This document shows, in pieces, positions 1-64,000 of a stretch of 64,000 bases of DNA. Below the pieces are notes generated by a model, which ran no database searches, was not told the origin of the DNA, and saw nothing but the letters and a program-made list of their open reading frames with translations. Position 1 is the first letter of the stretch. The number at the start of each line of letters is the position of its first letter. The position numbers and the translations under genes were made by a program. Where the stretch lies: contig JAPDFW010000134.1 of assembly GCA_028826165.1 (NCBI GenBank), positions 70,938 through 134,937 on the forward strand, read 5' to 3'. Origin of the DNA: Anaeramoeba ignava BMAN. Its lineage: Eukaryota; Protista; Anaeramoebae.

Positions 1-1960
1 CAAAATACAAATGAAAATTTAAATAATGAAGATGTTTTCATTTCTTTCATTTTATCTTGTTTTGATTTATTCACTTTTTATGAAGAAATTCCTTTTTTAA
101 AATCAATTTTCCAATTTTCACAAAATTTTTTTAATCAAGAAAAAAATGATAATAATATTCATTTAATTCTTCAAATTCTCAAAGAAATTATTCAAAAAAT
201 CTTTCATTATTCTTTGGATCCAATCAAAAAAATTCATTTTTTTATTCTTCAATTTGTTGATTTAATTCAAGAATTTTCTTTTAATGGAAAAACAAATATA
301 AATTTTTTAATAAATTTATTTCAAGTTTATTTAGATGAATTTAAAAAAACAAATACTTATTCAAAAGTAACAAATCAAATTAAAATCAAAATAAAATTAA
401 AATTTAATTTATAAAATTAAATTAAAATTCATTTATAAAATTAAATTAAAATTCATTTATAAAATTAAAATTAAAATTAAAATTAAAATTAAAATTAAAA
501 TTAAAATTAAAATTAAAATTAAAATTAAAATTAAAATTAAAATTAAAATTAAAATTAAAATTAAAATTAAAATTAAAATTAAAATTAAAATTCATTTATA
601 AAATTAAAATAAAATTAAAATTAAAATTAAAATTAAAAATAATTTAATTTCCTTTTATTAAAGAATTGGATTGTGTTCGCTAATCTTTTAATATCAGTTT
701 TTGCAAAAACAAATCATTTACAAATTACTCAATTAATTGACCAAGAATTTTTCCATTTATTTATCAAAGAAAATGAGAATAAAGAGTTAATTGATAAATC
801 AATTTATGAAAATTTAAATTATAGTCCAAATATGCTTATTAATAATAAAAGCGAGTTTTATTATTTTGCTGATTTAAAAAGACTCAATCAAGTCACAAGA
901 ATTATTATAAAATCATTAGAAAATGAATCTTTTAATTTAAAGTAATTCAGAAAAAATAACAAAATATTTCTTTCTTTTTTTTTAACAAAATATTTTCTTT
1001 ATTCTATCAAAAAAAAGAATTGATTCTAATAATTTGAGTAGGATATTTCCAGTTATGAATAGATTTCTTATTTTTCTTCTTAACAATAATCCTTCTGATC
1101 AATTTTTTCATTTCAAAAAAATTCGAAGAAAAAAGAAACCATTAATATTTGAAGTTATTGATTTAGAAAAACCAAAAAATTTAACTGAAAATTCAAATCA
1201 AAATTCAAATCAAAATTTAACTGAAAATTTAACTGAAAATTCAAATCAAAATTCAAATCAAAATTCAAATCAAAATTCAAATCAAAATTTAACTGAAAAT
1301 TCAAATCAAAATTCAAATCAAAATTCAAATCAAAATTTAACTGAAAATTTAACTGAAAATTCAAATCAAAATTCAAATCAAAATTCAAATCAAAATTCAA
1401 ATCAAAATTTAACTGAAAATTTAAATCAAAATTCAAATCAAAATTTAAATCAAAATTTAAATAAGAAAAAGAAAAAGAAAAAGAAAAAGAGAAGACAAAA
1501 TCAAAACAAAAATCAAAACAAAAATCAAAACAAAAATCAAAACAAAAATCAAAACAAAAATCAAAACAAAAATCAAAACAAAAATCAAAACAAAAATCAA
1601 AACAAAAATCAAAACAAAAATGAAACAGAAAAAAGTAAAAAAGTTCTTTTTGCTTTAGATCGAAATGAATTATTTTGTAATTTTCTTCATTTAAAATATT
1701 TTTAATTTTAAATTATTTTAAATTATTTTAAATTATAAAATTTAGATCAAGATTCTCCTCCTAAATCTTATCCTTTTTCAGAATTTAAAAAACCAATTAT
1801 TCCAGTTTTAAGGAATAAAAATGCAAAAATTTATATCAAAAAAAGTTTTTTAAAAAGATTAAATAACTTGAATAGACAAAAAACACAAAGAAGAAAAAGA
1901 AGAAAATTAAAAAAGATAAAAAAACCTTTTTTCAGAATGACTTTAAGAAGTTTTAAATAA
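1..1960 (+). CDS. RRP1/Nop52-like nucleolar protein, 5'-truncated by window edge (exons <1-366, 664-941, 1018-~1676, ~1746-1960)
   Basis: Frame is open from base 1 and GT-AG introns join in frame. 'FQVYLDEFKK...LISVFAKTNHLQITQLIDQEFF' resembles the end of the Nop52 domain. C-terminal 'KKVLFALDRN' resembles the RRP1B KKVTF motif. Basic tail and NQ runs. Confidence 0.5.
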
Positions 1961-2059
1961 AACTTTTAATAGAAATTTTTAAAAAATGATTTTTCAATTT
2001 TTCATTTTTTTCATTTTTTTTTTCTTTAAACAAGAAATTTATAAATTTTATATTTAAAA

Positions 2060-2569
2060 ATGCAAAAATACGAGACAATGCTTGTTCGTGTCATGTCAGT
2101 TGATGAACTTACAAATACAAATTCAAATATAAATACAAATTCAAATACAAATTCAAATATAAATACAAATTCAAATATAAATACAAATACAAATTCAAAT
2201 ACAAATATAGATTTAAATATAGATTCAAATTCAAATTCAAATATAAATTCAAATTCAAATTCAAATTCAAATTTAACAGAAAGTATTTTAACAGTTATAA
2301 AAGAAATTGAAGAAGATATTCATAATTTTGAAGAAGGAATTTATCAAGAAAAACTTCTTAATTATTTTCTTGAAAAATTATCAGAAATTGTTTGCTCTTT
2401 ATTAAAAGAATATTTCCAAAGCGAAATTGCTCAAGAAATTAATTCTTTTTTTCAAGTTTGTCTTCGTTTTTGTTCAACTAAAATTGAAGAAGAAAATTTT
2501 TTTGCTTTGAAAATAATTTCATCAATTCTTCATTTAAAAAAAGATTATAAATTTTATGAAAATTTTTAA
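2060..2569 (+). CDS. Hypothetical 169-aa protein: N-rich low-complexity region plus a short helical domain
   Basis: Intact ORF with aaaaATG context and upstream TCATTTT motifs. No family recognised with confidence. Confidence 0.55.
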   Translation: MQKYETMLVRVMSVDELTNTNSNINTNSNTNSNINTNSNINTNTNSNTNIDLNIDSNSNSNINSNSNSNSNLTESILTVIKEIEEDIHNFEEGIYQEKLLNYFLEKLSEIVCSLLKEYFQSEIAQEINSFFQVCLRFCSTKIEEENFFALKIISSILHLKKDYKFYENF

Positions 2570-2652
2570 AAAGAAAAAATAATTTTGTTTTTTGTTTTTT
2601 AATGAATTATGAAAAGAAAAGGAAAATAAAAGAGGAAATAAATTTTTCTTTT

Positions 2653-5600
2653 TTAAATTTTTGAAAAATTTCTTGAATTTGGATTAAATTTTTCTGATGC
2701 TTTTCGAAGATCATTTAATGCAGAAAACATAAGTCGATCTTTGTGAGAAATTTCTTTTGAAAGTCTTCCAATTTCTTTTTCTTGAATTTTACTAAAATAA
2801 TCTGAAATTGTATTATTTCTTATTTTCCCTCTAAATTTACTTAAATCAATAGCATTTCCAACATTTGGTTTGTTTTGATTTGTGGAAATAATATTTTCTT
2901 GAGGAATATTTTCACTTGTTCTTAATTGATTTAATTGATTCATTCTTTCTTCTGAAATTTCTTGTAATTTTAGTTGTAATTGTTTGTTAATTCGAATAAA
3001 TTCATTTAATTTGTTAAGAATAAATTGGTATTTGTTTCCATCATTTTCTTTCATCATTTGCGATGCAATTTCCAGTTTTTGTTCTGCTAATTTTAATGCT
3101 ACATTTCCTTCATCTTCTTTTTGTTTCATTTTTTCTTCATTGAATTGAATTTCCTTTTTTAAGCCTGAATTTTCTAAATTTAAATCTCGACATTTTTGTT
3201 GTTCTTGAAATAATTGGTCTTTATAAGTCGCGCAATTACTTTTAAGCTGTTGGTTTTCTTGCATACATTTTTGTATGTCTTTTTTGAATTGTTGATTTTC
3301 AAGTTCGGAATTATAAATTTGGTTTTTGAGTCTTTGAATTTCTTGATTTTGATTTTGATTTTCAAATGGATTTTGATTTTGAATTTGAATTTGAATTTCT
3401 TTGACTTGATTTATTAAATATTCATTTTCAATTTCTTTATCTCTTAATTCATTTAATAAATTTTGTTTTTCTTTTTCTTTTTCTCTTAATTCATTTAATA
3501 AATTGTCTTTTTCTTTTTCTTGCTGAATTGGATATGTTCTGTTATATTCATTTGGTTCATCATCAATAAAGTTTCGATTAATTAAATATCTGTTTCCAAC
3601 TTTTTGATGGATTCTTATTCTTTCATTTGGATTTTGAACTTTTTGCGAAGATAATAATTGTTCGTTTCTAAATTGTTTAATTTCTGAATCAAGTTGATGA
3701 GATTTTGTAAGAATTTCTTGTTCTTTTTGAATTGATTCATCCAATTTATCTTGGGTTTGGTTTCTTAATTCCTGCATAAAGCTTAATTGTTTATCGATTT
3801 CTAATTTCAATTCCTTGTTTTGTTGCAATAATTGAATCATTTTTTCAATATCACTTTCAAGATCTTTTTTCATTTGTTCAATTGAATCAACCAATTCTTG
3901 ATCATCTTTGCCATGAATTCCTTTTCTAAGATTATTCATGAGTCGATCCTCTGAAGAGATTGCAAATGGAGTTTTTCTTTTTGTGTGTGAAAATAAAACA
4001 TTTCCTTCATTTTCGGTTTCTTTTCTTAAATCATCCATTTTTTGCAATAAATGAGAATTTCCAGTGTTTTGATTATCAAATTCAGATGGTGAGTTTTGAT
4101 TTGGAAATTGGAATCGTTTTCTCATCAACTGATTTTTGGCTTGTTTTAATTTGGATGAAATTTCTTTGAGTTCTTCAGTAATTCCTTTCAGTTCGTCTTC
4201 AAGTGATTGTTTTTGATTTAATAAATTGTGGATATTTCTTGCTTCCTTTGAAACAAGTTCCAGTTCTTCAAGCTCTTTTTCTTTTAGCATTACTTTTTGT
4301 TCAAGATCTTTGATTTTATCCAAAAGATCTTGCAATTCCTTTTCACAATTAAATGCTTCTTTTTGCAAGATATTTAAGTTGCTTGCTGTATCTTCAATTT
4401 GTTTTTGTTTTTCTTCCAATTCATTTTGTTTGATTTTTAACGCCTTTTTCAATTTTCGAAGTTGATTTGATTTTTGGTGGATTATTTGATCCAATTCTTG
4501 TAAATGAGCGTTTTTCTTTTGAATGTCTTCATCAAGTTCTGAATATTCGAGTGCTTTTTGCTGATTTTCTTGCTGTTGTTTTTGGTTCATAATTTCTTGT
4601 TGAAGCTTTCTCAATCTCATCTTTTTCTGTTTGATTTTTTCGCGATTTTGCTGTAATTCTTTTTGAGCAGACAAAAGACCTTGTCTGAGGTTTTCATACT
4701 GCTCTTTTTCCTTTTTAAGATTTTGTCTTTCCATTTCAAGTTCTTTGTAATTCAAAAGTTGTTGGTTTAATTCATTGATTTGGCTTTCCTTTAATAATAA
4801 TTGTTGTTCCAAATACTTTTCTGTTTGAGTAATTTGGTTTTTCTTTTCAAAACTTTGCTTTTTCTGTTCATCTTTGTTTTTTTGAGATTCCAATAATTTA
4901 ATTTCGTGAAGAAGTTGTTCCATTTCCGATTGTTTTGAAAGTATTCCGTCTTTTAATACTTCAAGTAGAGATGATGGAGATAAATGTTGCAAATCATCTG
5001 AATCTTCTTGATATAAATTCAATTGATTTTCAATTGATCTTGCCTTTTCATCCAATTGCATTTTTTCTTGATTAAGTTTTTTATTTTCCGTTTCTAATTG
5101 CAAATTCTTTGATTTTAAGTTTCCGAGTTTATGTTTTTGGTCTTGCAATTTTTGGGCTTTTTCTTGTTCTGTTTTTTCTAAATTTGATGTGAAATTATTA
5201 AGATCTTGTTTGATTCTCCTATTTTCAGATTCCAAATCTTTGATTTTTTGAGTTAATTCTGAAGTTGCTTTTTGTTTTTGCTCCGAAACAAGAAGATATT
5301 TTGTTTCAGTAGTAGTTGATTTGTCAATAAGAATTTTATGTTCTTTTTGTTTCTGTTTTGAATCAATTAATTTTGATTGTTGGATCAATGATTCGTTTTC
5401 TTTTTCAAGAAGTTGCTGTTTTTGAACCAAGTTTTGAATTTGATTGTCTTTTACACCGAGTAATTTATCTTTTTGTTTGATTGCATTTTCCATTTCCATA
5501 ATTTGTTGTTGAATTTGAGTTGGTTTTGATTTTCCCGAAACTTCTTTTTGTGATTTATTCATTTGATCGGGATTTTCTTTTTCAAGTTCAGATTCATTTG

Positions 5601-8600
5601 AGTGAATTAAACTTCGTTGTTTTTTTGTTTCTGCTTCAGTTTCTTGTTTTTCTTTTTGTGAAAATTGCTTTTCCTTTTGAAGAAGAATCATCTCCTCTTG
5701 AATATTTTCTTCTTGTTCTTTGACTTGGTTCAGTTTATTTTGTAAATGTTCCATAATTAATTGTGGATTTTGATTGGAAAGTTCTTCTAATTGTTTGGAT
5801 TCAATAAGATTTGAAACGATTGGTTTTAATTTTTCCAAATCCAAATTATTTGGAGCATTTTCTCTTCCCAGACGCTGTTTTTTCTCTTGAATTTGCTCTT
5901 TTGAATCGATAAAATTTGTTTTTTCTTGTTCCAATTTTTGCAAATTTGATTCCATTGATCTTAATTCCTTTTTCAGTTGAATTTTTTCCAATTTGATTTT
6001 TGCCATTGCTGTTTTTGAATCATCTTTTTGAAGATCAGGATTAGGTTGTTCCAAATAATTTAAACGGTTTTTTTTCTCTTGAATTTGGTCTTTTAATTTT
6101 GTTAAATCTTGTTCCAATTTTGTTCTTTGTGGATCAAGTTGTTCGAATTCGGATGTTTTATTTTGCAATTCTTGTTGTTTTTCTGGATTTGAATCATATT
6201 CTTTTTCCATCATTAAATTTTGGAATTCTTGGATTCCTTGTTCTAATTCTCTTCTTTTAAAATTAAGGGCTTGTTGTTGAGATTGAAGTTTTTGGATTTG
6301 ATTATTTTGATTTTCATCATCTTCTATAATTTGTCTTGGAATTTGTCTTCTTTGTTGTTCATCAATATTATCCATTGCTTTACGACCTTGAGGTTTTTTA
6401 TAATTTACACTTTCTGGATGTTCTGGTTGATAACTAAACACTGTTTTCGGACCCTAAATTAAAAATTCAATTAAAATTCATTTATAAAATTCAATTAAAA
6501 TTAATTTATAATTAAAATTCATTTATAAAATTTAATTAAAATTCAATTAAAATTCATTTATAAAATTTAATTAAAATTAATTTATAAAATTTAATTAAAA
6601 TTAATTTATAAAATTTAATTAAAATTAATTTATAAAATTTAATTAAAATTAATTTATAAAATTAAATTAAAATTATTTTATAAAATTTAATTAAAATTAA
6701 TTTATAAAAAAATTAAATTTATTCAATTAAAATTAATTTATAAAATTTAATTAAAATTAATTCAATTAAAATTAATTTATAAAATTAATTTATAAAATTT
6801 AATTAAAATTAATTTATAAAATTTAATTAAATTAAAATTTAATTAAAATTCATTTATAAAATTTAATATAAAATTCATTTATAAAATTTAATTAAAATTA
6901 ATTTATAAAATTTAATTAAAATTCATTTATAAAATTTAATTAAAATTCATTTATAAAATTTAATTAAAATTCATTTATAAAATTTAATTAAAATTCATTT
7001 ATAAAATTTAATTAAAATTAATTTATAAAATTAAATTAAAATTAATTTATAAAATTAAATTAAAATTAAAATTTAATTAAAATTAATTTATAAAATTCAA
7101 TTAAAATTCATTTATAAAATTTAATTAAAATTAATTTATAAAATTAAATTAAAATTCATTTATAAAATTTAATTAAAATTAATTTATAAAATTAAAATTA
7201 AAATTAAAATTAAAATTACATCAGATAAATTTTTCCATGTAAATGTTCCACCAGATTCATCCCAATCACCTTGAAATGATTGTTCAATTTTATAAAATTG
7301 TAATTCTTCTTGAACTGCTTGTAATAATTCTGTTGTTTGTCTACTTTTTTGTTGTTCTTTAATAAGTTCTCTTGATTTAATTTCTAGTTGATCATGATAT
7401 TTATTTCTTTGTTTAGAAGCTTTTTCATATTTTTCTTGTATTGAATTTAATTCTTCTTGTGTTCTTCTTAAAGTTTCATTTAAACTTGCATTTTGTTTTT
7501 TTAATCGTAAATTTTCAGATTTTGTATTTTTAAGTTCATCTTCTAAACTAGTTATTTCTTCTTGTTTAAATCTTTGATTTGCTTTTGTTCTTGCTTCTTC
7601 ATTAATAATTTCTCCATCTAATTCTTTCAGATTTGGTAAATGAAAAATGATAAAATCTTTATAATGATCTAATTGAGATATTGGATTATCATTGAGTGTA
7701 AGAGAAGATAAATTTGGGAGATCTTTTAAAAAGGTAATATCTTTTAACTTTTTGAATTTGAATTTTAATTTTGAATTTTAATTTTAATTTTTAATTTTGA
7801 TTTTAATTTTGATTTTGGTTTTTATTTTAATTTTGATTTTGATTTTTATTTTAATTTTAATTTTGATTTTAATTTTGATTTTGATTTTGATTTCAATTTT
7901 GATTTCAATTTTGATTTCAATTTTGATTTTAATTTTGATTTTGATTTTGATTTTGATTTTGATTTTAATATTAATTTTGATTTTAATTTTAATTTTAATT
8001 TTCATTTTAATTTTGATTTAGATTTTCATTTTGATTTTGATTTTGATTTTAATTTTGATTTTAATTTTTTATTTTTATTTTTGATTTTAATTTAAATTTT
8101 GATTTTGATTTTGATTTTGATTTTGATTTTAATTTTGATTTTGATTTTGATTTTAATTTTGATTTTAATTTTGATTTTTGAATTTAAATTTTGATTTTGA
8201 TTTGATTTTGATTTTGATTTTGATTTTGATTTTAATTTTGATTTTAATTTTGATTTTGATTTTGATTTTGATTTTGATTTTGATTTTAATTTTGATTTTT
8301 TGATTTTGATTTTTAATTTTTGATTTTTGATTTTGATTTTGATTTTGATTTTGAATTTAAATTTTGATTTTAATTTTGATTTTAATTTTAATTTTAATTT
8401 TAATTTTAATTTTAATTTTGATTTTAATTTTGATTTTGAATTTAAATTTTGAATTTTAATTTTGATTTCGATTTTGATTTTGATTTTAATTTGAATTTTT
8501 AATTTGATTTTGAATTTTACTTTGGAAATGTTATTATGATCTAAATATAATCTTATAAGAGAAATTAAATTTTTTATTAAAGAAGGAATTCTTGCTATTT

Positions 8601-9305
8601 TATTTTCTGATAAATTTAATTCTTCTAATTGTTTTAAATGTTCAATATTTTCAATCCTTAAAATTTGATTTTGATTTAAATCTAGTTTTTTAAGTTTTAA
8701 TAAAGAATTAAATCCTTGAATTTTTTGAATAGTATTCCCACTAAGAATTAATTCTTGTAAATTTTTCAAATTATCTAATTTGTCAATTTTCTATTTTAAT
8801 TTTAATTTTAATTTTTAAATTTTAATTTTTAATTTTAAAATGAATTTTTAATTAATTACTTGAATTTGCCCTTCTTTATCTTTATTTAAATGAAGGTTTA
8901 ATTTTAAAATCTTTAGAAAATTATCTTCTTGAGCTTTTTGTTTGATTAAATCTTCAGTAAGATAACAAGTAAAAGAAGAACTTTCAACACTTAAAACGTT
9001 AAAAAAAAAAAATTTAAATTAAAATTTTTTAATTGAAATTGTTTTTTAATTTATTTTTACTTTATTTTTTTAGGAATTGTTGATTTTGGTTTTTTTATTT
9101 GAGTTTTTGATTGATTTGAATTTGGATTTGGGTTTTTTTTAACTAATTTTTTTGATCTTTGACCTGTTGTTTTTGTTTGTTTATTTGGACTTATTGATTT
9201 TTTTTTAATTGGTGTATTTTTATTGCTATTTGAATTTGGATTTAAATTTTTAATTGATTTTTTTGGTTCTCTTAAACCTTTTTGAGAGTTTTGATTATTT
9301 GACAT
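2653..9305 (-). CDS. CNTRL: Centriolin (CEP110)-like LRR plus long coiled-coil protein, ~1657 aa (exons 9305-9061, 8989-8860, 8790-8521, 7747-7220, 6453-2653)
   Basis: Five exons join in frame via GT-AG introns. 'YLTEDLIKQKAQEDNFLKILKLNLHLNKD', SDS22-type LRRs, LRR cap 'NPISQLDHYKDFIIFHLPNLKELDG' and 'EELQFYKIE' parallel the centriolin N-terminus. More than 1200 aa of coiled coil follow. Confidence 0.75.
6454..7219. repeat. Intron filled by a ~24-bp minisatellite (AAAATTTAATTAAAATTCATTTAT)n
   Basis: Repeat spans nearly the whole intron 4 of the centriolin-like gene. Confidence 0.9.
7748..8520. repeat. Intron filled by hexamer (ATTTTG/ATTTTA)n
   Basis: Source of the spurious KI/IL ORFs. Confidence 0.9.
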
Positions 9306-9413
9306 TTTTTTTAATTAAAAAAAAAAACAAAAATAAAAATAAAAAAAAGAAAAAAAATGATTTTTTGATTTTTCATTTTTTTTTTATTTTTTTTAATTTT
9401 TAAAAAAAGAGAA
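9306..9413. promoter_or_regulatory. 108-bp bidirectional promoter with an initiator-like TCATTTT on each strand
   Basis: Separates the ATGs of the divergent centriolin-like and kelch-BTB genes. A-tract half then T-tract half, with 'aaaatga' at ~9354-9360 and 'ttcattttt' at ~9372. Confidence 0.55.
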
Positions 9414-12391
9414 ATGCTTGGTAAATTTATTTTAAAATTAAAATTAAAATTAAAATCAAAATTAAAATCAAAATTAAAATTAAAATTCAAATTATAATTT
9501 AGATCTTGAATCAGAAAAAAAATGGAAATCAATTCAATTAACAAATATTAAAACTCCAACTCCTCGTTTTCGTCCAGCTCATGTTTTATATGAAAATAAA
9601 GTATGGATTCATGGAGGAAATTCAGTTAAAGATGAATTATGTGATGAATTATATGTTTATGATATTGGTTTGTGAAATAAATATTTTTTATTATTTATTT
9701 TAATCCAAAAATTCAATTTTTTTTTTGATTTATTCATTTATTTAAGAACTTGGAACTTGGCAAGAAGTAGATCAATGTGGTCAAGTTATTGGAAGACGTG
9801 CAGCTCATACAGCTGTTGTTTATGATGAATTTATGTGGGTTTTTGGAGGTAAAATAAAAATAAAAAATAAAAATTTTTATTTAAATTAAATTTCTTTTTT
9901 ATTTAAATCTCAATTAATTCAATTCTTAAATTTTTAGGAGAAACTGAAAGATATTATTCAAATAATGTTTTTAAATTTAGATTCAGTAAATTATTTTGAT
10001 TAAAATAATTTCAATTTTTTTTTTATAAAATTAAAAATTATCAAAATTTTCCTTTTTTCATAATATGATTAAATTTAGAAACTGGTGAATGGGAAGAAAT
10101 TAAAACAACAGGAGATAGTCCAAGACCACAAACTTATCATACTGCATGTGTTCATAAAGAGTATAAAATTAAAATATTTAAAATGAAAATTTAGATGGTT
10201 TGTTTTTTTATATTTAAATTTAGTCAAATGTATATATTTGGACCAACTTATTCTGAAGCTTTATTATTTGCACTTAATTTTCTTACTTTATCATGGAATA
10301 AAATTCAAATTGATTTAAATTTTCGAGGAATAGGAAGTAGTACTGCTGTTGTTTATGGAAATAGTATGTTTGTTTATGGAGGACTTGATGGAGGAACAGT
10401 TAATACATTTAACCGTTTTGATTTTGGTAGAAAAATTTTTAATCAATTTTAATCAATTTTCATTTATTTTTATTGAGAAATTAATTTTTGTTCTTGTTAT
10501 TGAAATTTTAGAAACAAATAAATTTGAAAAAGTTGTTGGAAATGAAAATGGAATTATTCCAGGAAAAAGAGAATCTCATTCTGCAAATAATAAATATGAT
10601 CAAATGGTTGTTTTTGGAGGAACTGAAAGAGGTGTTAGAACTTATGGAAATATTTATATTTATAATTATATTGATAATTATTGGGAAGAAATTTTTCCTA
10701 GAGAAGGAGTTACTCCAAGTCCAAGAGGTTAATTTCGAAATTCATTTAAAAATATTAAAATTCATTTTAAAAATTAAAATTCATTTAAAAATATTAAAAT
10801 TCATTTTAAAATCAAAATTAATTAAAAATATTAAAATTCATTTTAAAATCAAAATTAAAATCGGATAAAAATTAAAATTAAAATTAAAATTCATTTTAAA
10901 ATTATTAAAATTCATTTAAAAATATTAAAATTAAAATTAAAATTAAATTCATTTGAAAATTAAAATTAATATTAAAATTAATATTCATTTGAAAATTCAA
11001 ATTGAAATTAATTAAAATTAAAATTAAAATTAAAATTAAAATTAAAATTAAAATTAAAATTAAAAATTAAAATTAAAATTAAAATTAAAATTAAAATTAA
11101 AATTAAAATTAAAATTAAAATTAAAATCGGATAAAAAATTAAAATAGAAATTCATTTTGAAAATTAAAATTAATATTCATTTTGAAAATTAAAATTAAAA
11201 TTCATTTTGAAAATTAAAATTAAAATTCATTTTGAAAATTAAAATTAATATTCATTTTAAATTTTATAATTAAAAAAAGATGATCATTCTGCTGTTATCG
11301 CTGACTCAAAATTATTCGTTTTTTTTGGAGTTACTTCAAATACTACAGGAAAATCTGAATTCTCATTAAATTCACAAGCTTTTGAAGATGCATTTATTTA
11401 TCAATTTGAATATAATTTATATTCTGATATGGAAAATTTTTTCAAAAGACAAGAATTTTGTGATATGCAAATTGACACAATGGATTCAAAATTTATAGAA
11501 TTTCATCGTGATATTGTTTCTGCAAGATTTCTTCCAAATAAATTTAACGAAAAAAACTTCATTTTAATTCTCAAACTGGAAGATTATGACACAATTATAA
11601 GTTTAATGGAATATCTTTATTTCAATAAATTCGAATGCATTTATCAAGATAAGAATGAAAAATTACAAAAATTGGCAGAAAAACTTGAACTTAATGAATT
11701 AGTTAATCTTTGTAATGGAAGTTTGAATTTTGGAAAAACAAAATTGGGAACAGTTTTTGAAAAATTATATCAACAAAATGAAACAAAAGATTTTACAATT
11801 TTATGCCAAGAACATGAAATCAAAGCTCATAAAACAATATTGATAGCTAGAAGTGAATTATTTAGAGGAATGTTATTTTCATCAAATGATCAAAGCAATC
11901 AAGTTCAAGATATGAGCGGATCTGAACCTTTTGCTCTTGAACAATTCATTCATTTTTTATATACTGATGAAATCAAAGATGATTTACAACTTGATGTTTA
12001 TTTTTCACTTTTTGGAATTTCGGATTATTTTGGATTGTCAAATAACTTATTGGAATCAAAAATTGAAAAAATATTACTTAAGAAAATTGATAAACAAAAT
12101 ATTCAAGCTCTTTTAAATCATTCAGTGAAAGAAAACTTACTTGAACTTAAGGAATCTTGCTTTTTTTTCATTTTCAATAATAACTTAAAAAATAATTCAG
12201 TTATTAAAAATTTTTTCTCAAATGAACCTTTGATTCAAAAAGAATTTACAAATTATGTAAAAGAATATAAATTATGGTTTAATCAAAAAAAGAAGAAGAA
12301 AGAAGAAAGAGAAACAACACCTCCTTTAAATTTATTAAATCCAACAGATCCACCAAAAAAAAAGAAACCAAAAAATTGTCAAATTATGTGA
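9414..12391 (+). CDS. Kelch-repeat plus tandem BTB protein (LZTR1-like architecture) with polybasic CaaX tail
   Basis: 7-nt first coding exon (ATGCTTG|gt) followed by GT-AG-joined exons encoding kelch motifs (KVWIHGG, MWVFGG, MFVYGG, MVVFGG). Two BTB domains ('FHRDIVSAR', 'IKAHKTILIARSELFRGM'). Ends KKKKPKNCQIM. Confidence 0.85.
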
Positions 12392-12679
12392 AAAAAAAAA
12401 CAAAAGAAAAAAAAGAGGAATGAAAAAAAATTTTATTTTTCTTTTTTTAGGGAATTTTTTTACAATTAAATAAAAAAATAATAAAATAAAATTATTTGTA
12501 ATTTTAATAACAAAATTATTAATTATTATTTATTATTATGTAATTTTAAAAACAAAAATTATTAATTATTATTTATTATTATGTAATTGTAAAAAAAAAA
12601 TAAAAGCAAAAAAAAAATTAAAAAAATTTTTTTTTTCATTTTTCGTTTTATTAAAAAACAAAAACAAAAACAAAAACAA

Positions 12680-15600
12680 ATGTCTTTTGAAATTCCAACA
12701 ATCCAAAAGTTTTTAGAACAAATTAAAGATTTCAATTCTGCTTCTAAAATTAAAACAATTACAACTTTAGCTGTTAAAGTTAAATCAACAGAAAAAACAG
12801 AAGAATTAACAAAATTTGATAATTTGCTAATTGAACTTTATAAAAGAAAATCTGAAGAAAAGAAATTAGCAGTTTTTGGTGCTTTTCATGCTAAAAGAAA
12901 AGATTTGCTAGTTCAATTTTTAAAAGATGAAGAAAGTATTTCTTTTAGTTCAAAAATTCTTTTATCAAAAATGATTGTTTCTGTTTTAGATCCAAATTCA
13001 GAAGAAGATATGAAAAAATTGAAAGAGTTAATTTTTAATTTACCAACAAAATTAAGAAATATTTTATTGAAAAAGGTTCAAACGAAAGGATTTAAGAAAT
13101 TTGTTAATGAAAATTTTGAGGAAATTCTTAATAGATTTGGAGTAAGTTTAATTTAAATTTAAAATTCATTTAATTAAAATTCATTTATAAAATTAATTTA
13201 AAAATTTAATAAAGGAATCTTCATCTCGTCAATTAATTGGCCTTCTTGATAAAGATAAATTCAATAAATTCTTCCCTCAATTTTATCCATTTTTCAAAGA
13301 AAACGGAAAATTTGCAATAATTCAATCAATCAAAATTAATCCAGATATTATTGTTTCATTTTTAACAGAAAAATTAGCCATTGCACCAGCATTACAATTA
13401 CCACAACTATGGCAAGAATATCAACTTATATTCAAACAATTAATGAATACAAACCCAGAAAAATTCATTGATTTATTAAGCAAATATTCACCAGTAGAAG
13501 AAATTCCAAGTTTCGTAACTCCAAGATTAAAAACACTCTTTAAAGTCAACAATGAAAAAATGATTGAAGTGTTTATGCGTCCAGAATATCTTGAAAAACA
13601 AAGAAAATCATGGCGATACCAATCAACAATCATCACAAAGAGAAAAATCAACAAAAAACTATCAAAGGATGATTTATCCAAAATCTGTCAATTTTTCAAA
13701 GAAAGTGAACTGAGAAAAATTCTTGCTAATTTACCTCCATCAGAACGTTTTGCAGCTTATGAAGATGCTTATAAAGAAGAACCAGATGATCAAATTCGGG
13801 ATGAATACATATTGTTGCTTCTTCCAATTGAACACAGAATTAACGAAGCCAAAAAAATGTTGAAAATTCCTGCAATTAATCAAGACGAAGAAAAAAAAAG
13901 AAATTTCGAAAAGCTTTTGGATATAAAAGAGCAAAGAGCAGTTTATGAGAAGGAAATCAAAGAAGCCGCATCAGCAGAAGAACGAGGAATTTTCTATAGT
14001 TATTATCTCATTTGCAGTTCATTATCAAAAAACGCAGAAGAAATTGAAAAAACACTCAAATTTATTGTGCCTCGAACAAAAAATGAACAAGAACCTGTTC
14101 GAAATCAAATTGTAAACGCGTTGAAATCACACGCAATCAAATATCTCAATGAGTCCCATATTGAATTGCTTAAGGAATTCTTGAAAAATGCTATGGATTC
14201 ACGTGATGCTTCAGATTCACTCAATGTTTTGATTGATTTATTTGTTAATTTAATCGAATTCAATTACAAAAAGAGCAAAACTCACAAACTTCTCAAACCA
14301 GACGAAAAAGAAAGTTATGATGATGCCTTTGCAAAGATTCCATTTATCAAATTCTGTTTGGATTCTCTGAAGAAGCTTTATATTGCGCAATCATACATAT
14401 CTTATTTAACCAAAAAGTTAACTTCATTCGAAGTCATTTTCCGTGCTGCCTTTAATTTCTTCAATTCTGGATCAACAGAAGCACAAAGATCCTTCTTCTC
14501 ATTCTGTCGTTGGTATCCACATCACAGATGGAGCCCTTGGATGCAAGAACAAATTGATAAATTCCTTGAAAATCTTTACAAAAAAGAAGATCTTAATAAC
14601 GACACTTTTGAAACATCAATCCGTTTTTATCTTTTTAACAGAAAATACAAATTTCAAAGAATTGAAAGCCTTCTTGAAAAAGACACCTCTCTTCTCAACA
14701 AAACCGGATTCCTCAAAGAATTACTTCTTCATCGCCAAGATCTTTGTGATAAATATGAAATCTTTGAAAACATCCCACTTGATCAACGAAAAATCCCCAT
14801 CAAAGGAAAAATCGATATTTCATCACTTAAACAAGAATCTGTGCTTTTGAATGTTATCGAGATAATTTCAGAAAGCAAGAAAATTGCGCGAAGAATATCA
14901 ATCGAAAACCAACACAAACTATTTGATTTTATAAAGAAAGCATTAGTTGAAATTGGTGAAGAAAAAGATAACGAAAATGATGACAATGATAATGATAGTG
15001 ATAGCGATGATAGTGATGATAATGATGATGATGATAAAGAGAAAAAAGATGAAGTCAATTACAAATACACAAAAGATCAAAAACGCGAATTTATCAAAGC
15101 AATTTCCAATTTGGATATTCTCAAACCAAGTGATGCCAAAGAATTAATGGATATTCTCAAAGACCAAGAGCTCATTTTCCAAGATCTTCTCGCAAATATG
15201 ATCAACCTAGATAACTACGAAGGATTGCTTGATCTTTATGTTCCTTATGTTAACACAGATTACGCCAAAATTGTGATGTTTTCCTTCTTGAAAATCGGAA
15301 CACTCTCATCAACAAAAGAGATCCAAAAAGTTGTGAATGATGTTCTTAAAATCAAAGACTTGAAAGTAACTGTTAGAAAAGAAATATACCGACTTCTTGG
15401 GTTTTACAAATTCCCTGAAACAAAAGAATTGCTTTTCAACGAATATTCCAAAGAACTTCATCCTCATGCCAAAATTGCACTTTTAAATATGCTTCGCTCA
15501 AAATTTTTAGATGAACCAAAAACTTGGGAAATTCTCGATAAGGAAATTCAATCAAAAGATAACAACATGTATGAAATGATTATTGCACAAAAATACACAA

Positions 15601-16475
15601 AAATCCCGATCAAATATTTGCTGAAATATGTAACACTTTTTGAACAGATTATCAAGTTCACAACCAAAGCTTCAGTTCTTAAAAGTGTTTTCACACAATT
15701 ACGCAATTGGGTTCGACCAGAATCAATGGAAACAACACAGAAAGTCATCGAGATTTGCGAAAATACAATCCTGAATATGGAAAGCAAAACAGAATGGGTT
15801 CTTGCTTTTGATGTTCTTTTATATGCTGCCCAATGCTTTGAATCAAGTGCTCTTTCACTTAAAAAATTCATCCTCAAATTACTCAATCTTGATTTTTCAA
15901 AAGATCTCGAAATTATCACAAAAGACAAAGATATGCCTCTTTATCAACGTGTTGATGATTGTTTGAATAAAATCTCAAATATTCCTCATCAAAACTTGAA
16001 TTTCCTAGAATCAGCTAATTTCTTTACAGAAGTTTCATCCTTTATTTTAGATAAAAAATTATATCCTTTCTTCGTCTTTTCTGGTCAATTTAAATTTGCC
16101 ACTTTGGAAATTGATGTTGAAAAATTCACAAAAATATTTTCTCAAGTTGAAAGTGATTTCAAACAATATCCATTTTTCCTTGATAAAATCATTAATTGGG
16201 TTGCCAAACAATACTTCTATAACAGACTTCTTCCTGGAATGGAATCAATATCAGTTGATATTATTAAGAAATTATTTGAAATGGGAAAAGATAACAGAAA
16301 TTTCAAAATTGCTGCTGCAAATATTTTAAAAGTTATTGGACCAAAAACAAAATGGATTGATTCTGCAATTGAAATTTTAGCACAAATGAGAAAAGATTCA
16401 GATTTAGAAATTTCGAGTATAAGTTCATCAATTTTATTATTTAATGAAACATCACAATCTCGAAATTTCTGGTAA
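12680..16475 (+). CDS. Large (~1240 aa) alpha-helical/ARM-like protein of unknown function, one intron (13142-13214)
   Basis: ORFs 12680-13156 and 13443-16475 join in frame through GTAAGT...TAAAG. Motif 'KNEQEPVR' and an acidic insert. Confidence 0.75.
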
Positions 16476-16591
16476 AAAATAAACAAACAAATTTTTAATT
16501 CAATTCAATTCAATTCAATTCAAAAAAAATTTTTAATTCTTTCTCTTTCAATTTTTAATAAAAGAGAAAAACAAAAAAAAAAACAAACTTT

Positions 16592-18231
16592 TTATTGATT
16601 TCGTTTTGTTTTCTTTGTTTTGAAAATCTTAATAACATAAATCATCCAAAAAAGAATAACAAAAATTCCTAAACAAGTTTGAATATAAAAAATTTTCATA
16701 AAAGAATAATTTAAAGTTCCCATACAAAAACCTCCCCAAAGATAAGAAAGCATTAAAATCAAATAAAAAAATCCATAATCAAAACTAAACATTCTTCCAA
16801 CAAAATGACCAGGAGGAGTAATTTGGATTAAAATTGTGCTCCAAACCCAAAGTAATCCAATTCCAAAAGTTCGAACAAAATTTGAAACTAAAAAAACTTC
16901 AAAATTTTCAAAATAAACTCCAACTCCAATAAAAATTGTACCGAATAAAAAGATTAAAAACCCAATAAATATTGTTAACCATCTACTTTTGAAGGTATCT
17001 TTTGCAAATCTTTGACCAACAACTTGAATTAAAAAAAAATTAATTTAAAAAAAAAAAGTGGAACAAATTAAAAAATGTTTTTCTTCTTGATTAAATCGAA
17101 TTAATTATTACTTGGCCCAATTAATGTTCCTAATCCTTCTGTTGCATACATTATGCCAAGACTGATTCCTACTTTTCCTTTTATTTGGAAATATTTTTCA
17201 ACAATTGAAACCATTGTAACATCAACTGCTCCCCAAACTAAAGCACCTGTTGTTTTAACAATTACCATAAACAAAACTTGTGGATTTTTCTTTAGAAATA
17301 CTAATCCACCTTTAAAATTTGTGTTAAGAGGCTCTTCTTGTTTTTCTTCTTTTAAATTAGATTTTAAAAGAGCATTTTCATCATTAATATCATCATCGCT
17401 TGAATTTGATATTGTTTGAATATCCTCTTTGTTTGAATCCTCACTTTTTTGTTCTGTTTGTTTCTTATCAGTAATTTCTTTTGAATCACTTTTTTGTAAA
17501 GAACTTGTCAATTTTGTAAATTTCCAACTTATTATAATACAAGTTGCAGAAATGATATAAGAAATTGAATCGATAATATAAGCAGGAGTTAATCCAGTAA
17601 CACTTGTAACAACACCACCAATACTACCTCCAATAAAAAACATTGTACTCCAAGTTGTTGCATCAAGTGCTAAATCAATTAAAAAATTCATTTAAAAAAT
17701 CCAATTAAAAAATTCCTTTTAAAAAATCCTTTACTATTTGCTTCTACTATTTGTTTTGCATTTACAACAAATGATATTAATCCTGTTCTTGCTGGTGTAA
17801 AAAAAGAACTTATTGAAAATTGTATAAAAACAATCGAGAATAAAAACCATTCAATTTTAACATATTCAACAACAATAAAAACAAGAACAACACAAGCACG
17901 AATTAAATCACTCAAAATCATAACAATATTTTTATTAAATTTATCAGCAACCTAAATAAAAATAAAATCAAATTTTTTCTTCAATTATTTTTCAATTATT
18001 CTTCAATTATTTTAGACTCACTGGCCCAACTATTGGAATTAAAACAAAAGAAGGTAATGTTTTTGCTACAAATAAAATGCTTAACATCAATCCAGATTTA
18101 TTAATATTTTGACACATTGTTATTGTTGCAATTTGATTAAACCAATCTCCAAGTAAAGATAATGTTAATCCAAACCAAAGCCAGAAATATTTTTTATTCT
18201 CTTTAATTAAATTCAAATATCCACTTCCCAT
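16592..18231 (-). CDS. MFS transporter (DHA3/MFS_3 macrolide-efflux-like), 4 exons
   Basis: 'WFGLTLSLLGDWFNQIA', MFS motif A across intron 1 ('GPVADKFNKNIVMILSDLIRA'), 'FFTPAR', 'GRMFS'. Multiple hydrophobic helices and three short GT-AG introns. Confidence 0.85.
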
Positions 18232-18324
18232 TAATTTAAAATTAAAATGAAAAAATGAAAAAAAATGATCTAAAGAGAATTTTTTTTTTCAGAGGGATTA
18301 ATCATAATTAACAAAAAAAATCAA

Positions 18325-20772
18325 AATCAAATTTAACATTTAATTTATAAATTAATTTAAAATTATAACTTAATGTTTAATTTTATTATTAAAATAATAA
18401 TTTATTGTTTTAGATTTAAATATTTTATTATTTCAATATTTAACAAAAATATAAAAATTGAGAATAGATTTAATTTAATATTTAATTTATAAATTAATTT
18501 AAAAATATAATTTAATATTTAATTTTATGTTTAAAATAATAATTTACTGTTTTAGAGATTTAAATATTTTTATTATTTCAATATTTAACAAATAAATATA
18601 AAAATGAGAATAGATTTAATTTAATATTTAATTTATAAATTAATTTAGAAATATAATTTAATATTTAATTTTATTATTAAAATAATAATTTATTGTTTTA
18701 AATTTAAATATTTTATTATTTCAATATTTAACATATAAATATAAAAATTGAGAATAGATTTAATTTAATATTTAATTAATAAATTAATTTAAAAATATAA
18801 TTTAATATTTAATTTTATTATTAAAAATAATAATTTAATGTTTTAGAATTAAATATTTTATTATTTAAATATTTAACAAATAAATATAAAAAATGGGAAT
18901 AGATTTAATTTAATATTTAATTAATAAATTAATTTAAAAATATAATTTAATATTTAATTTTATTATTAAAATTATAATTTATTGTTTTTAGATTTAAATA
19001 TTTTATTATTTCAATATTAAACATATAAATATCAAAATTGAGAATAGATTTAATTTAATATTTAATTTATAAATTAATTTAGAAATATAATTTAATATTT
19101 AGTTTTATGTTTAAAATAATAATTTAATGTTTTTAGATTTAAAATATTTTATTATTTAAATATTAAAACATATAAATATAAAAATTGAAAATAGATTTAA
19201 TTTAATATTTGATTTATAAATTAATTTAGAAATATAATTTAATATTTAATTTTATGTTTAAAATAATAATTTAATGTTTTAAATTTAAATATTTTATTAT
19301 TTAAATATTTAACAAATAAATATAAAAATAAGAATAGATTTAATTTAATATTTAATTTATAAATTAATTTAAAAATATAATTTAATATTTAATTTTATGT
19401 TTAAAATAATAATTTACTGTTTTATATTTAAATATTTTATTATTTCAATATTTAACATATAAATATAAAAATTGAAAATAAGTTTAATTTAATATTTAAT
19501 TTATAAATTAATTTAAAAATATAATTTAATATTTAATTTTATTATTAAAATAATAATTTAATGTTTTAGATTTAAATATTTTATTATTTCAATATTTAAC
19601 ATATAAATATAAAAATAAGAATAGATTTAATTTAATATTTAATTTATAAATCAATTTAAAAATATAATTTAATATTTAATTTTATTATTAAAATAATAAT
19701 TTAATGTTTTTAGAATTAAATATTTTATTATTTAAATATTTAACATATAAATATAAAAATTGAAAATAAGTTTAATTTAATATTTAATTTATAAATTAAT
19801 TTAAAAATATAATTTAATATTTAATTTTATTATTAAAATAATAATTTACTGTTTTAGATTTAAATATTTTTATTATTTCAATATTTAACATAAAAATAAA
19901 AATTGAAAATAGATTTAATTTAATATTTAATTTATAAATTAATTTAAAAATATAATTTAATATTTAATTTTATTATTAAAATAATAATTTAATGTTTTAA
20001 ATTTAAATATTTTTATTATTTAAATATTAAACAAAAAATATAAAAATAAGAATAGATTTAATTTAATATTTAATTTATAAATTAATTTAAAATTATAATT
20101 TAATATTTAATTTTATGTTTAAAATAATAATTTACTGTTTTAAATTTAAATATTTTATTATTTAAATATTTAACATAAAAATATAAAAATAAGAATAGAT
20201 TTAATTTAATATTTAATTTATAAATTAATTTAGAAATATGATTTAATATTTAATTTTATTATTAAAATAATAATTTAATGTTTTTAGATTTAAATATTTT
20301 ATTATTTCAATATTTAACATATAAATATAAAAATAAAAATAGATTTGATTTAATATTTAATTTATAAATTAATTTAAAAATATAATTTAATATTTAATTT
20401 TATGTTTAAAATAATAATTTAATGTTTTAGATTTAATTATTTTATTATTTAAATATTTAACATAAAATATAAAAATAAGAATAGATTTAATTTAATATTT
20501 AATTTATAAATTAATTTAAAAATATAATTTAATATTTAATTTTATGTTTAAAATAATAATTTACTGTTTTAGATTTAAATATTTTATTATTTAAATATTT
20601 AACAAATAAATATAAAAATAAGAATAGATTTAATTTAATATTTAATTTATAAATTAATTTAAAAATATAATTTAATATTTAATTTTATGTTTAAAATAAT
20701 AATTTACTGTTTTAGATTTAAATATTTTATTATTTCAATATTTAACATATAAATATAAAAATTGAAAATAGA
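18325..20772. repeat. Satellite A: ~17 tandem copies of a ~144-bp unit, almost pure A/T
   Basis: Anchor 'aatagatttaatttaatatttaatttataaattaattt' recurs about every 143-147 nt (e.g. ~18464, 18609, 18753 ... 20623), with scattered substitutions. Confidence 0.95.
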
Positions 20773-21081
20773 AATTAATAATAATTAAATTTAAATTCTT
20801 TATTTTCACATAAATTAGAAAAGAAATCAATTAAAATTTATTATTAAAAATTATTCATTTCTTTTTTTATTTTAATTAAAATATTTTATTAATTTTATTT
20901 AATTATTGGGAATTATTTTATATTATTTTAAATAAAGAAAAGTTAATAAAATATATTTTTATATAATTTTTTATTATTAATGATTTAATATTATTTATTT
21001 CAAAAAAGAAAAAAAGAAATAAAAATTTTTTTTTAATTTTTTCATTTTTTCATTTTTTTTATTTTTAAATTTTTAAATAAA

Positions 21082-22554
21082 ATGGAAACTTATTTAAATT
21101 TAGAAAAACTTTCAAATGATTTAAAAAATTTATTTCAAAATCAAAATCAAAAAGAAAATCAAAATGAAAGTTATTTTGATTTTGAAATAATTTGTGAACA
21201 AAATCAAACTTCATTTAAAACTCATAAATCAATTCTTTCTTCAAGAAGTCAATATTTTAAATCTCTTTTTAAATCTAAAATGAAAGAATATCAAGAAAAT
21301 AAAATGATTCTAAAAGATGTTTCAAGTTCAGTTTTATTTTCAATTTTGAATTATTTTTATTCAGGAAAAATTGAAATTAATTTAGAAAATGCAATTCAAA
21401 TTTTAATTTTTTCATCAAAATATTTAATTGATGAATTAATTGAAATTTGTTTAAATTTTATCAAAAACAATTTACAATTTGAAACTATTGTTGATATTCT
21501 TAAACTATCTGAATCAATGAACTTAAATCAATTATTGGATTTTTCTTATCAATTTATTTTTGAAAATTTTAAAGAATTTATCAAAACTTCATTTTTTCTT
21601 GAACTTGAAGAAAATCATTTAAATTCAATATTATCAAATGATGAAATTCTAATAAATGAATTTGAGCTTTTCCAATCAATAATAAAATGGGGAAAACATA
21701 AATTAAATATTAATCAAGAAAAAGAAAATCAAAAACTTGAAAAAGAAGAAAAAGAAAAAATTCAAGATCAAATTTCCAATATTATTGATAAAATCAGATT
21801 TATTGATTTTTCAAAACAAGAACTTAAAGATACTTTGAAAGAAGATTTAATTCCAAATCAAATTTCACAAAAATTAATTCATTTCCAAAAACTTCAAAAT
21901 GAAAATGATAATAAAGAACTAAATGAATTTATTGAAAAAGAAAATTCATTAATTTTCAATTCAAATTTTCAATTCAAATCAAACATTATTTCAGAAAAAA
22001 AACATGTTAAGAAATTAAAAAAATGGATAAATGATGATGAATTCTTTTCTAAAATGAAATTAGGATTTTCAGCAACAAGAGATGGATTTAAAGCTAAAAA
22101 ATGGCATTCAATTTGTGATAATAAAGGAAAAACATTAGTTATTATCAAAACAAAAGATAATTTTATTTTTGGAGGATTTACTCAAGTTGGATTTACAACT
22201 AATAAATCAAAATGGAGTAGAAAAGATCGAAAACATAAAGATGGATATATTCGAGATATAAATGCATTTATTTTTTCATTAAGAAATGATAAACATAATA
22301 GAAAACCAGAGAAATTTACAATTAAAAAAGTACAAGCAGAAAATGCAATTTGGTATGATTTAAACTGTGGACCAATTTTTGGAAGTGGAAATGATTTTTT
22401 TCTACAAAATAATTTACATTTTGGTTATTCAAATTTTGGTCATAGTTACAAACTACCTAATGGAATTAAAGAAGGAACAAATGAAGCTAAAAGTTATTTA
22501 GCTGGTTCTTATGATAAATGGAAAGTTGATGAACTTGAAACTTTTTTCATTTAA
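21082..22554 (+). CDS. BTB-BACK-TLDc protein
   Basis: BTB 'FKTHKSILSSRSQYFKSLF', BACK 'NEFELFQSIIKW', TLDc 'SATRDGF...CDNKGKTLVIIKTKDNFIFGGFT...GPIFGSGND...VDELETF'. Intronless. Confidence 0.92.
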   Translation: METYLNLEKLSNDLKNLFQNQNQKENQNESYFDFEIICEQNQTSFKTHKSILSSRSQYFKSLFKSKMKEYQENKMILKDVSSSVLFSILNYFYSGKIEINLENAIQILIFSSKYLIDELIEICLNFIKNNLQFETIVDILKLSESMNLNQLLDFSYQFIFENFKEFIKTSFFLELEENHLNSILSNDEILINEFELFQSIIKWGKHKLNINQEKENQKLEKEEKEKIQDQISNIIDKIRFIDFSKQELKDTLKEDLIPNQISQKLIHFQKLQNENDNKELNEFIEKENSLIFNSNFQFKSNIISEKKHVKKLKKWINDDEFFSKMKLGFSATRDGFKAKKWHSICDNKGKTLVIIKTKDNFIFGGFTQVGFTTNKSKWSRKDRKHKDGYIRDINAFIFSLRNDKHNRKPEKFTIKKVQAENAIWYDLNCGPIFGSGNDFFLQNNLHFGYSNFGHSYKLPNGIKEGTNEAKSYLAGSYDKWKVDELETFFI

Positions 22555-22652
22555 ACTTTCTCAATAAAATTTAAAATTCGATTTTGTTTTTGATTTTGAT
22601 TTTGATTAATTTTTTTTTGATTTTTTGGATTTGGAAAAAAAAGAAGAAAATT

Positions 22653-24834
22653 TTAAAAATGAAGGTGTTTGTTAACAATGCAAAATGCTCCAACCAAAAA
22701 GATAAATCCTAAAACAAGAAACAATACCGAAATCGTAACTATACTTTTTGAAGTAGAATTATCAGTTGTTAATGATCCAGATTGTGAAGACGATAAACTA
22801 CTTTCTCCACAACTAAGATAACTATTACAAGCAGAAACTTGAACGAAATAATCTTCATCATCATATTGTGTATTAAAAGAAGTAGATGTTCCATTCACAA
22901 AAAATGTGCCTGAATCCATTCCTGAACTTGATTGAAAACTAATTGAGTAAAAAAATGGATTATTAACACAATTAATTGGAATGAGCCAACTACATGAAAT
23001 TGATAAAGGATGACTTGAACATTGTAGTAAATAAACTGGTCCAAATATTGTATCTATTGTTGTTGAAAATAATGCTCCCATATCATCTCCTAAGCATGCT
23101 AATGTTCTACAAGCATAAATTGCAAAATAATAAGTTGTTCCACAATCTAATGAAGACATTTCAAATGAAGTTGTTGTGTTATTAACTGATATATATGTAA
23201 TACTTAATCCATCTTCTTGATAATAAGTAATCAAATAATGATCAAGTTCTGGAACTTCTCCATCCATTGTAACATTTGGTGGATTCCAAGTAACATTGAT
23301 TGATTCATTTGTTGGAGCAAAAGTTAAATTTTGAACAACAGGAATTTTCGTTATTAAATCAGTTTGTAAAGATGGAGCTCCACATAATTTTGAATTAGGT
23401 TCACAAGCTTGAATTATTATTGAATAATTTGCATTTCCAGTTATATTTGGATAAGATGAATTGAATATTTGATAAGAAATATTTCCTGGAAACCGAGTTG
23501 GTTCTTCCATAATTTGCCATCCAATTCCATAGTCTATTCGATGCTCAAGTGGAAATGGATAATCGGTTTCATTCCAATAACATTCAAATGAAGAATAAAG
23601 TGAAGTACAATTTATTAAATCAATTGCTGGTGGAATCATTGCATAAACAAATGCTTGATTTGAGAATGTAACTCCCCAAACTCCAATAATCCCATAAATT
23701 GATACACTTACATATTCAGCTGTTTGAGTGATATCATAATAAAATCTTCTATTCCATTGATCTGAATAATATTGGAAAAAATACAAGTCTGTTAACTTTG
23801 ATCCAACAGCAATAAAATCACCTGAAACTGAAACGGATAAACCAAAATAAATTTCTGCTCTTAATCCGGAATTTTGAATTTTGATTTTGAATTTGATCTT
23901 GATTTTGATTTTGATTTTGATTTTGATTTTGATTTTGATTTTGATTTTGATTTTGATTTTGATTTTGATTTTGATTTTGATTTTGATTTTGATTTTGATT
24001 TTGATTTTGATTTTGATTTTCTAATTCTTCTCTTAAATAACTGTTAAAACTAAGTACTTCCTCCAAAGTCCAATTTCCTTCAGAATACCGATAAACAAAC
24101 GCAGCATCAAACTCAACTTCTCCAATAAGAACAACATCTCCTGAAGCTGCAACATCATTCCCCAAATATCCATAAGGATAATCAGAAAAATTTTGTTCAA
24201 GAAACCAATTAGATCCATTATATCTGTAAATAAATGCTTGTGAAGAATCGTTTGCTCCAATAACAATAACATCTCCTGAAACTGCAACAGCATTTCCATA
24301 TCCATTTAAACTTTCTGAAAAATTTTCTTCAAGATTCCAATATGATCCATTATATCTGTAAATAAATGCTTGATTTGAACCATAAGCTCCGATAACAATA
24401 ACCTCTTCATCAACTGAAACCGTAAATCCATATCCATTCAAACCTTCTGAAAAATTCTCTTCAAGATTCCAATATGATCCATTATATCTGTAAACGAATA
24501 CTTCTTGTGATTCATTTGAACCAACAACAATAACATTTCCTGAAATTGATGAACTAAATCCAAATTTCGCACTTGGTTCACTTAATACTTGTTCTAAAAC
24601 AAAAGTTGATCCATTGCATCTGTAGATAAAAACTTGCATTGTAAATGAATCTCCAACTATAATTACATCTTTGAAAACTGAAGAACTTCTTCCATAATCT
24701 TGAGTTGATGGTTCTGTAAGTATATCTAATTGTGTAAAAGTTCCTGGAATAGTTTCTAATAATTTTGTTGATACTTTTCCAATTTGTGTTGTTAAAATTA
24801 TTAAAAGGATTAAAAAGAAACAAGTTTTGTTCAT
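22653..24834 (-). CDS. Type I surface protein: signal peptide, FG-GAP-like beta-propeller repeats, fibronectin-III domains, C-terminal TM helix (one-base frameshift near 23875)
   Basis: N-terminal hydrophobic signal. Repeats 'YG.xVAVSGDVIVIGA..S.QAFIYRYNGS.W.LE'. Removing one base at the end of the QN run restores 'SGLRAEIYFGLSVSVSGDFIAVGS' in frame with ORF 22653-23786. FN3 motifs 'INVTWNPP...LDCGTTYYFAIYAC'. TM 'IVTISVLFLVLGFIFLVGAFCIV'. Confidence 0.8.
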
Positions 24835-25014
24835 TTTTTTTTTGCTTTCTTTTAAAACAAAGAAGAAACAAAAAACAAAATTTTAAATTAGTTTTTGATT
24901 TGTTTTGGATTAGTTTTGGATTTGTTTTGGATTTGTTTAAAATTACAAATTAAAGTTGAAGAAACAAAAAGAAAAAAAAGGAGAAAAAAAATGAGAAAAA
25001 AATGATCTTGTCAA

Positions 25015-25085
25015 TTTTTTCATTTTTTCCATTTTTTTTCTTTTTAAATTTTTTAAATAAAATGGAAACTTATTTAAATTTAAAA
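25015..25085 (+). pseudogene. 5' stub of a BTB-TLDc paralogue (upstream region plus codons METYLNL), interrupted by satellite A
   Basis: Near-identical to 21036-21101 ('tttcattttt...tttttaaataaaatggaaacttatttaaattta'). Confidence 0.75.
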
Positions 25086-25099
25086 AATTAAAATCAAAT

Positions 25100-25630
25100 T
25101 AAAATCAAATTTAATATTTAATTTATAAATTAATTTAAAAATATAATTTAATATTTAATTTTATTATTAAAATAATAATTTATTGTTTTAGATTTAAATT
25201 GAAAATAAGTTAAATTTAATATTTAATTTATAAATTAATTTAAAAATATAATTTAATATTTAATTTTATTATTAAAATAATAATTTATTGTTTTAGATTT
25301 AAATATTTTATTATTTAAATATTTAACATAAAAATATAAAAATTGAAAATAAGTTAAATTTAATATTTAATTTATAAATTAATTTAAAAATATAATTTAA
25401 TATTTATTTTTATTATTAAAAAATAATAATTTATTGTTTTAGATTTAAATATTTTATTATTTAAATATATAAAAATTGAAAATAAGTTAAATTTAATATT
25501 TAATTTATAAATTAATTTAAAAATATAATTTAATATTTAATTTTATTATTAAAATAATAATTTAATGTTTTAGAATTAAATATTTTATTATTTTAAATAT
25601 TAAACATAAAAATATAAAAATTGAAAATAG
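25100..25630. repeat. Satellite A, second array (~4 units, some with internal deletions)
   Basis: Same unit as 18325-20772, followed by the same linker 'gaaaatagaaattaataataattaaatttaaattctttattttcacataaattagaaaagaaatcaa' found at ~20765-20830. Confidence 0.9.
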
Positions 25631-25759
25631 AAATTAATAATAATTAAATTTAAATTCTTTATTTTCACATAAATTAGAAAAGAAATCAAATAAAATTTAT
25701 TATTAAAAATTATTCATTTCTTTTTTATTTTAATTAAAATATTTTATTAATTTTATTTA

Positions 25760-26300
25760 ATTATTGGGAATAATTTTATATTATTTTAAATAAATAAAAA
25801 GTTAATAAAATATATTTTTATATAATTTTTATTATTAATTATTTAATAATATTAATTTAAATTTTGAAATAAAATAATTAAAAAATTTTATTAAATTTAT
25901 TTAAATTTTGGGAATAATTTTATATTATTTTAAATAAATAAAAGTTAATAAAATACATTTTTATATAATTTTTATTATTAATTATTTAATAATATTAATT
26001 TAAATTTTGAAATAAAATAATTAAAAATTTTATTAAATTTATTAAATTATTGGGAATAATTTTATATTATTTTAAATAAATAAAAGTTAATAAAATACAT
26101 TTTTATATAATTTTTTATTATTAATTATTTAATAATATTAATTTAAATTTTGAAATAAAATAATTAAAAAATTTTATTAAATTTATTTAAATTATTGGGA
26201 ATAATTTTATATTATTTTAAATAAATAAAAGTTAATAAAATATATTTTTAAATAATTTTTTATTATTAATTATTTAATAATATTAATTTAAATTTTGAAA
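25760..26300. repeat. Satellite B: ~4 tandem copies of a different ~143-145-bp unit
   Basis: 'ttgggaataattttatattattttaaataaataaaagttaataaaata' at ~25765, 25909, 26050 and 26196. One partial copy at ~20905-20985. Confidence 0.9.
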
Positions 26301-26352
26301 TAAAAATTTTTTTCATTTTTTAATTTTTTCATTTTTTTCTTTTCAAATAAAA

Positions 26353-28846
26353 ATGAAACAAACATTAAAAACAATTTACAAACCAATAACGAAAATGGAA
26401 CCAATATATATGGGAGGGAAACTTCTACTTTCCCACGATCAAAACCAACTAATAAGTTCATGTGGAGAAACAGTAACAATAACAACAATTAAAAGCAGTA
26501 AAGTGGAAAAAATAATTTTAGACGATGCCGTGATGAGTATCGCACTGCGACCCGACGACAAGGAAATTATAACAGCCAATCGACACAACATCCTTGAACG
26601 ATGGGAGTTGCGTGAGCCAGACTTGGAGAAGAAGGAGGGGAAAAAGAACTGGATAAGCAAGGGGAAGTGGAAAGGACACGATTCGCCCATCTTGGACATC
26701 ACATTTGATCCAAGTGGGAGACTATTGGCCTCAGGCTCGGCAGACCAAACAGTGAGGGTGTGGCATGTAGAGAAACAAATTGCGACCCACAATTTGCGTG
26801 GTCATCAGAATTTTGTCAGTAAAGTGATGTTTCATCCCGATCCAAATTCTTTGATACTTTTTTCGGCTTCGGAAGATTCTAGCTTTAAAATTTGGGATTT
26901 GAGAAAGAAAAAATGCATCAAAACCTTCAGCAATCATGTCAACACAGTATCCAATTTTTCCGTTTCAAATGATTTCAAATTTCTTTATGTTTCCGGTCGA
27001 GATAAAATTGTTACAAAAGTTAATCTTCAATCCCTTGAAGTTGTCAAAATTATCCCAATTTTTGAATCAATTGAAGCCGTTATTTCACTTCCAAATGAAA
27101 AATTCATCACTGCTGGCGATAAAGGAAAACTTTCTGTTTGGGATTCAACTAAATCAAAGAAAATCAAAGAGCAAAAAATTAGTCAAATTACTCAACAAAA
27201 TGAAAATGATCCACTTGTTTTGAATGAATATAACAGTTTTGTTTATGCTTTTCTTCGCGACAAATTCAATCAAATTGTCGCCGTTACAAATTCGCAGAAT
27301 ATTTTGTTTTTTGATTTGGATTCTTTTGATTTTGAAATGGAAATTGTTGGATTTATTGATGAAATTTTGGATGTTAAATATATAAATGAAAATGAATCGG
27401 CAGTTGTTTCAAATTCAGAACAAGTGAAGATTTTTGATATCCACAGCAATCATTGTGTTTCAACATTATATGGACATACAGATATTGTTTTATCGATGGA
27501 TATAAGTTATGATAAGAAGAAATTAATTACTGGATCGAAAGATAAAACGATCCGAATTTGGGATTTATCAATAAATTCAAATGAAAATATAAATGAAAAT
27601 ATAAATCAAAATCTAAATCAAAATTTAAATCAAAATTCAAATCAAAATCAAAATCAAAATCAAAATCAAAATCTATCAAAATTCTTTCCAAAAGCCCCGA
27701 AATGTTTGGGCACTTGTTCTGGTCATACAGAACCAGTTACTACAGTTGCATTCCCAAATAACTCAAATTCATTTGCAATAAGTGGAGGAAATGATAAAAC
27801 AATAAAAATATGGGATTTGGAAAAAATGGAATCCAAAAAAACAATACAAGCACACAAAAAGGAAATCAACAGCATTGCAATATCACCAAATGATAAACTA
27901 TTTGCAACATGTTCGCAAGATCGAACAATAAAAATATGGGATTTGGAAAAAATGGAATTAATTGGAATTTTAGAAGGTCACAGAAGAGGAATTTGGTCCA
28001 TTGCATTTTCGCCAGTGGACAAAGTAATTGCATCATGTTCTGCAGACGGAACAATCAAGATATGGTCGTTGAATAACTTTATGTGTTTGAAAACCTTTGA
28101 AGGACATTCTAATTCGGTAACTCGAGTGCGATTTTTAACTCATGGAATGCAAATTCTATCGACAAGTTCAGACGGTTTGATCAAAATTTGGTCGATAAAA
28201 ACCAATGAATGCATTTCCACTTTTGCTGCCATTAATGAAAAGACATGGTGTCTTGATATGAACCATGATGAAGAGGAGTTTATTAGTGGCGGTTCAGATT
28301 CTTTTTTGATTGTCTGGAAAAATTACACTTTGATTGAAGAAGAAGAAAAACTTAAAAATCAAGAAATTCAAATCATGAAAGAACAGCAACTTAACAACTT
28401 GATGCATCTGCAAAATTATGAGCAAGCCCTTGATATTGCTCTTGATTTGAATTTCCGTTATAAAGCTCTTGATATTTTTAATCAATTGATTCAATATCAA
28501 AATTCTTTATCGAAAGTTGTTTCAAAATTTGATGAAAAAAAACTTGTTCAAGTTCTTAATCTTGTTGTTGATTGGAATACTAATACAAAAACTGCTTTGA
28601 TTTCTCAAATAATTTTGAAGGAAATCTTTTAGTTCTTTTTCTCCTGATCATCTTCTTCATTTGTCTGGAATTAAGGAGATTTTAAAAGCTTTAATTCCTT
28701 ATTCTGAAAGACATTTTCAAAGAATGGATAAATTACATAGAGAATCTTTTATTATTGATCATACTTTATATAGTGTTAAATTAACTAATTTGAAGATTGA
28801 TGAAGAAAAAACAAATTTATCAATAAATTCAGATCAAGAAATTTAA
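26353..28846 (+). CDS. UTP13: UTP13/TBL3 WD40 SSU-processome protein (one-base frameshift at 28627-28630)
   Basis: 'EPIYMGGK', many WD40 repeats, 'GHRRGIWSIAFSPVDKVIASCSADGTIKIW', Utp13 domain 'VDWNTNTK'. Dropping one T from TTTT gives EIFSSFSPDHLLHLSGIKEILKALIPYSERHFQR. Confidence 0.93.
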
Positions 28847-28968
28847 TTTAGAAATTTAATTTAGAAATTTAATTTGAAATTTTTCATTTTTAAATCAAAA
28901 ATATAAAAATCTCTTTTTTTTATAGAAAAAAAAGAAAAAAAAAATAACACAATTTTTCTCTTTCATTT

Positions 28969-31296
28969 TCATTTCATTTTCTTTCTTTTTCCAGTTCCTC
29001 TTCTTGTTCTTCCTTTTTTAGATTTTTCATCATGTAAAACAAATAAATCATTTTGAGGATCAGAATTAGAAATTTTTTCAAAAGCAAATTGTTTAGTTAA
29101 AATTTTAACTTGAAAAGAATTATCATTTTCCAAAACAGGATCATAAGAACTAAAATCAAAACCTTGATTTTCTTGAGAAATTTGAACATTTTCATTATTA
29201 ACGAGTTGTAACAACGAAAGAAAATGTCTGCAAATATCAAATTTAGGCAAACCAGTAAAAATTGAATGAGAATCAATTGATTCTTTTTTCCAACCGTTTC
29301 CGTTTAAATTTGATTCAAATTTATCAAGTATTAAATTTCCATATTCATGAATATCAAAATTGGATCGTGAATTTTGCTCCTCTAATAAAGGCGTTATTTT
29401 ACTTTGCCAGTCAGCTACTCTTCTTGTTAAATCCGTTTCTTGAACATAAATTGCTGCATTTGAAAGAAAATTTTCAATGTGATCTCGGCATAAGTCCTCG
29501 TATGTTTTCACATGCACATCGTCATCGAGTGCTATTGGCTCAATTTCATGCGCAAATTTCGGTGGTTCGAAATCGTCTGGTTCGCTTCCTAAATCTATGT
29601 TCATATCCTCGTCGTCTTGATCTGGATATTCAACATCATTTTCACTGAAGTCTGAATTATCCATAATTAAATCACCTACTAAAGCAGTCTCCATTTCGTC
29701 ATGTTTTTCATCAGTAAGTGTGATTTCTTTCCCAAGCTTCTTCTTCTGCTTTTTAAAGTGAGAAAGAATATTTTGGCGCTCCTTTTGGAAAAGGGCTTCA
29801 AATTCTGGGAAATAAAGATTTTTTAAATCTTTCCGATTTTTTGGAATTTCGATTTCTTGATGAATTCCAAAACAAGTAATCCCTTTTGTTTGCTGTGATT
29901 TTTTGATTTGATAATATTCAGACAATTTTGGTACGCGAAAGGTTTGGCCTTTTGCAAATGGTTTTGGATTTAGATCTGAGGAATCATAAGGATCTAAAAG
30001 AATCCAAGGATCTAATTGTTTTGAACCTTTCATAAATAATCCTTTTCTTGTTTTTCCGTCCATATCTATATCCTTATCCCTTTTGGTTTCGCTTCGTGGT
30101 TTTCTGAGAGTGCTGAGTATGTTTGTGGAAATGTTTTTGGCGACTGTTTCGATGATGTTTTCTTTGGGTTTTTCTTGATCGGTCTTGACTTCATCTTCAT
30201 CAGAATCATCATCAAGAAGATCAGCTTCATCACTTTCGCTTTCTTCGTTCTTTTCCTTATTCTTCTCTTCTTGTGTTTTATTGTCTTCGTTTTGTTTTTG
30301 TTCTTCTTTGTTCTGCAAATCTTTAAACGCAGTTTTATTTTTTGGTGTTTGAAGAAATGATCTATTTATTTTTTGATTTGTCAATGAATTTAATTCTGAA
30401 CCGAATGTAAGTAAGTCTCTTTCATCTAGAAGTAATGTTCCTGTTGGATGTATTAAGCAATTTGTCATGTAATATTCGATATTTGCTTTAGATTGTTGAT
30501 TTTCTGTTGATCCAAGTAAATAAATAGGAGTTCTTGAAAGTAATTTTATTTTATTTTCTGTTATTTTTGTTTTGTTTCTTGTTCTATTTGTTGTTCTATC
30601 AGAAATACCGAGAATTTGATTAATATCAAAAGAATCTTCCAAATCAATATTTTTATCAACTATTTTAATATTTATTTAATATTTATTTAATATTTATTTA
30701 ATATTTATTTAATATTTAATATTTAATATTTATTATTTTATATTTAATATTTATTTTATATTTAATATTTATTATTTAATATTTATTTATTATTTTGGAT
30801 TTTCGAAATACTTTTAAGATTATCATCTAAAACTAAAAATTGTTCTTCTTCTTCATTTTCTAAATTCATATCTTCATCTCCATCTTCTTTATTTGAAAGA
30901 TTTTTTGATTTTTGATTTTTTCTTTTTTCAGTAAGAAGATCAAGAGTTTGATAAAGTAAATTATAAAGATATTCAACTTTTTTAGAATAAACACAAGCAG
31001 AACCTTGAATTAATAAAGCAGCTAATTAAAATTTAAATTAAAATTAAAAATAAAATAAAATAAAAATTAACCGTTAATTAACGATTTTTTTTTTTTAATT
31101 TATTATTTTATTAAAAAAAACCTTCTGCAAAATTTAAATGTGTTTTTCCTCCATCAAATGTAAATTTAATTGATTCAAGTTCTGTTAAATATTCTTCTAA
31201 TTCTTTTGCAATATCAATATTCCAATTTTCTGCTAAACCTCTAATTGGTTTTAAAAGATGTGAATATTTTTTTTCTCTATTATCAAAATCTTCCAT
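28969..31296 (-). CDS. NCAPH2: Condensin II kleisin subunit H2, 3 exons
   Basis: 'LLKPIRGLAENWNIDIAKELEEYL...LNFAE|AALLIQGSACVYSKKVEYLY', 'DPWILLDPY', 'TYEDLCRDHIENF', 'FDIHEYG', 'ICRHFLSLLQLVNNENV'. Confidence 0.95.
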
Positions 31297-31823
31297 TTAT
31301 TTTATTTTAATTTAATTTAATTAAGAATAAAAGAAAAAAAATGAAAAATTAAAAAATTGATTAAAAAATTTTTTTAATTTAAAAAACTTGAAAGAAAACA
31401 TTTCAAAATTTGTTCCACTTTTTAATTTTAATTTAAATTTAATTTAAAAAAGCAAAAAAAAAAGGAAATTAAAATTTGTTCTACTTTTCTTTTGATTAAT
31501 TTGAATTTTGATTTTCTTTTAATTTTGATTTTAATTTAAATTTTAATTTTGAATTTTAATTTTAATTTTAATTTTAATTTTAATTTTGATTTTGAATTTT
31601 AATTTTGATTTGATTTAAATTTTAATTTTGAATTTAATTTTAATTTTAATTTTAATTTTAATTTTAATTTTGAATTTTAATTTGATTTAATTTTAAATTT
31701 AATTTTAATTTTAATTTTAATTTTAATTTGATTTAAATTTTAAATTTTAATTTTAATTTGAATTTTAATTTTGAATTTTAATTTTAATTTTAATTTTAAT
31801 TTGAATTTTTCAATTTTGTTTGT

Positions 31824-34580
31824 TTAATCAAATTTAAAACTCCAAAGTTCATTCGAAAAAATATTTCCAGGTTTAATTCCACCAAAAAAATAAAGAGAAT
31901 CACGAACTCTTATAAAAGAAGGTGGTTGTTGAAATTGAATTTCTTCTTTTGGTACAATAGGATAATATTTACGATCTTTATAATGAAAATAAAAGAAAAG
32001 AGTTTCATAACTTAAAGAATCATTAGAATTTTCTTGATTTTCTAAACGAGAATTTGATTTGTTTGATGATCTTGATTTATTATAAATTGATTTGCTTTTT
32101 GTTGTCAAAATTATAAAATCATTCTGGAAATTTTTCTTGTGTTTTTTGGGATAATTTTGAGGAGTTGAATGCAGATTTTTATTCCAATCAATAACTCCTT
32201 GATCTTCATCTAAATTTCCAGATAAAGAAACTCTTGCTAATTGAGCATTTGGTGCTTCTAAATTATCAAAAGAATTTTCAAGTTTGATTTTTTCAAATTT
32301 AAGTGTTTCTAAATTTAAAATGTCAAGATTTCCTAAATCTTTATTGCGAACTATTGATCGACCTCCAAAAATGAATCCTATGTTTTCAACAGCAATTAAT
32401 GATCCAAATGTTCGTCTTTCAATTGATCCTTCTGTTCGGATTTTTGTTATGTATTTATTTGTTAAATCAACCATGTCAACAATTACTGTTTCTGAATAAA
32501 AATTTGGTATTAAGAATAATTTGTTATCGTGTGCTATCATAAAATCTATTTTTTCCTTGATTTTTTCTCCAACAAGATCCAATTTTTTCCATGCTTTTGA
32601 ATCTTTTTTTTAATAATTTAATTTTCAAAATAGATTTTAATTTTCAAAATAGATTTTAATTTTCAAAATGGATTTTAATTTTAATTTTAATTTTCAAAAT
32701 AGATTTTAAATTTAATTTTAATTTTAATTTTAAATTTTAATTTTAATTTTAATTTTAATTTTAATTTTAATTTTAATTTTAATTTTAATTTTAATTTTAA
32801 TTTTAATTTTAATTTTAATTTTAATTTTAATTTTAATTTTAATTTTAATTTTAATTTTAATTTTAATTTTAATTTTAAATTTAATTTTAAATTTAATTTT
32901 GATTTTAATTTTAATTTTTACTTAAATTTTAATTTTAATTTTAATTTTCAAAATGGAATTTTAGATTTATTGGTTTTAAATCACCAAAAAGATAAAGTTC
33001 ATCACCTAATTTTAAATTTATTAATTTATTTTTAATTTTTGAATTTAATTTTAATTTTTACTTAAATTTAATACAAAAATTTGTTTTAAAAAGTTGATTT
33101 AAAAATTGATTTAAAAGTTGGTTAAAAAATTGATTAAAAATTTGATTTAAAAATTGATTAAAAATTGATTAAAAATTGATTAAAAAGTTGATTAAAAAAT
33201 TGTTTTAAAACTTCATTGATTAAATTAAAAATTGTTTTAAAATTTGTTGAATATTATTAAAAATTGATTAAAAATTGTTTTAATTTAATTTAAAAATTTG
33301 ATTTAAAAATTTGATTTAAAAATTTGATTTAAAAAAATTTTAATTTAAAAATTGATTAAAAAATTGATTAAAAATTGATTAAAAAGTTGTTTAAAAAATT
33401 GTTTTAAAATTGATTTAAAAGTTGATTAAAAAATTGATTTAAAAATTGATTAAAAAATTGATTAAAAATTGTTTAAAAATTGATTAAAAAGTTGTTTACT
33501 TAAATTAAAATTATAAAAATCATTTAATTCTCTGTTTTTATTATCAAAACCACTATAAATATAAATAGAATTTGAATAGAAGAAAATAAACGCATTTGTT
33601 CTTGGAGAAGGACCTTGACCTTTTGTTTCAACTTTTATAAATTCTATTTTGAAATATTGAAATAAATTGAAATAAATTAAAATAAAATTAATTAAAATGA
33701 AATTAATTGAAATAAAATTAATTAAAATGAAATTAATTGAAATAAATTTAATTAAATTACCTCCTGGTAATGGTTTTGTCTTTTGTTTTTAAATTGTTGT
33801 TTCATTTTGTTTTTAAATTGTTGTTTCATTTTGTTTTAAAAAGATAATTTTTTTGTTCAAAAATTTGAATTTAAAAAAAAATCCAATAAAAATAAAGCAA
33901 ATAAATAAATACATAAGAAAGAAATTGTAAGAAAATTTCGCTTGATGAAATTTCTTTTAAAGAAGTAATTGATTTAATATAAGTATCAAGTTGTTCTGTT
34001 CTTGATTCAATAATTTCTGTTTTCATTTTTCCAAGTAATTTTTTTTTTGGAAGTTGAAGATTTGGAGCTTCTTTTGGAAAAGCTTTTTCAAGCTAACAAA
34101 AGAAGAATTTATTTAAATTAATATTTAAATTTAATGTTTAAATTAATATTTAAATTAATATTTAAATTTAATATTTAAATCTATGTTTAATTTAATATTA
34201 AAATCTATGTTAAATTTAATGTTGAATTTAATGTTTAATTTAATGTTTAATTTAATGTTTAATTTAATGTTTAATTTAATATATAAATTAATATTTAATT
34301 TTAATGTTTAATTTAATATTTAAATCTATATTTAAATTTAATGTTGAATTTAATGTTGAAATTAATGTTTAATTTTATATTTAAATTAATATTTAATTTA
34401 ATATTTAAATTAATATTTAAATTAATATTTAATTTAATATTTAAATCTATGTTGAATTTAATGTTTAAAAATGATTTTTAAATTAAAATTTTTACTGCTT
34501 TTTTACTGAATATTTTTCCATGAAATTTCGAAATTCAGAATATCTTTCCATGAAATCCATCTTTGTTTTTCCATTCATTT
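31824..34580 (-). CDS. PX domain plus kelch-repeat protein (5' end and one internal exon poorly resolved)
   Basis: PX motifs 'RYSEFRNF' and 'LPKKKLLGKMKTEIIESRTEQLDTYI...FLQFL'. 19-nt microexon (33761-33779). Kelch 'GQGPSPRTNAF...IYIYSG', 'ELYLFG', 'GFIFGG', 'LYFFGG'. Confidence 0.7.
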
Positions 34581-34639
34581 TTAAAGCAAAAATGAAAAAG
34601 AAGAAAAATGAAAAATTTTAATAAAAATTTTATTTTTAT

Positions 34640-36741
34640 TCTTTTTTAACATTTAAATCAAGTATTTATTTCTCATTATAAAAACTTTTATCATTCATTT
34701 TTAAAAAGCTTAAAAAAAATGAAAAAAAAGAAAAATGAAAAATAAAAATAAAAATTTTATTTAAAATTTTAAAATTTTTAAAATTAAAAATCAAATTTTT
34801 GAAAGCGTTCTTCATTATAAAAACTTTTAAAATTTTCTCCAAACATTCTTAAATTTAAAATTTCAAAATCAAAAATTAAAATTAAAATTAAAATTAAAAT
34901 TAAAATTTAAATTAAAATTAAAATTAAAATTAAAATTAAAATTAAAATTTAAAATTAATATTAAATTTAAAATTTAAAATTAAAATTAAAATTAAAATTA
35001 AAATTTAAAATTAAAATTAAAATTAAAATTAAAATTAAAAATTAAAATTTATTAAAAATAAAATTAATATTAAAAATTAAAATTAAAATTAAAATTAAAA
35101 TTAAAATTAAAATTAAAATTAAAATTAAAATTAAAATTAAAATTAAAATTGAAATTAAAATTAAAATTAAAATTAAAATTAAAATTAAAATTAAAATTAA
35201 AAATTTAAATTAAAATTAAAATTAAAATTAAAATTCATTTATAAAATTAAAATTAAAATTAAAATTAAATTTAAAATTTATTTTTACCTTTAATTGAAGA
35301 TTGTAAATCAGAAAATTTAACAAAAACTCTAACAGCTTCATTTCCTGGAACACTTTCATCAATAACTTCAAAAACAAAACAACTTTCAACATTTCCAAAA
35401 CGAGTACATTCTTCTTGAACTTCAGTTGTTAAATCATTATCAACTTCACCTTTTCCAACAAGATTCTAAAAATCAAGATTTAATTAAATTCAAATTGAAA
35501 ATTAAATTCAAACTCAATTAAATTCAAATTCAAATTGAAAATTAAATTCAAATTCAAGATTTAAATTGAAAATTCAAATTGAAAATTAAAATCAAATTCA
35601 AATTCAAATTGAAAATTCAAATTGAAAATTAAATTCAAATTCAAATTGAAAATTCAAATTGAAAATTAAATTCAATTCAAATTTTAAATTAAATTCAAAA
35701 TTCAAGATTTAAATTGAAAATCAAATTCAAAAATTAAATTCAAATTCAAATTGAAAATTAAATTTAAATCAAAATTCAATTAAATTCAAAATTCAATTAA
35801 AATTACAAGTAATAATATAACTAGAGTAGGAACTTCTAGTTTATCAAGATCTTTTTGTTCTTCTTTTACTTCATTTTCTAAATTTTCTAAATTATCTAAA
35901 TTATCTAAATTATCTAAATTTTCAACATTTTCTAAATTTTCTAAATTTTCAACATTTTTCATATTTTTTAAATTTTCTAAATTTTTGGATTTTTGAGTAT
36001 CTTTTCGCTCAATTCTAGCAAGCTCTTTTTTCTCATCATGAGCCATATTCTCAATAGTTTGATTTTTAGTCCAAGTTGATTTTTTTGTATTCAAACTATA
36101 AACAACTCCATCTTCATTACGACCTAAACCTTTACCAGGTTTCCAACCAAATTTTTGAAGAACATTCTTCGCAAAATTTTTATCTGAACCTTTTCTACTT
36201 TGATCATCTTGTTCTTCTTTAAAATTCATTTCAGAATTTAATTTTTCTGTTTTAAAATTAAATTTTCAATTGAAAAATCAATTTAGTTATTGTTTTTTGT
36301 ATTTTTATTTCCCATTCAAATTCCACACAAACGTCTTTCAAATGAAACAGATCCTTCACGAAATTGTCTGGTTCGTTCCGCACAAGATTTATCATAGTCA
36401 TTTGGAAGCCATGGATCGTATTCATCAGCGAAATTTTGATCCAAAAAATCATCATCTTCATAAATAACTTCAATGGAATTTTTTTCCTGTTCATTTTCTT
36501 GATTGAATGGATTCAAAACTTCTCTTTCTGTCCTGGATATTTGAGTTGGTAAGAAATTCTTGATTTGTTTAATCTTCGTAGTTTTTGGTTGTGTCTTCTG
36601 GTATGTTAACTGTGTTGGTACAATGCTAATATGTTTTTTTTCTTCTTTTTTTTCTAATAATTTTTTTGCAATTTCTTCATCTGTAAGTTCTGTAATTATT
36701 CCTGAATCTGGATCTGGAATATCATCATAAAGACCTGACAT
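34640..36741 (-). CDS. RBM17: SPF45/RBM17 splicing factor (SPF45 motif, G-patch, UHM); last exon garbled
   Basis: 'DEYDPWLPNDYDK', G-patch 'FAKNVLQKFGWKPGKGLGRNEDG', UHM 'PTLVILLL|NLVGKGEVDNDLTTEVQEECTRFGNV...EAVRVFVKF'. Fragments of the expected tail ('RMFG', 'SFYNEERF') at 34640-34860. Confidence 0.9.
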
Positions 36742-36863
36742 TATAAAAAAATAAAACAAAATAAATGAAAATAAAACAAAAAAAATGAAAAAAATGAAAA
36801 AAAATTTTTGATTTTTTTTTATTACAAAATTTTTAATTAAAAAAAAAAGCAAAAAAAAATTTT

Positions 36864-37537
36864 TTAATCGCGAAAAAGTATTCTTTCAATTTTATTTGGA
36901 GTTTTAGTAAAATAACTATGACTTAAACTTCTTTGTTCTGTTTTTGGTGTTTTATTCTTTTCTCTTAAAATAGAACCAAATTGTTGAGAACAAGTTGGTT
37001 TTTTTCTAATCAAATAAATAAAAAATAATCAAAAATAATTTAATTAAATAAAAAAAAAAGTGGAACAAAATTTTTTTTAATTAAATATAAATTTTCAATT
37101 TACCTTTCAGCAGGTGTTTTATTAAAGAATTGAGTTTTTTGATTTCGATTTTGAGGTTTTTCTAAATAAGTTATTACATTCCACATCATTTTTTTTCGAT
37201 TTTCTTCATTTAATAAATTTTCATTTTTTTCATAATTTTCTTTTGATTTTGAAAAATAAAAAGAATAAGTTCGATTTTCTTTATCTTTTTCTTTATCTTT
37301 TTCTTTATTTTTAAAAGTTGGAGTTTTTGAACGTTGAATTGATTTTTTTCTATCTGATTTTTTAGATGAAATTATTCTAACTGGAGGTTCATAAATTGAG
37401 TTTCTTTTTTTATTTGAATTTTGAATAGATTTAAATGCACTTCTTCTATTACTATTATTACTATTATTATTATTATTTTGTTGTTTTTGAGTTTTTTTAA
37501 AAGAATGAATTGGAGTTTTTAATAAAGAATAATTCAT
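36864..37537 (-). CDS. Basic low-complexity hypothetical protein, 2 exons
   Basis: ORF 37537-37104 splices (GTAAAT...TTAG) to an exon ending 'KIERILFRD*'. Several S/T-P sites. Confidence 0.6.
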
Positions 37538-37650
37538 TTTGTTTTAAAAGAAAAATAAAAAATGGAAAAGAAAATTGATTTTTATTTTTATTTTCAACGA
37601 ATAAATTTTTCATTTCATTTTTATTTTTATTTTAACGGTTTTTTTTAGTT

Positions 37651-38826
37651 TTATTTTCTTCTTCTAATTTCTAATTTAATTTTATTAATTTCTTTTTCTT
37701 TTTTTTCTAATTCATTTTCAAATTGTTCTTTTTGTTTTATTTGAGTTATTTTTCTTAAATTAGAAGAAGGATATTTTCTTAATTTTGAATCAATCATTTC
37801 TTTTTGTTCGTTTAATTTATCTAAATTTTGAAGTAATTCTTTCATTGTTTTATTTTTAAAATTTTCTTCATTTGTTTTTTTTTGAGGATTTTCTTCAATT
37901 TTCTTTTTCTTCATTTCTTTTTCTTGTTGATTTTTTGTTAAAATTTTTTTTGTTCCACTTTTTGGATTTTTTTGAAAATTTTTTGGAATATTTTTTTTGG
38001 GATTTTTTTGATTATTTAATTTAACTTGATTTTGAGAATTTTTGTTAGATTTTTGTGAATAATTATTTTTTTGATTTGATATTTGGTTTTTTTGAAATTT
38101 ATTTCCATTTTGAGTTTGAATTTTTTCTTTTTGTTTTTGAATTTGATTTTTATTTATCAATTTTTTTTTCAAATTTTCAATTAAATTCTTTTGGTTTTGA
38201 TTTAAATTTTGGAGTTTTTGAATTTTTAACTCTTGATTTTTAAATTGATTTTTTATTGTTTCATTTTCTTTTTGTTGTTTTTTGATTAATTGATTTAATT
38301 TTTGAATTTCTTGTTGAAAATTTTTGATTTTTTCTTGATAAGATTTTTCTTTTTGTTTGAAAACTTCCATTTTATTTTCTTCATATAATTTTATTCTTGA
38401 ATTATTTTGAATTGATTTAATTGATTTGAATTGAATTAGAAGATTCATTTTTTAATAATTTTTTTTGAGGAATTTTTTTCTTTTTTTTTTTTTAATTAAA
38501 AAAAAAGTGGAATAAAAAAAAATAAATGGAATTTTAATTATTTTAAAAAGTTTTAATTAAAATTTTACTTGAAAATTTTGATTTCTTGAATTATTTTGAA
38601 TTGATTTAATTGATTGAATTTCTTTTTTTGGATTTTGAAAATTATTTAAAAAAACCTTTTTTAAATTAAAAAACAAAACAAAAAAATTAAATTTTATTTT
38701 AAAAAAATTTTTAATTTAAAAATTACAAACCCAATTAAAAGAACTTTTTAATTCAATTTCTTTTTGATTTCTATTTGAAATTAAAGGAATAAAAGAAAAA
38801 GATTGATTCAAAATAAAATTTTCCAT
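37651..38826 (-). CDS. Coiled-coil protein with enkurin/MPHOSPH9-like C-terminal helical hairpin, 3 exons (probable one-base error near 38430)
   Basis: C-terminus 'LDKLNEQKEMIDSKLRKYPSSNLRKITQIKQKEQFENELEKKEKEINKIK'. Upstream exons found by GT-AG joining. Confidence 0.5.
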
Positions 38827-39180
38827 TTTTTTTTAATAAAAGAAAAATGAAAATTAAAAAAACAAAAACATTTTTTTAAATTTGAAATTTAAATTTTGAC
38901 TTTAAAATTTTATTTTTTTTAAAAGAAAAGAAAATTAAAAATTTTTAAATGGGAAAAATTTTTATTGAAACTTTTTGGGAAAAATTTTTTTTGCTTTTTC
39001 TGTTTTTATTTTTGTTTTAAAGAAAAAAAAATTTAATTAGAATATCAAAAAAAAAATGAATGGAAAACTCTAGAATTAAAAGTTATTCTTTTGTTTGTAA
39101 ATTGAAAAAAAAGAAATTAAAAAGTAATTAAGTTGAATTTGTTAAAAAAAAAAAAGGATTAAGAAAATCAAAACGAACTT

Positions 39181-42060
39181 TTATTTGATTCCAATTTTTC
39201 CTCGAATTTTTCCTATTAAAAATTTAAAAAAAGAAAAAAAGATTATTATTTTAAATTATTATTTAAATTATTATTTTAAATTATTATTTTAAATTATTAT
39301 TTTAAATTATTATTTAAATTATTATTTTAAATTATTATTTTAAATTATTATTTAAATTATTATTTAAATTATTATTTTAAATTATTATTTTAAATTATTA
39401 TTTAAATTATTATTTTAAATTATTATTTTAAATTATTATTTTAAATTATTATTTTAAATTATTATTTTAAATTATTATTTTAAATTATTATTTTAAATTA
39501 TTATTTAAATTATTATTTTAAATTATTATTTAAATTATTATTTTAAATTATTTTAAATTTAAACCTTTTGATGGTGTAACTTTCTTAGGTTTATTTGTTC
39601 CTAAAGAAAGATCAACAAAATCATCAATTCCAGTCCATAAAGTCTTTTTTTCTTGAGATTTTGTTTCTTTTTGATTTTTAACTGCTTTTTTTGATTTTAA
39701 TTGATTTGAGTTTGATTGAATATTTGGAAATTCATTCATTTCTGGAAATGCAACATCTTGAAGATTAACAGGTTTTTGAGGAGATAGAATTGTTGGTTCT
39801 GTTGGATATGAAACAAATTCAGTGAATCCAGTATCATTTTGATTTGGATCATTTGGAAATTGAATTTGATTTGGATTTTGATTTGGATTTTGAATTGGAA
39901 ATTGAATTTGATTTGGATTTTGATTTGGAAATTGAATTTGATTTGGATTTTGATTTGGAAATTGAATTTGATTTGGATCATTTGGAAATTGGATTTGATT
40001 TGGATCTGGAAATTCAATTGGATTTCCATCTGGGAATTGATTTTGATTTTGATTTTGATTTTCATTTTCATTTAATTCTTCATTTTCCATTGTTTTTTCA
40101 TTCGAATTAAATTCAAAATCAATCAAACTTTTTTCCGGTTTTGTTTTTTTTGTTGTTGTTATTTTTTTCGGTTTTTGGATTGTTTCTTTTTTTTTATTGG
40201 TTCGTTCTTTTTTTGGTGGATCTGCTTTTGCTCTGTTAACAATGATTTTAAATTTGTTTTTTATTGGAAATTCTTTTTTCTTGATGTGAATATGTTTTGG
40301 TTCTTGTTCTGGTTCTGATTGTGATTGTGATTGTGATTGTGATTCTTGTTCTTGTTCTTGTTCTGATTCTGATTCTGATTCTTGTTCTTGTTCTGATTCT
40401 GAATCACTTTTTGGATATTCTTCTCTGATTTTTTTTAATTTAAATTTTAATTTTAATTTTAAATTTTAATTTTAATTTTTATTTTATAAATGAATTTTAA
40501 TTTTTATACCTTTTAATATGAGCTTTTTTTCGAGGTTTTGTTGAATGAGATAAATTTTGAACTTTTTAAAAAAAAAATTAATAAAAACAAAAATAAATTT
40601 TATTTTGATTTCTGAAAAAAAAAATAATCTTGAATTACATTTATGAATATCATCAGAAGAAAAACCAATATATTTATTCTTATTTTTTCTTGCTGTTATT
40701 CTTTCTTTTTTAAGAACATTAAGATCACTAATAAGAGGTAATAATTTTTTACTTTTTTCTCTGACTAAAAAAAATTTAATAAATAAAAAGTCAACAAAAT
40801 GTTTTTTGAAAATAATTTATCAAAAATTTTACCATTAATTCCTTGATCTTTTCTATTCTCAAAATATTTGAATGATGCTAATTGTTTAATAGCAAATTTA
40901 TTTCTTCTAATTTCATCAACTGCTCTTTTACTTCCATTTTTTAAAAGATGTTCAATTACAAGAAGAGTCTAATTGATTTATAAATTTAGATTTTGTTTTT
41001 TTAAAGTTTTGTTAATTTGAAAAATTTCCCTTTTTTTTTGTTTTTATAAAAAGAGAAATATTGAACTTGTTTTTTTTACTTTATAAACTATTTTCCAATG
41101 TTCTTCTCCTAATCTATCCCAAATTGTTGCTAAAACTTGATCACATTCAGTACTATTTTCAATTTAATTTTAATTTATTTCAAATTAATTATTTCAATTT
41201 TAATTTATTTTCATTTTAATTTTAAATTAATTTTATTTCAATTTATTTCCAATTTAATTTTAATTTTAATTTTTATTTCCAATTTAATTTTATTTTATTT
41301 CAATTTTAATTTAATTTCAATCTAAATTCAATTTAATTTTATTTCATTTCAATCTAAATTCAATTTAATTTCAATTTAATTTCAATTTAATTTTAAATTT
41401 ATTTCAAATTAATTATTTCAATTTAATTTATTTTCAATTTATTTTAATTTATTTAATTTCATTTCAAATTAATTTCAAATTATTTTTATTTCATTTCAAA
41501 TTATTTTTATTTCCAATTTAATTTATTTTTATTTCCAATCTAAATTCAATTTAATTTCAATTTAATTTCAATTTCAATTTAATTTCCAATTAATTTTCAA
41601 TTAATTTATTTTCATTTTATTTCAAATTAATTAAATTTATTTCAAATTAATTATTTCAATTTAAATTTAATTTCAAATTATTTATTTCCAATTTATTTTT
41701 ATTTCAATTTAATTTCAATTTAATTTCAATTTATTTAATTTCAATTTATTTAATTTCAATTTAATTTCAATTTATTTAATTTCAATTTAATTTCAAATTA
41801 ATTTCATTTCAATTTGATTTTATTAGTTGAATTTGATTAACACACGAATCATAAGTATATTTTGAAATTTCTGCAAGAAGTGTTGATGAAGGGCCTGATT
41901 GATCTTTGTTTGTTGCATCTCGAACTTTAATTTCACATTCTTCATATTGAAGAACAAAATTTTTTCTGTTTATTTTTTTTTTATTTTTTTTTAATTGAAA
42001 TTTTTTAAATTGAATTGAGAATGGAAATCTTTTATAAATTTACATTTTTGCCCAACTCAT
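39181..42060 (-). CDS. ENTH-domain (epsin/epsinR-like) clathrin adaptor, 8 exons
   Basis: 'KNFVLQYEECEIKVRDATNKDQSGPSSTLLAEI', 'WKIVYKTLLVIEHLLKNGS', 'KDQGINVREKSK'. Clathrin-box-like LIDFE and QIQFPN repeats. Confidence 0.9.
39240..39555. repeat. Intronic 12-13-mer (TTATTATTTTAAA)n
   Basis: Last intron of the ENTH gene. Confidence 0.9.
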
Positions 42061-42415
42061 TTTATTTAAAATGAAAAAAGGAAAAAGAAATAAAATTGAA
42101 AAATGAAAAAAAAATGAAAAATGAAAAAAGAAAAAAATGAAAAAAAAATTTTTCTTCTTTTTTTATTTTTTTAATTTTAAATTTTTTTGTTTATTTGAAA
42201 GGAGAAAAAAAATAAAAACAAAATAAAACTAAGAATTAAAAACAACAAATAAATTTTTTAACCATCTTATTCATTTTAATTTAAAAAAATTGATCAATAA
42301 AAAATAAATAAAAAATTTCAATTAAAAATTTTTTTTTTGTCAATTTTTTTTTTTCATTTTTTTCTTTTTCATTTTTTTTTCCTTTTTTCAATTTTATCTT
42401 TTTATTTTTTTTTTG
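42061..42415. promoter_or_regulatory. Bidirectional promoter of ENTH and ALIX genes, with clustered TCATTTT motifs facing each gene
   Basis: Several 'aaaatgaaaa' (minus-strand TCATTTT) at 42070-42140 and plus-strand 'ttcatttt' at 42353-42375. Confidence 0.55.
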
Positions 42416-45400
42416 ATGCTTTCTTTTCCATTAAAAAAAGCTGAAAGAGCTGATATTTTTGGTTCTTTACGCAAATTTATTAACAAAAATTATAATAAAT
42501 CATTTGCAGATCATGAAAAAGATGCAACAACAATACATCAACTTAGACAACAAATAAAAGATGCAGTTACAATTGATAGCATTGAAAATTTTTATCAGTA
42601 AAATCAAAAACCAAATTATAAATATTAAATTATTTACAATTAAATTATTTATAATTAAATTATTTATAATTAAATTATTTACAATTAAATTATTTACAAA
42701 TAAATTATTTACAAATAAATTATTTACAATTATTAAATTATTTACAATTAAATTATTTACAATTAAATTATTTACAATTAAATTATTTACAATTAAATTA
42801 TTTACAATTATTAAATTATTTACAATTATTAAATTATTTACAAATAAATTATTTACAATTAAATTATTTACAATTAAGTTATTTACAATTAAATTATTTA
42901 CAATTAAATTATTTACAATTATTAAATTATTTACAAATAAATTATTTACAATATTAAGTTATTTACAATTAAATTATTTATAATTATTAAATTATTTACA
43001 ATTAAGTTATTTACAATTAAATTATTTACAATTATTAAATTATTTACAAATAAATTATTTATAATTAAATTATTTACAAATAAATTATTTATAATTAAAT
43101 TATTTACAAATAAATTATTTACAATTATTAAATTATTTACAAATAAATTATTTACAAATAAATTATTTACAATTAAATTATTTATAATTAAATTATTTAC
43201 AATTAAATTATTTACAAATAAATTATTTATAATTAAATTATTTACAATTAAATTATTTACAAATATTAAATTATTTACAATTAATAAATTATTTACAAAT
43301 AAATTATTTACAATTAAATTATTTACAATTAAATTATTTACAAATAAATTATTTACAATTAAATTATTTACAAATAAATTATTTATAATTAAATTATTTA
43401 CAATTAAATTATTTATAATTAAATTATTTACAAATAAATTATTTATAATTAAATTATTTACAATTAAATTATGCTAGATATTTTGCTTATCTTTTATTAA
43501 TTGAGAAAAAATTTCCAACAAAAGGAAATGATAAAAAAGCTTTGAGAGTTAATTGGGTTTGGTATGATGCTTTTAAAAACAAGAATTGCTGTAATTAGTT
43601 TTAAATCAAAAAAATAAATTAAAAATTAAAAATTAAAAATTAAAAATAAATAAAAAAGCATCATATTTTCTAGAATTAGAAAAAGCATCAATTCTTTTTA
43701 ATTTATCAGCAATATGTTGTTCAAACGCAGCAGATTCAAATTTATCATCAGCAGACAGTCTTAGATTAGCAGTTCAAAATTTTCAAATTGCTGCTGGAGC
43801 ATTAACTTATATTCAAGAACAATTATTACCAAAACTTCCACAAGGAATGACACCAGATCTTGCTCCAGATTCAATTAGAACCCTTATTTCATTAAATCTT
43901 GCTCAAGCTCAAGAATGTATTGTTGAAAAAGCAATTAATTCAAAAATGAAACCAATTACTTTAAAAAAATTGGCTATTCAAACTGCAATTGATTATGAAA
44001 AAACCCAACAATTACTTAAATCTTCTCCAATTTCAAATATGGTTCCTCGAGTATAAATAAATTAATAAATAATTTAATAAATAAATTAATAAATAAATTA
44101 ATAAATAAATTAATAAATAAATTAATAAATAAATTAATAAATAAATTAATAAATAAATTAATAAATAAATTAATAAATAAATTAATAAATAAATTTATAA
44201 ATAAATTAATAAATAAATTAATAAATAAATTAATAAATAAATTAATAAATAAATAAATAAATTAATAAATAAATTAATAAATAAATTAATTAATAAATAA
44301 ATTAATAAATAAATTAATAAATAAATTAATAAATAAATAAATAAATTAATAAATAAATTAATAAATAAATTAATAATTAAATTTATAAATAAATTAACAA
44401 ATAAATTAATAATTAAATTAATAAATAAATAAATAAATTAATAAATAAATTAATAAATAAATTAATAAATAAATAAATAAATAAATTAATAAATTAATAA
44501 ATAAATTAATAAATAAATTAATAAATAAATTAATAAATAAATTAATAAATAAATTAACAAATAAATTAATAAATAAATTAATAAATAAATTAATAATTAA
44601 ATTAATAATTAAATTAATAATTAAATTAATAAATAAATAAATTAATAAATTAATAAATAAATTAATAAATAAATTAATAAATAAATTAATAAATTAATAA
44701 ATTAATAAATTAATAAATTAATAAATTAATAAATTAATAAATTAATAAATTAATAAATTAATAAATAAATTAATAATTAAATTAATAATTAAATTAATAA
44801 TTAAATTAATAAATAAATTAATAATTAAATTAATAATTAAATTAATAAATAAATTAATAAATAAATAAATTAATAAATTAATAAATAAATTAATAAATAA
44901 ATTAATAAATAAATTAATAAATAAATTAATAAATAAATTAATAATTAAATTAATAAATAAATTTATAAATAAATTAATAAATAAATTAATAAATAAATTA
45001 ATAAATAAATTAATAATTAAATATGTTCTTTTTTATAAAAAAAAAAGAATTTTGCTCCTTATTTAGAAATTAAGAAATTATATTTTCAAGTTCTTGCAAA
45101 TCGATATGAAGCTCAAGTTTTAGAAAAAGCACAAAAACAAGGAGCAAGAGTTTCAAGATTAACATTAGCAAATTCATTGGCAAAAACAATGTCAAGTCAT
45201 TTAAAACATTGTTCAAATCTTAAAGAAAAAGTAGAAGGAATTCAAAAAGTATTTATTAAAAAATTAATAATTAAAAATTTTATAATTGAAAAATTTAAAA
45301 TTAAAAAATTTATAATTAAAAATTTTATAATTGAAAAATTAATAATTGAAAAATTTATAATTAAAAAATTAATTATTGAAAAATTTATAATTAAAAAATT

Positions 45401-47177
45401 AGAAAACAAAAAGTGAATTTGAAAAAGCAGTCAAAGAAAATGATACAATTTATCTTCAAACTGTTCCAGATGTAAGTACTCTTACAGAAATTCCAGGACA
45501 TTCATTAGCTGCTCCAACACCATTACCAGATTTTAGTAAATATCTTGAAGGAGATTTATTTCATGGATTACTTCCTTTACATTCACAAGAAGGACTAAAA
45601 AGATATAATGAACTTTTAGATAATAAAATCTCTACTCTTCAAGAATATGTTTCTGCAAAAAATGAACAAATTCATACAACATTTGAAGAGTTAGGTTTAC
45701 CTGGTTCAATTCTTATTCTTCAACTTTCAAAAGGAATTCCAGAAGAAGTTAGAACTAAACTTGAAAATTGCAAAGAACAAGTAAAAAAGCAAAAAAATTT
45801 TTTTGATAGTTTTTTTTTCACCTTTTTTTTAAATTGAATTTTTTAAATTGAATTTTTTTTTTATCATTAAATTTAGGGTGGTTTAAATTTATTAACTGAA
45901 CTTCGTGATACTATTAAAACTTTAAGAGAGCAATCACAAATTATGTTGAATGAACTTGTTCAAATTATTCGAAAAGAAGATGATGAAGATTTGCAATACA
46001 GATTAAAATATGGAACAAAATGGAATCGGTAAAATTTATTTTAATTTTTAATTTTAATTTTTAATTGAATTTTTAAATGAATTTTAATTTTAAAATTAGC
46101 CCAACATCAGGTGAAATAAATGCTAAATATATGAAAGATATTAGTAGATATACACAAACATTCGAGAAAGCATCAAAATCAGATTCAATTATTGATACCA
46201 AAATTGAAAAGCATCGAAGTGGATTAGAAATGCTTCTTTTAAGTGAAGAACAAATTGTTCAAAAATTACAAGTGAAATTAATTCAAAAAGTAGATGATCA
46301 AACAACCGAAATTGCAAATGAATTAAAATCATATATTGATAAATTAGAAGCAATGCAAAGTGAAAGAGAAAAAATGCTAAATGAAATTCATGAAAAAAAA
46401 GAAAAAGATGATCCAATGAGCTTTTTACTTAATATTCAACCACATGAATTTTTGGATAAAGCAATTGATACTAATATTCAAAAGGTATATGGAGAATTTA
46501 TGAAAGTTATAGAAGATGGATTGCAAGAACAAGATGGTTTATTAGAAAAAGTAAAAGAATTAAATCAACAATTTGTTGATTCAAAAAAAGATCAGGATGA
46601 TAAAGATGATAAAAATAATCCTTTACAAGAATTATCTTCTGCACTTTCAGCTTATTCTGGAATTCATTCAGATCTTGAGGAAGGATTTCGTTTTTATACA
46701 ACTTTTCAAGTAGAATTTTTAAATTATTTTTAATATTAAAATTAAAATTAAAATTAAAATTTAAATTTAAATTGAAATTAAAATATTTTTTAGGATTCAG
46801 TAAAAACTTTAAGAAATAAAATTGAGGATTTTGTTCTTGCTAGAGATTTGGAAAAAACAGATTTATTAGACTCACTTGGTCAAAAAGAAGATAAAGAAAA
46901 TAAAACTCAAAATCAAAGTGAAAATTATCAAATTCCTCAACAATTTAATCAACAATTTAATCAACAAAATTATCAACAATTTCCTCAACAATTTAATCAA
47001 CAATTTCCTCAACAATTTAATCAATTTCCTCAACAATTTAATCAACAACCTGGTCCTCAATTTTATTATCAACAACCTGGTCCTCAATTTGGTTATCAAC
47101 AACCTCAATTTATGCAACAATTTGGAACTGCTCCTCCAATGGAAAAAAAAGATAAAAAAAACAAGAAGAAAAAATAA
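42416..47177 (+). CDS. PDCD6IP: ALIX/Bro1 ESCRT-associated protein (Bro1, V domain, P/Q-rich tail), 8 exons
   Basis: 'WVWYDAF', 'ELEKASILFNL', 'NLAQAQECI', 'KENDTIY', 'KYGTKWNR', 'LEEGFRFY'. All exons join in frame. Confidence 0.92.
42620..43470. repeat. Intronic 15-mer (TAAATTATTTACAAT)n
   Basis: Intron 1 of ALIX. Confidence 0.92.
44055..45020. repeat. Intronic 12-mer (AATAAATAAATT)n
   Basis: Intron 3 of ALIX. Confidence 0.92.
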
Positions 47178-47348
47178 ATCTTTTCTTTTTCCGTTTTTTT
47201 TTTTTTTGATTTGCTTTGATTTACTTTCTTTCCATTTTTTTCTTTTTTGAATTTTCAAATTTTTCTTTTGCTTTCTAAAAACAATCCAAAATTTTTCATT
47301 TTAATTTTTTTCATTTTTTTCATTTTAATTTTTCATTTTAAATTTTTA

Positions 47349-48518
47349 ATGAATATTTTAACTGCATTTTCAACATTTAAAGATAGTTTAAATGCAGAAA
47401 AAGTTGGAGAAGCAATAATTAAAACATTAAAACAAATTCTTCCAAAAGAAACAAAATTTACAAATTTACCTTTAAGTGATGGAGGTGAAAATTTCATAGA
47501 AGCATTAAAAACATGTTTAGAACTGGAAACAATAGAAGTTCCAGTTATTGGTCCATTAGGAACACCAATGATGAGTTCATATGGTTCAAGCAAAAAAGAA
47601 AAAGGACTTGCAATTATCGAAATGGCGAAAGCAAGTGGAATAGAACATGTGCCAGAAAAAGATCGAAATCCACTTTTGACAACAACATATGGCACAGGGC
47701 AATTGATTAGAAGAGCGATTGTCGATCAACATGACCGTCTATTAGTGGCAATTGGGGGTTCTGCAACGAACGACGCAGGGCTCGGTGCTTTAAGTGCACT
47801 TGGATATAAATTCTCATTTGATCCACATTTTGCCCCCGAAGAAGAGCATTTTTTAAGTGGAGGAGATCTTGTTAAAATTCGGGACATTTCAAAGCCCAAG
47901 CACTTGATTACTGATGAAATCAAAATGGATCTTGCTTGCGATGTTGTCAATCCTTTTACTGGACCAAATGGAGCCGTTGAAATTTTCTCTTTTCAAAAGG
48001 GGGCAAAAACGGAACAAATGAGAAGGCAACTTGAAGATGGAATGTGTAATGTGAGGGATATTTTTCGAAGAAAGTTCCATGTTGATTTGGATGCTATTCA
48101 GGGATCTGGTGCTGCTGGAGGATTGGGAGGTGGTTTATATGTGGGTTGCTCGGCAAAAATTAAAAGTGGAATTGAAATTCTTGCCGGAATTGTTCAATTA
48201 GAAAAACATGTTGCAAATTCAAGTGTAGTTTTTACTGGTGAAGGATGTTATGATTCACAAACAAAATATGGGAAAGTTGTTTCTTATGTTCAAACTTTGT
48301 GTAAAAAGTATAATGTTCCTTTGGTTGTTTTGTGTGGGAAATCTTTGGTTAAAAATAATATTAATGATGAAAGGTTTTTTCAGGTTCATTCTTTGGATTC
48401 GATGTTTGTTAAAGACCAATCAATGAAGAAACCTGAATTTTGTTTGAAGAAACTTGTTTTGGATCGAGCCTGTTTTTTTCCTGTTATTGGAAAGAAAATA
48501 AACAAAGACAAAATCTAA
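47349..48518 (+). CDS. glxK: Glycerate kinase, class I (GlxK/GarK type)
   Basis: 'STFKDSL', 'PLSDGGE', 'AIIEMAKASG', 'TTTYGTGQLI', 'IGGSATNDAG', 'ACDVVNPFTGPNGA', 'GSGAAGGLG', 'TGEGCYDSQTKYGKV'. Intronless. Confidence 0.95.
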   Translation: MNILTAFSTFKDSLNAEKVGEAIIKTLKQILPKETKFTNLPLSDGGENFIEALKTCLELETIEVPVIGPLGTPMMSSYGSSKKEKGLAIIEMAKASGIEHVPEKDRNPLLTTTYGTGQLIRRAIVDQHDRLLVAIGGSATNDAGLGALSALGYKFSFDPHFAPEEEHFLSGGDLVKIRDISKPKHLITDEIKMDLACDVVNPFTGPNGAVEIFSFQKGAKTEQMRRQLEDGMCNVRDIFRRKFHVDLDAIQGSGAAGGLGGGLYVGCSAKIKSGIEILAGIVQLEKHVANSSVVFTGEGCYDSQTKYGKVVSYVQTLCKKYNVPLVVLCGKSLVKNNINDERFFQVHSLDSMFVKDQSMKKPEFCLKKLVLDRACFFPVIGKKINKDKI

Positions 48519-48524
48519 AAATAA

Positions 48525-49160
48525 AATATTGAATTAAATTAAATATTGAATATTGAATTAAATATTGAATTAAATATTGAATTAAATATTGAATTAAATA
48601 TTAAATTGAATTGAATTAAATATTAAATTGAATTGAATTGAATATTGAATTGAATTGAATATTGAATTAAATATTAAATTGAATTGAATTGAATTAAATA
48701 TTGAATTAAAAATTAAATAATGAATATTGAATTGAATTGAATTGAATATTGAATTGAATTAAATATTGAATATTAAATTGAGTTAAATTGAATAGAATTG
48801 AATATTGAATTGAATTGAATATTGAATTAAATATTGAATTGAATATTGAATTGAATATTGAATTGAAATGAATTAAATAATGAATACTGAATTGAATTAA
48901 ATATTAAATATTGAATTGAATTGAATATTGAATTAAATATTAAATATTAAATATTGAATACTGAATTAAATTAAATTGAATATTAAATATTGAATTGAAA
49001 TTGAATTAAATATTGAATTGAATTAAATAAAATTGAATTGAATATTGAATTGAATAGAATTAAATATTGAATTGAATTAAATATTAAATTGAATTAAATA
49101 TTAAATTGAATTAAATATTGAATTAAATATTAAATTGAATATTGAATTAAATATTGAAAT
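48525..49160. repeat. Intergenic minisatellite (ATTGA/ATTAAAT mosaics)
   Basis: Continuous 'attgaattaaatattgaattga' variants. Confidence 0.9.
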
Positions 49161-49256
49161 GGAAAAAGAGAATAAAAAAATTCTGAATTGATTAAGAAAT
49201 AAAGAAGAAATTTTTTTTTCATTTTTCTTCTTTCATTTTAAATATTTTGTTCTAAA

Positions 49257-50494
49257 ATGGAAACATATGAAGAAACAAAAGGTTGAAAAAAGAAAAAAGA
49301 AAAAAGAAACAAAACTTAAAATAACAAAAAATAATATTTTTTTATTTTAAATAGAACCAAAAGTAGTTCATATTGAATTACTTAAACAAGCAATTGAAAA
49401 AATTACAGGAGAAGATGCAGAAAAATGTATGTTATCAATTCCTCAAGTTAAAGAGTTATTTCTTCTTGATCCAAAAGGTGCTGAACTTTTTCATAGAATT
49501 CTTGATATGTTTGTCTATTTATTTCTCTTTTTTTTATTATACTTTTTTTCATCAGAATTATTTTGATGTAAATTAAAATCAAAATCAAAATCAAAATCAA
49601 AATCAAAATCTAATTATAAATCTAATTATAAATATAAATATAAATCTAATTATAAATATAAATATAAATATAAATATAAATATAAATATAAATATAAATA
49701 TAAATATAAATATAAATATAAATATAAATATAAATATAAATATAAATATAAATATAAATATAAATATTTAAAATATAAATATAAATATAAATATAAATAT
49801 AAATCTAAATATAAAAATAAATATAAATAAAATTAAAATTAAAATCAAAATCAAAATTAAAATCAAAATTAAAATCAAAATTAAAATCAAAATTAAAATC
49901 AAAATCAAAATCAAAATTAAAATCAAAATTAAAATTAAAATCAAAATCAAATTCAAAATTAAAATTAAAATTAAAATTCAAAATTAAAATAGAAACAAGG
50001 ATGGAAAAGTGGAATTTGAAGAAATCAAACAAACTATTACAACATTAACAAGTGGAACAAATGAAGAAAAAGCAGAAATAATATTCAAAACATGGGATGA
50101 AAATGGGGATGGATATTTAACAGAAATGGAAGTACGACAAATGATGTTTAGTTCAGTAACACTTGCATCTTCATTTTTAATAACAAAGATGTTAGGACCA
50201 ATGTCAAACCTGATACAAACATTGGATTCTGAAAATCATCAGAATGAACCCAACTTCAAAGACCAAATTGAACAAGGAATTCAAGAACAAATCAATGGAA
50301 CTGATATTGATAATATTGTCCAAATGCTTTTCCAACAAACTCAAACTGAAATGACTGATGCAATTTCTCTTGAAAAATTCAAACAGCATTGTTCAACCCC
50401 AGATAGTGCTGCAACCCCAATTATTGAAGGGTTAATCTCAATCGCTCAACCTTTAATTCAAGATGAAAATGATCCTAATTGTCAAATGATGTGA
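49257..50494 (+). CDS. EF-hand calcium-binding protein (calcineurin-B/NCS-like) with CaaX end, 3 exons
   Basis: EF loops 'DINKDGKVEFEE' (spans intron 49509-49992) and 'DENGDGYLTEME'. 'EEKAEIIFKTWD'. Ends CQMM. Confidence 0.85.
49575..49985. repeat. Intronic hexamer tracts (AAAATC)n, (ATAAAT)n, (AAAATT)n
   Basis: Intron 2 of the EF-hand gene. Confidence 0.9.
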
Positions 50495-50630
50495 ATCCAA
50501 TAATCTTGAACTAGCAAAAAAACCCAAAAAAAAAAATATCCCTTTTTTTGATTTTTTGATTTTTTCTTTTTCAATCAAAATTCAAATTCAAATTCCCTTC
50601 ATTTCTTTCATTTTTTTGATGTGGAATTTT

Positions 50631-51006
50631 TCATAAAAGAAAAAAACAATTTAATTTTAATTTTGATTTTAATTTTGATTTTAATTTTAATTTGAATTTT
50701 AATTTTTGATTTTCATTTTTAAATTTGTTAGTTAATAAATCAAATAAATTTGGATTTGTTTGATTTAATTGAAAATAATTAATTCCATTTTGATTTTTAA
50801 TTTTAATTTTAATTTTAATTTTAATTTTAATTTTAATTTTAATTTTAATTTTAATTTTAATTTTAATTTTAATTTTAATTTTAATTTTAATTTTGATTTT
50901 AATTTTGATTATTAAATTTGTTAATTAATAAATCAAATAAATTTGGATTTGTTTGATTTAATTGAAAATAATCAATTCCAATTTTAATTTCATTAATGAT
51001 TTCTTG
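50631..51006 (-). pseudogene. Two orphan copies of the RCC1-BTB 3' end (alternative tails)
   Basis: 50899-51006 reads QEIINEIKIGIDYFQLNQTNPNLFDLLINKFNNQN*. 50631-50795 reads NGINYFQLNQTNPNLFDLLTNKFKNENQKLKFKLKLKSKLKSKLKLNCFFLL*. Confidence 0.75.
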
Positions 51007-51007
51007 T

Positions 51008-52894
51008 TTAAAAAATTAAACAATTTTCTTTTTTTTTGTTTTTTTTTCTTTTGAGATTTTCATTTTTAAATTTGTTAGTTAATAAATCAAATAAATTTGG
51101 ATTTGTTTGATTTAATTGAAAATAATCAATTCCTCTTTGAATTTCATTAATTATTTCTTTTGTAATTTGAATTTCATCTTTAATTTGATTTGAATAAATC
51201 CAATATTCAAATATTTGAAATGATTTATTACTTAATTCACTATAATCTGTAACTTTATTAGAATTATCTTCAGTTACAGATAAAAACATTCCTCGATATA
51301 ATTCACTTCTCATTATTAATATTAATTTTGGAAATTTATATTGTTTTTCTTTTCTTTCAATTATAAAATCTTTTTCATTTTCATTTAAATAAATTCTTTT
51401 CATTGTTTCTTCAATTTTTTCATTTGAATTTATAATTTCTTTAATTTCAGAATATAATTTTGGATTTATTATTCTGTTTGAATAAATCATTTCAAATATT
51501 TGATTTGATTCTTTAATTGATTTATTTGAAATAATTTCTTGAAGTTTTTCAATTTGATTTTGATTTTGATTTAATCTATATTTCAATATTAATTTATGAG
51601 CTTCAATTATTTCTCCATTTTTGGTTTTAAATGAAATATTACAAAATTCTTTTCTTCTAAATAATTTTATCAAATCTTCTTCAAGATTGGAAAAAGAAGG
51701 AGAAGAATAATAAAGAAATGATTTGTAATCTCCACAAGAAATATGATAATTAGAAATATCTTCATTAAATCTTAATTTAGGAATTTCAATTTGAATTGGA
51801 ATTGATTTCGTTTCTGTATCTTCAGTTCCTAATTGGCCAAAATAATTATCTCCAAATCCAATCAATTTTGATTTGGAAGTTAAAATCAAAGTATGAGCAC
51901 TTCCACAAGAAAAATCAAGAATATTATTATCATTTTCAAATAAAGATGATTTGATTTCAGTAAATTCATAAGTATCTTCATTTTTGCCAAGTCCATTTAA
52001 TAGATAATCTCCAGTTGAATAAAGTTTTCTTTTTGGATTTTCATTTTCATTTTCAATCAACATTATTGAATGACAAGATCCAGACTTAATATCAATTATT
52101 TTACCTTTTGGAATATTTTGGATTTGAGTTAGTTCTTGGATTTTTTCCTCTTTTTTTCTTGATTCTCCTAATCCAAGTTGACCATAATTATTATCACCAC
52201 ATCCAAATAATTCTTGATTTGAATTTAAAAGAAAAACATGTCTTGAATCATTTCCTGAAAATATTTTAGAAACATTTTTCATTATTAAAATTGGTTTTTC
52301 TGTTTTTCGTGTTTTAGAATCAAAAAATATTTCTCCAAATTTATTTGAACCAATTCCATAAGTATTTTGATTTGAAGTTAATAAGTAAATTGACTTGTAT
52401 CCACAAACAACATCTTGAATTATTCTATCATTTGTATCTTCAATTAATGATGAAATATTGATGAATTCATTTGGATTTTCTGGATTAATATATCTTCCTT
52501 TGGCAAATACATTTCCTTCTATTGTTAAAATAGCTTCATTCGCATAACCAACAGTTACTTTTTGAATATTTTCTTCAATTTGGATTTTTTTAGGATTTGG
52601 ATTTGAATCATTTTCATTTAAATATTCTATTGCTTTTCCATTTTTAAAAAGGAAAATTGTTCCAAAGAAACTTGATGAAATTTGTTTAATTTGTTTTTCA
52701 TTTTCATTTTCATTTTCATTTTCATTTTCAATTTCATTTTCATTTTCATTTTCATTTTCATTTTCATTTTCATTTTCATTTTCATTTTCATTTTCATTTT
52801 CAAATTTAAATTGAATTGGTTTTTTTATTTTTTTTGATTCATTTTTGATAAGTTTTGGATTTTTATTTAAACCAAAAAATAAACAATCATTCAT
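51008..52894 (-). CDS. RCC1-repeat plus tandem BTB protein, copy 1 (polybasic CaaX tail)
   Basis: RCC1 motifs 'CGDNNYGQLGLG', 'SCGSAHTLIL...GDNYFGQLG'. BTB 'IEAHKLIL', 'LILIMRSELYRGMF'. Ends KRKKNKKKENCLIF. Confidence 0.92.
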   Translation of the reverse strand: MNDCLFFGLNKNPKLIKNESKKIKKPIQFKFENENENENENENENENENENENEIENENENENENEKQIKQISSSFFGTIFLFKNGKAIEYLNENDSNPNPKKIQIEENIQKVTVGYANEAILTIEGNVFAKGRYINPENPNEFINISSLIEDTNDRIIQDVVCGYKSIYLLTSNQNTYGIGSNKFGEIFFDSKTRKTEKPILIMKNVSKIFSGNDSRHVFLLNSNQELFGCGDNNYGQLGLGESRKKEEKIQELTQIQNIPKGKIIDIKSGSCHSIMLIENENENPKRKLYSTGDYLLNGLGKNEDTYEFTEIKSSLFENDNNILDFSCGSAHTLILTSKSKLIGFGDNYFGQLGTEDTETKSIPIQIEIPKLRFNEDISNYHISCGDYKSFLYYSSPSFSNLEEDLIKLFRRKEFCNISFKTKNGEIIEAHKLILKYRLNQNQNQIEKLQEIISNKSIKESNQIFEMIYSNRIINPKLYSEIKEIINSNEKIEETMKRIYLNENEKDFIIERKEKQYKFPKLILIMRSELYRGMFLSVTEDNSNKVTDYSELSNKSFQIFEYWIYSNQIKDEIQITKEIINEIQRGIDYFQLNQTNPNLFDLLTNKFKNENLKRKKNKKKENCLIF

Positions 52895-53100
52895 TTTTGA
52901 AAAGAAAAAAAATGAAAAAATGATTTTTGGAATTTTAATTTTAATTTTGATTTTTAATTTTGATTTTAATTTTAATTTGAATTTTAATTTTGATTTTAAA
53001 TTTTAATTTTAATTTTAATTTTAATTTTAATTTTAATTTTAATTTTAATTTTAATTTTGGAATTTTAATTTTAATTTTAATTTTGATTTTAATTTTAATT

Positions 53101-54855
53101 TTAATTTTGATTATTAAATTTTTTAATTAATAAATCAAATAAATTTGGTTTTGTTTGATTTAATTGAAAATAATCAATTCCTCTTTGAATTTCATTAATT
53201 ATTTCTTTTGTAATTTGAATTTCATCTTTAATTTGATTTGAATAAATCCAATATTCAAATATTTGAAATGATTTATTACTTAATTCACTATAATCTGTAA
53301 CTTTATTAGAAGTATCATTTGTTACAGATAAAAACATTCCTCGATATAATTCACTTCTCATTATTAATATTAATTTTGGAAATTTATATTGTTTTTCTTT
53401 TCTTTCAATAATAAAATCTTTTTCTTTTTCATTTAAATAAATTCTTTTCATTGTTTCTTCAATTTTTTCATTTAAATTTATAATTTCTTTAATTTCAGAA
53501 TATAATTTTGGATTTATTTTGGAATTATTTGAATAAATCATTTCAAATATTTGATTAGATTCTTTAATTGATTTTTTTGAAATAATTTCTTGAAGTTTTT
53601 CAATTTGATTTTCATTTTCATTTTGATTTAATCTATATTTTAATATTAATTTATGAGCTTCAATTATTTCTCCATTTTCGGTTTTAAATGAAATATTACA
53701 AAATTCTTTTCTTCTAAATAATTTTATCAAATCTTCTTCAAGATTGGAAAAAGAAGGAGAAGAATAATAAAGAAATGATCTTTCATATCCACAAGAAAGA
53801 TGATAATTAGAAATATCTTCATTAAATCTTAATTTAGGAAGTTCAATTTGAATTGGAATTAATTGATATTTTGTATTTCCAGTTCCTAATTGACCATCAT
53901 CATTATCACCAAATCCAATTAATTTATTATTGGAAGTTAAAATCAAAGTATGAGCATTTCCACAAGAAAAATCAAGAATATTATCATCATTTTCAAATAA
54001 ATATGATTTGATTTCAGTAAATTCATAAGTATTTTGATCTTGGCCAAGTCCATTATATGAGGAGCATCCACATGAATAAAGTTTTCTTTTTGGATTTTCA
54101 TTTTCAATCAACATTACTGAATAAGAACAACCACATTTAATATCAATTATTTTACCTTTTGGAATATTTTGGATTTTGGTTAATTTTTGGATTATTGTTT
54201 CTTTTTTTCTTGATTCTCCTAATCCAAGTTGACCATATTGATTATATCCGCATACAAATAATTCTTGATTTGAATTTAAAAGAAAAACATGATTTGAAGA
54301 ATTTCCTGAAAATATTTTAGAAACATTTTTCATTATTAAAATTGGTTTTTGTGTTTTTTCAAGTGTTTTAGAATCAAAACCAAGTTGACCATATTGATTT
54401 GAACCAATTCCATAAGCATTTTGATTTGAAGTTAATAAGTAAAATGAATAAGCACCAGAAACAATATCTTGAATTATTCTATCATTTGTATCTTCAATTA
54501 ATGATGAAATATTGATAAATTCTTTTGGATTATTTGGATTAATATCTTTTCCTTTTGCAAATACATTTCCTTCTTTTGTTAAAATAGCTTCATTTTGATA
54601 ACTAACAGTTACTTTTTGAATATTTTCAATTTGGATTTTTTCAGGATTTTGATTTGAATCGTTTTGTTTTAAATATTCTATTGCTTTTCCATTTTTAAAA
54701 AGGAAAATTATTGAAAATAAACTTGATGAAATTTGTTTAATTTGTTTTTCATTTTCATTTTCAAATTTAAATTGAATTGGTTTTGTTATTTTATCTTTTT
54801 CATTTTTGATAAGTTTTGGATAGTCATTTAAACCAGAAAATAAACAATCATTCAT
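53101..54855 (-). CDS. RCC1-repeat plus tandem BTB protein, copy 2
   Basis: Intact paralogue of copy 1. Ends KKFNNQN, no CaaX. Confidence 0.92.
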   Translation of the reverse strand: MNDCLFSGLNDYPKLIKNEKDKITKPIQFKFENENEKQIKQISSSLFSIIFLFKNGKAIEYLKQNDSNQNPEKIQIENIQKVTVSYQNEAILTKEGNVFAKGKDINPNNPKEFINISSLIEDTNDRIIQDIVSGAYSFYLLTSNQNAYGIGSNQYGQLGFDSKTLEKTQKPILIMKNVSKIFSGNSSNHVFLLNSNQELFVCGYNQYGQLGLGESRKKETIIQKLTKIQNIPKGKIIDIKCGCSYSVMLIENENPKRKLYSCGCSSYNGLGQDQNTYEFTEIKSYLFENDDNILDFSCGNAHTLILTSNNKLIGFGDNDDGQLGTGNTKYQLIPIQIELPKLRFNEDISNYHLSCGYERSFLYYSSPSFSNLEEDLIKLFRRKEFCNISFKTENGEIIEAHKLILKYRLNQNENENQIEKLQEIISKKSIKESNQIFEMIYSNNSKINPKLYSEIKEIINLNEKIEETMKRIYLNEKEKDFIIERKEKQYKFPKLILIMRSELYRGMFLSVTNDTSNKVTDYSELSNKSFQIFEYWIYSNQIKDEIQITKEIINEIQRGIDYFQLNQTKPNLFDLLIKKFNNQN

Positions 54856-54932
54856 TTTTGAAAAAGAAAAAAAATGAAAAAAAAAATTCTTAATTCTTAA
54901 TTTTTAATTATTTTTATTCAAATATTTTGTTT

Positions 54933-56360
54933 TTAATCCAAAAAATAGCATTCAATTTCTTCCACTTCCCAATTTTGAAAAGAACCTGCTAAATAATTTC
55001 TTGCTTCATTTGTTCCATAAATTATATCTTTTGGAGTATTATAAGTGAATCCAAAATTAGTGTATCCATTCCGAAGATTTGAATTGAGAAGAATATCAAA
55101 ACCAGCTCCAAAAATAGGACCAAAAAGAGAATTTGTTTGAATAGCTGTTTTTTGTTGATTTTGTTTTATATTAAATTTTTGAGGTGGATCGTTTTTAGGA
55201 TTTTTCAATGTGAAAATGAAAGCTTTTGGATCACTCAAAAATTTCTTTTGTCCTGAAATAAATCCAACTTCTGAAAATCCTCCAAAAATATAATTATCTT
55301 TTGTTTTGATAATTATCAATGTTTTTCCTTTATCATCAACTTTAAAGTGGAAAATTTGAGAAGAAAAACCATCTTTTTTTGTTGAAAAACCTTTTTGCAT
55401 TGAATTGAAAAAATTCTCATCTTCCAAGAAAATGTTCAAGTTTTTGATTTGTTCATTTTCAGAAAGAATTGTTGAATTTTTCCATGTTTCTTTAAGAATT
55501 TGATTTTTCATTTGAATTTCTTTTTGATTTTTCATTTGAATTTCTTTTTGATTTTTCATTTGATTTTGAATTGGATTTTGATTTTGAATTTGATTTTGAT
55601 TTTGAATTGGATTTGAATTATTATCACATAATTTGATAATGAAATTAGTCACCATTTCTTTTCTTTGATCTAAATCCATATTTCGATCTTCATAATGACT
55701 TTGGATCCAATCCTCTATCATGTGAAAAAATTTGGAATCAAAAATTTCTTTTTGTTTTTTTTCAAATTCCAAAATGATGTTCATTTGATTTTGATCTAAA
55801 TTCAAAAAACTTCCTTTTTTTTGGAGAGATGAGAAACGAGAATGAATGAAATTGAGGCATTTTTTTTGGATTTTTTTGGATTTTATGAGTTGATTCTCTT
55901 TAAAATAATGAAAAACATTTGATTCATTTAACGAATCAATAATTCGTTTTTCAAGAAAATTGGAAAAAAAATCCAAATGAAAAAATTTGGAACTTTTCAA
56001 AAGAGGAATTAAGTCTTGGGTTAAAGAAAAAGAGATTTCGCCAGTATAGATATATCTCAAAATGATTTCCATTGTTTCTTTATTAAAATCAGGAAAACGA
56101 ATTTCAGAACTTTCTTGTTGATTGAAAAAAGATTTAAAAAAAGAACTTCGCACATTCAAAATTGCTTTATGAACTTTTATTTCAATTAGATTCCCTTTTT
56201 CTTTTTCTTTCACAAAAATTGAAAAATCTTTAAATTTGTTTTCCAAAAAAAGGTGTGAAAAATTGTCAATTAAATTATTTATGGATCTTTCTTTTTCTTG
56301 GAAAGAAGTTGTGATTCTTAATTGGTTTTCATTGGTTTTATTACTGGAATCTCGATTCAT
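54933..56360 (-). CDS. BTB-BACK-TLDc protein
   Basis: 'IKVHKAILNVRSSFF', 'ILRYIYTG', TLDc 'KKDGFSSQIFHFKVDDKGKTLIIIKTKDNYIFGGF...GPIFGAG...VEEIECY'. Confidence 0.9.
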   Translation of the reverse strand: MNRDSSNKTNENQLRITTSFQEKERSINNLIDNFSHLFLENKFKDFSIFVKEKEKGNLIEIKVHKAILNVRSSFFKSFFNQQESSEIRFPDFNKETMEIILRYIYTGEISFSLTQDLIPLLKSSKFFHLDFFSNFLEKRIIDSLNESNVFHYFKENQLIKSKKIQKKCLNFIHSRFSSLQKKGSFLNLDQNQMNIILEFEKKQKEIFDSKFFHMIEDWIQSHYEDRNMDLDQRKEMVTNFIIKLCDNNSNPIQNQNQIQNQNPIQNQMKNQKEIQMKNQKEIQMKNQILKETWKNSTILSENEQIKNLNIFLEDENFFNSMQKGFSTKKDGFSSQIFHFKVDDKGKTLIIIKTKDNYIFGGFSEVGFISGQKKFLSDPKAFIFTLKNPKNDPPQKFNIKQNQQKTAIQTNSLFGPIFGAGFDILLNSNLRNGYTNFGFTYNTPKDIIYGTNEARNYLAGSFQNWEVEEIECYFLD

Positions 56361-56597
56361 TTTATTTTATATTCAATTTTAATCAAAGTGAAAGGAAAAT
56401 GAAAAAAAAAAAATGAAAAAACAAAAAAAAATTTTTTTTCAAAAAGATTTTCAATTAAAAAACAAAATACAATTTTAATTTTAATTTTAATTTTAATTTT
56501 AATTTTAATTTTAATTTTAATTTTAATTTTAATTTTTAATTTAATTTTGATTTTAATTTTAATAATTTTAATTTTAATTTTAATTTTGATTTTAATT

Positions 56598-58427
56598 TTA
56601 ATTATTAAATTTGTTAATTAATAAATCAAATAAATTTGGATTTGTTTGATTTAATTGAAAATAATCAATTCCAATTTGAATTTCATCAATCATTTCTTGT
56701 GTAATTTGAATTTCATCTTTAATTTGATTTGAATAAATCCAATATTCAAATATTTGAAATGATTTATTACTTAATTCACTATAATCTGTAACTTTATTAG
56801 AAGTATCATCTGTTACAGATAAAAACATTCCTCGATATAACTCACTTCTCATTATTAATATTAATTTTGGAAATTTATATTGTTTTTCTTTTCTTTCAAT
56901 AATAAAATCTTTTTCTTTTTCATTTTCATTTTCATTTAAATAAATTCTTTTCATTGTTTCTTCAATTTTTTCATTTGAATTTATAATTTCTTTAATTTCA
57001 GAATATAATTTTGGATTTATTTTGGAATTATTTGAATAAATCATTTCAAATATTTGATTTGATTCTTTAATTGATTTTTGAAATAATTTCTTGAAGTTTT
57101 TCAATTTGATTTTGATTTTGATTTAATCTATATTTCAATATTAATTTATGAGCTTCAATTATTTCTCCATTTTCGGTTTTAAATGAAATATTACAAAATT
57201 CTTTTCTTTCAAATAGTTTTATCAAATCTTCTTCAAGATTGGAAAAAGAAGGAGAATAATAATAAAGAAATGATTTATTTCCTCCACAAGAAATATGATA
57301 ATTAGAAATATTTTCATTAAATCTTAATTTAGGAAGTTCAATTTGAATTGGAATTAATTGAGATTTTGTATTTCCAGTTCCTAATTGACCATAAGAATTA
57401 TCTCCAAATCCTATCAAATTTGAATTGGAAGTTAAAATCAAAGTATGAGCATTTCCACAAGAAAAATCAAGAATATTATTATCATTTTCAAATAAAGATG
57501 ATTTGATTTCAGTAAATTCATAAGTATCTTCATTTTTGCCAAGTCCATTAAATGGATAATATCCACATGAATAAAGTTTTTTTTTTTTTGATTTTGATTT
57601 TGATTTTCATTTTCAATCAACATTATTGAATAAGAATATCTACATTGAATATCAATTATTTTGCCTTTTGGAATATTTTGGATTTTGGTTAATTTTTCGA
57701 TTTTCCATTTTTTTCTTGATTCTCCTAATCCAAGTTGACCATCTTGGCTATATCCGCATCCAAATAATTCTTGATTTGAATTTAAAAGAAAAACATGATT
57801 TGAAGAATTTCCTGAAAATATTTTAGAAACATTTTTCATCATTAAAATTGGTTTTTCTGTTTCATTAAGTGTTACAGAATCAAACCCAATTTGACCATAA
57901 TTATTTGAACCAATTCCATAAGCATTTTGATTTGAAGTTAATAAGTAAAATGAATGAGATCCAGAAACAATATCTTGAATTATTCTATCATTTGTATCTT
58001 CAATTAATGATGAAATATTGATAAATTCTTTTGGATTTTTTCGATTAATATATCTTCCTTTGGCAAATACATTTCCTTCTTTTGTTAAAATAGCTTCATT
58101 TTTCCAACCAACAGTTACTTTTTGAATATTTTCAATTTGGATTTTTTCAGGATTTTGATTTGAATCATTTTCACTTAAATATTCTATTGCTTTTCCATTT
58201 TCAAAAAGGAAAATTGTTGAATCATGTACTGAAGAAATTTGTTTAATTTGTTTTTCATTTTCATTTTCATTTTCATTTTCATTTTCATTTTCATTTTCAT
58301 TTTCATTTTCATTTTCATTTTCATTTTCATTTTCAAATTTAAATCGAATTGGTTTTGTTATTTTTTTTGGTTTATTTTTGAAAAGTTTTGGATTTTTATT
58401 TAAACCAAAAAATAAAATTTCATTCAT
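56598..58427 (-). CDS. RCC1-repeat plus tandem BTB protein, copy 3 (two homopolymer frameshifts)
   Basis: Three overlapping ORFs are collinear with copy 2. Breaks at the T13 run (57577-57589) and at T5 versus T7 (57075-57079). Assembly error or pseudogene. Confidence 0.8.
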
Positions 58428-58548
58428 TTTTGAAAAGAAAAAAATGAAAAAATGAATTTTAATTTTAATTTTAATTTTAATTTTAAAATTAATTTTAATT
58501 TTAATTTTAATTTTAATTTTGATTTTAATTTTAATTTTAATTTTGATT

Positions 58549-60398
58549 TTAATTATTAAATTTGTTAATTAATAAATCAAATAAATTTGGATTTGTTTGA
58601 TTTAATTGAAAATAATCAATTCCAATTTTAATTTCATTAAGGATTTCTTGTGTAATTTGAATATCTTCTTTAATTTGATTTGAATAAATCCAATATTCTA
58701 ATAATTGGAATGATTTATTACTTAATTCACTATAATCTGTAACTTTATTTGAAGTATCATCAGTTACAGATAAAAACATTCCTCGATATAACTCACTTCT
58801 CATTATTAATATTAATTTAGGAAATTTATATTGTTTTTCTTTTCTTTCAATTATAAAATATTTTTCATTTTCATTTTCATTTAAATAAATTCTTTTCATT
58901 GTTTCTTCAATTTTTTCATTTGAATTTATAATTTCTTTAATTTCAAAATATAATTTTGGATTTATTTTGGAATTGTTTGAATAAATCATTTCAAATATTT
59001 GATTTGATTCTTTAATTGATTTTTTTGAAATAATTTCTTGAAGTTTTTCAATTTGATTTTCATTTTGATTTAATCTATATTTCAATATTAATTTATGAGC
59101 TTCAATTATTTCTCCATTTTTGGTTTTAAATGAAATATCACAAAATTCTTTTCTTTCAAATAGTTTTATCAAATCTTCTTCAAGATTGGAAAAAGAAGGA
59201 GAAGAATAATAAAGAAATGATTTGTAATATCCACAAGAAATATGATAATTTGAAATATTTTCATTAAATCTTAATTTAGGAAGTTCAATTTGAATTGGAA
59301 TTAATTGAGATTTTGTATCTCCAGTTCCTAATTGCCCGGAATTATTATTACCAAATCCTATCATTTTCCCTTTAGAAGTTAAAATCAAAGTATGAAAGCA
59401 TTTCCACAAGAAATATCAAGAATATTATCATCATTTTCAAATAAAGATGATTTGATTTCAGTAAATTCATAAGTATCTTCATTTTTGCCAAGTCCATTAT
59501 ATCCAGAATATCCACATGAATAAAGTTTTCTTTTTGGATTTTGATTTTGATTTTGATTTTGAATTTGATATTGAATTTGATTTTGATTTCCATCTTCAAT
59601 CAACATTATTGAATAAGCAAATCCACATTGAATATCAATTATTTTGCCTTTTGGAATATTTTGGATTTTGGTTAATTTATTGATTTTTAGATTATTGTTT
59701 CTTCTTGATTCTACTAATCCAAGTTGACCATATTCATTATTTCCGTATACAAATAATTCTTGATTTGAATTTAAAAGAAAAACATGATTTGAAGAACTTC
59801 CTGAAAATATTTTAGAAACATTTTTCATCATTAAAATTGGTTTTTGTGTTTCATTAAGTGTTTTAGAATTAAAACCAAGTTGATTAGAAAGATTTGAACC
59901 AATTCCATAAACATTTTGATTTGAAGTTAATAAGTAAATCGAATAAGCACTAGAAACAATATCTTGAATTATTCTATCATTTGTATCTTCAATTAATGAT
60001 GAAATATCGATAAATTTTTTTGGATTTTTTGGATTAATATGTCTTCCTTTGGCAAATACATTTCCTTCTTTTGTTAAAATAGCTTCATTTTGATAACCAA
60101 CAGTTACTTTTTGAATATTTTCAATTTGGATTTTTTCAGGATTTTGTTTTGAAATTCTTTCACTTAAATATTCTATTGCTTTTCCATTTTCAAAAAGGAA
60201 AATTGTTGAATAACTTCCTGATGAAATTTGTTTAATTTGTTTTTCATTTTCATTTTCATTTTCATTTTCATTTTCATTTTCATTTTCATTTTCATTTTCA
60301 TTTTCAAATTTAAATTGAATTGGTTTTGTTATTTTATCTGGTTCATTTTTGATAAGTTTTGGAAATTTATTTGAACCAAAAAATAAAATTTCATTCAT
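58549..60398 (-). CDS. RCC1-repeat plus tandem BTB protein, copy 4 (one frameshift near 59397)
   Basis: Two ORFs collinear with the paralogues. Break in GCT-TT-CAT. Confidence 0.82.
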
Positions 60399-60494
60399 TT
60401 TTGAAAAGAAAAAAAAATGAAAAAATAATTCCAAATAAAATTTTCATTTTTTTCTTAATTTTTAATTTTAATTTTAATTTTAATTATATCAAAA

Positions 60495-61631
60495 ATGGAT
60501 GATTTTGAAGAAAAAATGCCAATAGTTATTGATAATGGATCAGGATTTATTAAATCTGGGTTTGGAGGAGAAGAAGAACCTAAATCCAAATTTACAACAA
60601 TAATCGGGAAACCGAAACATTTAGAAATGATTAAAAAAATTAATACAAAAAAATATTATATTGGAAATGAAGCAGAAAATCAAAGAGGAATATTAGAACT
60701 TGAATATCCAATGGAAAGGGGAATAGTGAGAAATTGGGACAATATGGAAAAAATATGGGATTATATTTTCTTTAATGAATTAAAAGTGGAACCTGAAGAT
60801 CAACCACTTCTTCTCAGCGAAGTGCCAATGAATCCCAAGTCAAATCGAGAGAAAATCACTGAAATCATGTTTGAAGTATTTCATGTCCCATCCTTTTATA
60901 TCTCACTTCCAGGAATTTTAGCACTTTATTCATCAGGAAGAACAACAGGAATTGTTATAGATATTGGAGATGGTGTTACTTATACACTTCCAGCTTATGA
61001 AGGGTTTATCCTTCGAAATCACATTTCAAGAGCTAATTTTGGTGGAACAGATTTAACTGATTATTTAATCAATATTTTAAATGAAAAGGATTTGTTTTTT
61101 ACTACTTCTGCAGAAAGAGAAACTGCAAAGGATATCAAAGAAAAACTTGGTTATTCCACTTTTGATTTTAATCAAGAAATGATATTATCCAATTCCAAAA
61201 ATCATTCTATTGACAAAAATTATGAACTGCCTGATGGACAAGTTATCACAATTGGAAATGAAAGATTTAGATGTGCAGAAGTTTTGTTTAATCCTTCTTT
61301 GATGGGAATAGAACAACCAGGAATCCATCAAATTGTTTCTAATTCGATTCAAAAATGTGATATTGATATTCAACGTGATTTATTGGCAAATATTATTTTT
61401 TCAGGTGGTTCAACTTTGTTTCCAGGAATTTCTGATAGATTCGTCAAGGAATTGGTTCCCTTATTTTCTCCTGTAATGAGAATAATGCCTGTTTGTCCTC
61501 CTGAAAGGCAATTCTCTGTTTGGATTGGTGGATCAATTTTAACTACTCTTTCTTCTTCTCAATCTATGTGGATTCCAAAATCTGAATTTGAAGAAGTTGG
61601 AAATCAAATCATTCACCAAAAATGTTTTTAA
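60495..61631 (+). CDS. Divergent actin / actin-related protein
   Basis: 'VIDNGSGFIKSGFGG', 'LYSSGRTTGIVIDIGDGVT', 'YELPDGQVITIGNERFRCAE', 'SVWIGGSIL', ends HQKCF. Clearly diverged from conventional actin. Confidence 0.93.
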   Translation: MDDFEEKMPIVIDNGSGFIKSGFGGEEEPKSKFTTIIGKPKHLEMIKKINTKKYYIGNEAENQRGILELEYPMERGIVRNWDNMEKIWDYIFFNELKVEPEDQPLLLSEVPMNPKSNREKITEIMFEVFHVPSFYISLPGILALYSSGRTTGIVIDIGDGVTYTLPAYEGFILRNHISRANFGGTDLTDYLINILNEKDLFFTTSAERETAKDIKEKLGYSTFDFNQEMILSNSKNHSIDKNYELPDGQVITIGNERFRCAEVLFNPSLMGIEQPGIHQIVSNSIQKCDIDIQRDLLANIIFSGGSTLFPGISDRFVKELVPLFSPVMRIMPVCPPERQFSVWIGGSILTTLSSSQSMWIPKSEFEEVGNQIIHQKCF

Positions 61632-61749
61632 ATCACATTTAAAATAAAGAATTAAGAATAAATTTTAAATATTTTGAAATCAAAATTAAATTTGTTTCTT
61701 ATTTATTAATTTGATTAAAAGTAAATTTTGAAAAATGAAAAAATTGGAA

Positions 61750-63424
61750 TTAAATGAAATAAGTCTCAAGTTCATCAACAACCCATGAAGAATGAGAACC
61801 AGCTAAATAACTTTTAGCTTCATCTGTATTATAAGTAATTCCATCAGGAAGATTATAACGGCCACCAAAATTGGTTCGGCGACATTGAAGTGTAGAAGCT
61901 ATACTCACATCTCCACTGAACCCAAAACCTCCAAAAGTTGGACCTCTATCCTTATAATTATAAAAAATTGCATATTGTTCTTGACCTTTTTTAATTGTAA
62001 ACTTTTCTGGTTTTCTATCTCCTTTATCATTTCTTAATGAAAAAATAAATGCATTTTTATCATTTATCCATCCATAATTCTTTTTTAGGTTTTTTTCATT
62101 CCATTTTGATTTATCAGTTGTCCATCCAACTTGAGTAAATCCTCCAAAAATAAAATTTTGTTTTGTTTTGATAATAACTAGTGTTTTTCCTTTCCCATCA
62201 ACTGCTTTATGCCATTTTCTAGCAGAAAATCCATTTCTTTTTGCTGAATACCTTTTTTTCATTTTAAAAAAAAAATCATTATCATTTATCCATTCTTGTA
62301 ATTTCTTAATATATTCTTCTTCTGTAATAATTTTTGAATTTGAAAATTGAGGAAAATTCTTTTTGATTAGTTTTAATTTCTTTTCAAATTCCAAATCTTT
62401 TTGATATTGATCTCCATATTTATCAAAGGTTGGTTTCATTTTCTCAACTTCTTTCTTCCATTTCTCTTCAATTTCAATTTTCATTTGTTGATTTTCTTTT
62501 TCTTTCTTATCAATTTCTTTCTCTTTCTTTTCAACCTCTTTATCTTTGTTTTCAACTTCTTTTTGATTATCTTGAATAACTTGTGTTTGAATATCAACTA
62601 AAAAAGAATTTGGAAGAAAAATTTGAAATTGTTTTAATTTATCAAAATCTTGTTTTGAAATTGAATCTTTATCAAATAATGAAAAAAAAGAATGAAATAA
62701 TCTTTTCTTTTCAATTCCCTTTTCTTTTTCTTTTTCTTTTTCTTTCTTTCCTTTTAATCTTTTATTTCTTTTTTCAATCCAATTATTTAAAAATTGAAAA
62801 AAATCAAATTGAAAAATTTCTTTTTTTTCTTGTTTAAATTGAATAAATTTGATAATTTCTTCTTTAGTTAAATTAAATAAATTTTCATTATTTTGAATTT
62901 GGGAAAAATTTTGATTTATTAATTCAAAACATTTTATTTCAATTTCATTTGAATTTAAATTTCGATTTTGAATAAAAATTGGAAAAATTTGAATAATTAA
63001 TTGAATTTAAAATTTTTTTTTTGAATAATTTCTTTCAATAAATTTAATTTAAAATAAATTGAAATTTCAATAATTGAAGAAGATTTTCTTGATTCTCAAA
63101 AGAAATATTTCCATAATAAATATAACTCAAAATTGATTCCATTTCTTTTTATTAAATTGATTTAAAGAAATAGAAAGAGACTCTTGCCTTAATGACTCAT
63201 TAAAAAGGAGATCTTGAAGATAAAATTGATTTATGAACTTTTAATTTCAAAAGGATTTGATTTATTCTCAACAAAAATTGAAAAATCTTTAAATGAATTT
63301 CCATTTAAAAGGTTTGAATAATCTTTAATTAAATTTTTGTTACTTTTTTAAATTTTCACATTTCATTTTCATTTTCATTTTGATTTGCATTTTCAATTTG
63401 GTTATTATTATCATTATTATCCAT
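61750..63424 (-). CDS. BTB-BACK-coiled coil-TLDc protein with many homopolymer frameshifts in the 5' half (possible pseudogene)
   Basis: Intact TLDc ORF 61750-62484. Upstream fragments read 'FKDFSIFVENKSNPFEI','VHKSILSSRSPF','ILSYIYYGNISF', matching 54933-56360. ATG at 63424. Confidence 0.7.
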
Positions 63425-63789
63425 TTTGTTTTTTTGTTTTTGTTTTATTTTTGTTTTTGTTTTTAAAAAGGAAAAATGAAAAATTTAAAAATGAATAAAA
63501 AGTGGATTTTGAAAATAAATAAAAATATAAAAATGAGAATAAATTTAAATTAATAATTAATTTAATTTTTTTTAATTTATTATTTTAAATTAATTTATTA
63601 ATAAATTATTATTATTTTTATTAATTTTTATTATTAAAAAGGAAAATTATTTTAATTTAATTTTTAATTTAATTTTTGGAATTTAAAAATTATTAATAAA
63701 TTTAAATTTTAAAACAAATTTCCAAATTAATATTAATTCAATTTAATTCAAAAAGATAAAATTTTAATTTCAAAAATCAATTTTCAAAA

Positions 63790-64000
63790 TATTTTTAAAT
63801 AATAAAATATTTAAATCTAAAACATTAAATTATTATTTTAAACATAGAATTAAATATTAAATTATATTTTTAAATTAATTTATAAATTAAATATTAAATT
63901 AAAACCTATTTTCATTTTTATATTTATTTGTTTAATATTTAAATAATAAAATATTTAAATTTAAAACATTAAATTATTATTATATAAAATTAAATATTAA
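63790..64000 (-). repeat. Satellite A, third array, inverted orientation, runs off the window
   Basis: Reverse complement reads 'aataggttttaatttaatatttaatttataaattaatttaaaaatataatttaatatttaattctatgtttaaaataataatttaatgttttagatttaaatatttt'. Confidence 0.88.

Follow-up and report, generated by a model that had tools for sequence, protein, structure and literature searches.

The genome of Anaeramoeba ignava BMAN contains approximately 1,100–1,270 intronless genes that each encode an RCC1-like propeller followed by two BTB folds, and these genes very probably specify a diversity-selected repertoire of cytosolic binders. In 59 intact copies, which were the best matches to copies 1 and 2 (Table 1) and not a random sample, 22 of the 25 alignment columns exceeding 2.4 bits lie in the A-B and C-D loops, two per blade, of one propeller face, as against 0 of the 69 positions of the opposite face and none in the BTBs. 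The initial annotation of the window (the whole 64-kb stretch of DNA that was analyzed) had placed the variation in short loops on one face, which these counts bear out; a scatter over both faces, which would have spoken against it, is not seen.

The Array and the Family

The features of the array are collected in Table 1; residue numbering throughout is that of copy 2.

Table 1. Genes and domains of the RCC1-BTB-BTB array (positions in the window).
Feature	Position	Strand	Description	Basis
Copy 1	51008..52894	(-)	Intact intronless RCC1-propeller and BTB-BTB gene, 628 aa	ORF; Pfam RCC1, WD40_RLD, BTB
Spacer	52895..53100	(-)	Short; A/T hexamer repeats, then a pyrimidine tract and an A-run abutting the start codon	
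Copy 2	53101..54855	(-)	Intact, 584 aa	ORF, Pfam, AlphaFold model
Second BTB of copy 2	53104..53463	(-)	Residues ~465–584	Pfam BTB; profile matches KBTBD4, SPOP
First BTB fold of copy 2	53488..53745	(-)	Short, divergent; residues ~371–456	C-terminal-half model
Propeller of copy 2	53761..54855	(-)	Seven-bladed, RCC1-like; residues 1–365	Pfam RCC1/WD40_RLD; AlphaFold model
BTB-BACK-TLDc gene	54933..56360	(-)	Outside the family, interposed in the array	Pfam TLD, BTB, BACK; annotated so in NCBI
Copy 3	56598..58427	(-)	Two assembly frameshifts: ~57601 (run of 13 A) and ~57079	
Copy 4	58549..60398	(-)	One frameshift, +2 bases at ~59397, inside the sixth A-B loop	

When read back by position, the loop strings first listed for copies 1/2/3/4 all matched the window. 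Only copies 1 and 2 are single open frames, however, and an unrelated gene interrupts the series. The frameshifts of copy 3 reflect either a pseudogene or nanopore/polishing error. Positions 58428–58548, 54856–54932 and the region upstream of 60398 have a layout like that of the tabulated spacer, and in the 59 family genes positions −25 to −6 relative to the start codon are 87% pyrimidine, with three invariant A directly before the start. Further BTB genes lie close by.

A motif from the BTB half counted 1,265 copies in the genome and one from the propeller 1,113, with 0 in the controls; both motifs match 59/59 sampled genes. The family thus counted takes up 5% of the genome, accounts for ~7–8% of all its genes and is spread over more than 100 contigs, at a DNA identity of ~91%. 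The named close full-length matches are all from A. ignava, which argues for a large lineage-specific expansion, and a search seeded with a distant homolog returned only generic RCC1-repeat proteins and did not establish an A. flamelloides counterpart. The four window copies are 91–94% identical in DNA, not above random family members (median 91.5%). Only five pairs of tandem neighbors are recent duplicates; the window copies are not among them, and for these such an origin was rejected.

Propeller and BTB-BTB Architecture

The modeled propeller has seven blades at high pLDDT, and thus classes as an RCC1-like domain (RLD); its Foldseek matches are HERC2, RCC1, RPGR and UVR8 (TM ~0.7–0.8 by target). 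For the C-terminal half only one BTB had been assumed. Its model (pLDDT 91.5) contradicts this by showing two BTB folds in tandem, with the tethered POZ-POZ dimers 4u2m and 4u2n as top Foldseek matches. As modeled, the protein is an RCC1-like propeller joined to a single-chain BTB-BTB pseudo-dimer. In the second BTB residues 513, 544, 554, 557 and 558 are mildly variable. No 3-box or BACK follows it: the modeled chain stops at the last BTB helix, and there is no Pfam BACK match. A signal peptide or membrane helix is not evident in the AlphaFold model.

Hypervariability of One Face

The variability profile was repeated in 86 independent proteins (r = 0.97). Mean column entropy reaches 2.45 bits in the structurally defined loops; elsewhere in the propeller it is 0.46, and it is 0.19 in the BTB half, which with an ω of ~0.15 is as constant as had been supposed for an adaptor half. 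In copy 2 the hypervariable codons of the A-B turns and C-D loops are 9, 11, 12, 46, 86, 87, 135, 136, 154, 155, 188, 204, 206, 243, 244, 264, 266, 300, 301, 317, 319, 357 and 358, to which an outer ring (21, 166 and 330) is added. Positions 204, 243, 264, 300 and 317 align with W198, W233, W250, W285 and W302 of UVR8, respectively, which are tryptophans of its dimer interface (PMC7455749). The loops had been described as rich in Tyr, Ser, Asn and Asp; this is so for Tyr (15% vs. 4% elsewhere) and Asp (9% vs. 3.6%), whereas Asn and Ser are near the protein background level.

Selection on the Loop Codons

Codon analyses employed FastTree and purpose-written codon models rather than PAML. In the tree-based codon mixture, allowing ω > 1 gained a 2ΔlnL of 2085 (1191–1615 with multi-nucleotide hits), and P(ω ≥ 3) exceeded 0.95 at 41 sites, 40 of them in the propeller. 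A tree-free model gave an ω of 5–12 for the loops, 0.4–0.5 for the other parts of the propeller and 0.15–0.18 for the BTB. Overall, the hypervariable loops have an ω of ~5–14 relative to the gene-wide dS; against this baseline the codons of the propeller face are under positive selection, and the BTB is under purifying selection. How large dN/dS comes out depends on the reference rate, since in and beside the loop codons synonymous variation is increased as well: it is raised 3–4-fold locally, and relative to local dS ω is only 1–3 (pN/pS against local pS 1.3–2.0). When the local mutation rate is left free, loop ω drops to 0.6–5.8, mostly not significant. The positive selection predicted from the four copies was therefore found against the gene-wide synonymous rate, and is weaker against the local one.

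In ~107 copy-equivalents no in-frame stop was found at the loop codons, where a neutral A/T equilibrium predicts ~12% per codon. The residues of the loops also depart from neutral expectation (Ile 2% vs. 24%; Asp 9% vs. 0.7%).

Sequence Exchange Among the Copies

The tree of the copies is a star, with 86–89% of its length terminal, and 0 of 56 splits are common to the propeller-scaffold and BTB trees. Linkage (r²) is at background beyond ~10 bp, and multi-base alleles present in a third to half of the copies occur in all four combinations. These findings uphold the gene conversion that had been suspected, and we are confident that the copies form one recombining conversion pool. No pair shares a tract longer than permutation permits. 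A decay of linkage within 5–10 bp is the outcome calculated, with ρ ~2N/L per base, for ~1,200 copies exchanging ordinary tracts of 0.5–1 kb; since such tracts would suffice, an exotic micro-conversion was dropped. In a small and noisy toy simulation, selection for rarity combined with conversion yielded 3.3 bits at a background diversity near 0.07, and 15-fold hypermutation without rarity selection 1.3 bits.

Proposed Function and Alternatives

We propose that a constant chassis bears ~25–35 variable residues on the ligand-binding propeller face. Frequent ectopic gene conversion would keep the chassis uniform and reshuffle loop alleles into fresh combinations, and selection for rare binding surfaces would keep new amino-acid changes; every copy may have a different surface because conversion shuffles the alleles and selection retains the rare changes. 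The propeller would seize a target, and the second BTB would bring in Cullin-3/Rbx1 for its ubiquitylation. The likeliest targets would be fast-evolving foreign proteins, such as effectors from intracellular bacteria, or proteins made by viruses or by the Desulfobacteraceae symbionts. Seen in this way, the family looks like a set of detectors inside the cell that resembles antibodies. That the repertoire is directed at foreign proteins is probable. To the explanation as a whole (binders homogenized by conversion and selected for diversity, serving as Cullin-3 adaptors for foreign proteins), the best we have, we give an even chance.

Of the features of a Cul3 adaptor, the BTB fold (two in tandem) and a separate putative substrate domain, the propeller with its variable face, are present. 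The best sequence-profile match of the second BTB is the Cul3 adaptor KBTBD4; the invariant D514, which follows Val-Thr-variable, falls in the alignment near the hydrophobic-x-acidic motif in the α3/β4 loop of KBTBD4, with a one-residue gap. The genome has ~8 cullin loci, counted for cullins as a class. KCTDs are Cul3 adaptors that lack a 3-box. IBTK is an RCC1-BTB-BTB receptor of Cul3 that requires its BTBs for binding, still binds, if weakly, without the 3-box, and can dispense with its RCC1 part for the substrate Pdcd4 (PMC4447969). The missing 3-box and this RCC1-independence count against the adaptor reading. On sequence features, the balance tips slightly toward the family members being Cullin-3 adaptors.

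The same binders could instead act outside a ubiquitin ligase, the BTB-BTB part oligomerizing or docking onto another BTB protein and thereby sequestering targets or raising a signal. The lack of a 3-box after the second BTB, the non-cullin POZ dimers BCL6/Miz1 among the nearest folds, and the many BTB proteins of the amoeba, some encoded nearby, would fit; the KBTBD4 match with its acidic D514 near the cullin-binding loop, a dimer interface already filled by the tandem BTBs, and the Cul3 link of the RCC1-BTB relatives IBTK and RCBTB1 make such a role rather unlikely.

A second alternative concerns the origin of the diversity, namely that short multi-base changes are introduced into the loop codons by an error-prone process, either targeted or linked to repair, which so raises the local mutation supply on which selection acts. 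The fourfold base directly 5′ of the loop codons has a diversity of 0.27 vs. 0.07 (p = 2.6e-6), falling to 0.03 and 0.02 at −4 and −7; synonymous differences inside loop codons amount to 0.21 vs. 0.07, lnL rises by 127 when multi-base hits are allowed, and simulated selection alone gives a halo of at most 1.5–2-fold at the fitted recombination rate and 0.04–0.12 within codons. However, hypermutation alone yields 1.3 bits rather than 3, the codons are not adenine-templated as in diversity-generating retroelements (DGRs) and their third positions are still A/T-rich, nonsense alleles are absent at the loops, and local dS is inflated by hitch-hiking and multi-step paths, the simulation itself being small and noisy. 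We consider such a process improbable.

Targets from within the amoeba rather than from invaders, either fast-evolving proteins of its own (other expanded families, products of mobile elements or inteins) or regulators of the symbiosome, are also quite unlikely. Anaeramoeba is rich in expanded families and retroelements and has inteins (PMC10710043), and the usual substrates of Cul3 adaptors are host proteins; yet diversifying selection over more than 1,000 interchangeable copies without stable ortholog-like lineages fits unpredictable targets better. A bolder version of the preferred explanation, an anticipatory, antibody-like library of more than 1,000 intracellular receptor genes, actively diversified by conversion shuffling and by multi-base mutagenesis focused on the codons of the binding face, coupled to the degradation of bacterial or viral proteins through ubiquitin and possibly policing the symbionts, has little probability. 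Neutral or selfish amplification with relaxed surface loops, or an artifact of nanopore assembly and polishing, would accord with the very high copy number, the short repetitive spacers and the 13 frameshift junctions in ~107 copy-equivalents of this assembly of nanopore reads polished with Pilon, but is largely refuted and highly improbable, since relaxation limits ω to 1 against gene-wide dS where 5–14 is observed, opposite-face loops are conserved and the BTB is strongly purifying, loop stops are absent and the residue spectrum is non-neutral, a Pfam scan found no transposase or reverse transcriptase (RT) domain in the family unit, and sequencing error could not confine itself to one face.

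Comparison With Known Systems

The F-box and MATH-BTB families of nematodes and plants are far more diverged and evolve by birth and death; the A. ignava family differs in its more than 1,100 copies of ~91% identity in one recombining pool, in its binder, an RCC1 propeller, and in its host, a unicellular anaerobic metamonad. The analogy to the nematode families drawn at the outset stands in so far as an expansion, a variable substrate side and a constant domain of the cullin-side type are common to both. PMC4063957 gives ~520 F-box genes for C. elegans (citing Thomas, 2006) and describes hundreds of F-box and MATH-BTB adaptors in nematodes and plants, with a proposed recognition of foreign proteins.

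The NWD/HNWD genes of Podospora anserina (het-d, het-e), a WD40 repertoire, which function in non-self recognition, likewise combine a β-propeller, concerted evolution across loci and diversifying selection on the interaction face, where all positively selected codon pairs, flanking a conserved one, are located; their mutation supply is possibly raised (PMC1805685). The Podospora unit is a single repeat out of ~70 near-identical ones in 10 NLR genes (PMC1805685), whereas in A. ignava it is the whole gene, with divergent blades within it and a BTB-BTB tail; the Pfam scan found no NACHT, and a cell-death domain is likewise absent. IBTK, Btb1 of S. pombe and RCBTB1/2 also have RCC1 repeats followed by BTB, two in IBTK (PMC4447969, PMC4974088), but are single or few conserved genes with a 3-box; the A. 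ignava proteins have no ankyrins, 3-box or long C-terminus, and the likeness is one of architecture. UVR8, RCC1, HERC and RPGR share the fold and bind proteins through the corresponding face, with surfaces and partners that are fixed.

Like the products of DGRs, the family has a constant scaffold of which one binding surface carries Tyr/Asn/Asp-rich variable residues, but its diversity is stored in many genomic copies. Mutagenesis of the DGR type, in which adenine-specific variation of Asn-codon templates leaves a pyrimidine as third base, was rejected, as ~35% of the loop codons end in purine and Lys, Glu, Gln, Arg and Trp are common. No DGR RT with template repeat was found near family copies within the 64-kb window. 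The RTs of the genome are located elsewhere, mostly in long ORFs.

Significance

Cell-autonomous immunity of protists is poorly known. A. ignava is an anaerobic, free-living amoeba with intracellular sulfate-reducing symbionts (Desulfobacteraceae); RCC1 and BTB families go unmentioned in the text of its genome paper (PMC11550330), and literature searches found no description of this repertoire. As a recognition repertoire in a protist, the family is a strong candidate. Through it one can test whether expansions of ubiquitin-ligase adaptors recognize foreign proteins beyond animals and plants; it provides natural data of unusual extent on the balance of conversion and selection, and its variation maps the residues of an RCC1 propeller that are open to change for binding.

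The Family and Its Locus

The four RCC1-BTB genes at the locus lie on the minus strand, and the loop strings that the initial annotation quoted for copies 1, 2, 3 and 4 were all read back from the window by position; the genes do not form an unbroken tandem array, because a BTB-BACK-TLDc gene intervenes. The frameshifts in copies 3 and 4 may plausibly be assembly errors, since one sits within a 13-A run and the assembly was built from polished nanopore reads. Each family start codon is preceded, over 30 bases, by a conserved pyrimidine tract that contains a TCA core and ends in an A-run, an arrangement reminiscent of the metamonad initiator element.

Features of the window (window positions)
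Feature	Position	Strand	Remarks
RCC1-BTB copy 1	51008-52894	minus	intact, intronless
RCC1-BTB copy 2	53101-54855	minus	intact, intronless
BTB-BACK-TLDc gene	54933-56360	minus	separates copies 2 and 3
RCC1-BTB copy 3	56598-58427	minus	two frameshifts in assembly
RCC1-BTB copy 4	58549-60398	minus	one frameshift in assembly
Actin-like gene, divergent	60495-61631	plus	head to head with copy 4, start codons <100 bases apart
Further BTB-BACK-TLDc gene and one TLDc-only gene	21082-22554; 61750-62484	plus; minus	
ORF with two BTB matches	11429-12391	plus	
Glycerate kinase	47247-48518	plus	Pfam PF02595 (bacterial-type family)
Fibronectin-III ORF	22653-23786	minus	adjoins FG-GAP ORF
FG-GAP repeat ORF	23818-24834	minus	
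Long ORF, 1262 aa	2653-6441	minus	no Pfam match
Long ORF, 1010 aa	13443-16475	plus	no Pfam match

Apparently a second expanded BTB family (BTB-BACK-TLDc) is interspersed among the RCC1-BTB arrays. The glycerate kinase is a possible lateral transfer, and the FG-GAP and fibronectin-III ORFs are perhaps a single surface protein.

A. ignava is an anaerobic, free-living metamonad amoeba with Desulfobacteraceae symbionts inside its cells; the BMAN assembly has 147 contigs and 42,843,398 bases (PMC11550330 and supplement). Its A+T content is about 81%. Two independent motifs, each found in 59/59 sampled genes, occur 1,265 times (BTB half) and 1,113 times (propeller) genome-wide, with 0 occurrences of the reversed patterns. 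The copies are grouped in short tandem arrays that are spread over many contigs and occur on either strand. The family thus accounts for about 7-8% of the genes (total about 14,900, worked out from 612 genes being 4.1%) and about 5% of the genome.

Variation was analyzed in 59 distinct intact copies from 60 loci, a non-random draw of the best matches to copies 1 and 2, which are 80-92% identical in protein (median 84%) and 89-96% in DNA. All close homologues with a named source are from A. ignava, which also has more remote RCC1-BTB subfamilies (35-60% identity), two of them with EukProt transcripts. In its 'protein aardvark' fusions (P0125, P0127, P0132) an extra N-terminal region precedes an RCC1-BTB-BTB unit that is 50-60% identical. 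Hexamer microsatellites (Glu-Asn, Gln-Asn) at family codons 30-38, about 250-255, 410-415 and 474-478 differ in length between copies, in frame and off the variable face.

A Constant Chassis with One Variable Face

AlphaFold predicts residues 1-365 (numbering of copy 2) confidently as a seven-bladed propeller that matches HERC2, RCC1, RPGR and UVR8 by structure. For the C-terminal half a broader alignment was used; the resulting model is confident (pLDDT 91.5, pTM 0.87) and matches tethered POZ-POZ dimers over its full length. The BTB half is constant, as annotated, but instead of one BTB domain the model has two in tandem, as a single-chain pseudo-dimer; among the closest profile matches of the second, BTB2, are KBTBD4 and SPOP.

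Among the 59 copies 25 columns exceed 2.4 bits, every one in the propeller. Of these, 22 fall in the turns between strands A and B or where the C-D loops begin, regions that share one face by propeller geometry; the other three (21, 166, 330) lie further along the C-D loops. The B-C turns and D-A links, 69 positions in all, contain no hypervariable column. The claim of hypervariability restricted to loops on one face therefore stands, the face being assigned from propeller topology and an alignment with UVR8. Positions 204, 243, 264, 300 and 317 align with UVR8 W198, W233, W250, W285 and W302, located at the UVR8 dimer interface (PMC7455749). The profile recurs in 86 NCBI proteins outside the 59 (r=0.97).

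Selection on the Loop Codons

When a codon mixture is fitted to a FastTree topology, omega >1 is favoured (2dlnL 2085, falling to 1191-1615 once double and triple changes are allowed), with P(omega>=3) >0.95 at 41 sites and posterior means mostly 4-14. We also wrote a tree-free allele-frequency approximation modelled on GenomegaMap. Whether the loop set is taken from the structure or from the independent proteins, its omega is 5-12, compared with 0.4-0.5 for the remaining propeller and 0.15-0.18 for the BTBs. Across about 107 copy-equivalents the loop codons hold no true in-frame stop, and residue usage departs widely from the A/T-driven neutral expectation (Ile 2% vs 24%, Asp 9% vs 0.7%, Trp 1.2% vs about 0).

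The positive selection initially proposed is upheld by these estimates and weakened by a model with a free local mutation rate, in which loop omega is 0.6-5.8 and mostly non-significant. Synonymous variation, too, is elevated at the loops: at the fourfold site immediately 5' of a loop codon diversity is 0.27 vs 0.07 (p=2.6e-6), whereas sites -4 and -7 show no increase. For the five most similar pairs, pN/pS comes to 2.0 when local pS is the baseline (Fisher p=0.013) and to about 5 when pS is taken from the rest of the gene. In small-scale forward simulations of rarity selection, conversion and hypermutation, rarity selection with conversion yielded 3.3 bits on a low background and 15-fold hypermutation without rarity selection only 1.3 bits, while the synonymous excess near the loops was explained only in part by selection alone. 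Diversifying selection is therefore needed, and an extra local mutation supply, unproven, is possible besides. Mutagenesis by a diversity-generating retroelement was rejected, as loop codons depart from the adenine-template rule.

Six BTB2 residues of copy 2 (513, 544, 554, 557, 558, 578; window about 53120-53320), several on one helix, are mildly variable and apparently positively selected; they could mark an interface, either to a cullin or to an antagonist.

Exchange among Copies

The copies behave as one recombining pool, because trees are star-like (terminal branches 86-89% of length), propeller-scaffold and BTB trees have 0 of 56 splits in common, linkage of scaffold variants, with r2 0.48 between sites 1-2 bp apart, has reached background at 11-20 bp, and multi-base alleles at codons 3-4, 444-447 (indel) and 513-515 are found in each of the four possible combinations (r2 near 0). 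These alleles, which are unlikely to recur, are each carried by a third to half of the copies; co-carriage of rare alleles is limited to about 5 bp. Gene conversion, raised in the initial annotation, is supported. Ordinary tracts of about 1 kb among about 1,200 copies would be expected to give the observed decay. If the family is at equilibrium, keeping neutral diversity at roughly 0.07 would require a per-site conversion rate on the order of 10,000 times that of point mutation; alternatively, the family may have arisen in a recent burst and then been shuffled.

A Putative Repertoire of Binders

In this family the chassis is constant, a single face varies under selection, and copies exchange sequence. 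In its evolution it most resembles the NWD WD40 repertoire of Podospora, which likewise evolves in concert and has its selected codons on one face of a propeller (PMC1805685); its closest functional analogues are nematode and plant adaptor expansions. The text of the genome paper mentions neither RCC1 nor BTB (PMC11550330), and in the sections of its supplement considered here RCC1-type PANTHER names appear only among transfer candidates, with 0-2 A. ignava genes. Our literature search found no description of this combination: a unicellular eukaryote with >1,000 whole genes, about 91% identical and sharing one conversion pool, in which the RCC1 propeller is the variable binder.

In mammals the RCC1-BTB-BTB protein IBTK acts as a Cul3 receptor; it requires its BTBs for binding and binds Cul3 weakly without its 3-box (PMC4447969). 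Unlike IBTK, the A. ignava family lacks a 3-box, the modelled C-terminal half ending without one after BTB2, and is therefore not classed as Cul3 adaptors; the balance tips slightly towards its working like them. The A. ignava genome has about eight cullin loci.

The family is real and its scale striking; its function we infer. Each copy would bind different ligands via the variable propeller face while BTB2 docks a cullin, and the pattern of evolution suggests that the targets are foreign, as proposed for nematode F-box and MATH-BTB genes (PMC4063957).
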